DNA of 64,000 nt from positions 780 through 64,779 of the forward strand of contig JBGAPX010000006.1 of the NCBI GenBank assembly GCA_044221045.1. Direction: 5' to 3'. Shown one piece after another: positions 1 to 64,000 of the stretch (position 1 is its first letter; each line of letters opens with the position of its first letter). The notes beneath the pieces were generated by a model. That model worked only from the letters and a program-made list of their open reading frames with translations. It searched no databases and was not told the origin of the DNA. A program made the position numbers and the translations under genes. This DNA is from Gemmatimonadales bacterium. Lineage in GTDB: Bacteria; Gemmatimonadota; Gemmatimonadetes; Gemmatimonadales; GWC2-71-9.

Positions 1-2188
1 GCGCGGCCTCGGCCGTCATCGCCGGCGGCGGCGTAGCCGGGGCCGCCTCGCGCGCCGGCGCCGGTTCCGCCCAGCCCACCCAGCGGGCGAGCGTGGCCTG
101 CATCTCCGCGCTGCGGATCGGCTTGCTCACGTAGTCGTCCATCCCGGACGCGAGGCAGCGCTCCCGGTCGCCCTGCAGCGCATTGGCGGTCATCGCGACG
201 ATCGGGGTGTGCCGCGCCTCGCCCTCGAGCCGGCGGATCTCGGCGGTGGCCTCGTAGCCGTCCATCTCCGGCATCTGGCAGTCCATCAGGATGATGTCGT
301 ACGGGAGCTTGCGTGCCGCCGCGACCCCCTCGAGTCCGTTGCCGGCCACGTCCACCAGGTGGCCCAGGCGCTCGATCATCTGGGTGGCCACTTTCTGGTT
401 GACCGGGTTGTCCTCGACCAGCAGTACGCGCGCCCGGCGCAGGGGACGGTTGTCGGCCGCGCCAAGCCCCTTGAGCAGCGCGGAGCGCCGGGCCGTGCGG
501 GGCTCGAAGCCGAGGGCGGTGCGCAGGGCGTCGTGCAGGGCAAGCAGCCGCACCGGCTTGAGGAGCACCTCGGTGACGCCGCCGGCGCGGGCTCCGTCGG
601 CCGCCTGGCGCTGGGTGACGGGGGCCAGCACGATCACCTGCGTGCGCTTGAGGTGGTCGCTCTCGGCCACGGCGCGCGCCAGCTCGAAGCCATCGGTCTC
701 GCCCAGGCTACTGTCGAACAGCGCGACCCGGATCGGGGCGGGCTCCTGCACGCTGCGCCCCAGGCGCTCGAACGCCTCGGTGGCGTCGTCGGTCGCCACG
801 ACGCTCAGGCCCAGGCCTTCGAGGTGCTCCACCAGGGCCACCCGGGCGGTCGGGTTGCCCCCGGCCACCAGCACCCGGGTGCCGGCGATGTCCGGATCGG
901 CCACGGCGCGCGGGTCGGTGCCGGCGGCGGCACGGCCCAGGCGGAGGGTGAACCAGAAGGTGCTCCCCTGGCCACGCACGCTCTCCACCCCGATGCCGCC
1001 GCCCATCAGTTCCACCAGCTGCCGGCAGATGGCGAGCCCGAGGCCGGTGCCGCCGTACTTCCGGGTGGTGGAGTTGTCAGCCTGGGCGAACGGCTGGAAC
1101 AGGCGGCCCTGCTGTTCCGGGGTGAGGCCGATCCCGGTATCCCGGATTTCCCAGCGGACCATGAGGTCCTCGTCCGCCTCGCCGGCAAGCGCGCAGTGGA
1201 CGGTGACCGCGCCGCGCTCGGTGAACTTGATCGCGTTGGAGACCAGGTTGGTGAGCACCTGCCGCACCCGCGCCGGGTCGCCGCGCAGCAGCCGCGGGAT
1301 GCCGCGGTCCACGTGGGCGGCCAGCTCCAGGCCCTTCCCGGCGGCCTTCTCCGCCAGCAGGTCGAGGGTGTCCTCGAGCACCTCCTGCAGGGAGAAATCC
1401 ACGGTCTCCAGCGACATCCGGCCCGCCTCGATCTTGGAGAAGTCGAGGATGTCGTTGATGATCGTGAGCAGTGCTTCGCCCGAGGCCCGCACCGTCTCGA
1501 CGTAGTTCCGCTGTTCGGCGCTGAGCGTGGTGTCGAGCAGGAGGCCGGTCATGCCGATCACGCCGTTCATCGGGGTCCGGATCTCGTGGCTCATCATGGC
1601 GAAGAACGCCGACTTGACCCGCACGGACTCCAGCGCCTGGTCGCGCGCGTGGGCCAGCTCCTCGGCCTGGGCCGCCATCTGCGCCGCCTGCTCCTCCACC
1701 CGCATGCGGGCGTCCTCGACGTCGAGGGAGTAGCGGTAGAGGTCCTCCTCCTGCCGCTTGCGGTCGGAGATGTCGCTGAGGGTGCCCACGTAGGCGATGG
1801 TGTGCCCCGCGGCGTCCACCACCGCGCGGGCCTGGGCCCCGACCCAGCGGGCGGTGCCCTCCGGCTGCCGGACCCGGAACTCCGCCATGAAGTCCCGCTG
1901 CTCGATGGCCGCGCTCTGCCACTCGGCCCGGACCGCCGTCAGGTCGTTGGTGTCGATCGCGGACATCCACCCCGCGCCCATCGCCTGCGCCTCGGAGAGG
2001 CCGGTGAGCTGGCACCACCGGGCGTTGACGTAGTGGCAGCGGCCCGCCTCGTCGGTCTCGAAGATGCCGATCGGCGCCGAGGTGGTGATGCGGGTGAAGC
2101 GCTCGGCCGCCAGGCCCGGCGCCGCCGGGACCGGGGGACAGGCGCGCTGCTGGCGCCGGATGGCGCTCCAGGACCGGAGGTGTGACAC
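1..2188 (-). CDS. Hybrid sensor histidine kinase/response regulator (PAS-HisKA-HATPase-pseudoREC-REC), 3' end runs off the window
   Basis: Manual translation of the minus strand: MSHLRSWS...[21 protein letters not shown] (PAS), [12 protein letters not shown] (H-box), [37 protein letters not shown] (REC). Absent from the ORF track because there is no stop in the window. GTG start estimated. Confidence 0.9.
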
Positions 2189-2191
2189 GGA

Positions 2192-5365
<3,174 letters not shown>

Positions 5366-5515
5366 TCGAGGTACCGTGCCTGGGACGATGCATGGGGCGG
5401 GCAGCCCCCTCGAAGTCGCATCCCAATAATCGGTTAGGACCCGGCCGGCCTTGAGGCGGGCCGGGGAGCGGCCGGGGCCGGCACGGCCCGAAACCCGGGC
5501 CGCTGGCCCCCCGTT

Positions 5516-5543
5516 CCAACCGGGACGAGACCGGGCTGTCCAA
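5516..5543 (+). promoter_or_regulatory. Candidate ECF-sigma promoter (CCAACC-N16-GTCCAA)
   Basis: AAC/GTC pattern typical of ECF promoters, 8 nt before the ATG of the ECF sigma gene. Confidence 0.45.
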
Positions 5544-5551
5544 CCCGGTGC

Positions 5552-6118
5552 ATGCCAACCACGTACTCGGGAACCGGAACCCTGCGGACCACCGACGCCA
5601 GCACCGCCGACGCCGACGCCATCGATGCCGCGCTCGCGGCCAGTGGTGATGCGCACGCCTTCGAGCGGCTGTACCGCCGGCACGTGAACCGGGTGCACAA
5701 CCTGGTGCGCCGGATGCTGGGCGAAGACGCCGAGGACGTGACCCAGGAGGTGCTGGTGCGGGCCTGGCAGAAGCTGGGCACGTTCCGCGGGGAGGCGGCG
5801 TTCGGGACCTGGCTGCACCGGGTGGCGGTCAACGTGATCCTGAACCGTCGCACCGCCCGGGGCCGCTGGCGGCGGCTCTTCGCGGAGGAACCGGAGGGCG
5901 GCATCGACCTGCCGGGGCGCGCCACGAGCCCGGCGCACGGGCTGGACTTCGAGAGCGCGATGGCGCGCCTCTCGCCCGGCGCCCGGCAGGTGTTCGTGCT
6001 GCACGACGTCGAGGGCTACCGGCACGAGGAGATCGCCGGGATGCTGGGCATCAATGTCGGGACGTCCAAGTCACAGCTGCACTACGCCCGCATGGCGCTG
6101 CGGAAGACCCTGGGGTGA
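5552..6118 (+). CDS. ECF RNA polymerase sigma-70 factor
   Basis: Region 2 (AEDVTQEVLVRAWQKLGTFRGEAAFGTWLHRVAVN) and region 4 (VFVLHDVEGYRHEEIAGMLG...GTSKSQLHYAR). Confidence 0.95.
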   Translation: MPTTYSGTGTLRTTDASTADADAIDAALAASGDAHAFERLYRRHVNRVHNLVRRMLGEDAEDVTQEVLVRAWQKLGTFRGEAAFGTWLHRVAVNVILNRRTARGRWRRLFAEEPEGGIDLPGRATSPAHGLDFESAMARLSPGARQVFVLHDVEGYRHEEIAGMLGINVGTSKSQLHYARMALRKTLG

Positions 6119-6122
6119 AGTC

Positions 6123-6773
6123 ATGATGCATCCGCTGCCGGACGAACTCTCGGAGTACCTCGATGGCGGGCTGCCCGCCGAACGGGCGGCGCGGGTGGAG
6201 CGCCACCTCGGCGACTGTGCCGAGTGCGCGGCGTTGCTGGACGAACTGCGCCGGGTGATCGCGCGGGCCCAGGCCCTGGACGATCAGCCGCCGCGCCGGG
6301 ACCTCTGGCCCGGCGTCGCCGCGGCGATCGGCGCGGGACCCCGGCACCGCCGGGCGGTGGCGGTCCCGATCCCGCTCCTGCTGGCCGCGGGGTTGGCGCT
6401 GATGGTGCTCTCGGGCGGCAGCGTGCTGCTGTGGACCCGTTCCCAGCCGGCTGCCGCGGCGGCACCCGCGGCCACCGCGCCGGTCCCCACGCTCGAGGCC
6501 GGCACCGCCGGGGCGGGGATCGACCGCGGCTATGCCGGTGCGGTGCGCGCGCTCGAATCGGAGCTGGAGCGCGGCCGCGGGCGGCTCGATACCCTGACCG
6601 TCCGGGTGCTGGAGGAGAAGCTGGCCCTGATCGACCGGGCCATCGGGGAGGCCGAGCGCGCGCTCGCCACCGACCCCGGGAATGGATATCTCGCCGGGCA
6701 CCTGACCCAGACCCGGCTGCGCAAACTCGACCTGCTCCGCCGGGCCGCGGCCCTCAGCCGCGCGGTGAGCTGA
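6123..6773 (+). CDS. Zinc-binding anti-sigma factor (zf-HC2) with one TM helix
   Basis: HLGDCAEC (HxxxCxxC), hydrophobic segment LLLAAGLALMVLSGGSVLLW, directly after the sigma gene. Confidence 0.9.
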   Translation: MMHPLPDELSEYLDGGLPAERAARVERHLGDCAECAALLDELRRVIARAQALDDQPPRRDLWPGVAAAIGAGPRHRRAVAVPIPLLLAAGLALMVLSGGSVLLWTRSQPAAAAAPAATAPVPTLEAGTAGAGIDRGYAGAVRALESELERGRGRLDTLTVRVLEEKLALIDRAIGEAERALATDPGNGYLAGHLTQTRLRKLDLLRRAAALSRAVS

Positions 6774-6789
6774 CCATGGGGACCGACCG

Positions 6790-7629
6790 ATGCTGACCCT
6801 GCTGTTTGCCCTGGCCGCGATGCCCCAGGGCACCGACACCACCATTGCCGTCCGCGGCGCCACCCGGCTCGAGCTCAGCAGCTTCGAGGGCGGGATCACG
6901 GTGGCCACCTGGAACCGGCCCGCCGTCCGGATCGAGGCCGACCATGACGAGGACACCCGGGTGGAGGTGAGCGCAGGGGCGCGCAGCCTGCGGGTCCGGG
7001 CCCACAGCCGCTACGGCCCGCCGGAGGTCACCTGGCGCATCACGGTGCCCGCGGAGCTCGCGCTGGAGCTGTCCTCGCAGAGCGGGGATGTCCGGGTGAA
7101 CGGCAGCCGGGGGGAGGTGACGGTCTCGACCGTCGAGGGCAACGTCACGGTGCAGGGCGGCACCTCGTTCGTCTCGCTGCAGTCCGTGGAAGGCGACCTG
7201 GACGTCACGGACGTCGAGGGCCGGGTCAGCCTGTCGACCGTCGACGGCCTCATCACGGTCCGGGGCGCCCGGGGCGAGCTCCGGGCCAACGCGGTGGACG
7301 GGGCGATCCGGCTCGAGGACATCCGCGCCACGCGGGTGGAGGCCAGCACCGTGGATGGCGAGGTCGAGTTCGCCGGCGCGCTCGAGGCCGGCGGGCGGTA
7401 CCACCTGACCTCGCACGATGGCGACGTGACGGTGACCCTGCCGGCGATCGACGCCGAGGTCTCGGTCTCGACCTTCAGCGGTGAATTCGAGTCCGACTTC
7501 CCGGTGACGGTCACCGGCGCCGCCGGCGGCCGGCGACTCAGCTTCACCCTTGGCACCGGCGCCGCCCGGCTCGACCTGGAATCCTTTGACGGCACGGTCG
7601 CGCTCCGCAAGAGCGCCCCCCGGCGCTGA
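6790..7629 (+). CDS. DUF4097-family beta-strand repeat protein, exported
   Basis: Signal-peptide-like N-terminus and repeated S/T-V-(E/D)-G-x-V units. Confidence 0.8.
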   Translation: MLTLLFALAAMPQGTDTTIAVRGATRLELSSFEGGITVATWNRPAVRIEADHDEDTRVEVSAGARSLRVRAHSRYGPPEVTWRITVPAELALELSSQSGDVRVNGSRGEVTVSTVEGNVTVQGGTSFVSLQSVEGDLDVTDVEGRVSLSTVDGLITVRGARGELRANAVDGAIRLEDIRATRVEASTVDGEVEFAGALEAGGRYHLTSHDGDVTVTLPAIDAEVSVSTFSGEFESDFPVTVTGAAGGRRLSFTLGTGAARLDLESFDGTVALRKSAPRR

Positions 7630-7657
7630 ACTTCCACTGCCTCCCACTGGAGACTGC

Positions 7658-8428
7658 ATGCGTGCCCTCGTGCCCGTCCTGGCCCTTCCCCTGCTGTTCA
7701 CCCTGCCGCTCGACGCCCAGGACTTCCGCTGGCAGGGCGCCCTCGCCGCCGGCAAGACCCTCGAGGTCCGGGGCATCAACGGCCGCATCCGGGCCACCCG
7801 CGCCGACGGGGCGCAGGCCCTCGTGACCGCCACCAAGCGCGCGCGGGACGATGACCCGGCCGAGGTCGAGATCCAGGTGGTGGAGCACGCCGACGGGGTG
7901 ACGATCTGCGCGGTCTACCCGTCACGCCGCGGCGGGCGGGCCAACGAGTGCCGCCGCGGCGGCGGCACCATGAACACCCGCGACAACGATGTCGAGGTCC
8001 TGTTCGAGGTGCAGGTGCCCGCGGGGGTGCATTTCGAGGGGAGCAACGTGAACGGGGACGTCACCGGGACGGGGCTGCCGGGGAACGCGGACATCACCAC
8101 CGTCAACGGCGACGTGACGGTGTCCGCTGCCGGGGAGGTCGAGGCCACCACGGTCAACGGTTCGATCGACGCCACCCTGGGCGCTCGCGCCCTGGAGCGT
8201 TCGCTCAAGTTCACCACGGTCAATGGCGGGATCACCGTCACCCTGCCGGACGGCGCCAGCGCCGACGTCGAGGCCAGCACGGTCAATGGCGGGATCGACA
8301 CCGACTTCCCGATCAATGTCACGGGACGGGTGAACCCGCGGTCGCTGCGCGGACGGATCGGCGCCGGCGGGCGGAGCCTCGAACTCACCACGGTCAACGG
8401 GGGCATCCGGATCCGGCGCGGACGCTGA
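7658..8428 (+). CDS. DUF4097-family beta-strand repeat protein, exported
   Basis: Start MRALVPV after GGAG. Repeated T-V-N-G-x-(I/V) units. Confidence 0.8.
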   Translation: MRALVPVLALPLLFTLPLDAQDFRWQGALAAGKTLEVRGINGRIRATRADGAQALVTATKRARDDDPAEVEIQVVEHADGVTICAVYPSRRGGRANECRRGGGTMNTRDNDVEVLFEVQVPAGVHFEGSNVNGDVTGTGLPGNADITTVNGDVTVSAAGEVEATTVNGSIDATLGARALERSLKFTTVNGGITVTLPDGASADVEASTVNGGIDTDFPINVTGRVNPRSLRGRIGAGGRSLELTTVNGGIRIRRGR

Positions 8429-8485
8429 GCGGCGGCTTCCGGTCCCCAGTCGCGGCGCCCCCGGTCCCGGGGGCGCCGCGTGCGT

Positions 8486-9817
8486 TCAGGCGCTGGCGGG
8501 CCGGGGTGCCCGGCGCCGCCAGAACAGGAACACCGGGATCCCGAGGATGAGGATCCCCGTGCCCAGGAGCGCGTTCCGCGGGTTCGACACGATCGACCCG
8601 CCGACCACGTACACCGAGGCCGCGATGAACAGCAACGGGGTCACCGGCCACCCCGGCACCCGGAAGGCCGCGGTGCGCCCCGCCGCGTCGTCCTTCCGCC
8701 GGATGAAGAACAGCGCCACCACGCCCAGGCCGAAGAAGATCCAGTCGCAGAACACCACGTAGTCCAGGAGCTGGCCGTAGCGCCCGGTGAACAGCAGCGC
8801 CTCCGCCCACAGCCCCTGGAACAGGATGGCCGTGCCCGGTGTCTGGTACCTCGGGTGCAGCGCGGCGAAGGCCGGGAAGAAGAGCCCGTCGGCGGCCAGG
8901 GTGCGGTAGACCCGCGGCGACACCATGATCACGAGGTTCAGGAAGCCGAAGGTCGAGGCGGTGATGCCGAGGCTGATCACCAGCGCCCCGGCCGGACCGA
9001 GCGCGGCGCGCATGGCGTCGGCCGCGGGGGCGGCGCTCGCGGCGAGTCCCGCCGGCCCCAGCATCCGCAGGTAGGCCACGTTGGCGAGCAGGTACACCGC
9101 CACCACAATCACGACCCCGAGCACCAGCGCCCGCGGCAGGTTCCGCAGCGGATCGATGATCTCCTCGGCGATGAAATTGGTCTGCTGCCAGCCCCCGTAG
9201 GCGAACAGCACCGGCACCAGCGCGGCGGCGATGGCCACCGCGGGGTGGGCCGGCGCCGGGGGCGCGGCGGCGGCCGCGGCCGGCGCCGCCCAGGCCACCC
9301 CGACCGCGATGAGGAAGCCGAGCGCCACGAGCTTGAGGACGGTGAAGATGTTGGTGGTGAAGGCGCCGGGGCGGATGCCAAGGAAGTTGATGAGGGTGAG
9401 CACCGCGATCGCGGCGGCCGCGAGCGGCCGGCTCCACGCCGGCGGCAGGCCGAGCAGCGGCACCGCGTAGTTCGCGAAGGTCACCGCGACCGCGGCGATC
9501 GCGCCGGTGGCCATGACCAGCAGCAGCGCCCACGCATAGAGGAAGGCGGGCAGGGCCCCGAGGCCCTCGCGCAGGTAGACGTAGCTCCCGCCGGCCTGCG
9601 GCCGCCGCTGCCCCAGTTCCCCGAAGCAGAAGGCGCCGATCAGCGCGATGGCCCCGCCGAGGATCCATACGCCGAGGGTGAGCGGCGCGGTGCCGACGCG
9701 CTGGGCCACGATGGCGGGGTTGATGAAGATGCCGGAGCCGATGATGCCGCCGACGACGGCCATGGTGCCGGAGAAGAGCCCGAGGGTCCGGCGGTAGCTG
9801 ATGGGAGGGGAGGTCAT
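8486..9817 (-). CDS. APC-family amino acid permease
   Basis: GGIIGSGIF in TM1, FAYGGW, about 12 hydrophobic segments. Confidence 0.92.
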   Translation of the reverse strand: MTSPPISYRRTLGLFSGTMAVVGGIIGSGIFINPAIVAQRVGTAPLTLGVWILGGAIALIGAFCFGELGQRRPQAGGSYVYLREGLGALPAFLYAWALLLVMATGAIAAVAVTFANYAVPLLGLPPAWSRPLAAAAIAVLTLINFLGIRPGAFTTNIFTVLKLVALGFLIAVGVAWAAPAAAAAAPPAPAHPAVAIAAALVPVLFAYGGWQQTNFIAEEIIDPLRNLPRALVLGVVIVVAVYLLANVAYLRMLGPAGLAASAAPAADAMRAALGPAGALVISLGITASTFGFLNLVIMVSPRVYRTLAADGLFFPAFAALHPRYQTPGTAILFQGLWAEALLFTGRYGQLLDYVVFCDWIFFGLGVVALFFIRRKDDAAGRTAAFRVPGWPVTPLLFIAASVYVVGGSIVSNPRNALLGTGILILGIPVFLFWRRRAPRPASA

Positions 9818-9859
9818 CTCCCCAATGTACCGGTGCGGGGGGTGAGCGCCACCGCGCCC

Positions 9860-11464
9860 TCAGGCCGCGGGGACCCCGGCGAGGCTGGGGCGGCGGAGCA
9901 GGCGCCGCACCCGGACGACGAGTTCGCGCATGGAGGCGGGCTTGGTCAGGTAGTCGTCGGCGCCCAGCTCGAAGGCGCGGACGATGTGGGCCTCGTCGCC
10001 GACGGCCGTCAGCATCATGACCGGGACATGCTGCAGGTCCGGGTGCTCGCGGAGCGCCCGCAGGAAGGCGAGCCCGTCGAGATTCGGCATCTGGATGTCG
10101 CTGATCACCAGGCTGGCGCCGCTGGCGGGCAGCGCGGCGAGCGCCGCTTCGCCATCGGGGTAGGCCACCACCTCGAAGCCCTCGCGCCGCAGGTGCTGCG
10201 TCACCAGGCGGCGCATGGCCGGATCGTCCTCGGCCAGCAGCACGCGGCGGGACGGCACCGCGAGGCTCGCCTCGCCGGACACCACCCGGTTGCGGCCCGA
10301 GGCCTTGGCGACGTAGCGGAGGCGGTCGGCCTGCGCCAGGCACTCCTCGATCGCCTGCCCCGCCTCGAGGTCCACGACGCCGGCGGAGAAGCTCACGACC
10401 AGCGGCGCCTCCGGGGTCGCGCGGAAGTCCACCCGGCGGAGCACGCCGCGGGCCTGGTCCACGATCGCCGCGGCCTCGGCCGCCGTGCGGCCGGCGAAGA
10501 GTGCGATGAACTCCGCCCCGTCCCAGCGCGCGAACACGGCCGCCTGCCGCAGCACCATCGCGAGCCGGATCCCGGCCCGGCGCAGCACCCCGTCGGCGAA
10601 CTGGCGTCCCCAGGTCTCCTCGATCCAGCGGAAGTGGTCGAGGTCGAGGACCGCCAGGGCAAAGCGCGTATCGTCCGGGCTCGACTGCCGGAGGTGGGCC
10701 AGGCGCTCGAGGAAGGCCGCCCGGTTGGGGAGGCCGGTGACCGGATCCCGGCGGGCGAGTTCCGCCTGGGTGGCGTGCCGCTCCAGCCGCGAACTCACCG
10801 CCACCGCGAAGGCCTCCAGGTCAACGGGCTTCTCGAAGTAGGCATCGGCGCCAAGCGCGAAGCACTCGGCCTTGGTCTGGCTGCCGAGCCGGGCGGACAC
10901 CACGAAGACCGGGACGCCCGAACTGCGCGGATGGGAGCGCAGCTCCACGAGGAGCGCGCGGCCGTCGTCGTCCGGGAGGATGAGGTCAAGCAGGACGAGG
11001 TCCACCGGGGTCTGGCGCAGCACCTCCCGAGCACCGGCGGCGGTGTTCACCACCACCACCCGGCGGCCATGGGTGCTGAGGCCCTGTTCCAGGGTCCGGG
11101 CAAAGAGCAGGTCATCCTCCACCAGCAGGATCACCCCGCCGTTCCGGGCACCGGGCGCCTGGATTGCCCGGTGGAGCAGGCTGACCAGCCCCGCGGTCGC
11201 GGCGGGGAGGGCGTGGGTATCGGCCTGGAGGACCGTGTCGGCGGCGGCCAGTTGCTCCGGCCGATCCTCGAGCGCGCCGCCGTCCACCAGCGCGCGCGCC
11301 AAGCGGCGCACGGTAGCCTCGGCCTCCGGGCGATCGGATTCGGACTCGAATCGGCGCTGGGCGGCCTCAAGGGCAGCGAGGGCGGCGGTCACGCCGCCGC
11401 GGCGGCCCGGGGCGGGGCCGCCGCCCGGGGCGGCGTCGGATGAGGGCGGTGCGGAATGCATCAC
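9860..11464 (-). CDS. Response regulator, REC-GGDEF(degenerate)-REC
   Basis: LLVEDD...DLVLLDL receiver; DPVTGLPNR, LDLDHFR..., ARWDGAEF, KASGRNRV GGDEF fold; C-terminal receiver LLAEDD...SDIQMP...DDYLTKP. Confidence 0.88.
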   Translation of the reverse strand: MMHSAPPSSDAAPGGGPAPGRRGGVTAALAALEAAQRRFESESDRPEAEATVRRLARALVDGGALEDRPEQLAAADTVLQADTHALPAATAGLVSLLHRAIQAPGARNGGVILLVEDDLLFARTLEQGLSTHGRRVVVVNTAAGAREVLRQTPVDLVLLDLILPDDDGRALLVELRSHPRSSGVPVFVVSARLGSQTKAECFALGADAYFEKPVDLEAFAVAVSSRLERHATQAELARRDPVTGLPNRAAFLERLAHLRQSSPDDTRFALAVLDLDHFRWIEETWGRQFADGVLRRAGIRLAMVLRQAAVFARWDGAEFIALFAGRTAAEAAAIVDQARGVLRRVDFRATPEAPLVVSFSAGVVDLEAGQAIEECLAQADRLRYVAKASGRNRVVSGEASLAVPSRRVLLAEDDPAMRRLVTQHLRREGFEVVAYPDGEAALAALPASGASLVISDIQMPNLDGLAFLRALREHPDLQHVPVMMLTAVGDEAHIVRAFELGADDYLTKPASMRELVVRVRRLLRRPSLAGVPAA

Positions 11465-11597
11465 CCCCAGTATCGGCCGGGGACGGGAGGGGATGAGTCC
11501 GCCGATAAGGCGTCACGGAGGGTTGCTCGCCGACGATTATTCGGTATTTTACGCTGTGCGCCGAACGATTGTAGGCGCCCGAGCCCTGGAGGCCCCG

Positions 11598-12077
11598 ATG
11601 CCCGACGCCACCGATCTCGCCATCCTGCAGCTCCTGCAGGCCAACGCCCGCATCAGCAACGCCGACATCGCCCGCCGCCTCGACATGGCCCCGTCGGCCA
11701 TCCTCGACCGCATCCGCAAGCTCGAGCACAAGGGCGTCATCGAGGGCTACACCACCCGGATCGCCCCCACCGCCGTGGGTCTCGGCCTCACCGCCTTCAT
11801 CCTCGTCCGGACCGAGGAGCGGGTGGGGCTCGGCACCATCGGCCAGGCGCTGGCCCGGGTGCCCGAGGTGCTCGAAGTCCACCACGTCGCCGGCGAGGAC
11901 TGCTACCTGGTCAAGGTCCGGGTCCCCGATACCGCCGCGCTGAGCCGCCTCCTGCACGAGCGTTTCGGGCGCCTCAAGGGCGTCCGGAACACCCGCAGTA
12001 CCATCGTGCTGGCCACCGTCAAGGAAGGGGCGCCGTTGCCGCTCCCCACCGGCCGCGGAGGGTCGCATGACGCCTGA
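11598..12077 (+). CDS. Lrp/AsnC-family transcriptional regulator
   Basis: DLAILQLLQANARISNADIARRL HTH; HHVAGEDCYLVKV ligand domain. Start at ATG after GGAGG. Confidence 0.93.
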   Translation: MPDATDLAILQLLQANARISNADIARRLDMAPSAILDRIRKLEHKGVIEGYTTRIAPTAVGLGLTAFILVRTEERVGLGTIGQALARVPEVLEVHHVAGEDCYLVKVRVPDTAALSRLLHERFGRLKGVRNTRSTIVLATVKEGAPLPLPTGRGGSHDA

Positions 12078-13029
12078 ACAGGCCGCGCGGCACCGGCTGA
12101 CCCTGCTGCTCGCCTTCGCCGCCATCTACCTCATCTGGGGCTCGACCTACCTCGCGATCGCCTTCGCGATCCACACCATTCCGCCGCTCCTGATGGCGGG
12201 CGTCCGGTTCCTGGTGGCGGGGGGGCTTCTCTACGTCTGGTCGCGGCTGCGGGGCGCTCCCCGGCCCCGGCCGGTCCAGTGGGGCTGGGCCTTCCTGCTC
12301 GGCGCGCTGTTCTTCCTCATGGGCAACGGCGCCGTCGTGTGGGTGGAGCAGTCCATTCCCTCGGGACTGGTGGCGCTGATCGTGGCCATGGTCTCGGTCT
12401 GGACCGCGCTGCTCGAGTGGTTGCGGCCTGGCGGCACCCGGCCCACCGGCATGGTCCTGGCCGGCATCGCCCTCGGCTTCGCCGGGGTGGCGCTGCTGGT
12501 CCTGCCGGGGCAGGGCGGGGCGGGGCACGTGGCCCCGGGTGGGGTGGCGCTCCTCATGTGCTCCACCTTCGCGTGGGCCCTGGCGTCGGTGCTCGCCCGC
12601 ACCGCCGATCTCCCCGCCAGCGCCCCCCAGGTCTCCGGGATGGAGATGCTGGCCGGCGGGGTGTGGTTGTTCGCCGCGAGCCTCTTGCACGGGGATCACC
12701 GTCAGTTCGACCCGTCGCTGGTCACCCTCAAGTCGGGCCTCTCGGTCCTGTACCTCATCGTGTTCGGTTCGCTGGTCACGTTCACGGCGTTTGCCTGGCT
12801 GCTCCAGGTCACCACCCCGAACAAGGTGGCCACCGCGGGGTACGTGAACCCCATGGTGGCGGTCTTCCTGGGCTGGGCCTTCGGGGGCGAGGCCCTCACC
12901 GCCCGGGCGTTGCTCGCGTCCCTGGTCATCGTCTGCTCGGTGGTGATGATCATCACCGGGCGGGACTTCGCCTTCTCCCGGCTGCGGCCCGCCCTCCGGG
13001 GCTCCGCCTCCGCGGCGAAGCCGCGTTGA
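12067..13029 (+). CDS. EamA/DMT-family exporter (YedA-like)
   Basis: IYLIWGSTY, about 10 TM segments, YVNPMVAVFLG; overlaps the Lrp stop. Confidence 0.92.
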   Translation: MTPEQAARHRLTLLLAFAAIYLIWGSTYLAIAFAIHTIPPLLMAGVRFLVAGGLLYVWSRLRGAPRPRPVQWGWAFLLGALFFLMGNGAVVWVEQSIPSGLVALIVAMVSVWTALLEWLRPGGTRPTGMVLAGIALGFAGVALLVLPGQGGAGHVAPGGVALLMCSTFAWALASVLARTADLPASAPQVSGMEMLAGGVWLFAASLLHGDHRQFDPSLVTLKSGLSVLYLIVFGSLVTFTAFAWLLQVTTPNKVATAGYVNPMVAVFLGWAFGGEALTARALLASLVIVCSVVMIITGRDFAFSRLRPALRGSASAAKPR

Positions 13030-13224
13030 CGCCGGTCCCGCGTTCCCCTATTGTTGCCTGCATGTCACGCCACGCCGCCGGTCACGTGCTGGTCTCCCGG
13101 AATAATTGCCGGGGTAATCGGTTCCGCTGATCCGGAGCGTGGCCGGCGCCTGGCGCCATGAGGTACCGAGCGGCCCGCTCCCCTGTCGAGCGGGCCGCCT
13201 GCTTTTTCAGCCCTGGAGGCAGTC

Positions 13225-14763
13225 ATGACGCTGTCCGCCGCGCGGCCCGTCCCACCGCCCGAGCCGGTCGAGTCCCTGGTCGAGCTCGCCACCCTCTTCG
13301 ACGTGAGCGAGGCCCTCGGCGCGTCGACCCCGCTCCACGACGGCCTCCGGGAGGTGATGGCCCTGCTGCGCCGCCACCCCGGCGCGCTGCGCGGCTCGCT
13401 CACCCTCCTCGACGAGGCGACGGGCGAGCTCTACATCGAAGCGTCGCTGGACCTGCCCGAGGCGGGCCGGCTGGCGCGCTACCAGGTCGGGGAGGGGATC
13501 ACCGGCGAGGTCGTGGCCACCGGCAAGCCGATCGTGGTGCCGGACGTGGCGCGGGAGCCCCGCTTCCTGCACCGGACCTTTCGCCGCGGGGGCCATCCCG
13601 CTGACGCCGTGACCTTCGCCTGCGTGCCGATCCTGGTCGACCACCGCGCTGTGGGCGCGCTGTCGGTGGACCTGCCCCATCGCCCCGGCGACGACACCGC
13701 CCCGCTGGTCAAGTTCCTCCACGTGGTGGCCGCGCTGGTGGCCCTCCGACTCAAGACGCAGCGGCCGCTCGAAGAGGAGAACCGCCGCCTCAAGCAGACC
13801 CTGCGGGAACGCTACGACTTCAGCCACCTGATCGGGACCAGCCACCCCATGCGTGACGTCCTGGCGCAGGTGGCCCAGGTGGCGGGCACCCACACCACCG
13901 TCCTGATCCGCGGCGAGTCGGGCACCGGCAAGGAGCTGGTCGCCTCGGCGCTGCATTACCACAGCCCCCGCGCCGCCGGACCGCTGGTCAAGGTGAACTG
14001 CGCCGCCCTTCCCGAGACCCTCATGGAATCGGAGCTCTTCGGGCATGAGCGCGGGGCATTCACCGGTGCCCTCAGCCGCAAGGCGGGCCGGTTCGAGCGG
14101 GCCCACGGCGGGACCATCTTCCTGGACGAGATCGGGGAGCTGTCGCTGGCGACCCAGGCCAAGCTGCTGCGGGTGCTGCAGGAACGGGAGTTCGAGCGGG
14201 TGGGCGGGGGCGACCCGATCCCGGTGGACGTCCGGATCATCACCGCCACCAACCGGGACCTCGAGGAGGCGATCCGGCAGCGGACCTTCCGCGAGGACCT
14301 CTACTACCGCCTCAACGTCTTCCCGGTCTTCCTGCCGCCCCTCCGGGACCGGAAGACCGACATCCTGCTCCTGGCCGACCACTTCATCGAGAAGTACGCC
14401 ACGGCGCACCAGAAGCCGGTCACCCGGCTCACCACCCCGGCGATCGACATGCTGATGCGGTATCACTGGCCCGGTAACGTCCGGGAGCTCGAGAACGTGA
14501 TCGAACGCGCGGTGGTCGTGGCCGACGGTCCCGCCATCCACGGCCGCCACCTGCCGCCGTCGCTCCAGGTCCCCGAACTCGCCGGCCCGCCCCGCGGCCC
14601 CATGAAGGCCATGGTGGAGCGCTTCGAGGCCGACATCCTGGTCGACGCCCTGAAGCAGGCCCGGGGCTCCGTGGCCGAGATCACCCGGGTGCTCGGCAGC
14701 ACCGAGCGGATCATCCGGTACAAGCTCCGGAAGTACGGCATCAAGCCGGGACGCTACACCTGA
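13225..14763 (+). CDS. Sigma54-dependent enhancer-binding protein (GAF-AAA+-Fis HTH, NifA-like)
   Basis: [41 protein letters not shown]-terminal HTH. Confidence 0.95.
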
Positions 14764-14936
14764 ATCGACGGAACCGATCACCCCATTTGTGTGCCGGGAC
14801 GGTCGGGCCGTGACAGAAATGATGGTGACGGGTTGCCAGGCCCGTCCATCATCACTCCCACCGCAGGACTCCTAACTCCTTCCCCGTCGACGGTTTCCCC
14901 GGTCCCCGCCGGAACGGTGGCCGCCACCCGGGATCG

Positions 14937-14952
14937 CGGCACGGGTCTTGTC
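14937..14952 (+). promoter_or_regulatory. Candidate sigma54 (-24/-12) promoter
   Basis: CGGCACGGGTCTTGTC versus consensus TGGCACG-N4-TTGC. The -12 GC is GT here, a mismatch at a conserved base. Confidence 0.4.
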
Positions 14953-14983
14953 CTGCTACGGGCAACACTCGTGGGGAGATCCG

Positions 14984-15559
14984 ATGCGTCGTCCGTCCCG
15001 TGCCCTGCTGTTCGTCGCTGGTTTCATGCTCGCCGCCGTGCCGCTCGCCGCCCAGGCGGAGGTCGCGTTCGCGCCCCCGGCCCCCGCGGCCCCCGCGCCG
15101 CGCGCCGCGTGGGGCGTCCGCCTGGTCAGCGACTGGCCCCAGTATGTCTCCGGCGCCGAGTGCGTGAACGGCGGCGGCGAAACCCTGGCCGGCAGCCTCG
15201 CCCGGGATGCCTCGGGGGAATTCCACGGGTTCCTGGAGCGCACCGCCACCATCCGGTTCTGTGGCCAGCACGGGCAGGCGGCCACCGCCTGCACCCTGAC
15301 CCTGGCCAGTACGGGCCTGGTGGAGGCGGTCGCGCGCGAGCAACGGCAGGGCGGGGAGGCGTGGCTGGCGCTGTCGTGGGCGGCGCCCGCTTCCGGGGCG
15401 ACGGCCCAGGTCACGGGAAACTGCCCCGAGGCCTTCGAGGCCGCGGTGGAGCGCCTGTACCTGTCGGTCGCCCACGCGGTGGAGGTGCCCCTTCCGTCCG
15501 CGGACGGGGCCCACGTGATCCGGTTGGAGGACTACGGCTGGATCGTGGAGTTGCGGTGA
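14984..15559 (+). CDS. Hypothetical secreted protein (4 Cys)
   Basis: Signal peptide MRRPSRALLFVAGFMLAAVPLAAQA, GGAG RBS. No family recognised. Confidence 0.7.
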   Translation: MRRPSRALLFVAGFMLAAVPLAAQAEVAFAPPAPAAPAPRAAWGVRLVSDWPQYVSGAECVNGGGETLAGSLARDASGEFHGFLERTATIRFCGQHGQAATACTLTLASTGLVEAVAREQRQGGEAWLALSWAAPASGATAQVTGNCPEAFEAAVERLYLSVAHAVEVPLPSADGAHVIRLEDYGWIVELR

Positions 15560-15810
15560 CCGTTCCGGGCCGGGGTCGGCCCCGAACCCAGGGCACTTCC
15601 GCGCGCAGGCGCGCGCGCCGGCACCGGCGTGCTGGCGCCCGTCTGCCGCGGTCGCCCCGGGAGAGGTGGCCGACGGGGCGGTGAGATCGGACGGTGCGTC
15701 GGCGCGGGGCCGGCGCCATGGAAGGCGTCGAGTGACAGGTCGTCAGGCGATCGCGCGGCGGTGTGGGAACCCGCTGCGCGGCGCGTGCGCGGCCTGTCAT
15801 TTTTTTGCGT

Positions 15811-15840
15811 GTTGACCGTCTCCCCCGGGTCAACGATCTT
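15811..15840 (+). promoter_or_regulatory. Candidate sigma70 promoter with overlapping palindrome GTTGACC-N10-GGTCAAC
   Basis: TTGACC-N17-GATCTT upstream of the macroglobulin gene, preceded by a T tract. Confidence 0.45.
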
Positions 15841-15872
15841 GTGCGCTCCCGCCCTACCCGGAGTCCTCCCCG

Positions 15873-18800
15873 ATGTGGTCCCCGCGAGTCCTCGCCGCGC
15901 TGGTGGTTGCCGTCGCGGCCACCGAGCCGCCCACGCCGCTCGGCGTGCTCTCTTCCTCGCCCTCGGGCGAGGCGCTGCCCACCGCGCCCATCCAGGTGAT
16001 CTTCGACCGGCCCGTGGCGGGCTCGCTCGACCGATCCGTGGACCCGGCGGGCCTGCTGCGGATCACGCCGGCCCTCGCCGGCCGGGCGGAGTGGCGGGAC
16101 CCGGTGACCCTGCGGTTCCTCCCGGCGGCGCCGCTCACCCCGGGCACGAGCTACACCGTCACGGTCCCCAACACCTTCGAGGCCATGGACGGGAGCCGGC
16201 TCGCGGAGCCGTACACCTATTCCTTTACCGTCAGCGGGCCGACGCTACTGACCGGCCTGCCGGTGAGCGAGGGCGAGCATCCCCGCTACCTCACCCCCGA
16301 GTCCACCTTCGAGGTGGTGTTCTCCACCCCGCTCGCCCCCCAGCCGCAGGGCCAGCTCGGATACGTGCAGCTCGCTTCCACCTGCCGCCAGCCGGGAGCT
16401 ATCCCGCTGCGAGTCCGCGGCCAGCGACCGATCGATGACCAGGCCCCCTGGCAGTTCCAGGAGGCCGGGGGGTGGGATCGCGACCACGGCGCCGACTCCC
16501 TCCGCCGCATCGTCGAGCTGGTGCCGGTCCGGCCGCTCCCGCTCGACTGCTCGGGGGAGCTGGTGCTGCCCACCAGCATCGATCCCGAGAACACCAGGCC
16601 TTTCGTCCGCTGGGGCTTCCAGACCTACGCCCCGTTCCGCCTGGTGGGGGCGAGCTGCGGGGGCGGCGACGTCTGCCCGGCGGGCGGCATCCGGCTCGAG
16701 TTCTCCACCCCGGTCAAGGGCGCGGACGTGGAACGGGAGGTTTCCATCCTCCCCAAGGTGGCCTTCTCCGTCTCGGACACCTCCGAGACCTCCGAGACCT
16801 GGTACCTCGAGGCCACCCTCACGCCCCACACCGCCTACGCCGTGAACGTGGCTCCCACCCTCACGGACATCTTCGGCCAGCGGCTCGGGGGCAACCCCGC
16901 CGCCGGCTTCCGGACCACCGGTTACGCCCCGCTGGTGGAGCACGAGTACGGCCGGATGACGGTGGAGCGGGCGCCGTTCCGCACCCTCGCCGTGAAGTAC
17001 GTCAACGTCGACACCCTGGCCGTGACGATCGCGCCGGTGCCCGCCCGGCTCATCCCGGCCATGCTGCAGTACAACCGCTGGAACCAGGATGACAGCGCCC
17101 TGGCCGCGGTGCTCAAGGGGGCCACCACCACCCGGGTACGGGTCACGGGGCCGCGCGACCGGGTGCGCATCTTCGGCGTGAAGCTGCCGCTGTACAACAT
17201 GCAGCGGCCGAGCGCCCCCATCCTGCAGCTGGTCAAGGTCACCAGCCCGACCCTCTCCGAGGACTGGCAGGCCAGCCAGCCCTACGCCATCGTGCAGGTG
17301 ACCGACCTGGCCGTGCACGCCAAGATCGGCCTCTCCGGCGGCGTGGTGTGGGTCACCGGGGTGGCCGACGGCAAGCCGCGGGCGGGGGCGGCGGTGACGC
17401 TTTACGATCCCATCGGGAAGGTCCGCGCCACCGCGCGCACCACCGCCGACGGCATCGCGGTGCTTGGCCCGTACGTGACGGATTCCGCCGGGGGTGAGGA
17501 ATTCGGCTTCCAGGGCTATGTCGTGGCGAGCGACGGCAACGACAAGGCGCTCACCAGCATCTCCAGCTACGATCCCGACCTCTCGCCGTGGCGCTTCAAC
17601 GTGAATTCCGCCTACGGGACCGACCGGTACCCGCTGGCCGCGGCAGTCTTCACCGAACGGGGGATCTACCGCCCGGGCGAGCCGGTCTACGCCAAAGCCA
17701 TCGTCCGCAACGGCAACCTCGGCGCGCTCACCGTGCCGGCACGCACCGACAGCCTGCACTGGATCTTCCAGGACCGCGAAGGCGGCACGCTGCGCGAGGT
17801 GACCGTGGCGCCTTCAGCGTTCGGGACGTCCAGCCAGAGCTTCACCCTCCCCGCCGGCTCCCCGCTGGGCAGCTATTCCGTGCGGCTGCAGCTCAAGCGT
17901 GGCAGCGAGTGGCAGGACTTCGCCACCGCCGACTACCGGGTGGCGGAGTACCGGCCGCCGGAGTTCCTGGTGACCGCCACCGCCGACACGGCGCCCCGCT
18001 ACCCGGGCGATTCCGCCACCGCCGCCGTGGAGGCCCGCTACCTCTTCGGGGCCCCCATGGCGCGCGCGGTGCTCACCTGGTCGGCCCGGCAGACCTCGCT
18101 CAGCTTCGGGGCGGTCGTGATCCCCAACACCGACGGCTATTACTTCGGCGACGGCGGCTGGTGGTGGGAGGAAGAGGAGTCCGGCGGCGTCACCACCCTG
18201 GCGCAGGGTACCGACACCCTCGACGGGAAGGGTCGCGCCACCCTCCGCTTCCCGGTGGGGCCGGCGGTCAAGGGCCGGCCGGCGCGGGCCGTGCTCGAGG
18301 CCTCGGTCACCGACGTGAACCGCCAGTCGGTCGGGGCGCAGGCCAGCCTGCTGGTGCACCCCGCTTCCTTTTATATAGGCGCCAAGCCGCTGGGCCAGAG
18401 CTACTTCTGGACGGCGGGGCAGCCCCAGGCCGTGGCGCTGATCGCCGTCAGGCCCGACGGGCGCCGGGTGGAGGGCGTGAAGGTGAAGGGCACGGTGGTG
18501 CGGCGGGAATGGCACCGGGTGCACCGGACCCGCGGCGGATACAGCGAGGTCTACGGCGAGTGGGTGTCCGACACGGTCGCGCGCTGCGGCGTGGAGACCG
18601 AGCGCGACCAGCCGGTCCACTGCCGCTTCACGCCCCCGGGCGGCGGCACCTACATCATGACCTTCGAGGCGGCGGACCGGCAGGGCCGTCCTGTCTCGAC
18701 CAGCGTGTACCGCTGGGCCACGGGCAGCGACTACGTGCCGTGGAACGACGAGTCGCAGTTCAAGATGGATGTGGTCCCGGACAAGTCCCGCTACAGCGTG

Positions 18801-21614
18801 GGCGACACCGCCACGGTGCTCTTCGCCTCGCCCTTCACCGATGCCGACGCGTGGGTCACGGTGGAGCGCGAGGGCCTGATCGAGCAGCGGCGGATCCACA
18901 TCACCAGCGGCTCCACCACCCTCAAGTTCCCGGTGACCGAGGCCTGGGCGCCGAACGCGTTCGTGTCCATCGTGGTGGCGCGCGGCCGCAGCGCCGCGCC
19001 AGGCCCCCTCGATGATCCGGGACGTCCCACCATGCGTGTCGGTTACGCCGACCTGCGGGTGACGCCCGAGGTGAAGCGGCTCACGGTGGCGGTGGCGCCG
19101 CTGAACAAGGAGTACCGCCCCGCCGATACCGCGCGGGTGCAGCTCAAGGTCACCGATCGCCTCGGCCGGGGGCAGCGCGCCGAGGTCACCCTGTGGGCGG
19201 TCGACGAGGGTGTGCTGGCCCTCACTGGGTATCGCACTCCCGACCCCCTCGACCTGCTCTACCGTGAGCGGGGCCTCGGCCTGCGGCTCGCGAGCAACCT
19301 CACCACCGTGGCCCCCCAGGTGCCCGAGGGCGAGAAGGGCAACCGCGCGCCCGGGGGCGGTGGCGGCCAGGGCGAGGCCGACCTGCTCCGCTCCCAGTTC
19401 AAGACCACGGCCTTCTTCCTGGGCAGCGTGCTCACCGATTCCACCGGTGCCGCGACCGCCGCGGCCCGACTGCCGGACAACCTCACCACCTTCCGGGTCA
19501 TGGCGGTCGCGGTCACGGCGGGGGACCGCTACGGCAAGGGCGAGTCGCCCATGCTGGTCACCCGGCCGCTGCTGGCCCGGCCGGCGCTGCCCCGCTTCGT
19601 CCGCGAGGGCGACCGCTTCGAGGCCGGCGTGGTGGTGAACCAGCGCGCCGGTGGCACGCCCACCGTCACCGTGAAGGCCGAGCCACGCGGGGCCGAACTC
19701 ACCGGGGCGGCCAGCCAGACGGCCACCCTCGAGGCCGGCCGCGGGCGCGAGGTACGGTTCGCCTTCCGCCAGCCCGGCGGCGATCCCGTGGGCGGCGGCG
19801 ACAGCGCGGCGTTCCGCTTCCGGGTCACCGGCGCCGGTGACGCCGACCTGGTGGAACAGCGCCTCGCGGTGCGGCCCGCCTTCCGGCCCCGCGCGTGGAC
19901 CATCGCCGGCGTGCTGCTCGACACCGCCACCGCGCGGTTCACGCTGCCCGAGGGGCTGGACCTGGCCCGTTCCCGCCTGAGCCTCACCCTGGGCAGCTCG
20001 CCGCTGAGCGTGGTCCGCGGGCTGTCGTGGGAGCTCCGGGTGTACCCGTACTACTGCACCGAGCAGACCTCGAGCGCGGCCCAGCCCATCATCGCGCTCT
20101 ACCGTGCCCAGCAGGAGACCAAGACCACCCTGCTCAAGGGGAACCCGAAGCGCGAGATCGAGACCGCGGTGGCCATTCTGAGCCGGCGGCAGCGCGCCGA
20201 CGGCGGGATCGGGTACTGGGGCAGCAACGACTGGACCACTCCGTGGCTCAGCGCCTACGCCGGGGCCACCCTGCTCGACGCGCGCGCCGCCGGCATTGCC
20301 GTGGATGACAGCGTGCTGGCGCGGCTCGGCGGGTACCTGCGCACCGCCCTCGACGACCCGCAGGCCATCGCGGCGCCGGTGATCGGCTGGTACGAACGGG
20401 TGCAGGTGCGCCTGGCCGACCAGGTGGCCGCGGTCGACTACCTGAGCCGCCTCGGCAAGCCGCACGTTGCCGCCGAAAACGAGCTGCTCCGTAACGCCGC
20501 GCAGCTGGCGTGGGAGGACCGGGTGCGCCTGGCGGAGGTGCTGGCGCGGCGGAAGGCCGTCCGCGCGGCCCGCAGCCTGTTGGAGCCGGCGTGGAAGTCG
20601 GTGAAGGTGGAGGGCCGCCGGGCGGTCATGCCGGAGGTCGCCCTGCGGGACGTGCACTACTTCGTGAGTCGCAGCCGTCCCTACGGCCGCCTGCTGCAGG
20701 CCACGCTGGCGGTGGATTCGGCCAGCGCGCTGGTGGGCCCGCTGGTCGAGACGCTGGTGCAGCAGGGGCGCGCCGGCACCCTCGACTACTGGAACACGCA
20801 GGATTACGCGTCCATCGTCAGCGCGCTCGCCGCGTTCGACCGCCGCTCCCGCGCCGGCGCGGCGCGGCCGTTCTCGGTGAGCGGGGCGGGGCGGACCCTG
20901 CTCGCCTCCGCCGGGGCGCCCGCCGCGAGCGCGCGGGGCGCCATGCGTGACTCGAGCGTGGCACTTACCGGGCTGGTGGAGGGCCGGGCGCTCGCCGTGC
21001 AGCTGGCGGCCACCGGCCCCGGGGCGCCGATCTACTACTACCTGACGGTCCACGAGGTGCCGAAGGAACGACCGGTCAATCCCGAGGAGCAGGGGATTCG
21101 CGTGGAACGGTGGTACGAGCGCTACGACCGGGCCGAGCCGCTGACCACCGTGGCCGCCGGCGAACTGGTGCGGGTGCGGCTCCGGGTCACGGTCCCCGAG
21201 GAACGGCAGTTCGTGGTGGTGGACGATGCCCTGCCCGCCGGCCTCGAGGCGGTGGACCTGAGCCTGCGGACCGCCAGCCTGACCCCAGGTCCCGGCGTGG
21301 ACCAGGCCACCACCTACCTCACGCCCCAGCAGGCCGACGAGGAAGACGGCGAGGACCAGGCCCCGGGCGGCTACTGGTACTACGGCCGCTGGGACTCGGG
21401 GTGGTGGTCGCCGTGGGAATTCCGCGAGATCCGCGATGACCGCGTGGTCTATTCCGCCACGGTCCTGTGGAAGGGCAGCTACACCATGAGCTACATCGCG
21501 CGCGCCACCACGCCGGGGACCTTCGTGCGGCCCCCCGCCCACGCCGAGGAGATGTACAACCCTGCGGTGTACGGGCGCAGCGACGGGGGCCTCTTCACCG
21601 TCACGGTGAAGTGA
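15873..21614 (+). CDS. yfhM: Bacterial alpha-2-macroglobulin (thioester-containing)
   Basis: 1913 aa; FTERGIYRPGE, EYRPPEF, LWAVDEG, RLPDNLTTFRVMAVA, thioester motif YYCTEQ, HAEEMYNP; followed by pbpC. Confidence 0.95.
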   Translation: MWSPRVLAALVVAVAATEPPTPLGVLSSSPSGEALPTAPIQVIFDRPVAGSLDRSVDPAGLLRITPALAGRAEWRDPVTLRFLPAAPLTPGTSYTVTVPNTFEAMDGSRLAEPYTYSFTVSGPTLLTGLPVSEGEHPRYLTPESTFEVVFSTPLAPQPQGQLGYVQLASTCRQPGAIPLRVRGQRPIDDQAPWQFQEAGGWDRDHGADSLRRIVELVPVRPLPLDCSGELVLPTSIDPENTRPFVRWGFQTYAPFRLVGASCGGGDVCPAGGIRLEFSTPVKGADVEREVSILPKVAFSVSDTSETSETWYLEATLTPHTAYAVNVAPTLTDIFGQRLGGNPAAGFRTTGYAPLVEHEYGRMTVERAPFRTLAVKYVNVDTLAVTIAPVPARLIPAMLQYNRWNQDDSALAAVLKGATTTRVRVTGPRDRVRIFGVKLPLYNMQRPSAPILQLVKVTSPTLSEDWQASQPYAIVQVTDLAVHAKIGLSGGVVWVTGVADGKPRAGAAVTLYDPIGKVRATARTTADGIAVLGPYVTDSAGGEEFGFQGYVVASDGNDKALTSISSYDPDLSPWRFNVNSAYGTDRYPLAAAVFTERGIYRPGEPVYAKAIVRNGNLGALTVPARTDSLHWIFQDREGGTLREVTVAPSAFGTSSQSFTLPAGSPLGSYSVRLQLKRGSEWQDFATADYRVAEYRPPEFLVTATADTAPRYPGDSATAAVEARYLFGAPMARAVLTWSARQTSLSFGAVVIPNTDGYYFGDGGWWWEEEESGGVTTLAQGTDTLDGKGRATLRFPVGPAVKGRPARAVLEASVTDVNRQSVGAQASLLVHPASFYIGAKPLGQSYFWTAGQPQAVALIAVRPDGRRVEGVKVKGTVVRREWHRVHRTRGGYSEVYGEWVSDTVARCGVETERDQPVHCRFTPPGGGTYIMTFEAADRQGRPVSTSVYRWATGSDYVPWNDESQFKMDVVPDKSRYSVGDTATVLFASPFTDADAWVTVEREGLIEQRRIHITSGSTTLKFPVTEAWAPNAFVSIVVARGRSAAPGPLDDPGRPTMRVGYADLRVTPEVKRLTVAVAPLNKEYRPADTARVQLKVTDRLGRGQRAEVTLWAVDEGVLALTGYRTPDPLDLLYRERGLGLRLASNLTTVAPQVPEGEKGNRAPGGGGGQGEADLLRSQFKTTAFFLGSVLTDSTGAATAAARLPDNLTTFRVMAVAVTAGDRYGKGESPMLVTRPLLARPALPRFVREGDRFEAGVVVNQRAGGTPTVTVKAEPRGAELTGAASQTATLEAGRGREVRFAFRQPGGDPVGGGDSAAFRFRVTGAGDADLVEQRLAVRPAFRPRAWTIAGVLLDTATARFTLPEGLDLARSRLSLTLGSSPLSVVRGLSWELRVYPYYCTEQTSSAAQPIIALYRAQQETKTTLLKGNPKREIETAVAILSRRQRADGGIGYWGSNDWTTPWLSAYAGATLLDARAAGIAVDDSVLARLGGYLRTALDDPQAIAAPVIGWYERVQVRLADQVAAVDYLSRLGKPHVAAENELLRNAAQLAWEDRVRLAEVLARRKAVRAARSLLEPAWKSVKVEGRRAVMPEVALRDVHYFVSRSRPYGRLLQATLAVDSASALVGPLVETLVQQGRAGTLDYWNTQDYASIVSALAAFDRRSRAGAARPFSVSGAGRTLLASAGAPAASARGAMRDSSVALTGLVEGRALAVQLAATGPGAPIYYYLTVHEVPKERPVNPEEQGIRVERWYERYDRAEPLTTVAAGELVRVRLRVTVPEERQFVVVDDALPAGLEAVDLSLRTASLTPGPGVDQATTYLTPQQADEEDGEDQAPGGYWYYGRWDSGWWSPWEFREIRDDRVVYSATVLWKGSYTMSYIARATTPGTFVRPPAHAEEMYNPAVYGRSDGGLFTVTVK

Positions 21615-21627
21615 GCGGAGGCGCCGG

Positions 21628-23904
21628 GTGCTGATGCGGGTCGTGCGCGGCGCCTGTGCCGCCGGGGCGCTGCTCGGCCTCGGGGTGGCGGCATGGGTGG
21701 CGTGGCCGCTGCCCCGGGCGCTGCTCGAGCCCGGGGTGCGGCAGAGTCTCACGCTGGAAGACCGGCACGGGCTGGTGCTGCGCTCCACCCGCGCGGGTGA
21801 TGGATCCCTGAACCGCTGGTTCAGTCTGGCGGAGATGGACCCCGACCTGCCGCGGGCCTTCGTGGCGGTGGAGGATCACCGCTTCTACCAGCACCGCGGC
21901 GTGGACGTTCGCGCGATCGGGCGGGCGCTGCGGGACAACCTGCGCCGTGGCGCCGTGGTCTCCGGGGCCTCGACCATCACCATGCAGCTGGCGCGCCTGC
22001 TGGTGCCCATCGGGCACGGTGCCGGGGGCAAGCTGCGGCAGACGGTCTGGGCGCTCCGCCTCGAGGCGCATCTCGGCAAGGACCAGATCCTCGAGCAGTA
22101 CCTCAACCGGGTGCCGATGGGACAGGGGGCGATCGGCGTGGCGGCCGCCACGCGACTCGACTTCGGCCGCGCGCCGACCGAGGTGAGCCTCGGCCAGGCC
22201 GCCATGCTGGCGGGCCTGGCGCGCGCGCCCTCGAGCCAGAATCCGCTGGTGGATCCGGCGCGGGCAACCCGGCGACGGGACGCCGGCCTCACCCGGCTGG
22301 TGGCGGATGGGTACGCCTCGCTGGAGGAGGTGGAGCGGGCGCGCCACGAGCCGCTGCTGGGCGGCGACCGCAGCCGGCCCTTCCTCGCACCGCACTTCAC
22401 CAGCCGGGTGCTGCAGGACGGCGTGGCCGGAGGCCGGCGCGCGGAGGGCACCTGGCGCACCTCGCTCGACCTGGCGCTGCAGGCCGCGCTCGAGGACGAG
22501 GTGCGCCATACGGTGAACCAGCTGCGCGATCGCGGCGCCCGGCAGGCGGCGCTGGTGGTGCTCGAGAACCGCTCCGGCGAAGTCCTGGCCTGGGTGGGCA
22601 GCCCCGACTTCTGGGCCGACACCGCCGGCCAGGTGGACATGGTCGTGAGCGGCCGGCAGCCGGGCTCGGCGCTCAAGCCGTTCCTCTACGCGCTGGCCTT
22701 CGATCGCGGGGCGACTGCTGCCACCGTCCTCGCCGACGTGGCCACCACCTACCAGACCGGCAGCGGGCCCTACCATCCGCGGAACTACGACCGCGCCTTC
22801 CACGGTCCGGTCCGCGCGCGCGAGGCGCTGGCCAGCTCCTACAACGTCCCCGCCGTGGAGCTCGCGAGCCGCATCGGCTACGCGACGCTGCTCCACGGGC
22901 TCCAGGCCGGCGGATTCACCTCCCTCGACCGTTCCCCCGAGCACTACGGGCTCGGCCTGGCGCTCGGCAACGGGGACGTGACCCTGCTCGAGCTCGCCAA
23001 TGGATATCGCGCGCTCGCCAACGGCGGGGTGTGGACCGCCCCGCGCTGGTGGGCCGGGGACGCCCGCCGGCCGAGCGGGGCCGGGCGCCGGATGGTGTCG
23101 CCGCGGGCCGCGGCGCTGGTGCTCGACATCCTCGCCGATCCCGAGGCGCGGATCCCCGCCTTCGGCATCGGCACCCCCTTCGACTGGCCCTTCCGCGCCG
23201 CGGCCAAGACCGGCACCAGCCGGCACTTCACCGACAACTGGGCGGTGGCGGTCACCGCCGGCTTCACCGTGGGAGTCTGGGTCGGGAACTTCGATGGCCG
23301 GCCCATGGAGGGGGTCAGCGGCATCACGGGCGCGGGCCCGCTGCTCCATCGCGCCGTCCTGGTCACGGCGCAGCGCTATGCCGCGGGATCGCTCCCCACC
23401 GCGGGCGAGGCGGGCCTGCTGCCGGCGCACATCTGCCGCCTCTCCGGCGAACTGGCCGGCCCGGAGTGTCCCACGATGACCGAGTACTTCATCCCGGGGA
23501 CGCTGCCCACCGCGACCTGCCGCTGGCACCGGAACGGCCAGGTGGAGCTCCCGGTCGAATACGCCGAGTGGCGGGCGACCACGACCGGGGCCGCCAGGCC
23601 ACGAGCCGTGGCCGGTGGCGTCCCGGCCGCTCCCGGACCGGCGGCGCCGACGGCCCGCCTCACCATCACCTCGCCGCAGGAAGGGGATCACTACCAGATC
23701 CCGCCGGGGGTGGAGGGTCGCTATGCCACCATCGCCTTCCGGGCCGCCGGCATCCCCGCGGGCGCGCCGCTGCGCTGGCTGCTCGACGGCCGGCCGGTGG
23801 CCGCCGGGCGCTGGACATTGGCGCCGGGGCGGCACCGGGTGCGGGCGGAGGCGGGGGCGATGGTCGACGAGGTGGAGATCACGGTGACGGCCCCGGGGCG
23901 CTGA
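21628..23904 (+). CDS. pbpC: Penicillin-binding protein 1C
   Basis: Transglycosylase motifs EDHRF, GASTITMQL; transpeptidase SALK, SYN, KTG; adjacent to the macroglobulin gene. Confidence 0.95.
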   Translation: MLMRVVRGACAAGALLGLGVAAWVAWPLPRALLEPGVRQSLTLEDRHGLVLRSTRAGDGSLNRWFSLAEMDPDLPRAFVAVEDHRFYQHRGVDVRAIGRALRDNLRRGAVVSGASTITMQLARLLVPIGHGAGGKLRQTVWALRLEAHLGKDQILEQYLNRVPMGQGAIGVAAATRLDFGRAPTEVSLGQAAMLAGLARAPSSQNPLVDPARATRRRDAGLTRLVADGYASLEEVERARHEPLLGGDRSRPFLAPHFTSRVLQDGVAGGRRAEGTWRTSLDLALQAALEDEVRHTVNQLRDRGARQAALVVLENRSGEVLAWVGSPDFWADTAGQVDMVVSGRQPGSALKPFLYALAFDRGATAATVLADVATTYQTGSGPYHPRNYDRAFHGPVRAREALASSYNVPAVELASRIGYATLLHGLQAGGFTSLDRSPEHYGLGLALGNGDVTLLELANGYRALANGGVWTAPRWWAGDARRPSGAGRRMVSPRAAALVLDILADPEARIPAFGIGTPFDWPFRAAAKTGTSRHFTDNWAVAVTAGFTVGVWVGNFDGRPMEGVSGITGAGPLLHRAVLVTAQRYAAGSLPTAGEAGLLPAHICRLSGELAGPECPTMTEYFIPGTLPTATCRWHRNGQVELPVEYAEWRATTTGAARPRAVAGGVPAAPGPAAPTARLTITSPQEGDHYQIPPGVEGRYATIAFRAAGIPAGAPLRWLLDGRPVAAGRWTLAPGRHRVRAEAGAMVDEVEITVTAPGR

Positions 23905-23932
23905 GGGGCGCGGCGCCGGGCGGGCGGCCCAC

Positions 23933-23968
23933 TTGCGGTCGAAGTTGCATAATGCATATTTATCCCCC
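23933..23968 (+). promoter_or_regulatory. arg operon promoter with ARG-box-like sequence
   Basis: AT-rich island TTGCATAATGCATATTTAT in GC-rich DNA, with two TGCAT half-sites, immediately before argG; argR is in the same operon. Confidence 0.55.
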
Positions 23969-25153
23969 ATGAAGACCTGCGTCCTCGCCTTCTCGGGCGG
24001 CCTCGACACCTCCTTCTGCGTCCCGCACCTGGCTGAGCAGGGCTGGGCCGTCCATACCGCCTACGTGAACACCGGGGGCGCCACCGCCGCCGACCTCGAC
24101 GCCATCGCCCGGCAGGCCGCGGCGGTCGGGTCGGTGCGGCACCATACGGTGGACGCCAGGCAGGCGGTCTTCGACCGGTTCGTCCGGTACCTCATCCAGG
24201 GGAACGTGCTGCGGGGCGAGGTCTATCCCCTCTCCGTGGCCGCCGAGCGGACCCAGCAGGCGCTCTCCGCCATCGAGGTGGCGCGCCAGGTGGGCGCCAC
24301 GGCCGTGGCGCACGGTTCGACCGGCGCCGGCAATGACCAGGTCCGGTTCGACATCGCCTTCCGGGTGCTGGCTCCCGACCTCGAGGTGATCACGCCCATC
24401 CGCGAGCTCGGGTTGCAGCGCGACCAGGCGATCGCGTACCTCGAGGCGCGGAAGCTGCCCGTCCCGCCGAAGGCGGGTGCCTATTCGATCAACCGGGGCC
24501 TGTGGGGCACCACGTGGGGCGGCGGCTGGACGCATGACACGTGGGCCGGCCCTCCCGCCGAGCTGGTCGACCCGCCCGCCGACGCGCCTGCCCCGCGGGA
24601 AATCCTCCTCGGCTGGGAGCACGGTATTCCCGTCAGCCTCGATGGCGCCCCGACCGGCGGGCCCGAGCTGATCCGTCAGATCGGCGACCTGGGCGAGGCC
24701 TACGGATTCGGCCGCAACATCCACGTCGGCGAGACGGCCCTCGGGATCAAGGGCCGGATCGGATTCGAGGCCGGCGCGGCGCTGCTGCTCATCGCGGCGC
24801 ACCGGGAACTGGAGAAGCTGGTCCTCACCAAGTGGCAGGCCTTCTGGAAGGACCAGCTGGCCCGCTTCTACGGTGACCGGCTGCACGAGGGGCACTACTT
24901 CGACCCGGCCCTCCGCGACATCGAGGCGCTCCTGACCAGCAGTCAGCAGCGGGTGAGCGGTGAGACCCGGGTGCGGCTGGCCCCAGGGCGGTTCCAGGTG
25001 GTCGGCACCCGCAGCCCATTCTCCATGATGGACCGCAGCGTGGCCACGTACGGCGAGGAGAACCGGCTGTGGACCGGCGCGGAGGCCCAGGCCTTCAGCC
25101 GCGTCTCGGCAATTCCCGAGCTCCTCGCGGAGCGGGTCCTCCACAAGCGGTAG
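23969..25153 (+). CDS. argG: Argininosuccinate synthase
   Basis: LAFSGGLDTS, HGSTGAGNDQVRFD, YSINRGLWG, GIKGRIGFEA. Confidence 0.95.
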   Translation: MKTCVLAFSGGLDTSFCVPHLAEQGWAVHTAYVNTGGATAADLDAIARQAAAVGSVRHHTVDARQAVFDRFVRYLIQGNVLRGEVYPLSVAAERTQQALSAIEVARQVGATAVAHGSTGAGNDQVRFDIAFRVLAPDLEVITPIRELGLQRDQAIAYLEARKLPVPPKAGAYSINRGLWGTTWGGGWTHDTWAGPPAELVDPPADAPAPREILLGWEHGIPVSLDGAPTGGPELIRQIGDLGEAYGFGRNIHVGETALGIKGRIGFEAGAALLLIAAHRELEKLVLTKWQAFWKDQLARFYGDRLHEGHYFDPALRDIEALLTSSQQRVSGETRVRLAPGRFQVVGTRSPFSMMDRSVATYGEENRLWTGAEAQAFSRVSAIPELLAERVLHKR

Positions 25154-25241
25154 GCGGCGGCAGGCGACCGGCGCCGGGCGGGATGGAACGGCCATCCCGC
25201 CGGCCTCGGTCTTCTCCATTCTCCCGGCAGGAGGACGTCCC

Positions 25242-26324
25242 ATGGTGAAGACCACCCGCATCCGGCTCGACAAGATCTCGTCGAGCACCCGGAACGCGCA
25301 CCTGACGGCGGAGGTGATCCTCGGTGACGAGATCATCGCGGCCGAGGGGTACGTGCTCGCCGTGCGGATCCTGCACGACAAGTCGAGCTACAACACGATC
25401 GAGGACCTGTCGGGGCGGATGGTCTCCCTCCGTGCCGGCGACGTGCTGGCGGGGACGCTGGGGCACCGGCGCGCGCTGCGCGGCTATGCCGGCGTGGTGC
25501 CGAGCCACGTGGCCGTGGGCGACACCATCGAGGTGCTCAACCTTGGCGGCATCCTGGGGCGCTGCACCTCCGCCAACCCGGAGAACGGCATGCCCTTCAA
25601 GGCGGAGGTGCTGGGCGCGATCCTGACCTTCCCGGCGCTCGGCGACCGGATCGGCCACCCGGCGCACATCAAGGACCATTCGGTGCCGGTGGCGGAGCGG
25701 CTGGAAAGCCAGGTGCCCGTGGTCTACATCGCCGGCACGTGCATGAACGCGGGGAAGACCGTGGCCGCCACCGAGCTGGTGCGGGGCCTCAGCCGCTCCG
25801 GGCTCCGGGTGGCGGCGAGCAAGCTGACGGGCGTGTCCTTGATGCGCGACGCGCTGTCCATGGTGGACGCCGGCGCCATCGCGGCGCTCACCTTCAACGA
25901 CATCGGCATCGCCACCACCCGCGCCGGGCTGACCGTCACGGCCGCCAAGGGGATCTTCAACCGGCTCGCCGCGAGCAAGCCGGACGTCATCGTGGCGGAA
26001 CTGGGCGACGGGATCCTCGGCGAGTACGGGGTGCAGGACATCCTCCGCGACCCGGAGCTCACCGGCGTCGGGGCGGCCTACGTGATGGCCGCGCCGGACC
26101 CGGTCGGGTGCTGGGGCTCGGTGACACTCATGCGTGACCTGTTCGGCCTGCCGGTGACCGTCCTCACCGGGCCCGCCACCGACAACGAGGTGGGCCGCGA
26201 CTACGTGAAGGCGGAGCTGCGGCTCCCGGCCTTCAACGCGCTCCGCGAGGCCCCCGCGCTGGTCGAGGTGGTGCGCCAGGCGCTCGACGCGCGCCTGGCC
26301 GCTCCCGCCCTGGCGGGGGCGTAG
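25242..26324 (+). CDS. DUF1611-like (DgcN-related) P-loop protein; candidate glutamate N-acyltransferase
   Basis: GTCMNAGKT, KLTG, DAGA...F.D.G..TT, ELGDGILG motifs recalled from DUF1611-annotated proteins. AGGAGG RBS, inside the arg operon. The function is inferred. Confidence 0.65.
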   Translation: MVKTTRIRLDKISSSTRNAHLTAEVILGDEIIAAEGYVLAVRILHDKSSYNTIEDLSGRMVSLRAGDVLAGTLGHRRALRGYAGVVPSHVAVGDTIEVLNLGGILGRCTSANPENGMPFKAEVLGAILTFPALGDRIGHPAHIKDHSVPVAERLESQVPVVYIAGTCMNAGKTVAATELVRGLSRSGLRVAASKLTGVSLMRDALSMVDAGAIAALTFNDIGIATTRAGLTVTAAKGIFNRLAASKPDVIVAELGDGILGEYGVQDILRDPELTGVGAAYVMAAPDPVGCWGSVTLMRDLFGLPVTVLTGPATDNEVGRDYVKAELRLPAFNALREAPALVEVVRQALDARLAAPALAGA

Positions 26325-26329
26325 CCCGG

Positions 26330-27376
26330 ATGGCGCTCCGGGTGGCGGTGATCGGGGCCGCCGGCTACGTCGGCGGTGAACTGCTGCGGTTGCTGGCCGA
26401 CCACCCGGAGGTGGGTTCGGTCGTCGCCACCAGCCGCAGCAAGGCCGGCGCCCCGGTGGCCGAGACGCATCCGCAGCTGGCGCCGCTCACCGACGCACGC
26501 TTCTCAGGTGCTACCCCCGCCGAGGCGGCCCGGGAGGCCGACGTGGTGTTCCTGGCGCTGGAGCATGGGGAATCGTCAAAGGTGGCGGGAGAGATCCTCG
26601 AGGCCGGGGCGGCGCTGGTGGTCGACCTGGCCGCCGATTTCCGGGTGCAGGACCTCGAGCTGTACGCCCGTTACTACGGGCAGCATCCCGCGCCGGCGCT
26701 GGTGCCGCAGTTCACCTACGCGCTGGCCGACGTGCTGGGCGAGTCGCTCCGGGGCAGGCGCGCGCTGGCGGCGCCGGGCTGCTTCGCCACCGCGGCCGAG
26801 CTGGCGCTGTACCCGTTCGGCGGGCTGGGTGGGGGGCTCCTGCCGGCGCTGTTCGGCGTGACCGGGTCGAGCGGCAGCGGGGTGCACCCGAAGGCCACGA
26901 CGCATCACCCGGCGCGGGCCCACAATCTGTTCGCCTACTCGGTGCTGGGGCACCGCCACGAGGCCGAGATCCTCGAGCGCTGGCGCGCGTGGACCGGGAC
27001 CCCGGCCGCGCGGGCCCGGCTCATGACGCACTCGGGCCCGTTCGTGCGGGGGATCCACCTGACGCTGCACGTGGACCTGGAACCGGCGCGCGCGGCCGCG
27101 GGGGCGGTGGATGTCCGGTCCCGGTTCCGCGACGCCTACGCGGGGCGGCCCTTCGTCCGGCTGGTGGACCAGCCGCCGGAGCTGACCCACGTGATCGGCA
27201 CCAACCACGCCCTGATCCACGCGGCCCAGTCGGCGGACGGCCGCGAGGCGCAGGTGATGGTGGTGATCGACAACCTGGTGAAGGGCGCCGGCGGGCAGGC
27301 CATCCAGGCGATGAACCTCGCACTGGGGCTGCCGGAGACCGCGGGACTGCGGTTCGGCGGGCTCTATCCCTGCTGA
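26330..27376 (+). CDS. argC: N-acyl-gamma-glutamyl-phosphate reductase
   Basis: VIGAAGYVGGEL, DLAADFR, APGCFATA, GSSGSG, IDNLVKGAGGQAIQAMN. Confidence 0.95.
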   Translation: MALRVAVIGAAGYVGGELLRLLADHPEVGSVVATSRSKAGAPVAETHPQLAPLTDARFSGATPAEAAREADVVFLALEHGESSKVAGEILEAGAALVVDLAADFRVQDLELYARYYGQHPAPALVPQFTYALADVLGESLRGRRALAAPGCFATAAELALYPFGGLGGGLLPALFGVTGSSGSGVHPKATTHHPARAHNLFAYSVLGHRHEAEILERWRAWTGTPAARARLMTHSGPFVRGIHLTLHVDLEPARAAAGAVDVRSRFRDAYAGRPFVRLVDQPPELTHVIGTNHALIHAAQSADGREAQVMVVIDNLVKGAGGQAIQAMNLALGLPETAGLRFGGLYPC

Positions 27377-27404
27377 GCAGGGTCTCCCCGAAGGAGGTGG
27401 CGGC

Positions 27405-28421
27405 GTGACCAAGCGGGACTTCATCACCGTCGAGGACTGGTCGGCCGAGGAGGTCGACGCGCTGCTCGCGCTCGCGGCGAAGGTCAAGCGGGGCGAGGTG
27501 CTGGGCGGCCTCGAGCGGAAGGTGATGGCCATGGTCTTCATGGACCCGAGCATGCGGACCCGGACCAGCTTCGAGACGGCCATGTACCTCCACGGCGGGC
27601 ACGCGGTGGTCCTGGAGCCGGGCAAGAGCAGCTGGAGCCTGGAGACCGAGATGGGTGCCGTCATGGACGGCACCACGGTGGAGCACCTCAAGGACGCCGC
27701 CCAGGTGCTGGGGCGGTACGCCGACGTGGTCGGGGTCCGCTCCTTCCCGCGGGGGGACGACTGGGCCAGCGTCCGGGAGGACCACGTCATCCGGGACTTC
27801 GCGCGTTACTGCGGGAAGCCGGTGATCAACATGGAGTCCACCCGGCGCCATCCCTGCCAGCAGCTGGCCGACGCCCTGACCCTGCGGGAGAAGCTGGGCG
27901 ACCCACGGGGCAAGCGGTTCGTGCTCATGTGGGCCTGGCACCCGAAGGCCCTGCCGACCGCCGTCCCGGCCAGCGCGGCGCTCGCCGCGGCGCACCAGGG
28001 GATGGAGATCGTGATCGCGCGGCCCGACGGCTACGAGCTGGACCCGGAGGACACCGCGCTGATCCGGCGGATCGCGCAGGCGCGGGGGGGCGAGTTCGTG
28101 CACATCATCAACGACCCCGACGAGGCGCTGGTCGGGGCGGACGTGGTGTACGTGAAGAGCTGGGGGTCGGTGAAGCAGTTCGGGCGGCCGGAGGAGGAGG
28201 CGGCGCTGCGCCGGGGGCTGCGGGACTGGCGGCTGACCGCCCCCAGGCTCCGCTCCACCCGCGAGGGCCGGGCCACGGTGATGCACTGCCTCCCGGTACG
28301 GCGCAACGTGGAGATCGACGACGCGGTGCTCGACGGTCCCACCTCGGCGGTGGTGGACGAGGCGGAGAACCGGCTGCACGTGCAGCGGGCGCTGCTGCTG
28401 GAGCTGATCGGCGGGCGGTAG
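27405..28421 (+). CDS. argF: N-acylornithine carbamoyltransferase (ArgF'; predicted N-succinyl-specific)
   Basis: SMRT, EH...VRSFP, HPCQ, HPKALP, HCLPVRRN: acylornithine-type transcarbamylase motifs rather than canonical OTC (STRT, SMG). Confidence 0.92.
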   Translation: MTKRDFITVEDWSAEEVDALLALAAKVKRGEVLGGLERKVMAMVFMDPSMRTRTSFETAMYLHGGHAVVLEPGKSSWSLETEMGAVMDGTTVEHLKDAAQVLGRYADVVGVRSFPRGDDWASVREDHVIRDFARYCGKPVINMESTRRHPCQQLADALTLREKLGDPRGKRFVLMWAWHPKALPTAVPASAALAAAHQGMEIVIARPDGYELDPEDTALIRRIAQARGGEFVHIINDPDEALVGADVVYVKSWGSVKQFGRPEEEAALRRGLRDWRLTAPRLRSTREGRATVMHCLPVRRNVEIDDAVLDGPTSAVVDEAENRLHVQRALLLELIGGR

Positions 28422-28448
28422 GCGGACGTCATACTTCCGGGGACCAGG

Positions 28449-29393
28449 ATGACACGGATGAGCATCGATACCTCGAAGGGCATCACCGGGCTCAAGGGCG
28501 CGCTCCGCTACGTGCGCGCCTACCGGGACAACGTCTTCGTGGTGAAGCTGGGCGGCGACGTGCTCGCCGACACCGAGGCGCTGGACCGGGTGGCGGGGCA
28601 GATCGGGCTGCTCTCCTCGCTCAACATCCGGATCGTCCTGGTGCATGGCGGTGGGCCGCAGGCCACCGCGCTGTCGCGCCGGCTGGGGCAGGAGCCGGTG
28701 ATCGTCGCGGGCCGCCGGGTGACCGACGACAGCGCGCTCGACGTGGCCAAGATGGTCTACGCCGGCACCCTCAACGTGAACCTGCTCGCGGCCCTCCGGG
28801 CCCACGAGGTGCAGGGCGTGGGGCTCTCCGGCGTGGACGCCGACCTGCTCTCGGCCCGCCGCCGGCCGCCGGTCACCGTGGTGGACGACGCGGGGGTCTC
28901 ACGCGAGGTGGACTTCGGCCACGTCGGCGACGTGGACCGGGTGGACCCGCGGGTGCTGCTGACGCTGCTCGACGCCCGCTTCGTGCCGGTGGTGGCCAGC
29001 CTGGCCGGCGACGGGGAGGGGCAGGTCTTCAACGTCAACGCCGACACCGTGGCCGAGTCGCTGGCCGTGGCGCTCAAGGCGCAGAAGCTGCTGTTCCTGA
29101 CGGGCGCCCCCGGGGTGCTGCGCGACCGCGCCGATCCCTCGAGCCTGGTGACCTTCGCCGACCCCGACGACCTGGCGGCGCTCATGTCCAGCGGCGCGAT
29201 CGCCGGGGGCATGCGTCCCAAGGTGGAAGCCTGCATCCGCGCCGCGACCGGCGGGGTCGAGCGCACCCACATCATCGACGGCCGCCTTCCCGATTCCATC
29301 CTGCTCGAGGTGTTCACCGGGGCGGGGTGCGGGACGATGATCGTCGGCCGCAAGGAAAAGGCGACCTACCTTGGCGTGGACCTCGCGACCTGA
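28449..29393 (+). CDS. argB: N-acylglutamate kinase
   Basis: VVKLGG, LVHGGGPQ, NVNAD, GGMRPK; 314 aa, no fused GNAT domain. Confidence 0.93.
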   Translation: MTRMSIDTSKGITGLKGALRYVRAYRDNVFVVKLGGDVLADTEALDRVAGQIGLLSSLNIRIVLVHGGGPQATALSRRLGQEPVIVAGRRVTDDSALDVAKMVYAGTLNVNLLAALRAHEVQGVGLSGVDADLLSARRRPPVTVVDDAGVSREVDFGHVGDVDRVDPRVLLTLLDARFVPVVASLAGDGEGQVFNVNADTVAESLAVALKAQKLLFLTGAPGVLRDRADPSSLVTFADPDDLAALMSSGAIAGGMRPKVEACIRAATGGVERTHIIDGRLPDSILLEVFTGAGCGTMIVGRKEKATYLGVDLAT

Positions 29394-30447
29394 GATCGGC
29401 CTGCTCCGCGACCTGGTCGCGATCCACTCCGTCAGCGGGACCGAGGAGGGGATTGCCCGCTGGGTGGTGGAGTGGGCGGAAGCGGCCGGGCTCGCCGCGG
29501 CGCGGGACGATGCGTCCGTGGCGCTCACCGTGCCGGGACGGGCGGCCGGCCCCACGCTGGCGTTCGTGTCGCACCTCGACACGGTGCCGGCGGGGGAGGG
29601 GTGGACTCGTCCGCCCTTCGCGCCGACCATCGAGGACGACCGCCTCTACGGCCGCGGCTCGGGCGACGCCAAGGCCTCGGTGGCGGCCATGCTGATGGCC
29701 GCCCGTGACCTCGCCGAGGCGGGGGGCCCCGCCCGCGGCCGGCTGCTGGTGATCCTCGGCTATGAGGAAGAGACCAAGCACACCACCATGGGCACCGCGG
29801 TGGAACGGCTGGGCCCCATCGACGCGGCCGTGGTGGGGGAACCCACCAACCTCGAGCCCGCGATTGCCCAGCGCGGCCTCATGATGGCCGACCTGGTGGC
29901 CCGCGGGGTGCAGCGCCACGCCGGCTACGCCGCCGACAACCCCGACTTCACGAACGCCATCGTCGAGCTGGGGCGTAACGTGGCGAAGCTGCCCGCCCTC
30001 TTCCGGGACCGGGTCCACCCCATCCTGGGCATCGCCACGGCCACGCCCACGATGCTCGAGGGCGGCGTGAGCCGGAACGTGACGCCGCCGGTGGCGCGGG
30101 CGGTGCTCGACGTGCGCAGCACCCCCAACTGGACCCACGCCGAGCTGGCCGAGGCGCTCCGGGCGGCGCTCGACGTGGAGGTGGTGATCACCTCGGACCG
30201 GCTGGTGCCCTGCGAGACCCCGGCCGCCTCCCGGCTGCTGGCGGTGGCGCAGGCCATCCGCCCCGAAGGGAAGCCGTTCGGTTCTCCCACGTGCTCCGAC
30301 TGGGTATTTTTGCGAGACAAGGACGCCATCAAGTGCGGGCCCGGTACCAGCCGCCGGTCGCACACCCCGGACGAGTTCGTGGACCTCCCCGAGGTCACGG
30401 CCGCCCGGGACTTCTACCGTCACCTCGCCCAGGCCTACCTCGCATGA
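29371..30447 (+). CDS. argE: M20-family deacylase (ArgE-like; acyl-citrulline/ornithine deacylase)
   Basis: SHLDTV, GRGSGDAK, YEEE, GEPT, SHTPDE; operon context. Start uncertain (TTG overlapping argB). Confidence 0.85.
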   Translation: MAWTSRPEIGLLRDLVAIHSVSGTEEGIARWVVEWAEAAGLAAARDDASVALTVPGRAAGPTLAFVSHLDTVPAGEGWTRPPFAPTIEDDRLYGRGSGDAKASVAAMLMAARDLAEAGGPARGRLLVILGYEEETKHTTMGTAVERLGPIDAAVVGEPTNLEPAIAQRGLMMADLVARGVQRHAGYAADNPDFTNAIVELGRNVAKLPALFRDRVHPILGIATATPTMLEGGVSRNVTPPVARAVLDVRSTPNWTHAELAEALRAALDVEVVITSDRLVPCETPAASRLLAVAQAIRPEGKPFGSPTCSDWVFLRDKDAIKCGPGTSRRSHTPDEFVDLPEVTAARDFYRHLAQAYLA

Positions 30448-31889
30448 GCAAGCCCAAGAAGTCCCGCCCCACGGGACGCCGGCCCGCGGACGCGCCGGCT
30501 CCCGCCCTGCCGACGACGCTCTGGGTCTCGAGCAACTCGCTGGACCGCCAGATGCTCGACTACACCGCGACCGAGGACCGGCTCTGGGACGGCCGCCTGA
30601 TCGCGTGGGACATCCTCGGCAGCCTGGGGCACATCGAGGGGCTCCGCGCCTCCCGGCTCCTGTCGCAGGGCGAGTACCAGAAGATCCGCGCCGGCCTCCG
30701 CCTGGCGCTGCGCGAGGTGGACGAGGGGCGCCTGGTGCTCGGGCCCGAGCACGAGGACGTGCACACCTGCGTCGAGGACTGGCTGGTGCGGCGCACCGGC
30801 GCGGCCGGCGAGCGGCTGCACACCGGGCGTTCGCGCAACGACCAGGTGGCCTGCGACCTCCGGCTCTACCTCAAGGACCGCCTGCTGCTGCTCTCCGGCG
30901 AGGCGCTCGACCTGGCCGAGAGCCTGCTGATGTTCGCGACCCGCTACCAGCGAGTGCTGTGGCCGGGGTACACCCATACCCGCCGGGCCATGCCCTCGTC
31001 GGCCGGCCTGTGGGCCGCGGCCTTCGCCGAGGGGATCATCGACGTGGTCGAGGCGCTGCCGGCGGTGTGGGCCAAGGTGGACCGCTCCCCGCTGGGCAGT
31101 GCCGCCGGCTACGGCGTCCCCCTGCCGCTCAAGCGGGAGGCGGCCGCGAAGGCCCTCGGCTTCGGGGCCCTGGAGCACAACGTGGCGCTGGTCCAGAACA
31201 GCCGCGGCAAGCTCGAGGCGCTGGTGCTCTTCTGGTGCGTGCAGCTGGGCCACGAGCTCGGCAAGCTCAGCACCGACATCATCACCTTCAGCGCCGACGA
31301 GTTCGGGTTCCTGGTGCTGCCGCCCGACCTGGCCACCGGCAGCAGCATCATGCCGCACAAGCGGAACCCCGACCTGTTCGAGCTCACCCGCGGCCGCGCC
31401 GCTGCGCTGGAGGGCGACCTGCTCACCGTCTTCCAGGTCAAGAGCAAGCTCGGCAGCGGCTACCACCGCGACTTCCAGCTGATCAAGGAGCCGGTCATGC
31501 GCGGCGTGGACCGCCTCGAGGGCATGCTGTCCATGCTCGCGGTCGCGGTGCCGCGGCTGGGGGTGGACGCCTCCGTGGGGCGCGACATCCTCTCCGGCGG
31601 GCCGCTCGCCACCGACGAGGTGATGCGGCGCGTCGAGGGCGGCAGCGCCTTCCGCTCGGCCTATCGCGAGGTGGCCGCTGCCATCAAGGAAGGCGACTGG
31701 TGGCGCGAGCCGGCCACCGACGAGATCATCAGCCGCCGCCGCAGCACCGGCGGGCTGGGCAACCTGGGCCTGGGGATGGTCCAGGGACGCCTGCGCGCCT
31801 GCCGCCGCTGGGCCGACCGGGAGCAGCGGCGGTTCGATGGCGCGATGCACGCGCTCGCCGGCCGTGGCGGCGCCCGCGGACGGTCATGA
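30444..31889 (+). CDS. argH: Argininosuccinate lyase
   Basis: LHTGRSRNDQV, PGYTH, GSSIMPHKRNPD; ATGA overlap with argE. Confidence 0.95.
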   Translation: MSKPKKSRPTGRRPADAPAPALPTTLWVSSNSLDRQMLDYTATEDRLWDGRLIAWDILGSLGHIEGLRASRLLSQGEYQKIRAGLRLALREVDEGRLVLGPEHEDVHTCVEDWLVRRTGAAGERLHTGRSRNDQVACDLRLYLKDRLLLLSGEALDLAESLLMFATRYQRVLWPGYTHTRRAMPSSAGLWAAAFAEGIIDVVEALPAVWAKVDRSPLGSAAGYGVPLPLKREAAAKALGFGALEHNVALVQNSRGKLEALVLFWCVQLGHELGKLSTDIITFSADEFGFLVLPPDLATGSSIMPHKRNPDLFELTRGRAAALEGDLLTVFQVKSKLGSGYHRDFQLIKEPVMRGVDRLEGMLSMLAVAVPRLGVDASVGRDILSGGPLATDEVMRRVEGGSAFRSAYREVAAAIKEGDWWREPATDEIISRRRSTGGLGNLGLGMVQGRLRACRRWADREQRRFDGAMHALAGRGGARGRS

Positions 31890-32341
31890 GCGGCGACCGG
31901 CGCAAGCGGCTCCTCAAGATCCTCGAGCTCATCAGCACCCGCCCGGTGCGGACCCAGGAGGAGCTCGCCGACGCCCTCTCCGCCGAAGGCTGGAAGGTGA
32001 CCCAGAGCTCGGTGAGCCGCGACATCGCCGCGCTCAAGCTGGTGAAGGTCGACGGCGCCTACCAGCGGCCGGCCCGGATCGCGGCCGTCCCGGAGCATCC
32101 CGATGAACGGCGCATCGCCGAGGGGGTGCTCACGGCCGACCCCGCGGGCGACGCGCTGCTGGTCCTGCACACCCCCGCCGGCGAGGCCAACCGCGTCGCC
32201 GTGGCCATCGACCGGCTGGCCTGGCCAGACGTCATCGGGAGCATCGCCGGGGACGACACGATCTTTCTCGCCGTGACCCACGGCGCCGCGCAGCAGCGCC
32301 TGCTGCGGCGCCTCCGCCAGCTGACCGACACCCGGCGTTAG
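31886..32341 (+). CDS. argR: Arginine repressor
   Basis: RTQEEL...VTQSSVSRDI winged HTH; GSIAGDDTIFL arginine-binding motif. Confidence 0.95.
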   Translation: MSGDRRKRLLKILELISTRPVRTQEELADALSAEGWKVTQSSVSRDIAALKLVKVDGAYQRPARIAAVPEHPDERRIAEGVLTADPAGDALLVLHTPAGEANRVAVAIDRLAWPDVIGSIAGDDTIFLAVTHGAAQQRLLRRLRQLTDTRR

Positions 32342-32352
32342 GCCTGCCCACC

Positions 32353-34890
32353 GTGCCCGTCGCCACCTTCCGCCGGGCCGCCCGACTCCGCACCGCCGCC
32401 GCCGTCGCCACTGCCGCTGCCTACCCGGTGCTCATGGGCTGGCTGGGCCGTGACCACCCCGCCTGGGGCGTCGTCAGCTACGCGGTCTTCATCCCGCTGG
32501 CCCTGCTGGCGCTCTGGGCCTTCCAGGCGGCCGCGGCGCAGGCCCCCGATCCCTGGATGCGCCGCGGGCTGCGGCTCTACGCGGCCTCGCACGCGGCGAC
32601 GGCCCTCGGCAACGTCGTGTGGTGCTGGCAGCAGTTCCTCCTCGGCGTCGACCCCTCCACCTCCTGGGCCAACCTGGCCTACCTGCTGAGCTATCCGCTC
32701 GCGATCGCGGGGGTGCTGGCGTTCCCCGTGATGCGCGCCGGCGGCGAGTCGCGCGGGCGGCTCGCGGTGGACGCCGCCATCGCCATCGTCGCGGGCTGCG
32801 CCATCACCTGGCTGCAGGTGGCCCGGCCCCTGACCGCCGAGCCGATGTCGCTGCTGGACCGCCTCGTCACCTTCACGTTCCCCGTCGGGGACCTGGTGAT
32901 CTTCGCGGTGATGGTGCCGCTGCTGCTCGAGCGGGTCGGCGGGGCCGGTCGGGCGCTGCTGCCCCGCCTGGCCGTCGGCCAGCTGCTCTACCTGGCTGGC
33001 GACCTCGGCTACCAGCTCAATGCCCGCTCCCCCGCCTGGCTGCCCGTGGACTGGCCGGACCTGCTCTTCCTGGCGGGCTACGCGGTGATGATCTGGGCGA
33101 TGGAATTCGTCGCCCCCGCACAGGGAGACGCGGCGGCCGGGGCGGGCCACGAGGCACGGCTACCGCGGAACCTCCTGCCGCTGCTCCTCGGCGTGACCGT
33201 CTACGGCCTGCTGATCCGCGAGGCCGCCAGGGCCGGCACGCACGTGGTGTGGGTGCTGGCGACGGTCACGGTCGTCGTGACCCTGCTGATCCTGCTGCGG
33301 GAGATCCTCACCGAACGCCAGAACGCGCGGCTGGCGCGCGCGCTCGAGGCCTCCCGCAGCGAGGCGCGGTTCCTCCAGGTCATCCGGCACCTGACGGTGG
33401 GGGTGGTCGTCCAGGACGACCAGGCCAGGCTTCGGCTGGCCAACCCCGCGGCCCTCGAGCTGCTCGGCCTCACGGAAGCGGAGCTGCGGCAGCGCACATC
33501 CTTCGACGCGGCGTGGAACGTGGTGCATGAGGACGGTTCACCCTTTCCCGGGGACGCGCATCCGGTCCCGGTGGCGATCGCCACCCGGAAGCCCGTCCGC
33601 AACGTGGTGATGGGGGTGCACCGCCGCCGCACCGATGACCGGGTCTGGCTGCTCGTGAACGCGGACCCCGCCCTCCGGGACGATGGATCGGTCGAGGAGG
33701 TCCTGTGCAGCTTCCAGGACATCACCGAGCGCCGGGCCCTCGAGGACCGCCTGCGCCACTCGCAGCGGATGGAGGCAGTCGGACAGCTCGCCGGGGGCGT
33801 GGCGCACGACTTCAACAACCTGCTCACGGCCATCATCGGGTACACGTCGCTGGTGCAGTCCGACCTCGCGCGCGGGACGCCCCGCGCGGAGGACGTGGCG
33901 GAGATCCGGAAGGCCGCGGACCGGGCGGCGGCACTCACGCAGCAGCTGCTCGCCTTCGGCCGCCGCCAGATGCTCCGACCGGTCCTGCTCGACGTGAACC
34001 TGGTGGTGCGCGAGGCCGAGCGGCTGCTGGTGCGCCTGCTGGGCGAGGACATCCGCATCCGGACCGACCTGGCCAGGGGGCTCGGCCCGGTCAAGGTGGA
34101 CCGGGGCCAGCTGGAACAGGTCATCGTGAACCTGGCGGTCAACGCCCGGGACGCCATGCCGCGCGGGGGCACGCTCACCATGCGCAGCCGGCACGTGGTC
34201 CCCGAGAGCCCCGGCCTGCCGGCGGGACTCGAGGTGCCGGCGGGTGGCGGTGTCCTCCTCGCCATCGAGGACACCGGCGTCGGCATGAACGAGGCCACGC
34301 TGGCCCGGGCCTTCGAGCCCTTCTTCACCACGAAGGAAACCGGCAAGGGCACGGGCCTGGGCCTGTCGACCGTCTACGGCATCGTGCGGCAGAGCGGAGG
34401 CGACGCGCGGATCGAGAGCGCGCCCGGCCGCGGTACCACGGTGAGTGTCTGCCTGCCGCTGGCCGAGGGGGCGGCCACCCCGGGCGAGACCACGCCGGTG
34501 CCCTTGTCCACGGGGGGCCGGGAGACCATCCTCGTGGTGGAGGATGAGGAGGCGCTGCTCAAGGTGATGCAGCGCGCCCTGGAGGGGCGCGGCTACCAGG
34601 TGCACCCGGCGCGGTCGCCCGCCGCCGCCCGGCAGTGGCTCGACCAGCACCGCGGCGCGCTCGACCTCCTGCTGACCGATGTGGTCATGCCGGGGGGCAG
34701 CGGCCCCGAGCTCGTGGCGTACGCCCGCCGGGGCCGCCCGGGCCTCCCGGCGCTGTTCATCAGCGGGTACGCCGACGAGGCCACCCTGCGCTACGGTCTC
34801 GACCAGGAGAACGCCACCCTGCTGCCCAAGCCCTTCCACCCCGAGAAGCTCGTGGCGCAGGTCCGCGAGGTGCTCGACCGCGCCGGCTGA
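32353..34890 (+). CDS. Membrane-bound hybrid histidine kinase (multi-TM sensor-PAS-HisKA-HATPase-REC)
   Basis: About 9 N-terminal TM segments, PAS, GGVAHDFNNLL, FEPFFTTK, GTGLGLS, C-terminal receiver. Confidence 0.93.
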   Translation: MPVATFRRAARLRTAAAVATAAAYPVLMGWLGRDHPAWGVVSYAVFIPLALLALWAFQAAAAQAPDPWMRRGLRLYAASHAATALGNVVWCWQQFLLGVDPSTSWANLAYLLSYPLAIAGVLAFPVMRAGGESRGRLAVDAAIAIVAGCAITWLQVARPLTAEPMSLLDRLVTFTFPVGDLVIFAVMVPLLLERVGGAGRALLPRLAVGQLLYLAGDLGYQLNARSPAWLPVDWPDLLFLAGYAVMIWAMEFVAPAQGDAAAGAGHEARLPRNLLPLLLGVTVYGLLIREAARAGTHVVWVLATVTVVVTLLILLREILTERQNARLARALEASRSEARFLQVIRHLTVGVVVQDDQARLRLANPAALELLGLTEAELRQRTSFDAAWNVVHEDGSPFPGDAHPVPVAIATRKPVRNVVMGVHRRRTDDRVWLLVNADPALRDDGSVEEVLCSFQDITERRALEDRLRHSQRMEAVGQLAGGVAHDFNNLLTAIIGYTSLVQSDLARGTPRAEDVAEIRKAADRAAALTQQLLAFGRRQMLRPVLLDVNLVVREAERLLVRLLGEDIRIRTDLARGLGPVKVDRGQLEQVIVNLAVNARDAMPRGGTLTMRSRHVVPESPGLPAGLEVPAGGGVLLAIEDTGVGMNEATLARAFEPFFTTKETGKGTGLGLSTVYGIVRQSGGDARIESAPGRGTTVSVCLPLAEGAATPGETTPVPLSTGGRETILVVEDEEALLKVMQRALEGRGYQVHPARSPAAARQWLDQHRGALDLLLTDVVMPGGSGPELVAYARRGRPGLPALFISGYADEATLRYGLDQENATLLPKPFHPEKLVAQVREVLDRAG

Positions 34891-34903
34891 CCGGCACCGC
34901 GCG

Positions 34904-36949
34904 ATGACCACCCCGGATTCCTTCCTCCGCGACCTGGCGGTGGTGCTGGTGACCGCCGGCGCCACGACGCTGCTGTTCCAGCGGCTCCGCTGGCCGGTGG
35001 TCGCGGGCTACCTGGTGGCCGGCGTCATCGTGGGCCCGAGCGTCCCGCCGAGCTGGGTGACCGACGAGGCCACCATCCGGCTGCTCTCCGAGCTCGGCGT
35101 CATCCTGCTGATGTTCTCCATCGGGCTCGACTTCCGCCTGGGCCGCCTGGCCCGGGCCGGCGCCACGGGCGCCGTGGCGGCCGTGGTAGAGATCGGCCTC
35201 ATGCTCGCGCTGGGATTCGCGGTCGCGGGGATGTTCGGCTGGAGCCCGATCGGCAGCCTGTTCTTCGGCGGGGCGGTCGCCGCGTCCAGCACCATGGTGA
35301 TCGCCAAGGTGCTGGAGGAGCAGCCGGTCGAGCCCGAGCTTCGGGAGACGGTCTTCCAGCTCACCCTGTTCGAGGACCTCGGCGCGATGATCATCATCGC
35401 GCTGCTCACGGCCGCCGCGTCGGGCGAGGGACTGAGCGGCGGGGCCTTCGCCGTGGTGGTGGGACGGCTGGTCGGGGTGCTGGTCCTCTTCCTCGTCGTG
35501 GGCCTGGCGCTGGTGCCCCGCGCCGCGCGCGGCATCATCGGTCTCCGCAAGCCGGAGACGATGCTGGTGAGCATGGTCGGCTTCGCCTTCCTCATGTCGG
35601 CGCTGGCGGGCGTGGCCGGGTTCTCGGTGGCGCTCGGCGCCTTCCTGGGCGGGCTGCTGGTGGCGGAATCCGGCGCCGGCCGGCTGGTGGAGCGGGAGAT
35701 CCGCCCGCTCCGGGACGTCTTCGCGGCCATCTTCTTCGTCGCGACCGGCATGCAGCTGGACCTTCGCCTGCTCGTCGAGTCCTGGGGCCTCGCCCTCGGG
35801 ATGCTCGGGGTGGTGCTGCTCGGGCGGCCGGTCGCGATCACGGTGGGGGTGTTCCTCTCGGGCCGCTCGCTGCGCACCGCCGTTCGCTCCGGGCTCTTCG
35901 TCTCGCAGATCGGCGAGTTCTCGTTCATCCTCGCGGGCGTCGGTGCCGGCTTCGGGGTGGTGCCACCCGCCTTCGTCGCCGCCGCGGTGACGGTCTCGGT
36001 GATCACCGCGCTCCTGTCCGGACGGCTGGCCCGGGCCGCGGACCCGATCGCCCAGTGGGTGGATGCCCGCCTGCCGCACCGGGTGCAGATGGTGGCGTCC
36101 CTCTACGGTGCCTGGGTCGAGGCGCTCCGCACGGCACCGGCCGGCCGCTCGCCCTGGGCCAGCGTCCGCCGCTCCGCCCGCTGGCTGGCACTCGACGCCG
36201 TGGTGGTCGCCGGCCTGGTGATCGGCGGGTCGTGGGTGCGGGGGCGCCTGGCCGAGTGGCTGCTGGGGCGGGGCGCTTCGGCGACGCTCGCCTCGTGGCT
36301 CATCGCCGCGGTCACGGCCGCGCTGGTCGGCCCGTTCCTCCTCGGCATCCTGCGGGTGACGCGCGGCCTCGGCGAGGAACTGGCCGAGATCGCCATCCCG
36401 AGTCCGGGCACCGGGCGGGTGGACAACGGCCGGGCGCCCCGCCGCGTGCTCGGCGTGGCGGTGCAGACCGTGGCGGTGCTGCTGACCGCCGTCCCGCTGC
36501 TCCTGGTCACGGCGCCCTTCCTGCCCCCCCTCGGCGGCCTGCTGGTGCTGCTGCTGGTGCTGGGCTTGCTCGGCGTCATCTTCTGGCGCCGCGCCGCCGA
36601 CCTCTTCGGCCACTTCCGCGCGGGCGCCGAGGTGGTGGTAGCGATGCTGGCCAAGCAGTCGCACGCGGAGGATCCCAAGATCGACCTGGTCCGCTCCCTC
36701 CTCCCCGGCCTGGGCGATTTCGCGCCGGTGCGGGTGGGGGCCCGCTCGGAGTGCGCCGGCCGAACCCTCGCGGAGCTCAACCTGCGCGGCCGGACCGGGG
36801 CCACGGTGGTGGGGCTGCTCCGGGGCGAGGAACAGGTGGCGTTCCCGGAGGCACACGAGCGCCTGGCGGCCGGCGACCTGGTGGCGCTGACCGGCAGCCA
36901 TGACGCCATCGACGCCGCCACCATCATCATCACCGGGGAGGGTCCGTGA
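34904..36949 (+). CDS. CPA2-family cation:proton antiporter with C-terminal TrkA-C (RCK_C) domain
   Basis: GYLVAGVIVGP, LGVILLMFSIGL, FED, SQIGEFSFI; C-terminal ELNLRGRTGATVV. Confidence 0.92.
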   Translation: MTTPDSFLRDLAVVLVTAGATTLLFQRLRWPVVAGYLVAGVIVGPSVPPSWVTDEATIRLLSELGVILLMFSIGLDFRLGRLARAGATGAVAAVVEIGLMLALGFAVAGMFGWSPIGSLFFGGAVAASSTMVIAKVLEEQPVEPELRETVFQLTLFEDLGAMIIIALLTAAASGEGLSGGAFAVVVGRLVGVLVLFLVVGLALVPRAARGIIGLRKPETMLVSMVGFAFLMSALAGVAGFSVALGAFLGGLLVAESGAGRLVEREIRPLRDVFAAIFFVATGMQLDLRLLVESWGLALGMLGVVLLGRPVAITVGVFLSGRSLRTAVRSGLFVSQIGEFSFILAGVGAGFGVVPPAFVAAAVTVSVITALLSGRLARAADPIAQWVDARLPHRVQMVASLYGAWVEALRTAPAGRSPWASVRRSARWLALDAVVVAGLVIGGSWVRGRLAEWLLGRGASATLASWLIAAVTAALVGPFLLGILRVTRGLGEELAEIAIPSPGTGRVDNGRAPRRVLGVAVQTVAVLLTAVPLLLVTAPFLPPLGGLLVLLLVLGLLGVIFWRRAADLFGHFRAGAEVVVAMLAKQSHAEDPKIDLVRSLLPGLGDFAPVRVGARSECAGRTLAELNLRGRTGATVVGLLRGEEQVAFPEAHERLAAGDLVALTGSHDAIDAATIIITGEGP

Positions 36950-37368
36950 GGCATCACCTGCTGGTCGCGGCGGCACTCCTGGCCGGGTGCCGCACGTCCA
37001 CCGCGGCCCTGCCGGCGACGCTGGAGGAGCGGTTCCAGGCCGAAGGTGTGGTGCGCCGGGCCGAGGACCAGGTGTTCCGGTACACCTACTACTCGCGCAG
37101 CACGCGGGGGACCCGCTGGGAGGAGCGTGACGCGTCGATCATCGTCACGGGGCGGAGCGTCTTCGTGCACAAGAACGGCAAGGTGGGGCTCGACCTCACC
37201 CCGGCGAGCCGGAAGGAGAACGAGGTGCGCCGCGAGGGGGACCGCGTGGTGATCAGCTCCGGGAGCGGCCAGTCCCGCGTCAGCTGGTCGTTCCGCCCGC
37301 CGGCGGATGCCCCCGGATGGACCGAGGATATCCGCCGGGTCCTGGCGGCCGCCGATTCCGGCCGCTAG
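36946..37368 (+). CDS. Hypothetical lipoprotein
   Basis: Lipobox LLAGC; GTGA overlap with the antiporter stop. Confidence 0.7.
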   Translation: MRHHLLVAAALLAGCRTSTAALPATLEERFQAEGVVRRAEDQVFRYTYYSRSTRGTRWEERDASIIVTGRSVFVHKNGKVGLDLTPASRKENEVRREGDRVVISSGSGQSRVSWSFRPPADAPGWTEDIRRVLAAADSGR

Positions 37369-37380
37369 GCGGGTCGGGGG

Positions 37381-39873
37381 CTACTCGTAGCGCAGCGCCT
37401 GCATCGGGTCCACCCGGCTGGCCCGGCGCGCCGGGAGGTAGCCGGCGCCGAGCGCCACGGCGGTCAGGGCCAGGAGCGACGCCACGAACACCACCGGGTC
37501 GTGCCCCTCCATGCCGTAGAGCAGCGAGCGCGCGGCGTAGCCCGCGCCGAGGGCCGCGAGCACCCCGAGGGTCCCGCCGATGGCCACCATCACGCCCACC
37601 TGGCGCAGCACCAGCTGCCGCACCGCGCCGGCATCGGCGCCGAGGGCCATCCGAACGCCGATTTCGCGGGTGCGCTGGGCCACGGTGTAGGCGAGCACAC
37701 CGTAGAGGCCCACCGCGGCCAGCAGGGTGGCCAGCGTGGCGAAGGCGGTGGAGAGGATGCTGATCATCCGGTCGAGGAAGATGTTCTCCCGGATCTGCTG
37801 CGGCATCGTCTTGAGCTCCTCGATCGGGAGGCCGGCGTCGATGCGCTTCATGAGGGGCGGGATCACCTTGAGCAGCTGCTCCGGCGGCAGCGCGGTCCGC
37901 ACGTAGAAATTGAGTCCCCACAGGCGCCGTTCCTGCCGCCACGGGGTGAAGAACAGGGGCGGGATCTCGTCCTTGACGTCGCTGTACTTGGCGTTCTGCA
38001 CCAGGCCGACGATCTCGATGTCGAGCGAGTCGGGCCCGCTCTCGGAGATGAACTTGCCGACGGCGTCCTTGCCCAGGTTGAACTTCTTGGCGAACGCCTC
38101 GTTCACCACCGCCACCCGGCCGCCGCCCAGCTGGTCGGCCTCGGTGAATTCCCGCCCCGCCAGCAGCTTCATCCCGAAGAGCGAGAAGTAGCCCGCCCCG
38201 ACCCGGTTGAGCCGCGAGTTGTTGTCCACGTCCGGGCCGCTCGGGAAGCCCTGGACGTGCACGTCGGTGCCCCAGTTGTTGCCCGCGAGCAGCGGTACGG
38301 AGGCGCTGGTGACGCCGTTCACGCCGGGGAGCGCGGCCAGTTCCTGCTCCACCCGCGCGAACAGCTGGGCGGACGCCACGCTGTCGTACCCGGTGCGCGA
38401 GGGGCTCAGCGCGAAGGTGACCACGTGGTCCACCTTGGCGCCGAGGTCCACGCGGGTCACGTTCATCAGGCTCTTGAGGAAGAGGCCGGCGCAGATGAGC
38501 AGGCCCGAGGCCAGCGCGATCTGCGCCGTCACCAGCCCCATGCGGAAGCGGGCGGCGCCGCGGTGGCCCAGGATCTGGCCCGCGCCGGCGCGGATGCTGG
38601 TGATGAGGTCGGCGCGGGTGCTGTGCAGCGCCGGGAACAGGCCGAAGATGAGCCCCGTGGCCAGGGACATGAGCGCGGCGAATGCCAGCACCGACGGCTG
38701 CAGCGTGAACTGCAGCGCCAGGGTGGCCTCCGAGGGCAGCAGCGACGAGATGCCGTCGAGGGTCCATCGCGCCACCAGCAGGCTCGCCGCGCCGCCCAGC
38801 AGCGCCAGCAGCACCGCCTCCGTCAGGAGCTGGGCCACCAGCTGCCGCCGTCCCGCGCCCAGCGCCAGCCGCACCCCCATCTCGGTGGCGCGCCCGGCGC
38901 CCCGGGCCAGCAGCAGGTTGGCGATGTTGGCGCACGCGATGAGCAGCACCACGCCCGTGACGCCGAAGAGCATGTAGAGCGGGGTCCGGGCCTCCTTGTG
39001 CACCGAACTCTGTCCCTGCCGGCCCGGGAGCACCACGATCTGCTTGGCCTTGAAGCGCGCCATCGTGGCGTCGCTCATGCCCGCCTGCAGCGGTGCCTCG
39101 ACGTCGGCGAGGATCGGGGTGTAGAGCCCGTTGAGCGCCGCGCTGGCCTGCTCCAGCGACACCCCGGGCTTGAGCCGCCCGAAGACGTAGGCCCAGTAGC
39201 TCCGCCGGTTGTCGAACCCGCCGTAGCCCAGCAGCGCCTGGCGCATCGTGAGCGGCACGTACACCAGCGGCCGCGCCCCGAGGGTGGTGCCCTCGAAGCC
39301 CGGCGGCGCCACCCCGATGATCTCGAGTGGCTTGCCGTTGACCACCAGGGTCTGGCCCACCACCGCGGGGTCGGACGCGAAGTGCGCCTGCCAGTAGCTG
39401 TGCGAGAGCACCGCCACGGAATGCCCCCCGATGGTCTCGTCCTCGCCGGGGCCGATCAGCCGGCCCAGGGCCGGGGTGAGCTGCAGGGTGGGGAAGTAGG
39501 ACCCGGAGATGAACACCCCGTCACCGGTCAGCGGCTCGTTCTTGTAGGAGAGGCTGGCCCCGAACAGCACATGGGCCGCCAGGCCGGTCAGCACCGTCTG
39601 GCCCTTCTCCAGGTCCCGGAACATCTGGTAGCTGAAGATCTCGTCGCATCCCCCGGCCTGGTTGCACGACTGCGAGCCCGGATTGGGGCCCGGCGCCGTC
39701 AGTCGGATCAGCTGCTCGGGCTCCGGCACCGGCAGCGGCCGCAGCAGCATCTGGTCGAAGAGCGAGTAGATGGCCGCGTTGGCCCCGATGCCGAGGGCGA
39801 GGGACAACACCGCCACCGCAGTGACGAACGGAGTCCGGAGGAGGGTCCGGAGCGCGAGCTTGAGGTGTGGCAT
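37381..39873 (-). CDS. ABC permease, duplicated MacB/FtsX type (ADOP-like)
   Basis: LALGIGANAAIYS, LLIACANIANLLLAR, EMGVRLALGA, REIGVRMALGA, RRASRVDPMQALRYE. Start MPHLKL. Confidence 0.92.
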   Translation of the reverse strand: MPHLKLALRTLLRTPFVTAVAVLSLALGIGANAAIYSLFDQMLLRPLPVPEPEQLIRLTAPGPNPGSQSCNQAGGCDEIFSYQMFRDLEKGQTVLTGLAAHVLFGASLSYKNEPLTGDGVFISGSYFPTLQLTPALGRLIGPGEDETIGGHSVAVLSHSYWQAHFASDPAVVGQTLVVNGKPLEIIGVAPPGFEGTTLGARPLVYVPLTMRQALLGYGGFDNRRSYWAYVFGRLKPGVSLEQASAALNGLYTPILADVEAPLQAGMSDATMARFKAKQIVVLPGRQGQSSVHKEARTPLYMLFGVTGVVLLIACANIANLLLARGAGRATEMGVRLALGAGRRQLVAQLLTEAVLLALLGGAASLLVARWTLDGISSLLPSEATLALQFTLQPSVLAFAALMSLATGLIFGLFPALHSTRADLITSIRAGAGQILGHRGAARFRMGLVTAQIALASGLLICAGLFLKSLMNVTRVDLGAKVDHVVTFALSPSRTGYDSVASAQLFARVEQELAALPGVNGVTSASVPLLAGNNWGTDVHVQGFPSGPDVDNNSRLNRVGAGYFSLFGMKLLAGREFTEADQLGGGRVAVVNEAFAKKFNLGKDAVGKFISESGPDSLDIEIVGLVQNAKYSDVKDEIPPLFFTPWRQERRLWGLNFYVRTALPPEQLLKVIPPLMKRIDAGLPIEELKTMPQQIRENIFLDRMISILSTAFATLATLLAAVGLYGVLAYTVAQRTREIGVRMALGADAGAVRQLVLRQVGVMVAIGGTLGVLAALGAGYAARSLLYGMEGHDPVVFVASLLALTAVALGAGYLPARRASRVDPMQALRYE

Positions 39874-39999
39874 CGGGGGCTCGTCGAGGGGGAACGGATG
39901 TCGGGTTCGGGCTCCCGGACATGACTGCGATGGGGCGTCCGGGGTTTCAGCTTGGACCACCGGGGGGCCGGAATGGTTGCACGGGGCCGGCCCCCGGGG

Positions 40000-40494
40000 T
40001 CAGCGGAGGGGGCGGGTGTAGCGCATTTCGTTGGTCTGGACGAATCCGAGGCGCTCATACAGCGGGCGGCCGGCCTCCGAAGCGTGCAGCACCAGCCGGT
40101 CCAGGCGCTCCTCCCGGGCCCAGGCGAGTACTGCCTGCATGAGGCGTTCCGCCACGCCCTGCCGGCGCCAGCGCGGCTCCGTCCAGACGTTGAGGACGAT
40201 GGCGTGCCGCCCCTCCGCGATCCCGCCCGCACCATCGGGGTGCGGCAGCGCCTGGCGTTGCTGGACGCCCGCGCCACCCGCGATGGCCTGCGGCGCATCG
40301 CCGGGCGCCGCGAGCCAGCCGACGTATTCCCCGGTCGCGAGCATCGGCTCGAGCAGCGCCTCGGTCTGCGCCACCATCGCCGGCATCCCCACCTCGGGCA
40401 GCTGGCCCATCTCGTGGAACATCAGGGCCCGGTGCGTCGCGATCTCACGCGCGTCGGCGGCGGTGGCCTGCCGGATCAGGAGTGGCACTGGCAC
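40000..40494 (-). CDS. GNAT-family N-acetyltransferase
   Basis: NVWTEPRWRRQGVA, LHASEAGRPLYERLGF. GTG start estimated. Confidence 0.88.
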   Translation of the reverse strand: MPVPLLIRQATAADAREIATHRALMFHEMGQLPEVGMPAMVAQTEALLEPMLATGEYVGWLAAPGDAPQAIAGGAGVQQRQALPHPDGAGGIAEGRHAIVLNVWTEPRWRRQGVAERLMQAVLAWAREERLDRLVLHASEAGRPLYERLGFVQTNEMRYTRPLR

Positions 40495-40502
40495 GCCCTT
40501 CC

Positions 40503-40961
40503 CTAGGACTGGAACAGCGCGGTGAACCGCCGCTTGAACTCCGCCTTGCGCGCTTCCGCGCCCTCGGCGGTGAGCCCGGCGCAGCGGTGGGCCGCGTGGG
40601 CGTCCCAGCCCTCGGGCCACCGGACGAACACTTTTTCCCCGCAGGCGGGACAGAGCACCCGCTGGTGTGTCAGGTGATCGGCCGTGAGGCCCGCGGCATT
40701 GGTGATCGTCCCGTCGGGGCGGCGCTCCACCGTGGCCCCGAGCGGGGCCCGGAGTCCCTCGTCGAGATGGGCCTGGAAGCAGGACGCGTGGCAGAAGTAC
40801 TCGCTGGCGAGGCGATCACGGACCTCCGAGCCACGCTCGAAGGTGAGCCGGCAGGGGTCGCCGTCGGCCACCCGGATCGGCTGGCCGCAGAAGCAGCAGG
40901 GGTCCCAGTGGAACTCGGTGCGGGCGGGCCGCATCGCGGCCAGCAGTTCGCGGATATTCAT
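40503..40961 (-). CDS. Hypothetical Cys/His-rich protein
   Basis: CCFC...C...CHASC and CPAC...HAAHRC; ATGA overlap with the upstream gene. Confidence 0.65.
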   Translation of the reverse strand: MNIRELLAAMRPARTEFHWDPCCFCGQPIRVADGDPCRLTFERGSEVRDRLASEYFCHASCFQAHLDEGLRAPLGATVERRPDGTITNAAGLTADHLTHQRVLCPACGEKVFVRWPEGWDAHAAHRCAGLTAEGAEARKAEFKRRFTALFQS

Positions 40962-41629
40962 GGGCGGCCTCCCGGCAGCGACCGCACCCCGCGGGTGGCC
41001 TCGATCCACCATGCCCATGGGAGCAGGACCCAGCCGGCGAGGGCGAACAGCGCGAGCCCCGTGACGGAGGGCGGCGGCGGCCCGAACGGTCCCGCCGCCC
41101 ACACCAGGGTGGCGAACAGTACCAGGGACCAGAACGCTGCCAGCCCCGCGCGGCTCCGGGTGACGGTCTGGCGCAGGAACATCGCGATCCCCGCCAGCCA
41201 CAGCAGCCCCTCGACGAGGTAGGTCCCCGGCAGCGAATTCCACAGCGACAGCCCCAGGCGGGGCGACGCGCCCGGCCACAGGGGCAGGTCGGGGGCGTGG
41301 GTGATCACGTCGAGCACCCAGTGACTCACCACGAGCAGCACCAGCACCCCCTGCGCCTGCCGCTCCACGCCCCGCCACCGCGCCAGGCCGGCGAGCAGCG
41401 CGCCCCACGCCGCCGCCATCGCCAGGCTGTGCGACCAGGGGTAGGACTCGAACACCAGCGGGGTGAATGCGGTGGCACCGGGGCGGATCTGGACCTGCTC
41501 CACGCCCGCGAGCAGGAAGAGCGGCCAGGCCAGGTCGAGCGCCGTGACCGCCGCGATGAACCACGGCAGCGGGGTGGTGGGGCTGGCGCGCTTGGCGGCG
41601 AGGCCCAGCGCCAGGTGACCGACGAACAT
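40958..41629 (-). CDS. Metal-dependent membrane hydrolase (YdjM/DUF457-like)
   Basis: MFVGH, SHSL, SHWVLDVITH.PD, several TM segments. Confidence 0.8.
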   Translation of the reverse strand: MFVGHLALGLAAKRASPTTPLPWFIAAVTALDLAWPLFLLAGVEQVQIRPGATAFTPLVFESYPWSHSLAMAAAWGALLAGLARWRGVERQAQGVLVLLVVSHWVLDVITHAPDLPLWPGASPRLGLSLWNSLPGTYLVEGLLWLAGIAMFLRQTVTRSRAGLAAFWSLVLFATLVWAAGPFGPPPPSVTGLALFALAGWVLLPWAWWIEATRGVRSLPGGRP

Positions 41630-41656
41630 GGTCCGCTCGCGGAAGGAGTGGAGCCC

Positions 41657-42181
41657 TCAGTGCCCCGGGGCCGAGAGCTGCGCGGCGTGATGCCGGTTGT
41701 GCACGGCCAGGAAGCGCAGCGCCTGCGCCGGGCTCAGCCGCCCGAAGACGTGGTGGGTCACGCCCGTCAGGCCGCGGGCGTGTCGCGCCGTCAGCGCCGC
41801 ATCCGTGTCAGCGGCGCCGGCGCCCAGCGCGTCCAGCACCGCCTGACGCGGGAACGGCCCCGCCCCGGGCTGTACTTCCCGCGGGGCCCGGGCCCGCGCC
41901 GGAATCCGCCCCTGGCGCAGCAGCCCCGGCAGGATCCGCAGGCGCAGCACCAGCCGCAGCCACCATGGTGTCCGCAGCCGCAATCCGGTCCCGCCGGCCA
42001 GCTCCCGCCCGAGCACCTCGTAGGACAGCCGGAGGTGTTCCGCCACCTGGGCCGGGCTCCACTTGCCGGGGCCGAGTGGCTCCTCCCAGGCCCCGTCAGT
42101 GAATTGCGCGGCCGCGGCGCAGAACGCCTCCAGTGAGGCGGCGTGATCCGCCTGGAGGGCGCTCCAGTCGGCGGCGGTCAC
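41657..42181 (-). CDS. DinB-family protein
   Basis: KWSPAQVAEHL and FLAVHNRHHAAQL; GTGA overlap with the cupin gene. Confidence 0.85.
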   Translation of the reverse strand: MTAADWSALQADHAASLEAFCAAAAQFTDGAWEEPLGPGKWSPAQVAEHLRLSYEVLGRELAGGTGLRLRTPWWLRLVLRLRILPGLLRQGRIPARARAPREVQPGAGPFPRQAVLDALGAGAADTDAALTARHARGLTGVTHHVFGRLSPAQALRFLAVHNRHHAAQLSAPGH

Positions 42182-42564
42182 GACGACCGCAGGTGGGCCG
42201 TCTGGTCCGCCACGCTGCGGGTGCGCTCGGTCTGCACCTCGCCGGTGTGGGCGGTCTCCGCCGGCTCGAACAGCGCCAGCCAGCATTCCTCCTCCGCCAC
42301 CGGGCGATGCCGCACGCCCCGGGGCACCACCAGGCACTCGCCCTCGTGCAGCACCACGTCGCCCTCGCCGAACTGGAGGCGGAGCGAGCCCTTGAGGATG
42401 AGGAAGAGCTCGTCCTCGGCGGCATGCTCGTGCCAGACGAATTCCCCCTGGACCTTCACCACCTTGAGGTATTGACCGTTGAGCGCGGCCACCACGCGCG
42501 GGGACCAGAAGTCGCGCACCTGGCCCAGTTCATCGCGGAGGCTCGTCGGAGTGGGGAGCGGCAT
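42178..42564 (-). CDS. Cupin-domain protein
   Basis: GEFVWHEHAAEDELF...VPRGVRHRP. Confidence 0.9.
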   Translation of the reverse strand: MPLPTPTSLRDELGQVRDFWSPRVVAALNGQYLKVVKVQGEFVWHEHAAEDELFLILKGSLRLQFGEGDVVLHEGECLVVPRGVRHRPVAEEECWLALFEPAETAHTGEVQTERTRSVADQTAHLRSS

Positions 42565-42596
42565 GCAGATAGCATAAGCCGCCCCGGCGTGGTGGG

Positions 42597-43244
42597 CTAC
42601 TCCTCGCGCGGGCCCCCGGCCGGGGCCCGCCGGGCGGGCAGGACGCCGGCCTCGGTCACCAGTCCGTAGGCCGGGTACCCTCCGCGGTACCCCACCGCGC
42701 GCCCGAGGGCGCCGAGCAGGCCGAAGAGCGCCCGCTGCAGGAGGAGCGGTGGGCCGGCGAGGTAGGTGGCGGGCATCGCCTCGTCCACCAGCACCGCGAG
42801 CTGGAGCAGCCCGGGCAGCCCCGCCGCGTTGACCCGCCCGTCGGCGGCCAGCCCGAAGATCGTGAGCTGGGCCTGGATGCTCGCCCGGATGCCGCGCGGG
42901 TCGGGGGGAACGGTCTCGCCGGTCTGGCGTACGTGGAGTGGAGCGTCACCGATGCTCCACGGGTGCACGTGCGGGACACCCGGGGGCATCACGATGCGGG
43001 ACCCCGGGCCGGCCTCACCTGACTCGGCGCCGATCCGGTACCGGGCCGTCCCGGCGAGGATCTCGAAGGTCTCGGTCGCCGCCGGATGCAGGTGCGGCGC
43101 CACCGCGCGCTCCCCCGAGTGCGCCCGGTAGACGTACTCGAGGACGAACCGGCCCGGAACGGCGGGCGAGGGAAGCGACAGGATGCGCACCTTCTGCCCA
43201 TCCCGCGGGTTCTCGAACCAGGGACTGCTCTCGGCGTGTGCCAT
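42597..43244 (-). CDS. Cupin-domain protein
   Basis: PHLHPAATETF...PPGVPHVHPW. Confidence 0.8.
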   Translation of the reverse strand: MAHAESSPWFENPRDGQKVRILSLPSPAVPGRFVLEYVYRAHSGERAVAPHLHPAATETFEILAGTARYRIGAESGEAGPGSRIVMPPGVPHVHPWSIGDAPLHVRQTGETVPPDPRGIRASIQAQLTIFGLAADGRVNAAGLPGLLQLAVLVDEAMPATYLAGPPLLLQRALFGLLGALGRAVGYRGGYPAYGLVTEAGVLPARRAPAGGPREE

Positions 43245-43313
43245 CGTGGCGCTCGGGGGAGTGGTACGAGGCTACGCCGCCGGCCGCGCGCCGGATTGCC
43301 CGGCCACCGGCCT

Positions 43314-43365
43314 GGGCCGCGGCTCGCCCCGCCGGGCCGCGACTCGCCCCGCCACCCGTCACTCC
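43314..43365. repeat. 20-bp tandem direct repeat (2 near-perfect copies plus a partial third), candidate regulator site
   Basis: GGGCCGCGGCTCGCCCCGCC (43314-33), GGGCCGCGACTCGCCCCGCC (43334-53), then partial CCGTCACTC. Confidence 0.75.
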
Positions 43366-43438
43366 GGCGGGGCCGCCCCGTACCGTGCCGTGGCCGCGCG
43401 CACCGGGTGCGCGGCGACCCCCGAGCCACGGAGCCTGG

Positions 43439-44965
43439 ATGTCCGTCCGATTCCCCTGCCGCGCGGCGCACCGCGGACCGTCGTCACTGCTGACCCTGGT
43501 GCTCCTGGCTGCGCCGCTGGCCGGCCAGCAGCCGTGGCCCGGTCGCGATCGCCTGGAAGCTGAACGCTGCCGCCCGGCCAGCGGCGACGGTGCCGCCTGG
43601 CTGGCGCGGGCCGGCGAGGCCACCGGCCTCGCCGCCTTGCGCTCCGGGCTCCGGTTCCGCGCCACCGAGAGCGATGCCCAGTTCTTCCAGTCGGACCGCA
43701 TGGTGCCGCCCTTCATCGGCTCCGCCACGGCCTACGAGTTCACCTTCGAGCCCGCCGGCGGCGCGGAGCAGGCGGTGCTGCTCGTGCCCGGAGGCGGGCG
43801 CGGCCGGACGCTCATCCGCACTCCGCAGGCCCTGTTCGGCGTGCGCGACACGACGCTGGTGCCGGCGGCCGCCGCCTTCCGGCAGTTCGAGACGTCCCGC
43901 CCGCTCAACCCGCTCGCCATCCTCGCGGAGTGGCGCGGGGCGGCGGCCAGGGTCGTGGCGCACTGCACCTTCCGCGACTACCCGCGGGTGGTGCTCTCGC
44001 GAGGCGTGACCGGGGAGCGGCTCTACCTCCACGCCACGAGCGGCGTGCCCGTCAAGTACGAGCGGGTCGAGTCGCATGTCCTCTGGGGCCAGGTCCGGGC
44101 GGAGTATGCATACGCCACCTGGTGGCAGGCGGGGCCGGTGATGCTGCCGGTGGTGGCGGTGCGCTACCTCGATGGGGTCGAGCAGCTCCGCCGTGACCTG
44201 CGGCTGCCGCAGACGCAGGCGGAGACCCTCGCCGACACCGTGCCCCTCGCCGCGGCACTGGCGCGGCCGCTGCCCGTGCCGCTGCCGGACCACACTGGCA
44301 GCCCCGACATGAGCCTGCGGGTGGTGCCGGTGGACACGGTCCGGGTGGACGACCAGACCTTCCTGCTGCGGACCCCGATGTACACCCACGCGGTGACCCG
44401 GGTGCGCGATACCGTCTACCTGTTCGACGCCACCACCGCGGAGTGGCGCAGCCGGGCCGACTCGGCGTGGATCGCCACGCTCTTCCCCGGGGCCCGCGCC
44501 ATGGTGCTCGTGGTCACCGACCTGGCGTGGCCGCATGTGAGCGGTGTCCGATACTGGGCCGCGCGCGGCGCCGCGATCGCCACCCACCGGCTGTCGCTGC
44601 CGTTCCTGCGCCAGCTCATCGACCGGCGCTGGACGCTCGCGCCTGACGCGCGGGAACGCGGGCGGGGTGCCGCGGCCCGGACCCGCTGGATCACCGTGGA
44701 TTCCGCCACGTCGCTCGCGGGGGGCGCCGTGCGCCTTCACGTCATCGACGGCGTCAGCAGCGAGGGCGCGCTGATGGCGATGCTCGATGGATCGGGGCTG
44801 CTGTGGGCGGGGGACTATATTCAGGCCGCGGATGAACCCTCGGTGTACGCCCGCGAGGTCATCGCCGCCGCCGGGCGCGCGGGCTTCCACCCCACGCACG
44901 CCGCGGCCCAACACCTGCCCCTCACGCCATGGACCGACGTCACCCGAGCCAACCCCTCGCCGTGA
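43439..44965 (+). CDS. Secreted protein with C-terminal degenerate metallo-beta-lactamase fold
   Basis: Signal-like LLTLVLLAAPLAG; VYLFDA, VVTDLAWPHVSG, AIATH, LLWAGDY follow the MBL motif order. Start after GGAG. Confidence 0.65.
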   Translation: MSVRFPCRAAHRGPSSLLTLVLLAAPLAGQQPWPGRDRLEAERCRPASGDGAAWLARAGEATGLAALRSGLRFRATESDAQFFQSDRMVPPFIGSATAYEFTFEPAGGAEQAVLLVPGGGRGRTLIRTPQALFGVRDTTLVPAAAAFRQFETSRPLNPLAILAEWRGAAARVVAHCTFRDYPRVVLSRGVTGERLYLHATSGVPVKYERVESHVLWGQVRAEYAYATWWQAGPVMLPVVAVRYLDGVEQLRRDLRLPQTQAETLADTVPLAAALARPLPVPLPDHTGSPDMSLRVVPVDTVRVDDQTFLLRTPMYTHAVTRVRDTVYLFDATTAEWRSRADSAWIATLFPGARAMVLVVTDLAWPHVSGVRYWAARGAAIATHRLSLPFLRQLIDRRWTLAPDARERGRGAAARTRWITVDSATSLAGGAVRLHVIDGVSSEGALMAMLDGSGLLWAGDYIQAADEPSVYAREVIAAAGRAGFHPTHAAAQHLPLTPWTDVTRANPSP

Positions 44966-46038
44966 GGCTTGCCGCCGCCGGGCCGGCGCGCGCGGCCACC
45001 CTGATCGTGGTGGCGCTGTGCGCCGGGTTGGCGGTGGTGAGCGCGCTGCAGCTCTACGTGGCGCGGCTTGCCAGCGACGAGCCCACCCGGCTCGCCGACG
45101 CCCTGCTCTACGGGCTCGCCGCGTGGATTCCGTGGGCCGCCGCCGCGCCGCTGGTCCTCGGGGCGGGGCGGCGCTTCGCCTTCGGCCCCGGCCGGCGGCT
45201 GGCCTCCCTCGCCGCGCACCTGGGGCTCTTCACTCTCTGCTATGTCCCCTTCACCACGGGGCTGGTCTACCTCTCCCTCGCACTGTTCGGCAACGGGGAA
45301 CGGCTGACCCGGGAGCAGCTGGTCTCCACCGTGTTCGCCGGCGGCCGCACCCAGCTCGGCGTGCTCCTTTACCTCGGGCTGCTCGGGCTCGGCGCGGCGG
45401 CGCGCACCTGGTTCGCCCTGCGCGACCGGGAGCTCCAGGCCTCCCGCCTCGAGGCGCAGGCCGCGCGGGCCAGGCTCGAGGCGCTGGCCTCGCGCCTGCA
45501 GCCTCACTTCCTCTTCAACACCCTGCACGCCATCGGGGTGCTGGTCGAGGAGGATCCCGCGCGGGCCCGCGCCATGATCACGCGCCTGGGCGACCTCCTC
45601 CGTGACCTCATCGGCGGCGCCACCGAGGGCGAGGTGCCGCTGCGGGAGGAGCTGGAATTGCTGCGGCGGTACCTCGCCATCGAGCAGGTGCGCTTCGCCG
45701 ACCGGCTCCGGGTGGAGGTCACGGCCGACCCCACCACGCTCGACCTGCCCGTGCCCCGGCTGCTGCTGCAGCCGCTGGCCGAGAACGCGTTGCGGCACGG
45801 CCTCGCGCCCCGGGCCGCGCCCGGCACCCTCACCGTCCGTGCCACCCGGGACGCGGGGGGCCTCGAGGTGGTCGTGGCGAACGACGGCGTGCCCCTCGCG
45901 CCACACCGCCCCGACGGGGTGGGCCTCGCCACCACCCGGGAACGCCTCGCCACCCGGGTGCCACCCGGCAGCCTCACGCTGGCGCAGTGCGGCGCGCTGG
46001 TCGAGGCCCGGGTGCGGCTCCCAGCGGTCGCCCCGTGA
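44962..46038 (+). CDS. LytS/YehU-type sensor histidine kinase
   Basis: N-terminal TM segments, LQPHFLFNTL, LLQPLAENALRHG, GVGLA; GTGA overlap. Confidence 0.92.
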   Translation: MRLAAAGPARAATLIVVALCAGLAVVSALQLYVARLASDEPTRLADALLYGLAAWIPWAAAAPLVLGAGRRFAFGPGRRLASLAAHLGLFTLCYVPFTTGLVYLSLALFGNGERLTREQLVSTVFAGGRTQLGVLLYLGLLGLGAAARTWFALRDRELQASRLEAQAARARLEALASRLQPHFLFNTLHAIGVLVEEDPARARAMITRLGDLLRDLIGGATEGEVPLREELELLRRYLAIEQVRFADRLRVEVTADPTTLDLPVPRLLLQPLAENALRHGLAPRAAPGTLTVRATRDAGGLEVVVANDGVPLAPHRPDGVGLATTRERLATRVPPGSLTLAQCGALVEARVRLPAVAP

Positions 46039-46808
46039 CCGACGAGCTCCTGGCACTCGTGGTGGACGATGAGCCGCTGGTCCGGCGCGACCTGGTCCGG
46101 CTGCTCGGCGCGCAGCCCGGCGTGCGCGTGGCGGGCGAGGCGGCGCATGGCCTCGAGGCGCTGGCGCGGATCGAGGCGCTGGCGCCGGACGTCGTGTTCC
46201 TCGACATCCAGATGCCGGAGCTCGATGGGCTCGGGGTCGTGGCGGCGCTGGACCCCGCCACCGCACCGCTCATCGTCTTCGTCACCGCCTACGACCGGTA
46301 CGCCCTGCAGGCCTTCGAGGCCCACGCGGTGGACTACCTGCTCAAGCCCTTTGATGCGGAACGCCTGGCGCGGACGGTGGGGCGGGTGCGGGAACGGCGG
46401 GCGGGGGCGCGGGCGCTGGATCTCGAGCGGGTGACGACCGCGCTGCTCGCGCCGCGCGGGGGCGGGGTGCGTTACCTCGATCGCCTGGCGGCCCGCGGCG
46501 TCCGCGACACCGTGGTGGTGCCGCTGGACGAGGTGCGCTGGATCGAGGCGGCCGACAACTACGTGCGGCTGCACGCCGCGTCGGGCACCCACCTCTCCCG
46601 CCGCACCATGCGCGACCTCGAGCGGCTCCTCGATCCCGGGGCGTTCGCGCGGATCCACCGCTCCACGATCGTCCGGCTGTCCGCCGTACGCGGGCTGCGC
46701 CCGTTCGGGGACGGGGACTGGGAGGTGCTGCTGCACGACGGCACCCGCCTGACCCTGACCCGGAACTACCGCGCGGCCTTCGAGTCGCGCTTCGGCGGGA
46801 TCGCCTGA
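46035..46808 (+). CDS. LytTR-family response regulator
   Basis: VVDDE, FLDIQMP, FVTAYDRYA, DYLLKP; WIEAADNYV, FARIHRSTIV. Confidence 0.95.
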   Translation: MTDELLALVVDDEPLVRRDLVRLLGAQPGVRVAGEAAHGLEALARIEALAPDVVFLDIQMPELDGLGVVAALDPATAPLIVFVTAYDRYALQAFEAHAVDYLLKPFDAERLARTVGRVRERRAGARALDLERVTTALLAPRGGGVRYLDRLAARGVRDTVVVPLDEVRWIEAADNYVRLHAASGTHLSRRTMRDLERLLDPGAFARIHRSTIVRLSAVRGLRPFGDGDWEVLLHDGTRLTLTRNYRAAFESRFGGIA

Positions 46809-46817
46809 GCCGTCACC

Positions 46818-47684
46818 TCAGGGCGAAGGCCGGTCGCGGACGAAGTGCGCGCGCCGGTACCCCACCGTGAACCCGAGGGACTCCCAGCGGTCGTAGGCCG
46901 GTCCGGCGCGGCCCGGCTGCACCGCCTCCAGGTCCGCCACGGCGAGCTGGGTCTCGCGCCGCGCCGCCAGCCCGAGCAGCGCGCGGATGAGGCGGTCGTC
47001 GTCGGCGAAGCCGGGCGCCATCACGCCCGGCACCGGCGCCTCCACCCCGAGCCACGCCGTGCGCTGCGGGCTGATGAACATGCTGCGGGCCGCGCGGATC
47101 TCGTCCCCCTGCACCAGGACGGCATGGTGCCAGCCGTCGCGGCCCACCAGCTCCTGCAGCCAGGGCGCGGTCGGCAGGCCGTACCAGCGGTCCAGGAAGC
47201 GGGTCCACCGCGGCGCCATCCGGCTGTCCACGAAGGCCACCTCGCCGTCCTCCACCGCGTGCCCCGCGAGGGGCGCCGTGCGGAACACCCGGTCCCAGCC
47301 CGGCCGCTCCACGAAGCCGCGGGCGGTGAGCCACCCGGGCAGGCTCGCCGGGGTGGCGGCGGGCAGGGTGAGCACCGTGACCCGGGCGATGCCCACCGCC
47401 TCGTACGTGGCCAGGATGGCGTCCAGCACCTCTTCGGTCGCCGGCGCGCCGAGCCCCAGGTTCAGCACCGAGTTGAAGTGCACGAACGGGATCGCCCGGC
47501 ACCGGGTGAAGGCGACGCCATCCTGCTCCCGCAGCTCGGGACGGAACTCCCGCGTGAAGGCGGGCGGCAGCGCCAGGTACATGTCGTGCCAGGCCTCGAG
47601 CTCCGCCCGCTCGATGGCCTGCACCTCCGCGGGCAGCAGCGCGCGGGGCTGGGGTGGTGGGGGTGTGGGGAACGGTCCTGACAT
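46818..47684 (-). CDS. Hypothetical protein, possibly a GNAT-like fold
   Basis: 288-aa ORF in the GC3-favoured frame; C-terminal WESLGFTVGY resembles a GNAT end motif. Confidence 0.55.
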   Translation of the reverse strand: MSGPFPTPPPPQPRALLPAEVQAIERAELEAWHDMYLALPPAFTREFRPELREQDGVAFTRCRAIPFVHFNSVLNLGLGAPATEEVLDAILATYEAVGIARVTVLTLPAATPASLPGWLTARGFVERPGWDRVFRTAPLAGHAVEDGEVAFVDSRMAPRWTRFLDRWYGLPTAPWLQELVGRDGWHHAVLVQGDEIRAARSMFISPQRTAWLGVEAPVPGVMAPGFADDDRLIRALLGLAARRETQLAVADLEAVQPGRAGPAYDRWESLGFTVGYRRAHFVRDRPSP

Positions 47685-47738
47685 GTCGGCCCGGGCGATC
47701 GAGGGACGCTGCCGGCCGTCACCGGCCGGTGTCGCAAC

Positions 47739-48227
47739 CTACTCCACCGGGCCGCGTTCGGCCACGAGCGCCGGGCCGCTGGCGACGTAGCGCCCCGTGA
47801 AGCTGGCGGCCGGGCCGGCGGTGTCGGCCAGTCGCACCTCCAGCCGGAGCCGGGCCCGGCCCCGCCGCCGGAGCGACCCGAGGAACCGATCGAGCGCGGC
47901 CGCCGGCGGAGCCAGGCAGGTGGCCGTGAAGTCGGCGGCCACCGGGCGGTCGTACCGGATGCTGCTGTCCTGCAGCACCGTCTCGGCCGCGAGCCCCTCC
48001 GCCCGCAGGCAGAGCCATACCCATGACCACCCGGCCAGGGTGGCCAGGGCATTGAGGCTCCCGGCGAAGGCGGTGCCGGAACGGTTCAGGTTGGGGGCCA
48101 GGGGCGCCGCCAGCACCACTTCCCCGGGGCTGGCGACCGCGACCCGGGCGCCGAGGGGCGTGGCGAGCGGGAAGTCGTGGCGCAGGAGGGCCTGCAGCTC
48201 GGCCGCGGCGGCTGCGTCGTGCGGCAT
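47739..48227 (-). CDS. Hotdog-fold thioesterase (YiiD C-terminal-like)
   Basis: PNLNRSGTAFAGSLNALATLAGW, IRYDRPV. Confidence 0.8.
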   Translation of the reverse strand: MPHDAAAAAELQALLRHDFPLATPLGARVAVASPGEVVLAAPLAPNLNRSGTAFAGSLNALATLAGWSWVWLCLRAEGLAAETVLQDSSIRYDRPVAADFTATCLAPPAAALDRFLGSLRRRGRARLRLEVRLADTAGPAASFTGRYVASGPALVAERGPVE

Positions 48228-48238
48228 CCCGGCGTGAC

Positions 48239-48679
48239 TCAGATGCGCCGGGTGTCGGCACGCCAGGTGGTGATCTGCGCCTTGATCGCCGCCCGATCGG
48301 TGATGCCCTCATCGAGCACCCTCCGCACCAGCGCCGGGAGCTCCGCGTCCGACGCGAAGCGCAGCGCGATCAGCTGGCCGGACCGGAGCGCCTCCGCCCG
48401 CGCCGCCAGCTCGGGCGAGAGCAGGCGGGCCAGCCGCAGCCGCTCCTCGAGGCAGATCACGCGATCCTGCACCCCCAGCGGGAACAACCGCACGTACCAG
48501 ACGAGCGCGAGCAGCGAGAGCGCCCCGGTCAGGCCGCCCAGGCTGCCGATCCCCGGGGCCCGGACCACCTGCGCTACGGCAAGCACACAGGTGGCCAGCA
48601 CGAGGGCGAAGGTGACCCCGTGGAACCCGGGGACGTAGCGCTTGTGCCGCTGGAACGACTGCGGGGTGGGATCGGCCAT
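48239..48679 (-). CDS. DUF6526-family membrane protein
   Basis: QSFQRH...VQDRVICLEERLRL...QLIALRFASDAEL...WRADTRRI. Confidence 0.75.
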   Translation of the reverse strand: MADPTPQSFQRHKRYVPGFHGVTFALVLATCVLAVAQVVRAPGIGSLGGLTGALSLLALVWYVRLFPLGVQDRVICLEERLRLARLLSPELAARAEALRSGQLIALRFASDAELPALVRRVLDEGITDRAAIKAQITTWRADTRRI

Positions 48680-48738
48680 GGCGACCTCGGCAAGGGGTAC
48701 GGCGGGCGGGCGCCGGGCGGCGCCCCGGGAATCGTCGG

Positions 48739-49227
48739 TCAGGCGCCGGCCAGTCGGACCGGATCGCCGGGACGCAGTTCGCCGCCGTCCAGCACCCGCG
48801 CGTACCAGCCGCGGCGCCCCGTGGCGGCCTTCAGGAAGGCGGGCCCCCGTTCCGAACCGAGATAGGGCAGCGTGTAGAGCTCGCGGCAGGGCACGCACGG
48901 CTTGGTCACCTCGAGGCGCACCGCCCCGGACTCGAGGCGGACACCGGGTCCGAGCGCCGATTCGGGGATGCCGCGCAGGGTCACGTTCTCGCCGAGGTCG
49001 CCGGCGGCCACCGGCCATCCCGCAGCCTGGTGCGTTGCAAGCAGGTCCTCGGTGACCAGCAGCAGCGCCTGCTCGGGATCGCCGGCGAGGGACTCCATCC
49101 GGTAGCGGTTGTAGTCGCCCTCCGCCCCCGCGGCCGACACCAGGAGGACCGGCACCGCGGCCTTGGGAAGCCCCACCTCGCCCGGGACCCGGCCCTTGAT
49201 GCTCACCCGCGCGATCGATCCCTGCAT
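48739..49227 (-). CDS. MOSC-domain protein
   Basis: LGENVTLRG, EVTKPCVPC, RRGWYARVLDGGELRPGD. Confidence 0.88.
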   Translation of the reverse strand: MQGSIARVSIKGRVPGEVGLPKAAVPVLLVSAAGAEGDYNRYRMESLAGDPEQALLLVTEDLLATHQAAGWPVAAGDLGENVTLRGIPESALGPGVRLESGAVRLEVTKPCVPCRELYTLPYLGSERGPAFLKAATGRRGWYARVLDGGELRPGDPVRLAGA

Positions 49228-49354
49228 GACTCCCTCCGGCCTCGGATTCGGTGCTCGCGGCTTACCTCCCCCGAACCTATCCGGGGCCCGAGTCCGCAAC
49301 CACCCCCGGGGGCGCCACGTAGGTGCCGGGGTCAACACTCCCTGGAGCCACGCC

Positions 49355-50584
49355 GTGCCCCGTCTCCCGTTCCTGCTGGCCCTCGTCCAGGTGGCCCTCG
49401 CCGGCGGGCCGGCCTCCCTGCCCGCGCAGGACATCGATGCGGCGCGGCTGGAGGCGATGCGCGCGCGGGACCCGCGGGACGCCGTCGTCCTCTTCAACCT
49501 CGCGGCGCTGCGCGCCACCTCGGGGGATCGTGAGGGGACGCTGGCATTGCTCGCGGCGGTGAGCCAGGCGCCGGGAGGGCTCGATCCAGGCTTCTACCGC
49601 GGCTTCGCCTTCCTGTACCGGGACACGGCGTTCGTCCGGATCGTCGCCGGGATCCGCGCCGCCAACCCGCCGCTGGTGCGGGGGGAGCCCGCGTTCACCA
49701 TCCCGGAGCGTGACCTGCAGCCGGAGGGCCTTGCTTTCGACCCGGTGGCGCGGGCGCTGTTCGCGGGGAGCTTCAAGGGCAAGATCGTGCGGATCGACTC
49801 GATGGGCGCGGTCAGCGACTTCGTGGCCCAGGCGGTACCGGGCGCGCACCGAGTGGTCGCCGGGCTCCGGGTGGATGCCGCGCGACGCCACCTCTGGGCC
49901 GTCGTCGATGATCCGCGCGCGTTCGGGGACCCGGCCGTGGGGGGCGCCGCCCTGCACCAGTACGCCCTCTCCGACGGCCGGTTGCTCGCGCGCCACGCCG
50001 GGCCCCCGGCCGGCGCCCTCAACGACGTGGCCCTGCTCCCCGACGGGACGGCCTGTGCCACCGGGACCTCGGACGGCTCCGTCTGGTGCATCCGGCCCGG
50101 CCATGGGGCCATGGAGCCGCTCGTTCCCGGCGGCACCATCCCGGAGGCCAACGGCATCACCGCCACGGCCGATGGCCGCGCGTTCTACGTGGCCGGCTGG
50201 CACGACATCCACCGGGTGGAGTACCCCTCCGGCCGGGTGCGCGTCCTGCCCGCCCCGGCCGGGGCACCGACGGGGAGCTTCGACGGCCTGTACCGGCACG
50301 GTGACGGGCTGGTGGGGATCCAGAATGGGATCCATCCCGGGCGGGTGGTGCGGCTCCGGCTCGACCCGCGGGGTGAACGCATCGTCGCGACGGAGGTGCT
50401 CGAGCGCTACCACCCGCGCTTCAACGGCATGACCACGGGGGCGATCGACGGCGACACCTTCCTGTACTTTGCCAATACCCAGTCGCGCGCCTTCCGCCCC
50501 GATGGCACGGCGATCGATCCCGCCGCGCTCGCCGACATCGTCATCCTGCGACTGGTGCTGCCCCCGGGCGGCGCAGCGCCGTGA
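49355..50584 (+). CDS. Secreted SMP-30/gluconolactonase-like beta-propeller protein with N-terminal helical repeat
   Basis: Signal peptide, PEGLAFD, NDVAL, ANGITAT, FDGLY. Confidence 0.7.
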   Translation: MPRLPFLLALVQVALAGGPASLPAQDIDAARLEAMRARDPRDAVVLFNLAALRATSGDREGTLALLAAVSQAPGGLDPGFYRGFAFLYRDTAFVRIVAGIRAANPPLVRGEPAFTIPERDLQPEGLAFDPVARALFAGSFKGKIVRIDSMGAVSDFVAQAVPGAHRVVAGLRVDAARRHLWAVVDDPRAFGDPAVGGAALHQYALSDGRLLARHAGPPAGALNDVALLPDGTACATGTSDGSVWCIRPGHGAMEPLVPGGTIPEANGITATADGRAFYVAGWHDIHRVEYPSGRVRVLPAPAGAPTGSFDGLYRHGDGLVGIQNGIHPGRVVRLRLDPRGERIVATEVLERYHPRFNGMTTGAIDGDTFLYFANTQSRAFRPDGTAIDPAALADIVILRLVLPPGGAAP

Positions 50585-51203
50585 ACCACGCCGCGAGCAC
50601 CATGAGGCCTCCGGCCGCCCCGACCAGCAGGCCGGGCCGGATGGCACCCGAGGGGACGAGGCTTCGCGTCGCCGCGAGGACCACGAGCCCCGTCGCCGTC
50701 ACCGTGACGTAACCGGCGAGCTCCAGCCGCCCCACCGGGACGCCCGCCGGCACCGGGCCGATGCTGCGGGTGTCGGGAAACAGGATGGCCTTGAGCCGGT
50801 GATAGTCCCAGCAGAGCAGGTACAGCGCGGCGAGCACCATCGGACCGGTGATGAACGGCGTCCCCCGGAAGCCGAGCGCGACGGTGATGACGAAGATGTT
50901 GAGGACGATGGGGAAGAAGATGATGGCGCCCGCGAGCGCCGTCCGGGGGACCAGGAGCAATACCCCCGCGAGCAGCTGCGCCCAGCCGATGAAACGCCAG
51001 TAGGCGCCGGTCCGGTGCATGGCGTCGAAGAAGTAGCCGACGGGTGTATCGGTCGACATGACGGTGAAGGGCAGTCCCTGCACCTTCACGAGCGCGGTCG
51101 GCACGAACGCCAGGGCGAGCAGGATCCGGCAGGTGATCGCGAGGCGCTGCAGGGGAAACCAGCCGCGCGCCTGCGCGTGCAGCCGGTCGAGTCGCTGTTC
51201 CAT
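50541..51203 (-). CDS. DoxX-family membrane protein
   Basis: RILLALAFVPTALVK, FIGWAQLLAGVLLL, IFFPIVLNIF. Confidence 0.78.
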   Translation of the reverse strand: MEQRLDRLHAQARGWFPLQRLAITCRILLALAFVPTALVKVQGLPFTVMSTDTPVGYFFDAMHRTGAYWRFIGWAQLLAGVLLLVPRTALAGAIIFFPIVLNIFVITVALGFRGTPFITGPMVLAALYLLCWDYHRLKAILFPDTRSIGPVPAGVPVGRLELAGYVTVTATGLVVLAATRSLVPSGAIRPGLLVGAAGGLMVLAAWFTALRRPGAAPVAG

Positions 51204-51309
51204 GGCCGGGCTCCCGGGGCGGTGAGGGGGTCGGGGTCGCCCCTGACAACGCGGGGTGGTGCCCGCGCGTTTCAGCGCCGGGACACCGGACCGGGTGCCG
51301 GAATGCACG

Positions 51310-51343
51310 CGGGCCGGGGGGCGCTTGGCGCCCACCCGGCCCG
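51310..51343 (-). terminator. GC-rich hairpin, possible terminator
   Basis: CGGGCCGGGGGGCGC-TTG-GCGCCCACCCGGCCCG, 20 nt after the stop of 51364..51723. No U tract. Confidence 0.35.
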
Positions 51344-51363
51344 TGGGGTACCCCGGCCCGCGG

Positions 51364-51723
51364 CTAGAACGCCGGCGTGACGGGCTTGAGCTCGAACGGC
51401 ACCTTCTGCCGCGGTTCCAGCGTGGCCAGCACACCTTCCCGGGCCAGGCGCTCCTCGGCGAAGAACAGGAGCGCCCGCACCTTCCGGCCGTGGGCCAGGA
51501 TCTCCTCCTCGGTGCAGCCCGTCTCCGCGGTGAGTTCCTTCATGAGCTCGTCCACCGGCTTGCGTGCCTTGGCCTTGACCTCCGGCACCGAGACCACGAA
51601 ACACGACTGGTCGAACGGGCTCGCCCAGGTCACGTCGAGGACGCCGGCGGTCGGTGCCGGGCCGGGACGCACGGTGAACTGGGCGGCGCGGCGGCGCTTG
51701 GTGGTCGAGTCTGAGGCAGTCAT
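51364..51723 (-). CDS. Hypothetical protein
   Basis: 119-aa ORF with GAGG RBS and a composition unlike the shadow ORFs (rich in Lys/Glu/Phe). Confidence 0.7.
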   Translation of the reverse strand: MTASDSTTKRRRAAQFTVRPGPAPTAGVLDVTWASPFDQSCFVVSVPEVKAKARKPVDELMKELTAETGCTEEEILAHGRKVRALLFFAEERLAREGVLATLEPRQKVPFELKPVTPAF

Positions 51724-51828
51724 GAGGTCCTCGAGCGGGTGGGCGGCCCTTCGGTCCGGGCCCGAAGATCCGGGGTCGGCCGCGTCCCGAAAGATAGCCG
51801 GTCGGACGGCCTCACGGATGGGGTGGGG

Positions 51829-52287
51829 TCAGCCGGCCTCGCACCGCCGCTTGAGCCCCGCCGCCTCCATGCCGAGATACCGGTCTATGACCCCCCGTGT
51901 GAGCCTGGCCAGCACCCCGCCCAGGGGCCCCCCCCGGGTGAGCCAGGCCAGCACCCCGCCCAGGGGCCCCTCGTAGCGGATCGAGAGCGTGGCCTGGCTG
52001 CGGCCCCCGACCACTGCCACCCGATGATCCCCCGTCACCCGCATCCCCGGCGCCCGGGACACCCAGGTGAATCCGGCGTCGTCGAGGGCGGTCACCTCCC
52101 AGAGCGCCGGCGGCAGTCCGGGCTGGTGGACCCGGGCCCGCGAGCCGACCGCCAGGGGGCCGGCCTCGAGCCGCTCCACCCGCCGGATCGAGGCCGTCCA
52201 CTCATGCCACCGCTCGACCTCGACCATGACCGCGCGCACCCGGTGAGGCGGGGCATCGATGCCGATGGTGGTGCTGAAGTGACGCAT
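51829..52287 (-). CDS. SRPBCC (polyketide cyclase-like) family protein
   Basis: VERWHEWTASI, GPLAVGSRARV, FTWVS. Confidence 0.85.
   Translation of the reverse strand: MRHFSTTIGIDAPPHRVRAVMVEVERWHEWTASIRRVERLEAGPLAVGSRARVHQPGLPPALWEVTALDDAGFTWVSRAPGMRVTGDHRVAVVGGRSQATLSIRYEGPLGGVLAWLTRGGPLGGVLARLTRGVIDRYLGMEAAGLKRRCEAG
51899..51970. repeat. 39-bp in-frame tandem duplication within the SRPBCC gene
   Basis: Encodes GPLGGVLAWLTR-G-GPLGGVLARLTR. Confidence 0.85.
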
Positions 52288-52308
52288 GCGGGGCTCCGCG
52301 GCTTGCCG

Positions 52309-52887
52309 CTAGGGGGGCGGGGCTGAATGGCAGGTCGTCGCTGCCGGGGGATCGGGTTCGCCGTAGCTGGCCCGTGCCAGGCGAGGGGACGCACGCGGTG
52401 GGAGCTCCAGGACGAAGAGCGTCGCGTACTCGCCATCGCAGAGGTCGGGAAGGCGTGGCCCGCCCAGGGCGGCGATGATGGGGCCGAGCGTGTTGCTGTG
52501 TCCCACGACCAGCGCGGTGCTTCCCGTCGGCGCGGCCCGGAGCGCCCTCGCCGTCGCGGCCGCGTTGCTGTCCGCTCCCCCCCGCGCCGCCACGATGACG
52601 GGAACCACTCCGCGCGCGGTGGCGACCGGCGCCGCGGTCTCGATGGTCCGCCGGAACTCGGAAGTAATGATGACGCGAACCGGAAGGTCCGCCACGGCGG
52701 CAACCAGCGCCCCGGCACGCGCATATCCCGCGGCGGACAGCGGCGGGTCGCCGTCCGGCGCCGCCTTCTCGGCGTGACGCACGAGGATCACCGTCGCGGC
52801 CTGGGCCGGCAGGGCCGCCGGCAGCAGCAGGCCCGTGCCGAGTATTGCGCGGACCATCATGACCTGGGCGCGGGTGCCGAAGGGCAT
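52309..52887 (-). CDS. Histidine phosphatase (SixA/phosphoglycerate mutase-like), probably exported
   Basis: VILVRHAE, LVVGHSNT; signal-like N-terminus. Start uncertain. Confidence 0.85.
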   Translation of the reverse strand: MPFGTRAQVMMVRAILGTGLLLPAALPAQAATVILVRHAEKAAPDGDPPLSAAGYARAGALVAAVADLPVRVIITSEFRRTIETAAPVATARGVVPVIVAARGGADSNAAATARALRAAPTGSTALVVGHSNTLGPIIAALGGPRLPDLCDGEYATLFVLELPPRASPRLARASYGEPDPPAATTCHSAPPP

Positions 52888-52895
52888 CGCGCCGC

Positions 52896-53294
52896 TCACT
52901 TGAGTGCCGCGGTGATGGCCCGCGGCCGTGAACGCAGCGCGAAGACCACGATCCCCGCGAGCAGCAGCAGCCGGAGCGCCCACAGCGGTCCGGGCAGGCC
53001 CACCCCCGCGGTGCCATCCGCGAACACGCCGGCCAGTCGTCCGGCGAGGCGCGCCCCGGCGAGCAGGGCCAGGCCGAGGCTCCCCCACCACCGGTCCCGC
53101 CACATGGCCACGAGCAGCAGCAGCGTGAGCGCGGTGAAGCCGAGATCGGTCAGGAGGTTGGGCAGCGGGTACTCCCCGGCGCCGCGGCGCAGGCCCTGCA
53201 GCCCCGAGAGCGACAGCGGCACGTAAAGCAGGGCAAGCACCGTCGCGATGCGGCGCGCGGTTCGGGTGGCGCCGTCGGGGGCCGGAGCGGTCAT
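52896..53294 (-). CDS. Hypothetical membrane protein
   Basis: About 4 hydrophobic segments. Confidence 0.6.
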   Translation of the reverse strand: MTAPAPDGATRTARRIATVLALLYVPLSLSGLQGLRRGAGEYPLPNLLTDLGFTALTLLLLVAMWRDRWWGSLGLALLAGARLAGRLAGVFADGTAGVGLPGPLWALRLLLLAGIVVFALRSRPRAITAALK

Positions 53295-53343
53295 GCGATT
53301 CCTCTCATCGGGCGCGAGAGACCATGGGCGCGGGGCGGGGCCC

Positions 53344-53976
53344 TCAGCCGGCAACGGGGCCCGCGGGTTCATCGAGCAGCTGCAGCACCACCTGCTGCAG
53401 TCGCGGGTCGTTCATCATGAAAGTGTGATCCACGGGGAGGAGCACCGGCTGGTCGCTGTCGCTGATCAGGGTCTCGCCCACCGCCACGAAGCCGTCGTGC
53501 GGCTCGCCGCGGAAGGGGCGGCCCAGGACGCGGTAGCCGGCCGTCCCGGAGATCAGCGTGTACGGCACACGGGGCGTGGGGATGTCGGCGTATGCCCGCT
53601 CGGAGGCGAGCACCGCGCCGCAACTCCGGGCGAAGACCCGGAAGGGCAGCCAGCGGATGGCGCTCGACGCGCGCCGCGGAGGCCGGTTCGGGGTGCCGAG
53701 CATGATGAGGTGATGGACCGGCAGCGCCGGGACGTCGGCCAGCGCGTGGCGGAGCAGCAGCCCGCCGAGCGAATGGCCGATGAGGGCCACCGGCTCCCGG
53801 GTCGCGGCCCACTCCTGCAGCCGCGCCACTAGGCGCCGTCGGATGCCCTGGTACGACTCGGCGAATGCATAGTAGGAGAAGGAGGCCGGCACGTGTCCCG
53901 CACGCCGCAGGGCGCGGTGCAGCAGGACGAGGCTCGCGGGGGTGCGGCCGAGGCCATGCACCAGGAGGACGCGCAT
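53344..53976 (-). CDS. Alpha/beta hydrolase (lipase/esterase-like)
   Basis: LVHGLG, GHSLGG nucleophile elbow, HDG, HTF. Confidence 0.88.
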   Translation of the reverse strand: MRVLLVHGLGRTPASLVLLHRALRRAGHVPASFSYYAFAESYQGIRRRLVARLQEWAATREPVALIGHSLGGLLLRHALADVPALPVHHLIMLGTPNRPPRRASSAIRWLPFRVFARSCGAVLASERAYADIPTPRVPYTLISGTAGYRVLGRPFRGEPHDGFVAVGETLISDSDQPVLLPVDHTFMMNDPRLQQVVLQLLDEPAGPVAG

Positions 53977-54010
53977 GCAGGAATCTAGGCGAATCCCGCC
54001 GCGCGGTGCG

Positions 54011-54565
54011 TCAGTCGACTGCGGCCATCCGGGTCACCCGGAGTGTGCCACCCCCGAGGCTGTCGGCCACGTAGCCGTTGGCCAGCAGGGTCGAGTCTGC
54101 GGCGAACGGCAGCGACGCGGCGCAGTCCCATGTGCCGGTCCAGCTGTTGCCCCCGGAGCCCACCAGGGTGCCCGGGATATCGAGCGCGAGGGGCTGGCCC
54201 AGCCGCAGCGTCAGGTGGGTGGCATCCGTCCGGTCCCACCGTACCGAGAGCGAGCCGAACAGGGTGTCCCGCTGGACCCCCGGTGAGGCGTGGCTCAGGA
54301 TGGTGTCGCTGAACACGGAGCGGACAAAGTACAGCGTGGCCGTGTCCTCGCGGGTACTGTCCGGCCACCGGGGCATCAGCCAGCTGCCCGAGAGCGAGCA
54401 GTAGGAGTGGTGCCCATTGGTGGAATCATCGTAGCGCGAGAGGGCGTTGAGCAGGGCCACCCGCGGGTGGGTGACGTTCGGGCCGGAGCCGTCGCAGGCC
54501 GCGATGAGGCCAACCGTGAGTGCGACGAGGAAGGTGTGGGCGGAGCGGCGCAGGACCAATGTCAT
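54011..54565 (-). CDS. Hypothetical lipoprotein
   Basis: Lipobox LIAAC after a basic/hydrophobic leader. The upstream part of the listed ORF overlaps the next gene. Confidence 0.65.
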   Translation of the reverse strand: MTLVLRRSAHTFLVALTVGLIAACDGSGPNVTHPRVALLNALSRYDDSTNGHHSYCSLSGSWLMPRWPDSTREDTATLYFVRSVFSDTILSHASPGVQRDTLFGSLSVRWDRTDATHLTLRLGQPLALDIPGTLVGSGGNSWTGTWDCAASLPFAADSTLLANGYVADSLGGGTLRVTRMAAVD

Positions 54566-54695
54566 GGGGACCCTCCCGGGAAGCGCTGCTGGCAATACTG
54601 AGGCGCAGCGCCGGTGTCCACAAGCGGGCAGCGGCATACGTCGACGCCATGTTCCACTGTGCGGCATTCCGCCCACGGCCTCGAAGGGGCCAGGC

Positions 54696-57326
54696 TCACC
54701 CGCCGTCCCCGTTCCCGGCGCGCCGCGCCGCGACGGCCTCACGGAACTGGGTTGCGTAGCCTTCCACGGCCGCCAGCGCCTGGGGGTCGTCCCGATAGTG
54801 GGCCCGCAGCCGGTCGAAGACGGCCTCGCCCCGGGGATCGCCGAGGGTGATGAGCAGCAGCACATTGCTGAAGACGTCGTTGATGTCGTCCTCGGCCAGC
54901 GCCCGGTCCAGCCGTGCGAGCACGATCGGCACCGCCCGTTCGCCCTGGCCCAGTGCCACCAGCGTCTCCGCGCCGGCGAGCCGGAAGTCCCAGGTGGAGG
55001 TGGCGAGGTACCAGCGGGTGGAGGTCTCATCCGCCACGGCCTGCAGCGCGAGGTCGCCGCCGCGCGGGTCGCCCAGTGCCTTGAGGCCGAGGAGGGCGCT
55101 CAGGCGGTTCTCGCCCTTCCACGATCGCACCTGGTGCAGGGCGTGGAGGGCATCGAAGGCCCGCCCGCTGCGGCTGAGTCCCAGGGCATGGGCCGCTGCG
55201 TTGATCACCGGGTGGCTTTCCTCCCGCATGGCCTCGAGGTAGAGGCCGGCCCAGGCGGTGTCCCGCGTCGTGCCCAGGAACCGGATGGCGGCCGCGCGCA
55301 GCCAGGAGCGCTCGGTGGCGATGAGGGTCCGCAACCGGTCCGTGGTCACGGAGTCGAGCGCGACAGCGCCGTCGGCCGGGGCGGGGGCGAGCAGCGCCTG
55401 CAGCCGGCCGATGGCCGCCGCCCGCTCCCGCCAGTAGCCGGTGCCCAGCCCGACCCGCCACAGCGCCTCCACGATCCGGGCGCGGTCTGGCGGGGAGGTG
55501 GCATCGCTCCTGACCAGCGCCGACAACGCGCCCATCGCCCAGCGGCGGCCCAGGACGTCGCGGTCGTGCGCCACCTGGTACAGCAGCTCCTCGAGCGGCT
55601 TCCGGAAGGTGAGCTCCTTGAGCCAGGCGCCCTCGACGTCGAACTGCACCAGCCGCGGTTCGGTGGCGGCGGTGAAGGTGAGCAGGTTCACCTCGCGCGG
55701 CGCCAGCCACACCCGCTCGACCCGGTCATCAACCTCGACCTCCACCCAGCCGCGAAACCATCGCGCGCGGGGGAAGGACGAGGCCGTGTCCACCGCCTGC
55801 GCCTGCCGCACGCGGAGGGTGAGCCGGCCGCGGGCGGCGTCGTACGTCCGGGTCACCTCGAACACCGGGTGGCCGATGCCGTACACCCACTGGTCGAAGA
55901 ACCAGTCCAGCCGCTCGCCGCTGGACGCCTCCACCGCCCGCTGGAAGTCCGCGGTGCCGACCGGCCGGCCCGCGGCGGTGGCCACGAAGTGCCGCATGGC
56001 GCGGGCGAAGCGTTCGTCGCCGAGCTGGGCGCGGAGCTGGTGCAGGACCAGGGCGCCGCGTGCCCACGGGCCGTTGTCGAGCGCCCATGCCCGGCCGCTG
56101 TCGGGGTCGGCGGGGACCACCGGCCGGCGGATGCCGGCGCTCCAGTCCCCGAGCGCCGTCGCCTGGTCGCCGGCGAGCTGCCACAACAGGAACTCGGTCC
56201 GTCCGTTCAGCCGCTCGCTGCACAGGCCGTCGAAGTAGTGCGCCATGCCGCGGGTCAGCCACGCATCGCGCCAGTCGCGCGGCGTGGTCAGTCCGCCCAG
56301 CCACTGCGCGGCCAGCGCCTCGGCCTCGAGCCCGTCCCAGAGGTAGCGCCAGTCGGCGTGGGTGCGGGCGTCGTCAATCATGTTCTCGGTGAGCGTGGAC
56401 GTGCCGTGGTTGCCGGCGCCCCAGGGCAGGTCCTGCACGAAGGCCTGCGCGTACCGGGGCAGCGGATACGGTACCCCGGTCGCCTCGCTGAGGCAGGCGA
56501 GCAGGGCGGGCAGCCGCTCCACCGTGGCCTCCACCGCCGCCACCTCGTCCGGGTAGCCCCAGCTCTCGAGGGCCACGCCGGCCGCGGCCTGCCGGACCAC
56601 GGTGTACTCGCCGATGACGATCGAGGTCAGGTGATTGGCGTGCGGTCGGTCAGCGCGCCAGTGGAAGGTGCGGGTGCCGTCCGGGTTGTCGTGCGTCCCC
56701 ACCAGGGTCCCGTTGCCCAGCGCGACCAGCGGCGGCTCCACGGTCAGCCGGAGGTCGGTGGTGCGCCAGTCGTCCGGGGCGTCGTAGCCCGGGAACCAGA
56801 AGCGATTGCCCGCCGGCAGGCCCTGGCTCCAGAGCTGCCGCCGCTTCATCGGCTCGGTGCCGGTGGGCGAGAAGAAGCGGAGGCCCCGGCCGTCGCTGCC
56901 GCCCAGGCTGTTGGGGTCGGAGCGGTTGTGCCAGGTGCTGTGATAGGCGATGCGGAGCGTGACGTCCTCGCCCGCGGCGACGGTGCGCCCCAGCCGGATC
57001 AGCAGCCCGTCATCGCGGTCGCCGCCATCGTACGTAAAGGCCAGCGGCGACCCGCCGGCGAGGGACACGGCCTCGATGGCCAGGCGCCCGGCGTCGAGCG
57101 TGACGCGGTCGGCCGCGCGAAGCGGCGCCAGGGTGATCGTCGCGGTTCCCTGGGCCCGCCGCAGACCCCAGTCGAAGCGCAGGTCGAGCGCCACGTGCTT
57201 CACGTCGATGGACCGGCGGCGGGCCGCCGGCCCGGGCGCCGTGGGGCGGGCGGCGGCGAGCGCGGCGGCGCAGGCCAGGGACATCAAGGCGGCGAGGTGG
57301 GCGCATCGGGTCGGGCTGGCGGGCAT
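54696..57326 (-). CDS. M1 aminopeptidase-fold protein with HEAT repeats, catalytic motifs degenerate
   Basis: IDVKHVALDL, RFWFPGYDAP, GALVLHQLR..LGDE.F, FFDQWVY..GHP; EALAAQW replaces HExxH. Confidence 0.85.
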   Translation of the reverse strand: MPASPTRCAHLAALMSLACAAALAAARPTAPGPAARRRSIDVKHVALDLRFDWGLRRAQGTATITLAPLRAADRVTLDAGRLAIEAVSLAGGSPLAFTYDGGDRDDGLLIRLGRTVAAGEDVTLRIAYHSTWHNRSDPNSLGGSDGRGLRFFSPTGTEPMKRRQLWSQGLPAGNRFWFPGYDAPDDWRTTDLRLTVEPPLVALGNGTLVGTHDNPDGTRTFHWRADRPHANHLTSIVIGEYTVVRQAAAGVALESWGYPDEVAAVEATVERLPALLACLSEATGVPYPLPRYAQAFVQDLPWGAGNHGTSTLTENMIDDARTHADWRYLWDGLEAEALAAQWLGGLTTPRDWRDAWLTRGMAHYFDGLCSERLNGRTEFLLWQLAGDQATALGDWSAGIRRPVVPADPDSGRAWALDNGPWARGALVLHQLRAQLGDERFARAMRHFVATAAGRPVGTADFQRAVEASSGERLDWFFDQWVYGIGHPVFEVTRTYDAARGRLTLRVRQAQAVDTASSFPRARWFRGWVEVEVDDRVERVWLAPREVNLLTFTAATEPRLVQFDVEGAWLKELTFRKPLEELLYQVAHDRDVLGRRWAMGALSALVRSDATSPPDRARIVEALWRVGLGTGYWRERAAAIGRLQALLAPAPADGAVALDSVTTDRLRTLIATERSWLRAAAIRFLGTTRDTAWAGLYLEAMREESHPVINAAAHALGLSRSGRAFDALHALHQVRSWKGENRLSALLGLKALGDPRGGDLALQAVADETSTRWYLATSTWDFRLAGAETLVALGQGERAVPIVLARLDRALAEDDINDVFSNVLLLITLGDPRGEAVFDRLRAHYRDDPQALAAVEGYATQFREAVAARRAGNGDGG

Positions 57327-57396
57327 GGGGACGACACCATCGCGAGGGAGCGCGCGGGCCCGGGATGGGCGCCGCGTCTGCCCCAGCCTACCGGTG

Positions 57397-57422
57397 GAAT
57401 GGCGCCACCGACAGCGCCATTC
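57397..57422. promoter_or_regulatory. Perfect 9-bp inverted repeat in divergent promoter region
   Basis: GAATGGCGC-N8-GCGCCATTC. Confidence 0.5.
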
Positions 57423-57513
57423 TGCCTGGTGCCGTGGTACCACTTGTCGGACGGTCCGGCCCGGAACATCCTGCCTCGCGCCGGGGCCGCCGGGCCGGTA
57501 CTATTGGGGCCGC

Positions 57514-58500
57514 ATGGATCCCCTGTCCGACCTCCTGCGCGTGATCAGGCTCGACGGCGCCTTCTTCTTCTCGGTCGAGGCGGTGGAGCCGTGGAGCATC
57601 GCGGCCGTGGCCGCCCGCGAGCTGTCCCCCCGGATCCTCCCCGACGCGGAACACCTGATCTCGTATCACATCCTCACCGAGGGCCACGCCTACGGCGGGC
57701 TGACGGGCGAGGAGCAAGTGGAGCTCCTGCCCGGTGACGTCATTGTCTTTCCCCACGGGGACCCGCACCTGATGTCGAGCCAGCGGGGCCTTCACCTCGG
57801 GCCCGGCGTGAATACCGCCGCCCCGGACCGCTTTCCCCGGACCCTGCAGCTCGGGGCCGCCGGCCCCCGGGGCGCGGCCTTCGTCTGCGGCTTCCTCGGC
57901 TGCGACCTGCGACCGTTCAATCCGCTGCTCGCGGCCCTGCCCCGGCGGCTGCACCTGCGTGGCCTCTCGAGCGCCTGGCTCGGCGCCTTCACCGGGCAGG
58001 TCACCGAGGAGTCCCGCCGGGGCCGCGCCGGCGCCGACTGCGTCCTCACCCGCCTGGCGGAGCTGATGTTCATCGAGGTGCTCCGGCGCTACCTCGATGA
58101 CATGCCGCCCGGGCAGACCGGCTGGCTGGCCGGGCTGCGTGACGAGGTCGTGGGCCGGGTGCTCACCCTCATTCACCACCAGCCCGCGCGTCCCTGGACC
58201 CTCATCGACCTGGCCCGCGAGGCGGGGAGCTCCCGCACCAGCCTGTCCGACCGTTTCACCCAGCTGGTGGGTCAGCCGCCGATGCAGTACCTCACCCAGT
58301 GGCGCATGCAGGTCGCCGCCACGCGCCTGGCGCAGTCCGGGGCCAAGGTGGCCGCGGTCGGCGCCGAGGTGGGGTACGACTCCGAGGCGGCCTTCAGCCG
58401 CGCCTTCAAGAAGGCCACCGGGCTGGCCCCCGGGGCCTGGCGGGAACGCCGCCGCGCGGCGGGCGTACCGTCCCCCACCGCCGCAATTCACGCCACATAA
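57514..58500 (+). CDS. AraC-family regulator with Cupin_6 N-terminal domain
   Basis: MDPLSDLL, PHGDPH, RLAELMFIEVLR, PMQYLTQWRM, GYDSEAAFSRAFKK. Confidence 0.93.
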   Translation: MDPLSDLLRVIRLDGAFFFSVEAVEPWSIAAVAARELSPRILPDAEHLISYHILTEGHAYGGLTGEEQVELLPGDVIVFPHGDPHLMSSQRGLHLGPGVNTAAPDRFPRTLQLGAAGPRGAAFVCGFLGCDLRPFNPLLAALPRRLHLRGLSSAWLGAFTGQVTEESRRGRAGADCVLTRLAELMFIEVLRRYLDDMPPGQTGWLAGLRDEVVGRVLTLIHHQPARPWTLIDLAREAGSSRTSLSDRFTQLVGQPPMQYLTQWRMQVAATRLAQSGAKVAAVGAEVGYDSEAAFSRAFKKATGLAPGAWRERRRAAGVPSPTAAIHAT

Positions 58501-58510
58501 GGGCGTCCGG

Positions 58511-58544
58511 GGACGCCCGGGCAGGAAGTCGGGACGGTCAGTCA
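58511..58544 (+). promoter_or_regulatory. Candidate AraC operator: GGACG-N4-GNCA direct repeat, 21-bp period
   Basis: GGACGcccgGgCA (58511) and GGACGgtcaGtCA (58532) upstream of the methyltransferase. Confidence 0.5.
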
Positions 58545-58626
58545 TGGGAGGATCGGGGCGCCTGACGCAACTTGGTGCCCGTGCGCCACGAGGGCGCGCA
58601 TCCCCTCAGCTGACGAAGGAGCCGGC

Positions 58627-59490
58627 ATGTCTTCCGACCTGATCCCCTGCGCCGACCGCCCCGGCATCCAGGGCACCGTCCGACGGGTGTCCGACGACCC
58701 CCTCACCACCCGGGCCCGCGCCATCTGGGGCGGGGCGGACTTCCTCCCGATCGCCCGCAGCTTCGCGCCCGGCGCGGAGGCGTTCGTGGGCCGGCTGGCG
58801 CTGCGGCCGGGCGAGCAGGTGCTGGACGTCGCCTGCGGCACCGGCAACCTGGCGATCCCGGCGGCCCGCGCCGGCGCCGCCGTGACCGGCGTCGACATCG
58901 CGCCCAACCTCATCGAGGAGGCGGCCGTGGAAGCGGCGGCCGCCGGTGCCCGGGTGCAGTTCGACGTCGGCGACGCGGAGGCGCTCCCGTACGGCGATGC
59001 ACGCTTCGACGTGGCGATGACCATGTTCGGGGTGATGTTCGCCTATCGCCCGGAGCGGGCGGCGGCGGAGCTCCTGCGGGTGGTCCGCCCCGGCGGTCGG
59101 ATCGCGATGGCGAACTGGACCCCCCAGGGGTTCATCGGGCACATGCTGCGGGCGCACGTGGCGGTGGTCCCGCCCCCCGCCGGGATCCCGAGCCCGCTGG
59201 CCTGGGGCGAGGAGTCGGTCGTGCAGGCGCGGCTGGGCGCCGGGGTCGCCGACCTCGCCTTCACCCGGCGGATGATGGAGCTGCGCTTCCCGGTGCCCCC
59301 GGCGGCCGTGACGGAGCTCTTCGCCACCTTCTACGGCCCGACGGTGGCCACCCTCAAGGCCGCCTCCGCCGCCGGCGCCGTAGCGCTCCGGGCCTCGCTC
59401 ACGCGGCTCTTCACCGAGCACAATCGGGCCACCGACGGCGGCACGTCAGTGCTGGGGGAGTTCCTCGAGGTGCAGGCGCGGGTCCGGTAA
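58627..59490 (+). CDS. Class I SAM-dependent methyltransferase
   Basis: VLDVACGTG, GVDI, GDAEALP, RVVRPGGRI; AAGGAG RBS. Confidence 0.92.
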   Translation: MSSDLIPCADRPGIQGTVRRVSDDPLTTRARAIWGGADFLPIARSFAPGAEAFVGRLALRPGEQVLDVACGTGNLAIPAARAGAAVTGVDIAPNLIEEAAVEAAAAGARVQFDVGDAEALPYGDARFDVAMTMFGVMFAYRPERAAAELLRVVRPGGRIAMANWTPQGFIGHMLRAHVAVVPPPAGIPSPLAWGEESVVQARLGAGVADLAFTRRMMELRFPVPPAAVTELFATFYGPTVATLKAASAAGAVALRASLTRLFTEHNRATDGGTSVLGEFLEVQARVR

Positions 59491-59500
59491 CCGCCCCCTC

Positions 59501-59551
59501 GACGGGCGCGGGGGGGCGACGCCATCCGGCGCCGCTCCCCCGCGTCCCGTC
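59501..59551. terminator. Stem-loop between convergent genes
   Basis: GACGGGCGCGGGGG...CCCCCGCGTCCCGTC. Confidence 0.4.
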
Positions 59552-59564
59552 TCGACACTCACTT

Positions 59565-59612
59565 CACCCGATCACCCAATCACCCAATCGCCCAATTACC
59601 CAATCTCCCAAC
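59565..59612. repeat. Octamer tandem repeat (NNCCCAAT)x6
   Basis: CACCCGAT CACCCAAT CACCCAAT CGCCCAAT TACCCAAT CTCCCAAC. Confidence 0.85.
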
Positions 59613-59615
59613 CGC

Positions 59616-60143
59616 CTACCGCAAGTGCTTGTAGAAGAACACCGATTCCTGCGGCGAGCCGTCCGGGTTGATCGCGAAGCCCGGCACCGCGCCCATCTCG
59701 GTCCAGCCCAGCCGCCGGTACAGCCGCTCGGCCGAGTCGCCCCGCTTGGTGTCGAGGGTGAGCAGGGTGAGGCCCGCCGCGCGCGCCTCGGCCTCCGCCG
59801 CCTCCATCAGCCGGGTGCCGAGTCCCTGGCCCCGGGCGCGACGATGCACGATCAGCTTGGCGATATCGCCGCGATGCGGCTGGTTGGGCGCCCACGCGGG
59901 GTGCACCTGGACGCTGCCCGCGATGCCCTCCGCGTCGCGCGCCACCAGGAAGGCGACGCCGGCGTCCGCCCCGGCCACCGTCTCCCGCCACCAGGCCAGC
60001 GCGCGATCCACCGGCAGCGGCGGCAGGAAGCTGACGGCCGAGCCGGAGTTCACCGCGTCCACCAGCAGCTCGGCCAGGGCGCGCAGGTCCGCGGCGCTCG
60101 CGGGACGGGGCAGGCGTTCGATCGTGGTGGGGTGGTCCGGCAT
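59616..60143 (-). CDS. GNAT-family N-acetyltransferase (Ttr-like)
   Basis: NQPHRGDIAKLIVHRRARGQGLG, LTLDT, AERLYRRLGW. Confidence 0.9.
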   Translation of the reverse strand: MPDHPTTIERLPRPASAADLRALAELLVDAVNSGSAVSFLPPLPVDRALAWWRETVAGADAGVAFLVARDAEGIAGSVQVHPAWAPNQPHRGDIAKLIVHRRARGQGLGTRLMEAAEAEARAAGLTLLTLDTKRGDSAERLYRRLGWTEMGAVPGFAINPDGSPQESVFFYKHLR

Positions 60144-60157
60144 GGCGGGGGCCGCGG

Positions 60158-60622
60158 TCAGCGCGCGCGGTCGAAGGTGAGCGTGCGAGTCAGGGGAGTG
60201 CCATCGGGGGCGGTCGTGGCCAGCTGGATGGTCAGCGTGTCGCCGTCGGCGCGGATGTCCCGGGTGTAGGCCTGCCCGATGCCCGCCGGGGCGAGCGCAC
60301 CCTCGAGCGTCACGCGGACGGTGCCGCGCGCAGCGTCGAGGGTCCAGCGCCCGAAGTAGGCGTCGTAGCCGTCGACCGCCATGCTGTTGTTGGCGCCCGC
60401 GACCGTGGGCGCCGGGGTCCCCGCGGCGCCGTGGTCCCGGCGCATGAACTGGGCGGCGAACCGCCCCGGCCCGAAGGCCAGCATGCCGAGCGGGTCGGGG
60501 CCGAGTGCCGGGTCCACGCGGCGACTCCCGTCGGCTGCATGGTCCTCGCGGGTGCGCAGGATCCACAGCCCCAGCATCTGCTGGGCCAGGTCGTCACGCA
60601 CCGGGGGCAGGGGCGGCGTCAT
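60158..60622 (-). CDS. Lipocalin-like domain protein
   Basis: LGLWIL, GMLAF..GRFAAQFM, AYFGRW. Confidence 0.7.
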   Translation of the reverse strand: MTPPLPPVRDDLAQQMLGLWILRTREDHAADGSRRVDPALGPDPLGMLAFGPGRFAAQFMRRDHGAAGTPAPTVAGANNSMAVDGYDAYFGRWTLDAARGTVRVTLEGALAPAGIGQAYTRDIRADGDTLTIQLATTAPDGTPLTRTLTFDRAR

Positions 60623-60641
60623 CCCGGTTTGCGCCGCGGGC

Positions 60642-60905
60642 CTACCACCGCGCGGCCCGGCGGGTGAATCCGCATGAATGGGCCTCCGGGCCGGCAGGAC
60701 CGGGCACCAGCCCGTCGACGCGGGCAGTGTCGGCAGCGGTGCGGGCCTCGCCGTACTGACGCAGGCACTCCCGCGCGGCCCCGCCCTGGTACATGCCGAG
60801 GAGCAGCCAGAGCGCCAGCGCTGCCAGGGCCACGACGCCGGCGCCGAGGACCAGGCCCGGCACCGGACGGACCGGCATCGGTTCGGTGGCGCTGAGGGCA
60901 GCCAT
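60642..60905 (-). CDS. Small hypothetical membrane protein
   Basis: One TM helix followed by two Cys; GGAGG RBS. Confidence 0.55.
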   Translation of the reverse strand: MAALSATEPMPVRPVPGLVLGAGVVALAALALWLLLGMYQGGAARECLRQYGEARTAADTARVDGLVPGPAGPEAHSCGFTRRAARW

Positions 60906-60980
60906 GGGACCTCCGCGATGGGGTAAGGGAACGCCGGCGGATGCCACTCGAAGGTATCGCGGGGGCCGCCGCCCGCAACG

Positions 60981-62399
60981 TCACCCCGGGGCGAGGGCCG
61001 CGGCCGCTGCGGCCACGGCCCGGTCCACGTCGGCCGGGGTGGTGCGCCAGCAGGACACCGACACCCGCATGCAGCGCATGCCGCGCCAGGTGGTGCCGGT
61101 GAAGTACGCCTCCCCGGTGGCGTTGATCGCCGCCATGACGGCGTCGGTGCGCCGGTCGTGGTCGGCCTCGGAGGCGCCGGCCTTCGGGTCGTGGAACCGC
61201 ACCAGTCCCTGATTCATCTCCGACACCGCCACCGCCCGCGCGTGCGGCAGGGCCCCGATGCGCGTGACCAGTTCCCCCGCCTGGCGGCTGTTCCGTTCCA
61301 CCAGCTCGGCGATCCCCGCGCGTCCCAGTTCCCGGAGCGCCGCGTAGGTCGCGAAGCCGCGGGCCCGCCGCGAGTGCTCCGGGGTCCAGTCCAGCTGGTC
61401 CCGGACATCCTCCGCGTGCACCAGGTAGCTGGCCCGATGCTCCATGCCGGCGCGGTGGTGCTCGGGGTGCGCCACGAAGGCGTAGCCGCTGTCATACGGC
61501 ACGTTGAGCCACTTGTGGCCATCGGTGGCCCAGCTGTCGGCCTGCGCCACGCCGGTGAGCAGGTGGCGGAGCCGCGGCGTGGCGTTGCACCACAGGCCCA
61601 TCGCGCCGTCCACGTGCACCCAGGCGCCCGCCTCATGCGCCCGCGCAATGAGTTCGGGAAACGGGTCGAAGGCCCCGGTGTTCACGTCGCCCGCCTGCAG
61701 CACCACGATGGTCGGCCGTCCCGCGTCCCGTGCCAGCGCGCTCCCCAGCGTCGCGGGCGTGAGCCGCGAGTCGGCGTCCGTCGGCAGCACGGTGATGTTC
61801 GCCGTGCCGAGGCCGAGCAGCCTGGCGGCCCGCACGGTGGTACCGTGCACCGCGTCGGAGGTGAGCATGCGGATGGCCGGCCCGCCCGCGAGGCCGTCCC
61901 GGTTCACGTCCCATCCCGCGCGCGCCAGCAGGGCGTGGCGCGCGGCCGCCAGGCAGGTCACGTGCGCCATCTGGCATCCCGTGACGAGGGCAAAGGAGGC
62001 CGTGCTCGGCAGCCCGAGGAGGTCCTTGAGCCAGTCGCCGCAGACCTCCTCCACCACCGCCGCCGCCGGGCCCGCGGCGTAGAGCCCGGCATTCTGGTCC
62101 CATGCGGAGGTGAGCCAGTCCGCGCCCACCGCCGCGGGGAGGCCGCCACCGATCACCCAGCCGTAGAACCGCCCCCCCGCCGTCCCGAGCAGCCCGCCGG
62201 CCGCATCGCGCGCCAGCTCCTCGATGACCGTGACCGGATCCACGCCGGCCTCCGGCAAGGGCCGGCCGAACCGCCGGCGCAACTCCGCCAGCGGCGTGGT
62301 GGGAGCCACCGGCGCGGTGTCGAGCCCCGCCAGGTAGGTGAGGGCGAGCTGGGCGGCACGCTCGAGGGTGGCGCGTTCGTTCCGGGAAGCGTGTGGCAT
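60981..62399 (-). CDS. Group II PLP-dependent decarboxylase (aromatic amino acid decarboxylase-like)
   Basis: RFYGWVIGG, WVHVDGAMG, SWATDGHKWLNVPYDSG (PLP lysine). Confidence 0.92.
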   Translation of the reverse strand: MPHASRNERATLERAAQLALTYLAGLDTAPVAPTTPLAELRRRFGRPLPEAGVDPVTVIEELARDAAGGLLGTAGGRFYGWVIGGGLPAAVGADWLTSAWDQNAGLYAAGPAAAVVEEVCGDWLKDLLGLPSTASFALVTGCQMAHVTCLAAARHALLARAGWDVNRDGLAGGPAIRMLTSDAVHGTTVRAARLLGLGTANITVLPTDADSRLTPATLGSALARDAGRPTIVVLQAGDVNTGAFDPFPELIARAHEAGAWVHVDGAMGLWCNATPRLRHLLTGVAQADSWATDGHKWLNVPYDSGYAFVAHPEHHRAGMEHRASYLVHAEDVRDQLDWTPEHSRRARGFATYAALRELGRAGIAELVERNSRQAGELVTRIGALPHARAVAVSEMNQGLVRFHDPKAGASEADHDRRTDAVMAAINATGEAYFTGTTWRGMRCMRVSVSCWRTTPADVDRAVAAAAAALAPG

Positions 62400-62480
62400 G
62401 GCCGGTACAGGTCGAGGGGATGAAGTGGTGAGGGCGTCCGCCGTCCGGCGGTCCGGAATGGAATGCGCAGTCCGGGGGCG

Positions 62481-63059
62481 CTACCCGACAGGTCCCGGTC
62501 GTCGTGCGGCGGCGTCCGCTGCCGCGACCCGGCGCGCCGCCTCGGCCCAGTCCACCCGGGGGGCCACGCCCGCGGCGTCGAGGTCGAGCGAGGCCCGGGC
62601 CCGCGCCGTCACCACGCCGCCGTCCGGCACCGCCAGCCCGAAGGCCAGCTCCGCGCGACGGCAGAGCCGCTCCTCGCGGGCCCGCGCCTCCGGCGGCGTG
62701 GTGCCGCACCAGGCGGCGACCCGCGCGTGCGTGGCCTCGTGCACGATGGACGCGGCGATCTCGGGCAGCCCGTGCGCGGGATTCACGGTGAAGGTGAGTT
62801 CCACCAGGCACAGGCGGGTATCAGGGAAGAACGCGCCGCGGCAGGCAAAGCGCTCCACCACGAAGCCGGCCAGGTCCAGGGGCAACCGCCGGTAGACCCC
62901 GGGGGCGTAGGCGGCCACGAGGTCGAGCGCCGCGGAGAGCCGGCGCACCACGTCCTCGGTGTCGATGTCGGGGCGGCTGTTGAGGATGCGGACGGGGAGG
63001 CCGTGCACGGTGCGCTGGACGGCAATGGCCACAGGGGGCTCCGCGAGCGGTGGATTCAC
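62481..63059 (-). CDS. Hypothetical protein with HExxH motif
   Basis: SIVHEATHAR followed by EERLC. GTG start estimated. Confidence 0.6.
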   Translation of the reverse strand: MNPPLAEPPVAIAVQRTVHGLPVRILNSRPDIDTEDVVRRLSAALDLVAAYAPGVYRRLPLDLAGFVVERFACRGAFFPDTRLCLVELTFTVNPAHGLPEIAASIVHEATHARVAAWCGTTPPEARAREERLCRRAELAFGLAVPDGGVVTARARASLDLDAAGVAPRVDWAEAARRVAAADAAARRPGPVG

Positions 63060-63120
63060 CGGAAGCAAGCGAGAGGCCCGCGCGCGCACCGGCCGCGGGC
63101 GTCCGCTTGCCGACGGGGAG

Positions 63121-63333
63121 CTACAGCTGCTTGACCAGCCATGCGAGCAGCTTCTTCGCCTCAGCGGGGGCGAGCTTCCGTCCGCGCCCGCCACGCTTCT
63201 TGCCCTTGCCTCCCCCGACGCGGATGAGCTGGATCGGGCCGATGGTGACATAGACGGTATCGTGCTGCTTGCTCGTCGTGGTGGTGTGGCCGCCATGATC
63301 GGCCTTGCGGCTGCCGCGCGACTTACCAGCCAT
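63121..63333 (-). CDS. Small basic hypothetical protein (70 aa)
   Basis: GGAG RBS then MAGKSRGSRK...KKLLAWLVKQL; fills the gap between two genes. Confidence 0.65.
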   Translation of the reverse strand: MAGKSRGSRKADHGGHTTTTSKQHDTVYVTIGPIQLIRVGGGKGKKRGGRGRKLAPAEAKKLLAWLVKQL

Positions 63334-63362
63334 ACCTGGCTCCAGGAAGGGGACAAGGCAAC

Positions 63363-64000
63363 CTACGCACCACGCCCCGGGGACGCCACCGCTGTCCACG
63401 GCCGCGCCGGCCACCACCACACCACGGCCGCCACGAGCAGCGTTGTCATGAGCCCGATCGGCGGAGCCACCGCGGCCAGTCGTGCCGTCACGGACTCGTC
63501 CACCACGATCGTCCACAGCGGGGTATCCCCCCGTTCCCCGGTGGCCACGCGGGCCAGGTTCATCGCGGCATGCACGCCCGTCGGCATGGCCAGACCACCC
63601 GAACGGGACGCCACCGCGCCGAACAGCGCCGCGCTCGGCAGCACGCCGTACAGGACCTGGCTCCACTCCCACCCGAACGCGAGGTGCGACAGGCCGAACG
63701 CCAGCGCCACCAGCCACTGCGCCGGCCATCGACCGACCGCGCCGGTCAGTGCCCGGAGGGCGTAGCCACGGAAGCCCAGCTCCTCCATGTAGGCGAGGAC
63801 CAGGACGGTGGCCGCGGCGAGCGACAGGGGCCCCGCCGCCGGCGCACGCGCCGTGGCCAGCCGGATCGGGGTGACCAGCACCGAAATCGCCGCCAGGACG
63901 GCCGCGTAGGTGGCGAATCCGAGGAGCAGTCCGGCGAGCAGCGGCGCGACATCCCGTCCAGCAGGCGTGGCCCCGATCCCGGCCAGCGGTGGCACCTCCC
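63363..64000 (-). CDS. CPBP (CAAX protease/Abi) family intramembrane metalloprotease, 5' end off the window
   Basis: EELGFRGY, FGLSH, HAAMN. Confidence 0.88.
   Translation of the reverse strand, partial: EVPPLAGIGATPAGRDVAPLLAGLLLGFATYAAVLAAISVLVTPIRLATARAPAAGPLSLAAATVLVLAYMEELGFRGYALRALTGAVGRWPAQWLVALAFGLSHLAFGWEWSQVLYGVLPSAALFGAVASRSGGLAMPTGVHAAMNLARVATGERGDTPLWTIVVDESVTARLAAVAPPIGLMTTLLVAAVVWWWPARPWTAVASPGRGA

Follow-up and report, generated by a model that had tools for sequence, protein, structure and literature searches.

A candidate non-GNAT N-succinyl-L-glutamate synthase encoded directly upstream of argC in the arginine operon of a Gemmatimonadales bacterium

In the arginine operon of a Gemmatimonadales bacterium, the gene directly upstream of argC, here called X, probably encodes the enzyme for the first, amino-protecting step of arginine biosynthesis, in which L-glutamate would be N-acylated, most likely to N-succinyl-L-glutamate. 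I base this assignment on the position that X has kept, on its lack of co-occurrence with the known N-protecting enzymes, and on the valine at position 92 of the acyl-ornithine carbamoyltransferase (ArgF') of the operon. All coordinates refer to the window, the whole stretch of 64,000 nucleotides that was analysed.

Results

The genes of the operon are arranged in the order argG-X-argC-argF'-argB-argE-argH-argR (Table 1). An earlier note on this DNA had placed X between argG and argC with a ribosome-binding site of its own, in an operon with neither ArgA, ArgJ nor a GNAT gene and with an ArgB free of any fused GNAT domain, and all of this is confirmed: the reading frame of X is open and follows an AGGAGG motif, gene content and domain searches give none of the three in the operon, and ArgB consists of an amino-acid kinase domain only. 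A GNAT domain fused to ArgB or ArgH is ruled out by protein length and domain coverage. The matches of the M20 deacylase to ArgE/DapE-family NCBIfam models all stay under the cut-off, and the protein is probably an N-succinylcitrulline desuccinylase; the ArgR of the operon is 43% identical to an Elusimicrobiota ArgR. The operon lacks argD, a point missing from the earlier note. X as a stand-in for argD is ruled out, as other phyla have X and argD in one operon.

The AT-rich near-palindrome TTGCATAATGCATAT, located 10 nt before the start of argG, probably serves the operon as an ArgR operator or a promoter element. Of 43 related loci, 39 have TGCATAATGCA, with no more than two mismatches, in the 160 nt that precede argG; the background is 0.014 per 160 nt. 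The spacer of 88 nt between argG and X contains a GC-rich hairpin that has no T tail; the RNA fold of this region (25150-25245) has an energy of -51.3 kcal/mol (z = -1.94), and a consensus scan called no terminator for the hairpin and found no promoters or terminators across the arg operon.

Table 1. Features of the arginine operon and of X (window coordinates)
Feature	Position	Strand	Evidence or remarks
AT-rich near-palindrome	23945..23959	+	10 nt before argG start
argG, argininosuccinate synthase	23969..25153	+	Arginosuc_synth, Arginosuc_syn_C; TIGR00032 270.7 bits; ATG at 23969
GC-rich hairpin in argG-X spacer	25170..25211	+	no T tail
Ribosome-binding site of X, AGGAGG	25229..25234	+	7 nt before ATG at 25242
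X, candidate non-GNAT N-succinyl-L-glutamate synthase	25242..26324	+	intact ORF, 360 aa, ATG start
X, N-terminal all-beta domain (residues 1 to ~150)	25242..25691	+	domain model pLDDT 92.4
X, C-terminal SIMIBI-class P-loop domain (BioD, SRP-GTPase, DUF1611-like)	25704..26291	+	Foldseek, hhalign
X, Walker A GTCMNAGKT	25734..25760	+	G171, K172 invariant; T173 at least 90% conserved
X, KLTG motif	25821..25832	+	invariant K194 aligns with second active-site lysine of BioD
X, ELGDG motif, Walker-B-like	25998..26012	+	E253 aligns with Glu of BioD VEGAGG
argC	26330..27376	+	TIGR01850 319 bits
argF', acyl-ornithine carbamoyltransferase	27405..28421	+	NF003384 412 bits; Val92 codon 27678-27680
argB, N-acylglutamate kinase	28449..29393	+	TIGR00761 215.8 bits; AA_kinase residues 29-277; 314 aa
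argE-like M20 deacylase	29371..30447	+	Peptidase_M20, M20_dimer; start codon uncertain
argH, argininosuccinate lyase	30444..31889	+	TIGR00838 258 bits; 481 aa, no GNAT tail; ATGA overlap with argE
argR, arginine repressor	31886..32341	+	TIGR01529 103.8 bits (under cut-off); ATGA overlap with argH

X is a member of a large unnamed family. No NCBIfam model matches X, and a single-sequence search with X against PDB sequences returns chance matches only. In eight contexts from other lineages (Elusimicrobiota, Eisenbacteria, two Planctomycetota, one archaeon and three metagenome contigs) X is always located directly upstream of argC; seven of these contexts contain further arg genes, and in one Planctomycetales locus X stands beside argC alone. 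The same position is observed in all 47 carriers among the Gemmatimonadota, and the suggestion that homologues would be found in arg operons therefore holds across phyla. In four genomes outside the Gemmatimonadota ArgJ is absent, and in the eight other-lineage contexts no small conserved open reading frame accompanies X. A paralogous family, X2, is encoded in cassettes that also contain one protease-like and one CapA/MslH-like gene as well as an ABC exporter.

The co-occurrence of X with other N-protecting enzymes was analysed in 151 Gemmatimonadota genomes, 120 of which have argC; 47 of these carry X. None of the 47 carriers has ArgJ, a NAGS-type GNAT in the arg operon, or a NAT-domain ArgA/B, while at least one of these is present in 65 of the 73 argC genomes without X. 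The other eight form a group with lysW-lysX directly upstream of argC, as seen in all four loci examined, and classical ArgA is found in none of the 151 genomes. The exclusion between X and the alternatives (Fisher one-sided p = 2e-25, with genomes counted without phylogenetic correction) extends to the genus level, with zero overlap there too, and the anticorrelation with argJ and GNAT synthases that the earlier note had proposed to test is observed. Since an anticorrelation with ArgJ is expected for any gene of an argF'/argE-type operon, the assignment of X to the first step is made partly by elimination.

The genome that contains the operon is 92% complete, and neither ArgJ, classical ArgA, a NAT domain nor LysW was found in it. 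Its 27 GNAT-domain matches, examined for NAGS-type similarity only, include no NAGS-type GNAT apart from an ArsN-like gene in an ars cluster. Two candidates were rejected in this genome. A GNAT fragment resembling the C-terminus of ArgA (C164) belongs to an arsenic-resistance cluster, where its neighbours are ArsR, an ACR3 pump and an ArsM-like methyltransferase, and a LysX-like match (C129) is a truncated RimK-like gene heading a methanopterin-type cluster, in a genome without LysW.

As X always adjoins argC, and does so without other arg genes in the Planctomycetales locus, it could alternatively be an accessory or regulatory P-loop protein (an ArgC partner, an assembly factor or a nucleotide-sensing regulator), with glutamate acylated by an unrecognised GNAT or other enzyme. 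The 27 GNAT-domain matches of no assigned role would leave room for such an enzyme, and regulators and metallochaperones, e.g. HypB and MobB, are common among SIMIBI P-loop proteins. However, I consider this explanation unlikely: it does not account for the absence of X from all genomes that have another N-protecting enzyme, the catalytic-type residues K172, T173, K194 and E253 of X are retained in the family with little or no variation (conservation of 90% or more), and the only NAGS-type similarity in the genome belongs to the ArsN-like gene of the ars cluster.

The AlphaFold2 model of the whole X protein has a pLDDT of 96.8. In family alignments, the N-terminal all-beta domain shows invariant G36, E54, G58, R59, G74 and R76 as well as an LNLGG motif, and it is proposed to be the substrate-binding domain. 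A fold search against the PDB gave no significant solved relative for this domain (best E 0.43, TM 0.28-0.33); the C-domain of LexA was rejected as a relative, being a chance match (E 0.43, TM about 0.3). The C-terminal P-loop domain contains all three motifs that had been claimed for X, GTCMNAGKT at residues 165-173, KLTG at 194-197 and ELGDG at 253-257.

The earlier note had also described X as DUF1611/DgcN-like and a distant relative of DgcN. The P-loop half does appear remotely related to the DUF1611/DgcN proteins, but membership of the family does not stand: the PF07755 score is below the cut-off, and the N-terminal domain and the motifs are different ones. PF07755 gives 21.5 bits against X (gathering cut-off 25), over residues 155-214 only, and matches 13 of 58 members of the X family, with a best E of 1.6e-4; in genomes, the DUF1611 model does not retrieve X at E <= 1e-5, and most carrier genomes have genuine DUF1611 genes (about 250 bits) alongside X. 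The profile-profile comparison by hhalign yields a probability of 43.9% (E 2.4e-4, 175 columns), restricted to columns 146-341 of X. Foldseek relates X to the DUF1611 structure 2OBN (E 1.2e-5, TM 0.40, rmsd 5.0); DgcN itself (7XRJ) is absent from the best 50 Foldseek matches listed for X, and the fold search with the N-terminal domain returned no DUF1611 structure. X and the DUF1611 proteins (PF07755; 7XRJ, 2OBN, 2G0T) have in common a length of about 350 amino acids, a C-terminal SIMIBI P-loop, the GTxxxxGK pattern and a later E-G-x-G. However, DUF1611 proteins have an alpha/beta N-terminal domain and X an all-beta one, and where 2OBN, 7XRJ and 2G0T have GTDxxxGK(M/R) and ATGQTG, X has GTCMNAGKT and ASKLTG, the DUF1611 proteins being without the lysine there. 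X is outside the DUF1611/DgcN family.

The best profile-profile match of X is BioD (TIGR00347; hhalign probability 93.5%, E 2.4e-7, 102 columns), and its P-loop half resembles BioD no less closely than DUF1611 (93.5% vs 44%). All three catalytic features align: the GTxxxxGKT pattern, the second lysine (K194 in X, KP motif in BioD) and the glutamate after beta-strand 3, which belongs to VEGAGG in BioD and to ELGDG in X. On the other hand, X has two domains in its 360 residues, whereas BioD, with about 225-240 amino acids, is single-domain and lacks the beta domain. The NCBIfam models for BioD do not match X, and the genome has a BioD separate from X (C19:37096-37596).

The nature of the acyl group is suggested by ArgF'. 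The valine of ArgF' corresponds in the alignment to E92 of the X. campestris enzyme, whose E92V mutant (3l06) is the best PDB match. Across 70 X-linked loci, position 92 of ArgF' is V in 65, A in three, S in one, T in one and E in none. The mutagenesis of Shi et al. (2007), as quoted in the GapMind 2026 preprint, ties these residues to succinylornithine specificity. The predicted substrate of ArgF' is therefore N-succinylornithine and the likely product of X N-succinylglutamate, so that the succinylation, earlier mentioned as a possibility, becomes the most likely reaction. X may perform the first step and yet yield N-acetyl-L-glutamate, as in the classical acetyl pathway, given that ArgF' scores best with an NCBIfam model named 'N-acetylornithine carbamoyltransferase' and that the characterised DUF1611 protein is described as using acetyl-CoA. 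This seems improbable in view of the valine where the acetyl-specific enzyme has Glu92, of the E92V mutant being the closest PDB sequence, and of the absence of Glu from all 70 linked ArgF' sequences; similarly, 90% of the 70 sequences considered in the GapMind 2026 preprint have A, P, S or V.

Discussion

The comparative genomics (context, exclusion and Val92 of ArgF') supports the view that X is a non-orthologous replacement of ArgA, as the earlier note had put forward. X would convert L-glutamate to N-succinyl-L-glutamate and so open a linear arginine pathway. This product would be carried on to N-succinylornithine by ArgB, ArgC and an aminotransferase whose gene lies outside the operon, and ArgF' with its Val92 would carbamoylate the N-succinylornithine; the M20 deacylase would then free citrulline, and ArgG and ArgH would complete the pathway. 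Within X, the all-beta N-terminal domain, with its invariant Arg and Glu residues, may hold the dicarboxylate substrates, and the BioD-like P-loop domain may bind the nucleotide moiety of the acyl donor. This donor could be succinyl-CoA (compare acetyl-CoA for DgcN) or free succinate together with ATP, as in BioD-type chemistry.

In BioD, ATP activates a carboxyl-type oxygen, leading to a C-N bond. The GKT of the Walker A motif, K194 and E253 of X align with catalytic residues of BioD, and two of the three are missing from DgcN/DUF1611. From this I tentatively derive the possibility, somewhat short of an even chance, that X is an ATP-dependent succinate:L-glutamate ligase and not an acyl-CoA transferase, in which the P-loop would phosphorylate the carboxylate of succinate and the all-beta domain would present L-glutamate. 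If so, this would be a CoA-independent and mechanistically new opening of arginine biosynthesis, and the sister family X2 would share the chemistry in its exported-peptide cassettes.

Protection of the amino group of glutamate at the start of the pathway is also achieved by the ATP-dependent ligase LysX/ArgX with LysW; in related genomes the ligase gene immediately precedes argC/lysY. This system differs from X in that LysX/ArgX has an ATP-grasp fold and needs LysW, and in that the downstream enzymes use carrier-bound intermediates; no ATP-grasp match was found in X with Pfam. The place of X, next to argC on its upstream side, is taken by lysX in related Gemmatimonadota, and the X2 cassettes, with their protease-like and CapA/MslH-like genes and ABC exporter, suggest peptide chemistry, so that X might be thought to ligate glutamate to a carrier protein or peptide rather than to a small acyl group. 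This is very unlikely, however: a LysW-like gene was not found in the genome, no small conserved open reading frame is located beside X in the contexts read, and the acyl-ornithine carbamoyltransferase and M20 deacylase of the operon are typical of small-acyl pathways.

The GNAT synthases (ArgA, short S-NAGS proteins such as PRK07757 and PRK07922, and the arg-operon GNAT of Bacteroidetes) perform the step proposed here for X and are likewise encoded in arg operons, and in Gemmatimonadota they alternate strictly with X. They differ in having a GNAT fold rather than a P-loop and a beta domain and are of entirely separate ancestry, and neither Pfam nor NCBIfam gives a GNAT-domain match in X. DgcN, the characterised DUF1611 member, also N-acylates glutamate; as cited in the GapMind 2026 preprint, it is a D-glutamate N-acetyltransferase using acetyl-CoA, and thus differs from the proposed X enzyme in its D-Glu substrate and its catabolic role.

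The functional idea itself, which the earlier note had taken to be new, is not: the GapMind 2026 preprint gives the same role to apparently the same family, predicting, without experiment, that ACG33_RS14135 of Steroidobacter (A0A127FCT3) is an alternative N-succinylglutamate synthase. X and A0A127FCT3 look like members of one family, as judged from matching descriptors. Both are annotated as hypothetical proteins and show a weak Foldseek relation to DUF1611/DgcN. In nearly all cases the genes of the A0A127FCT3 family belong to arg operons, together with argB, C, D, F', E, G, H and R, and X is likewise clustered with arg genes; the A0A127FCT3 family never occurs together with ArgA, and the same is true of X in Gemmatimonadota. 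The 70 sequences of the preprint cited above for position 92 are the ArgF' proteins linked to that family. However, Steroidobacter has no recognisable ArgE, whereas the operon of X has an M20 deacylase, and the preprint examined exclusion with respect to ArgA only, whereas for X it extends to ArgJ, S-NAGS GNATs, NAT-domain ArgA/B and LysW/LysX.

The first step is the most variable of the arginine pathway, with ArgA, ArgJ, S-NAGS, ArgH(A), NAT-ArgA/B and LysX/LysW as known solutions, and when the metabolism of uncultured bacteria is reconstructed, it is commonly left as a 'gap'. If the role of X is confirmed, a non-GNAT P-loop enzyme would be added to those that N-acylate glutamate, and a function would be given to a domain without a solved relative. 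Arginine prototrophy could then be predicted correctly in much of the Gemmatimonadota, Elusimicrobiota, Planctomycetota and Acidobacteriota, and in some archaea.

The arginine operon and gene X

As the earlier note had described it, gene X is an intact reading frame between argG and argC with a ribosome binding site of its own: it is uninterrupted, starts with ATG and is preceded by AGGAGG 7 nt before the start codon. Its product also carries the three motifs named there, GTCMNAGKT (residues 165-173), KLTG (194-197) and ELGDG (253-257). The neighbouring genes were identified by Pfam and NCBIfam scans, which found no GNAT, ArgA or ArgJ in the operon and no GNAT domain fused to ArgB, again in agreement with that note; gene X and its context are real. 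ATGA overlaps link the final three genes (M20 deacylase, argH and argR).

The operon (23969-32341) has no argD, which in other phyla lies between argC and argF'; three grouped class-III aminotransferase genes elsewhere in the genome are candidates. The 88-nt spacer between argG and X, replaced by a 4-nt overlap in other phyla, holds a stable GC-rich hairpin without a T tail, which was not scored as a terminator. Just 5' of argG, in a genome of about 70% GC, lies the AT-rich near-palindrome TTGCATAATGCATAT, probably an ArgR operator; sites resembling TGCAT-N-ATGCA precede argG in 39 of 43 related loci.

Coordinates of the features discussed (plain numbers, window; G000, genome of the window, with C for its contigs; L, loci in related genomes)
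Feature	Coordinates	Remarks
Near-palindrome	23945-23959	putative ArgR operator
argG	23969-25153	
Hairpin	25170-25211	
X	25242-26324 (+)	360 aa
argC	26330-27376	
argF'	27405-28421	acyl-ornithine carbamoyltransferase; NF003384, 412 bits
argB	28449-29393	314 aa, kinase domain only
M20 deacylase	29371-30447	ArgE/DapE-type
argH	30444-31889	481 aa
argR	31886-32341	
Aminotransferase genes	G000:C82:17092-26203	argD candidates
Cofactor-type cluster	G000:C129:1-6000	
argC-argB-argD-GNAT	L121:7952-11512	
NAGS-type GNAT	L121:10973-11512	query
lysW-lysX-argC	L116:7122-10759	
216-aa ORF	L116:9286-9936	MC start
X2	L125:7874-8947	G045
X2	L156:1248-2303	
X2	L157:7001-8107	
X2	L158:7001-8068	

Fold and family of X

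The note's assignment of X to DUF1611, the family of the glutamate acyltransferase DgcN, did not hold. The sole family match is to PF07755 (DUF1611 P-loop domain) over residues 155-214, at 21.5 bits against a cut-off of 25. A confident AlphaFold2 model (pLDDT 96.8) predicts an all-beta N-terminal domain (1 to ~150) followed by an alpha/beta domain with a P-loop. Foldseek matches are confined to the P-loop half, with similar scores for FtsY/Ffh, dethiobiotin synthetase (BioD), HypB and the DUF1611 structure 2OBN (E ~1e-5 to 1e-6, TM ~0.4), while the N-terminal domain, modelled separately (pLDDT 92.4), has no significant relative in the PDB (best E 0.43). Profile-profile comparison of X with genuine DUF1611 gives a probability of 44% (E 2.4e-4, P-loop half only), against 93.5% (E 2.4e-7) with BioD; DUF1611 and BioD match each other at 94%. 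Most X carriers also possess genuine DUF1611 genes (~250 bits), whose model did not detect X in 151 Gemmatimonadota genomes. As true DUF1611 genes coexist with X and their model misses it, X is not DUF1611/DgcN but, on profile comparison, a separate family in the BioD-like branch of the SIMIBI P-loop proteins. What stands of the proposed relationship is a remote similarity over the P-loop half, and the DUF1611 label expresses this superfamily relation only.

Distribution of N-protection solutions

In the genome of the window (3.6 Mb, 92% complete), I found no ArgJ, classical ArgA, NAT-domain ArgA/B or LysW. Three candidates were dismissed: an ArgA C-terminus-like GNAT fragment on C164 sits within an arsenic-resistance cluster, a second weak GNAT match on C72 has no adjoining arg gene, and on C129 a RimK-like gene, at the contig edge, is the first of a methanopterin-type cluster. 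Judged by eye from translations, the latter resembles tetrahydromethanopterin/methanofuran-type cofactor synthesis, with genes like those for RimK/MptN ligase, 6-pyruvoyl-tetrahydropterin synthase, HisA/F, an amino-acid kinase, MfnB and dihydropteroate synthase.

The same 151 Gemmatimonadota genomes were searched with seven queries: the X profile, ArgJ, the NAT domain, ArgC, classical ArgA, the genuine DUF1611 model and a GNAT encoded in arg operons of X-less relatives, whose model matches are of the NAGS type (PRK07757, PRK07922 and the C-termini of ArgA and ArgH(A)). ArgC is encoded in 120 genomes and classical ArgA in none of the 151. Arg-operon X occurs in 47 of the 120, adjoining argC in every one, and none of these carriers has ArgJ, a NAGS-type GNAT or a NAT domain, the anticorrelation that had been set as a check. 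At least one of these three is present in 65 of the 73 X-less argC genomes; the other eight form a group with lysW-lysX directly 5' of argC in the four loci examined (4/4), from which LysW/LysX is counted as a further class. Outside this group, each of the 112 argC genomes has exactly one class of solution. The exclusion between X and the other N-protecting enzymes (one-sided Fisher p = 2e-25, phylogeny ignored) shows no overlap at genus level, and ArgJ is absent from four X-bearing genomes of other phyla.

At least four routes to amino protection of glutamate exist in these genomes: X; a short GNAT of NAGS type that follows argC-argB-argD, in some cases alongside ArgJ; ArgJ with NAT-domain ArgA/B; and lysW-lysX-argC. 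The route changes even among genera within one family. This phylum-wide partition is new here. Exclusion of ArgJ by itself would be expected of any gene in an argF'/argE-type operon; X is assigned to the N-protection step because it is also excluded from GNAT synthase and LysX, and is the only unassigned gene of the operon. LysW-type operons contain a 216-aa ORF between argC/lysY and argB/lysZ, without a Pfam match.

Homologues in other lineages

At E <= 1e-3 the X family comprises 1423 representative clusters, of which 171 remain at E <= 1e-30; close homologues of X come from Gemmatimonadota MAGs. All named records are titled 'hypothetical protein', and those with organism names come from Elusimicrobiota, Planctomycetota, Thermoanaerobaculia, Eisenbacteria, Chloroflexi and several archaea. 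The suggested survey for homologues in arg operons bore out the linkage: beyond the phylum, X lies directly 5' of argC in all eight contexts read, seven of them with further arg genes and one an X-argC pair, the typical order being argR-argG-X-argC-argD-argF'-argB-argE-argH. One full-length homologue, filed as fungal (XP_045949244.1, Aspergillus melleus, 3.4-Mb scaffold), represents contamination by bacterial DNA or else a horizontal transfer.

A sister family, X2, is 34% identical to X, with both domains in common and the motifs GTSMDAGKT, IKLTG and EIADG; some records are titled 'DUF1611 domain-containing protein'. It occurs outside arg operons at the head of a conserved cassette, followed in order by an M36-like metalloprotease-like gene, a PGA_cap (CapA/MslH-like) gene and an ABC exporter, a set suggestive of peptide modification and export. 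The occurrence of this sister family in exporter cassettes is new here.

Proposed reaction

BioD uses the residues that align with those of X for ATP-dependent phosphoryl transfer to a carboxyl-type oxygen. The Walker A motif of X is canonical and ends in GKT, K194 of KLTG, invariant in the family, corresponds in the alignment to BioD's second lysine, and E253 aligns with the Glu of its VEGAGG motif. In contrast, three solved DUF1611 proteins, including DgcN (7XRJ), have M or R after GK, and ATGQTG without lysine in place of KLTG. By analogy, the acyl donor of X could be free succinate plus ATP instead of succinyl-CoA. This BioD-like residue set, predicted by alignment, is new here.

The acyl group is indicated by ArgF', which in the window reads VMDGTTVEH, its Val occupying the alignment position of Glu92 in the N-acetylornithine carbamoyltransferase of Xanthomonas campestris; its best PDB sequence match is 3l06, the E92V mutant of that enzyme. 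Across 70 X-linked loci this position holds V in 65, A in 3, S in 1 and T in 1, and never Glu. With A, P, S or V in place of E92, the carbamoyltransferase turns to N-succinylornithine as its substrate (Shi et al. 2007, quoted by the GapMind 2026 preprint). Val at 92, taken with this mutagenesis, makes succinylated intermediates most likely in the pathway with X, favouring the succinylation that the earlier note had considered possible.

The same preprint already predicts a role as N-succinylglutamate synthase for Steroidobacter ACG33_RS14135, on the basis of linkage to arg operons, a lack of co-occurrence with ArgA, weak similarity to DgcN 7XRJ in Foldseek and ArgF' residue 92. All these descriptors hold for X, and judged by them X and the Steroidobacter protein very probably belong to the same family. 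A full-text literature search gave no paper pairing DUF1611 with arginine or N-acetylglutamate synthase; by their titles and abstracts, the only two papers found to mention DUF1611 concern Dickeya. The idea that X is a non-orthologous enzyme for the first, N-acylating step is backed by genomic context and the exclusion pattern, and as a prediction from comparative genomics, glutamate N-acylation by X is well supported.

Follow-up and report, generated by a model that had tools for sequence, protein, structure and literature searches.

Two enzymes of the knotted transcarbamylase family are the closest described counterparts of the gene considered here, the N-succinylornithine transcarbamylase (SOTCase) of Bacteroides fragilis (ArgF', PDB 1js1/2fg6; Shi et al. 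2006) and the N-acetylornithine transcarbamylase (AOTCase) of Xanthomonas campestris (PDB 3kzc; mutants 3l06 and 3m5c). According to a 2015 review of the transcarbamylases (PMC4581275), AOTCases are marked by Glu92, Asn185 and Lys302, and SOTCases by Ala, Ser, Pro, Val or Gln at position 92, Pro at 185 and Val, Ile or Glu at 302; the same review gives His176, Arg178 and Arg278 as the anchors of the succinyl carboxylate in the B. fragilis enzyme. As summarized in GapMind 2019 and in the GapMind 2026 preprint, both citing Shi 2007, replacement of E92 by A, P, S or V reportedly turns the Xanthomonas enzyme to N-succinylornithine. For the later deacylation step, GapMind 2019 lists BT3549 as a genetically implicated N-succinylcitrulline desuccinylase. 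For the first step, the GapMind 2026 preprint (Appendix 2) describes a hypothetical protein encoded in arginine operons, ACG33_RS14135 of Steroidobacter denitrificans, as a very remote relative of DgcN/DUF1611 and predicts that it serves as an alternative N-succinylglutamate synthase; 90% of the ArgF' proteins adjoining this predicted synthase have A, P, S or V at position 92. The main text of that preprint makes no mention of Gemmatimonadota.

The window, by which we mean the whole stretch of 64,000 nucleotides of a Gemmatimonadales bacterium that was analyzed, carries on its plus strand a gene, argF' (27405–28421), for a knotted-type N-acyl-ornithine transcarbamylase of 338 residues, predicted to be an N-succinyl-L-ornithine transcarbamylase. 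As read from the sequence, its GTG start codon lies six bases past a strong Shine-Dalgarno element (AAGGAGGTG, 27391–27399, plus strand). The encoded protein fails both models for canonical OTCases (TIGR00658, 194.9 bits with a cut-off of 280.85; NF001986, 219 bits with a cut-off of 306) and passes the NCBIfam equivalog for AOTCase (NF003384, 412 bits with a cut-off of 288). In a sequence search of the PDB, it scores 317–321 bits against the structures of X. campestris AOTCase, 177 bits against B. fragilis SOTCase and at most 181 bits against ordinary OTCases. Aligned three ways in MAFFT with its Xanthomonas and Bacteroides counterparts, whose sequences were taken from the structure-search alignments, it is 48% identical to the former and 35% to the latter. 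The X. campestris enzyme is the closest solved structure, which ArgF' matches in length, loops and SMRT motif, and the 240s region is longer than that of B. fragilis SOTCase, as it is in Xanthomonas. With B. fragilis SOTCase it shares the knotted-family sequence architecture, and since it aligns almost without gaps to the Xanthomonas structure, which is knotted, the C-terminal domain of ArgF' is presumably trefoil-knotted as well.

Judged by family model and overall identity, ArgF' could be a true AOTCase (EC 2.1.3.9) working in an acetylated pathway as in Xanthomonas, and the public records of its orthologues do carry that name. Yet such names track overall similarity and not the residues that set specificity, and it is at these residues that ArgF' departs from the wild-type Xanthomonas enzyme. 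Its best match in the PDB is 3l06, the engineered E92V mutant of Xanthomonas AOTCase (MDGDTVEH in the printed alignment), and its second is 3m5c, the K302E mutant (RRNVE in the printed alignment), so that ArgF' naturally carries both engineered changes.

The first-pass annotation had placed Val92 just before the conserved EH of the segment MDGTTVEH, and we find it there, encoded by GTG at 27678–27680 on the plus strand; HMMER and MAFFT alignments both pair it with Glu92 in the X. campestris AOTCase and with Pro90 in the B. fragilis SOTCase. The specificity rule for position 92 that the annotation invoked is indeed in the literature (PMC4581275; GapMind 2019 and 2026), and the suspected replacement of the carboxylated AOTCase lysine is borne out as well, since Glu303 (codon GAG, 28311–28313, plus strand), which follows HCLPVRRNV, aligns with carboxylated Lys302 of AOTCase and with Ile282 of SOTCase. 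A third discriminating residue, which had gone unmentioned and extends the original observation, is Pro184 (codon CCG, 27954–27956, plus strand), whose aligned counterparts are Asn185 in AOTCase and Pro181 in SOTCase. Measured against the rule of PMC4581275, ArgF' thus has all three residues of the SOTCase type (V92, P184 and E303) and none of the three of the AOTCase type.

The remainder of the active site is intact. In the three-way alignment, ArgF' keeps all of the carbamoyl-phosphate and substrate residues given in Table 1 of PMC4581275, and every family motif tested is present (S-x-R-T, Trp77, Arg112, Glu144, HPxQ, Lys252, HCLP and Arg322). S-x-R-T, the W, R and E residues, HPxQ, the K residue, HCLP and RRN are held in common with B. 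fragilis SOTCase, together with a residue other than Glu at 92, Pro at 185, and the His and Arg anchors of the succinyl group. In ArgF' these anchors are His179, Lys181 and Arg299. Apart from overall identity, the differences from the B. fragilis enzyme at these sites amount to Val92 in place of Pro, Glu303 in place of Ile, and Lys181 in place of Arg178, the last being found in Xanthomonas too.

Among 80 Gemmatimonadales orthologues of 75–97% identity, V92, P184 and E303 are invariant (80/80), while loop positions 89–91 and 95–96 vary widely; hence, the triplet does not owe its presence to chance. All 80 related loci have labels beginning with Gemmatimonad-, except for one contig labelled Verrucomicrobiae, which is probably mis-binned. 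The same comparison removes a point that had been held, mildly, against a succinyl substrate, namely the SMRT motif shared with Xanthomonas: 73 of the 80 orthologues have Leu at position 50 (SLRT) and the other seven have Met (SMRT), and in the wider family Leu50 and Met50 are each found alongside Glu-Asn-Lys as well as alongside succinyl-type triplets.

A true AOTCase would therefore have to work with Glu92, Asn185 and Lys302 all missing, and with the very Glu-to-Val change at position 92 that, according to GapMind 2019 and 2026, redirects the Xanthomonas enzyme to succinylornithine. Moreover, the Glu-Asn-Lys pattern is rare in the wider family, where it forms one small, tight clade of the cluster-representative tree from which ArgF' of the window is absent. 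The genome (3.6 Mb, 92% complete) yielded neither ArgA nor ArgJ, i.e. no acetylglutamate synthase of either kind. Altogether, we regard an acetyl-specific enzyme in an acetylated pathway as very improbable, even with the family-model score, the closer identity to Xanthomonas and the properties of ArgB, discussed below, on its side.

The gene neighborhood is that of a tightly packed arginine cluster on the plus strand, in the order argG-orfX-argC-argF'-argB-M20-argH-argR. Its first gene, argG (23933–25153), encodes argininosuccinate synthase (TIGR00032, 270.7 bits, cut-off 268.2) and is syntenic in related loci; orfX (25242–26324) and argC (26330–27376; TIGR01850, 319 bits, cut-off 233.6) precede argF'. 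Downstream lie argB (28449–29393; TIGR00761, 215.8 bits), encoding an N-acylglutamate kinase, the gene for an M20 (ArgE/DapE-family) deacylase (29371–30447; Pfam M20 plus dimerisation domain), argH for argininosuccinate lyase (30444–31889; TIGR00838, 258.8 bits, just below the cut-off of 279.5) and, as last gene, argR for the arginine repressor (31886–32341; TIGR01529, 106.5 bits, below the cut-off of 130.45). The M20 gene has a TTG start and shares 23 nt with argB, and ATGA overlaps, read from the sequence, link the M20 stop to argH and argH to argR. Gene order is kept in relatives, among which argF' is as conserved as the other operon genes. Most of them also have argD between argC and argF' (e.g. 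L002:6850–8004); in the lineage of the window, argD is missing from the arginine cluster, which also sets it apart from the Steroidobacter-type clusters with their argB/C/D/F'/G/H/R content.

ArgB consists of the kinase domain only: Pfam gives AA_kinase and no fused GNAT acetyltransferase domain, which differs from the fused ArgA/B described with the Xanthomonas enzyme. Its closest structures are hexameric acetylglutamate kinases (~199 bits), a resemblance that favors an acetylated pathway and counts against a succinylated one. The M20 protein scores only 48 bits against the acetylcitrulline deacetylase described for Xanthomonas (2f7v) and finds its best PDB match both by sequence (160 bits, the next match having 92.6) and by fold (E 1.6e-30) in 3ct9, which is NP_812461.1 of B. 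thetaiotaomicron. Going by the RefSeq numbering, 3ct9 is probably BT3549. The M20 protein is predicted to be an N-succinylcitrulline desuccinylase, and the B. fragilis system likewise has an M20 deacylase among the arginine genes around argF'.

At the first step the locus differs from that system: Bacteroides employs a GNAT enzyme, and the candidate here, orfX, encodes a P-loop protein. Its two-domain product has a beta-rich N-terminal part and a C-terminal P-loop (GTCMNAGKT), gives a weak match to Pfam DUF1611_C (E 1.7e-4) and none to any NCBIfam family; its homologues are all called 'hypothetical protein' in public sources. It is 75–99% conserved, and in the same place, in every relative whose locus extends that far. 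The AF2 model (pLDDT 78.5) puts the P-loop domain behind the beta-rich part, and Foldseek matches it to the P-loop folds of BioD, SRP-GTPase, CTP-synthase and DUF1611 (2obn), that is, to generic SIMIBI P-loop folds, with 2obn, a weak match, at ranks 16 and 29 only. The DgcN structure 7XRJ is not among the top 50 Foldseek matches, and by sequence neither a single-sequence nor a profile search matched orfX to any solved structure.

Of 61 sampled genomes of the order, ten carry orfX, and these ten alone carry argF'; ArgJ is found in none of them and in 24 of the others. This recalls the Steroidobacter-type clusters (GapMind 2026), in which a hypothetical protein remotely like DUF1611/DgcN likewise sits amid the arginine genes, excludes the usual first-step enzyme and adjoins ArgF' proteins with mostly A, P, S or V at position 92. 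From its description, and not from sequence, orfX seems to belong to the family of ACG33_RS14135, and on fold and context it is a candidate N-succinylglutamate synthase for the missing first step. One genus of the related loci (L086) has an orfX-like arginine cluster that contains neither argF' nor the M20 gene.

With three residue marks of the succinyl type, arginine in this organism is probably made via succinyl-protected intermediates. We thus think it likely, on the strength of sequence comparison, that argF' encodes a SOTCase (EC 2.1.3.11) and that the operon runs arginine synthesis on succinylated intermediates, with the substrates of all its enzymes inferred. As a prediction, the succinyl pathway put forward in the first-pass annotation is hence supported by the three residues, the absence of ArgA and ArgJ from the genome, orfX and the M20 match. 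In the proposed scheme, orfX would make N-succinylglutamate, ArgB and ArgC would act on succinylated intermediates, and an aminotransferase that is encoded elsewhere in this lineage would follow. Using carbamoyl phosphate, ArgF' would then carbamoylate N-succinyl-L-ornithine to N-succinyl-L-citrulline. Position 92 would be the main setter of specificity: Glu92 of the acetyl enzyme would, as we read it, shut out the distal succinyl carboxylate. Here the residue is an uncharged Val, the counterparts of the Bacteroides anchors are present (His179, Lys181 and Arg299), and Glu303 would take the position of carboxylated Lys302. The M20 enzyme would subsequently take off the succinyl group, and ArgG and ArgH would complete arginine under the control of ArgR.

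Several observations speak against this succinyl reading. The mutant data concern single changes in a Xanthomonas background; overall identity and the NF003384 score lean, like ArgB, to the acetyl side; and the fold match of orfX to DUF1611 is weak, its tie to the Steroidobacter protein being one of description. In addition, argD is missing from the cluster, and a search of the assembly returned no dedicated or close ArgD, only enzymes resembling putrescine and GABA aminotransferases. Relatives with the same argD-less cluster have a paralogue of 43–45% identity elsewhere, which is absent from the 92%-complete assembly. A catabolic source of the succinyl intermediates was considered too and rejected: with AstA absent from the genome, they would not stem from the AST pathway.

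To place ArgF' in the wider family, we examined representatives of clusters formed at 50% identity. Since deep branches of the resulting tree are poorly resolved, it is read from well-supported shallow clades only. The commonest triplet at positions 92, 185 and 302 is Val-Pro-Glu, that of the window, followed by Ala-Pro-Val. ArgF' groups, with a support of 99, with another Val-Pro-Glu cluster and one Ala-Pro-Val cluster; one member of the latter is labelled Chondromyces. The clade of B. fragilis SOTCase, itself Pro-Pro-Ile, also holds Thr-Pro-Glu and Val-Pro-Glu members, which IMG calls SOTCase, an observation in favor of the succinyl reading.

Positions 92 and 302 co-vary in this family. Val, Ile, Thr or Met at 92 goes with Glu at 302 in 15 clusters, and Ala, Ser, Pro or Gln at 92 goes with Val or Ile at 302 in 23, against four exceptions (Fisher p = 1.6e-7, without phylogenetic correction), and both states switch inside well-supported clades. 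The pattern raises the prospect that Val92 and Glu303 mark a third class of enzyme, one whose acyl specificity is either broad, taking succinyl as well as acetyl, or different, taking some other short acyl or dicarboxylyl group, or else one in which Glu303 serves as a hard-wired substitute for the carboxy-lysine. The enzymes lacking Glu92 would then exist in two coupled states, Val, Thr or Ile92 with Glu302 and Ala, Ser, Pro or Gln92 with Val or Ile302; a genetically fixed Glu would stand in for the CO2-dependent carboxy-lysine of AOTCase, and the acyl range or the regulation would possibly differ from those of the B. fragilis enzyme. It adds to the appeal of this idea that characterization has so far reached no further than single mutants and the B. 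fragilis enzyme with its Pro-Pro-Ile triplet. Against it, PMC4581275 counts Glu at position 302 as SOTCase-type, and Val-Pro-Glu enzymes are found within the B. fragilis clade itself. Furthermore, carboxy-Lys302 with its negative charge persists in the E92V mutant, which is nonetheless reported to be succinyl-specific; an acidic 302 beside Val92 is thus no obstacle to succinylornithine. We therefore hold a third class to be unlikely, and do not rate any higher the extended proposal that the Gemmatimonadales Val-Pro-Glu enzymes form a distinct functional class in cells with two routes to citrulline.

That second route arises from a canonical OTCase, encoded on another contig (C102) of the genome beside gcvT and away from the arginine genes (NF001986, 440 bits; TIGR00658, 379.6 bits). 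A possible assignment of this transcarbamylase as pyrB was rejected, as it is the canonical OTCase adjoining gcvT. Of the 61 genomes of the order, 59 encode an OTCase of this kind, among them all ten with argF'. The presence of a canonical OTCase is a difference from the B. fragilis system, as is the gemmatimonadotal host. We know of no canonical OTCase in either the Xanthomonas or the Bacteroides paradigm. With a canonical OTCase also encoded, the acyl-citrulline route may not be the sole one, and ArgF' could even be redundant or secondary, the M20 enzyme deacylating N-acyl-ornithine and the OTCase making the citrulline for arginine. The near-universal OTCase and the L086 genus, with its cluster lacking argF' and M20, fit such an arrangement. 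It is hard to square, however, with an argF' that is conserved like its operon neighbors and invariant in its active site, and with the distance of the OTCase gene from the arginine genes. The genome also offers the OTCase other work: two arginase-family genes and no carbamate kinase allow a role in ornithine recycling, the absence of carbamate kinase having led us to reject a place in the arginine deiminase pathway. A redundant ArgF' appears to us hardly probable at all. We speculate that ornithine recycling falls to the OTCase and de novo synthesis to ArgF'; under the distinct-class proposal above, the division would run in the same way, with de novo synthesis via succinylornithine and recycling of ornithine via arginase and OTCase.

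On the succinyl reading that we favor, the public names of these proteins become questionable. The Val-Pro-Glu proteins of Gemmatimonadota are named 'N-acetylornithine carbamoyltransferase' in NCBI and IMG, and those of the Bacteroides clade are named SOTCase. Names of the NF003384 type thus cover proteins with SOTCase-type residues, so that the label does not track the specificity residues. Because public names follow overall similarity, the acetyl label on the ArgF' of Gemmatimonadota is probably a systematic mislabel, propagated by NCBI PGAP via NF003384 and by IMG.

In summary, the residue rule, the pathway, its spread beyond Bacteroidetes and a P-loop first enzyme are already in the literature, the last two in GapMind 2026; the remark of the first-pass annotation that the succinyl route is mostly a matter of Bacteroidetes needs correction to this extent, as the spread outside that group had already been predicted there. 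What this locus adds is the probable database mislabel, the coexistence with a canonical OTCase and the coupling between positions 92 and 302, a covariation that bears on how the family builds acyl specificity. Together, orfX, argF' and the M20 gene provide a compact gene set for the alternative first enzyme predicted in 2026. If the succinyl reading is true, metabolic reconstructions of these organisms would wrongly show a 'missing ArgA' gap or else list incorrect intermediates, and a whole branch of Gemmatimonadota, abundant soil bacteria, would build its arginine via succinylated intermediates.

The argF' gene of the window (27405-28421, plus strand) is not the only transcarbamylase gene in the genome. 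A canonical ornithine transcarbamylase (OTCase; NF001986, 440 bits) is encoded on another contig of the same assembly, C102:14255-15139 (locus L084:6238-7176, minus strand), where it adjoins gcvT. The window's genome thus has both enzymes. Of 61 genomes sampled from the order, 59 have an OTCase, including every one of the ten that carry argF'.

Within ArgF', residues 92 (27678-27680) and 303 (28311-28313), the latter aligned with Lys302 of the Xanthomonas enzyme, were compared across family representatives. The two positions, 92 and 302 in Xanthomonas numbering, covary strongly: Val, Ile, Thr or Met at 92 accompanies Glu302 in 15 clusters, and Ala, Ser, Pro or Gln at 92 accompanies Val or Ile302 in 23, against four exceptional clusters, all raw counts uncorrected for phylogeny. 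The state of the pair changes inside well-supported clades.

Other genera of the order have a third type of transcarbamylase (L088:7570-8520 and L089:7501-8466). It is about 37% identical to ArgF' and to OTCase alike, scores too low to pass any of the NCBIfam models (OTC 251-262 bits, AOTCase about 236, YgeW 216-240) and has a distant M20 gene adjacent or nearby; ArgJ and orfX are absent from the genomes that carry it.

In most Gemmatimonadales relatives argD, a class III aminotransferase gene, lies between argC and argF' (e.g. L002:6850-8004). It has been lost from the argC-argF' gap of the window (27377-27404), as also in several close relatives (L001, L004, L009, L010 and L013), which have a paralogue of 43-45% identity at another site; a search of the window's own assembly for such a paralogue gave no match above 37% identity. 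Just upstream of the arg operon sit genes for a bacterial alpha-2-macroglobulin (1913 aa) and, directly following, a PBP1C-type penicillin-binding protein (758 aa; together 15873-23904), the usual pairing of these genes. An argG-orfX-argC-argF' stretch is also found on a contig labelled 'uncultured Verrucomicrobiae' (L028, CAVYXA010000003.1), and is 77-86% identical to the window's operon; this is probably due to mistaken binning or labelling and not to gene transfer.

For the missing glutamate N-acylation step the sole candidate is orfX (25242-26324), which lies between argG and argC and encodes a conserved 'hypothetical' two-domain P-loop protein with the motif GTCMNAGKT. Across the 61 genomes argF' and orfX are found together in the same genomes, and no genome combines orfX with ArgJ. 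In another Gemmatimonadales genus, a protein 43% identical to orfX is encoded in a cluster of argR, the orfX-like gene, argC, argD, argB, argG and argH (L086, G052:C4, about 2000-9300), from which argF' and the M20 gene are both absent; that genome has a canonical OTCase alone. Since the orfX-like gene stands there without argF' or M20, ArgF' is not a strict partner of the orfX family.
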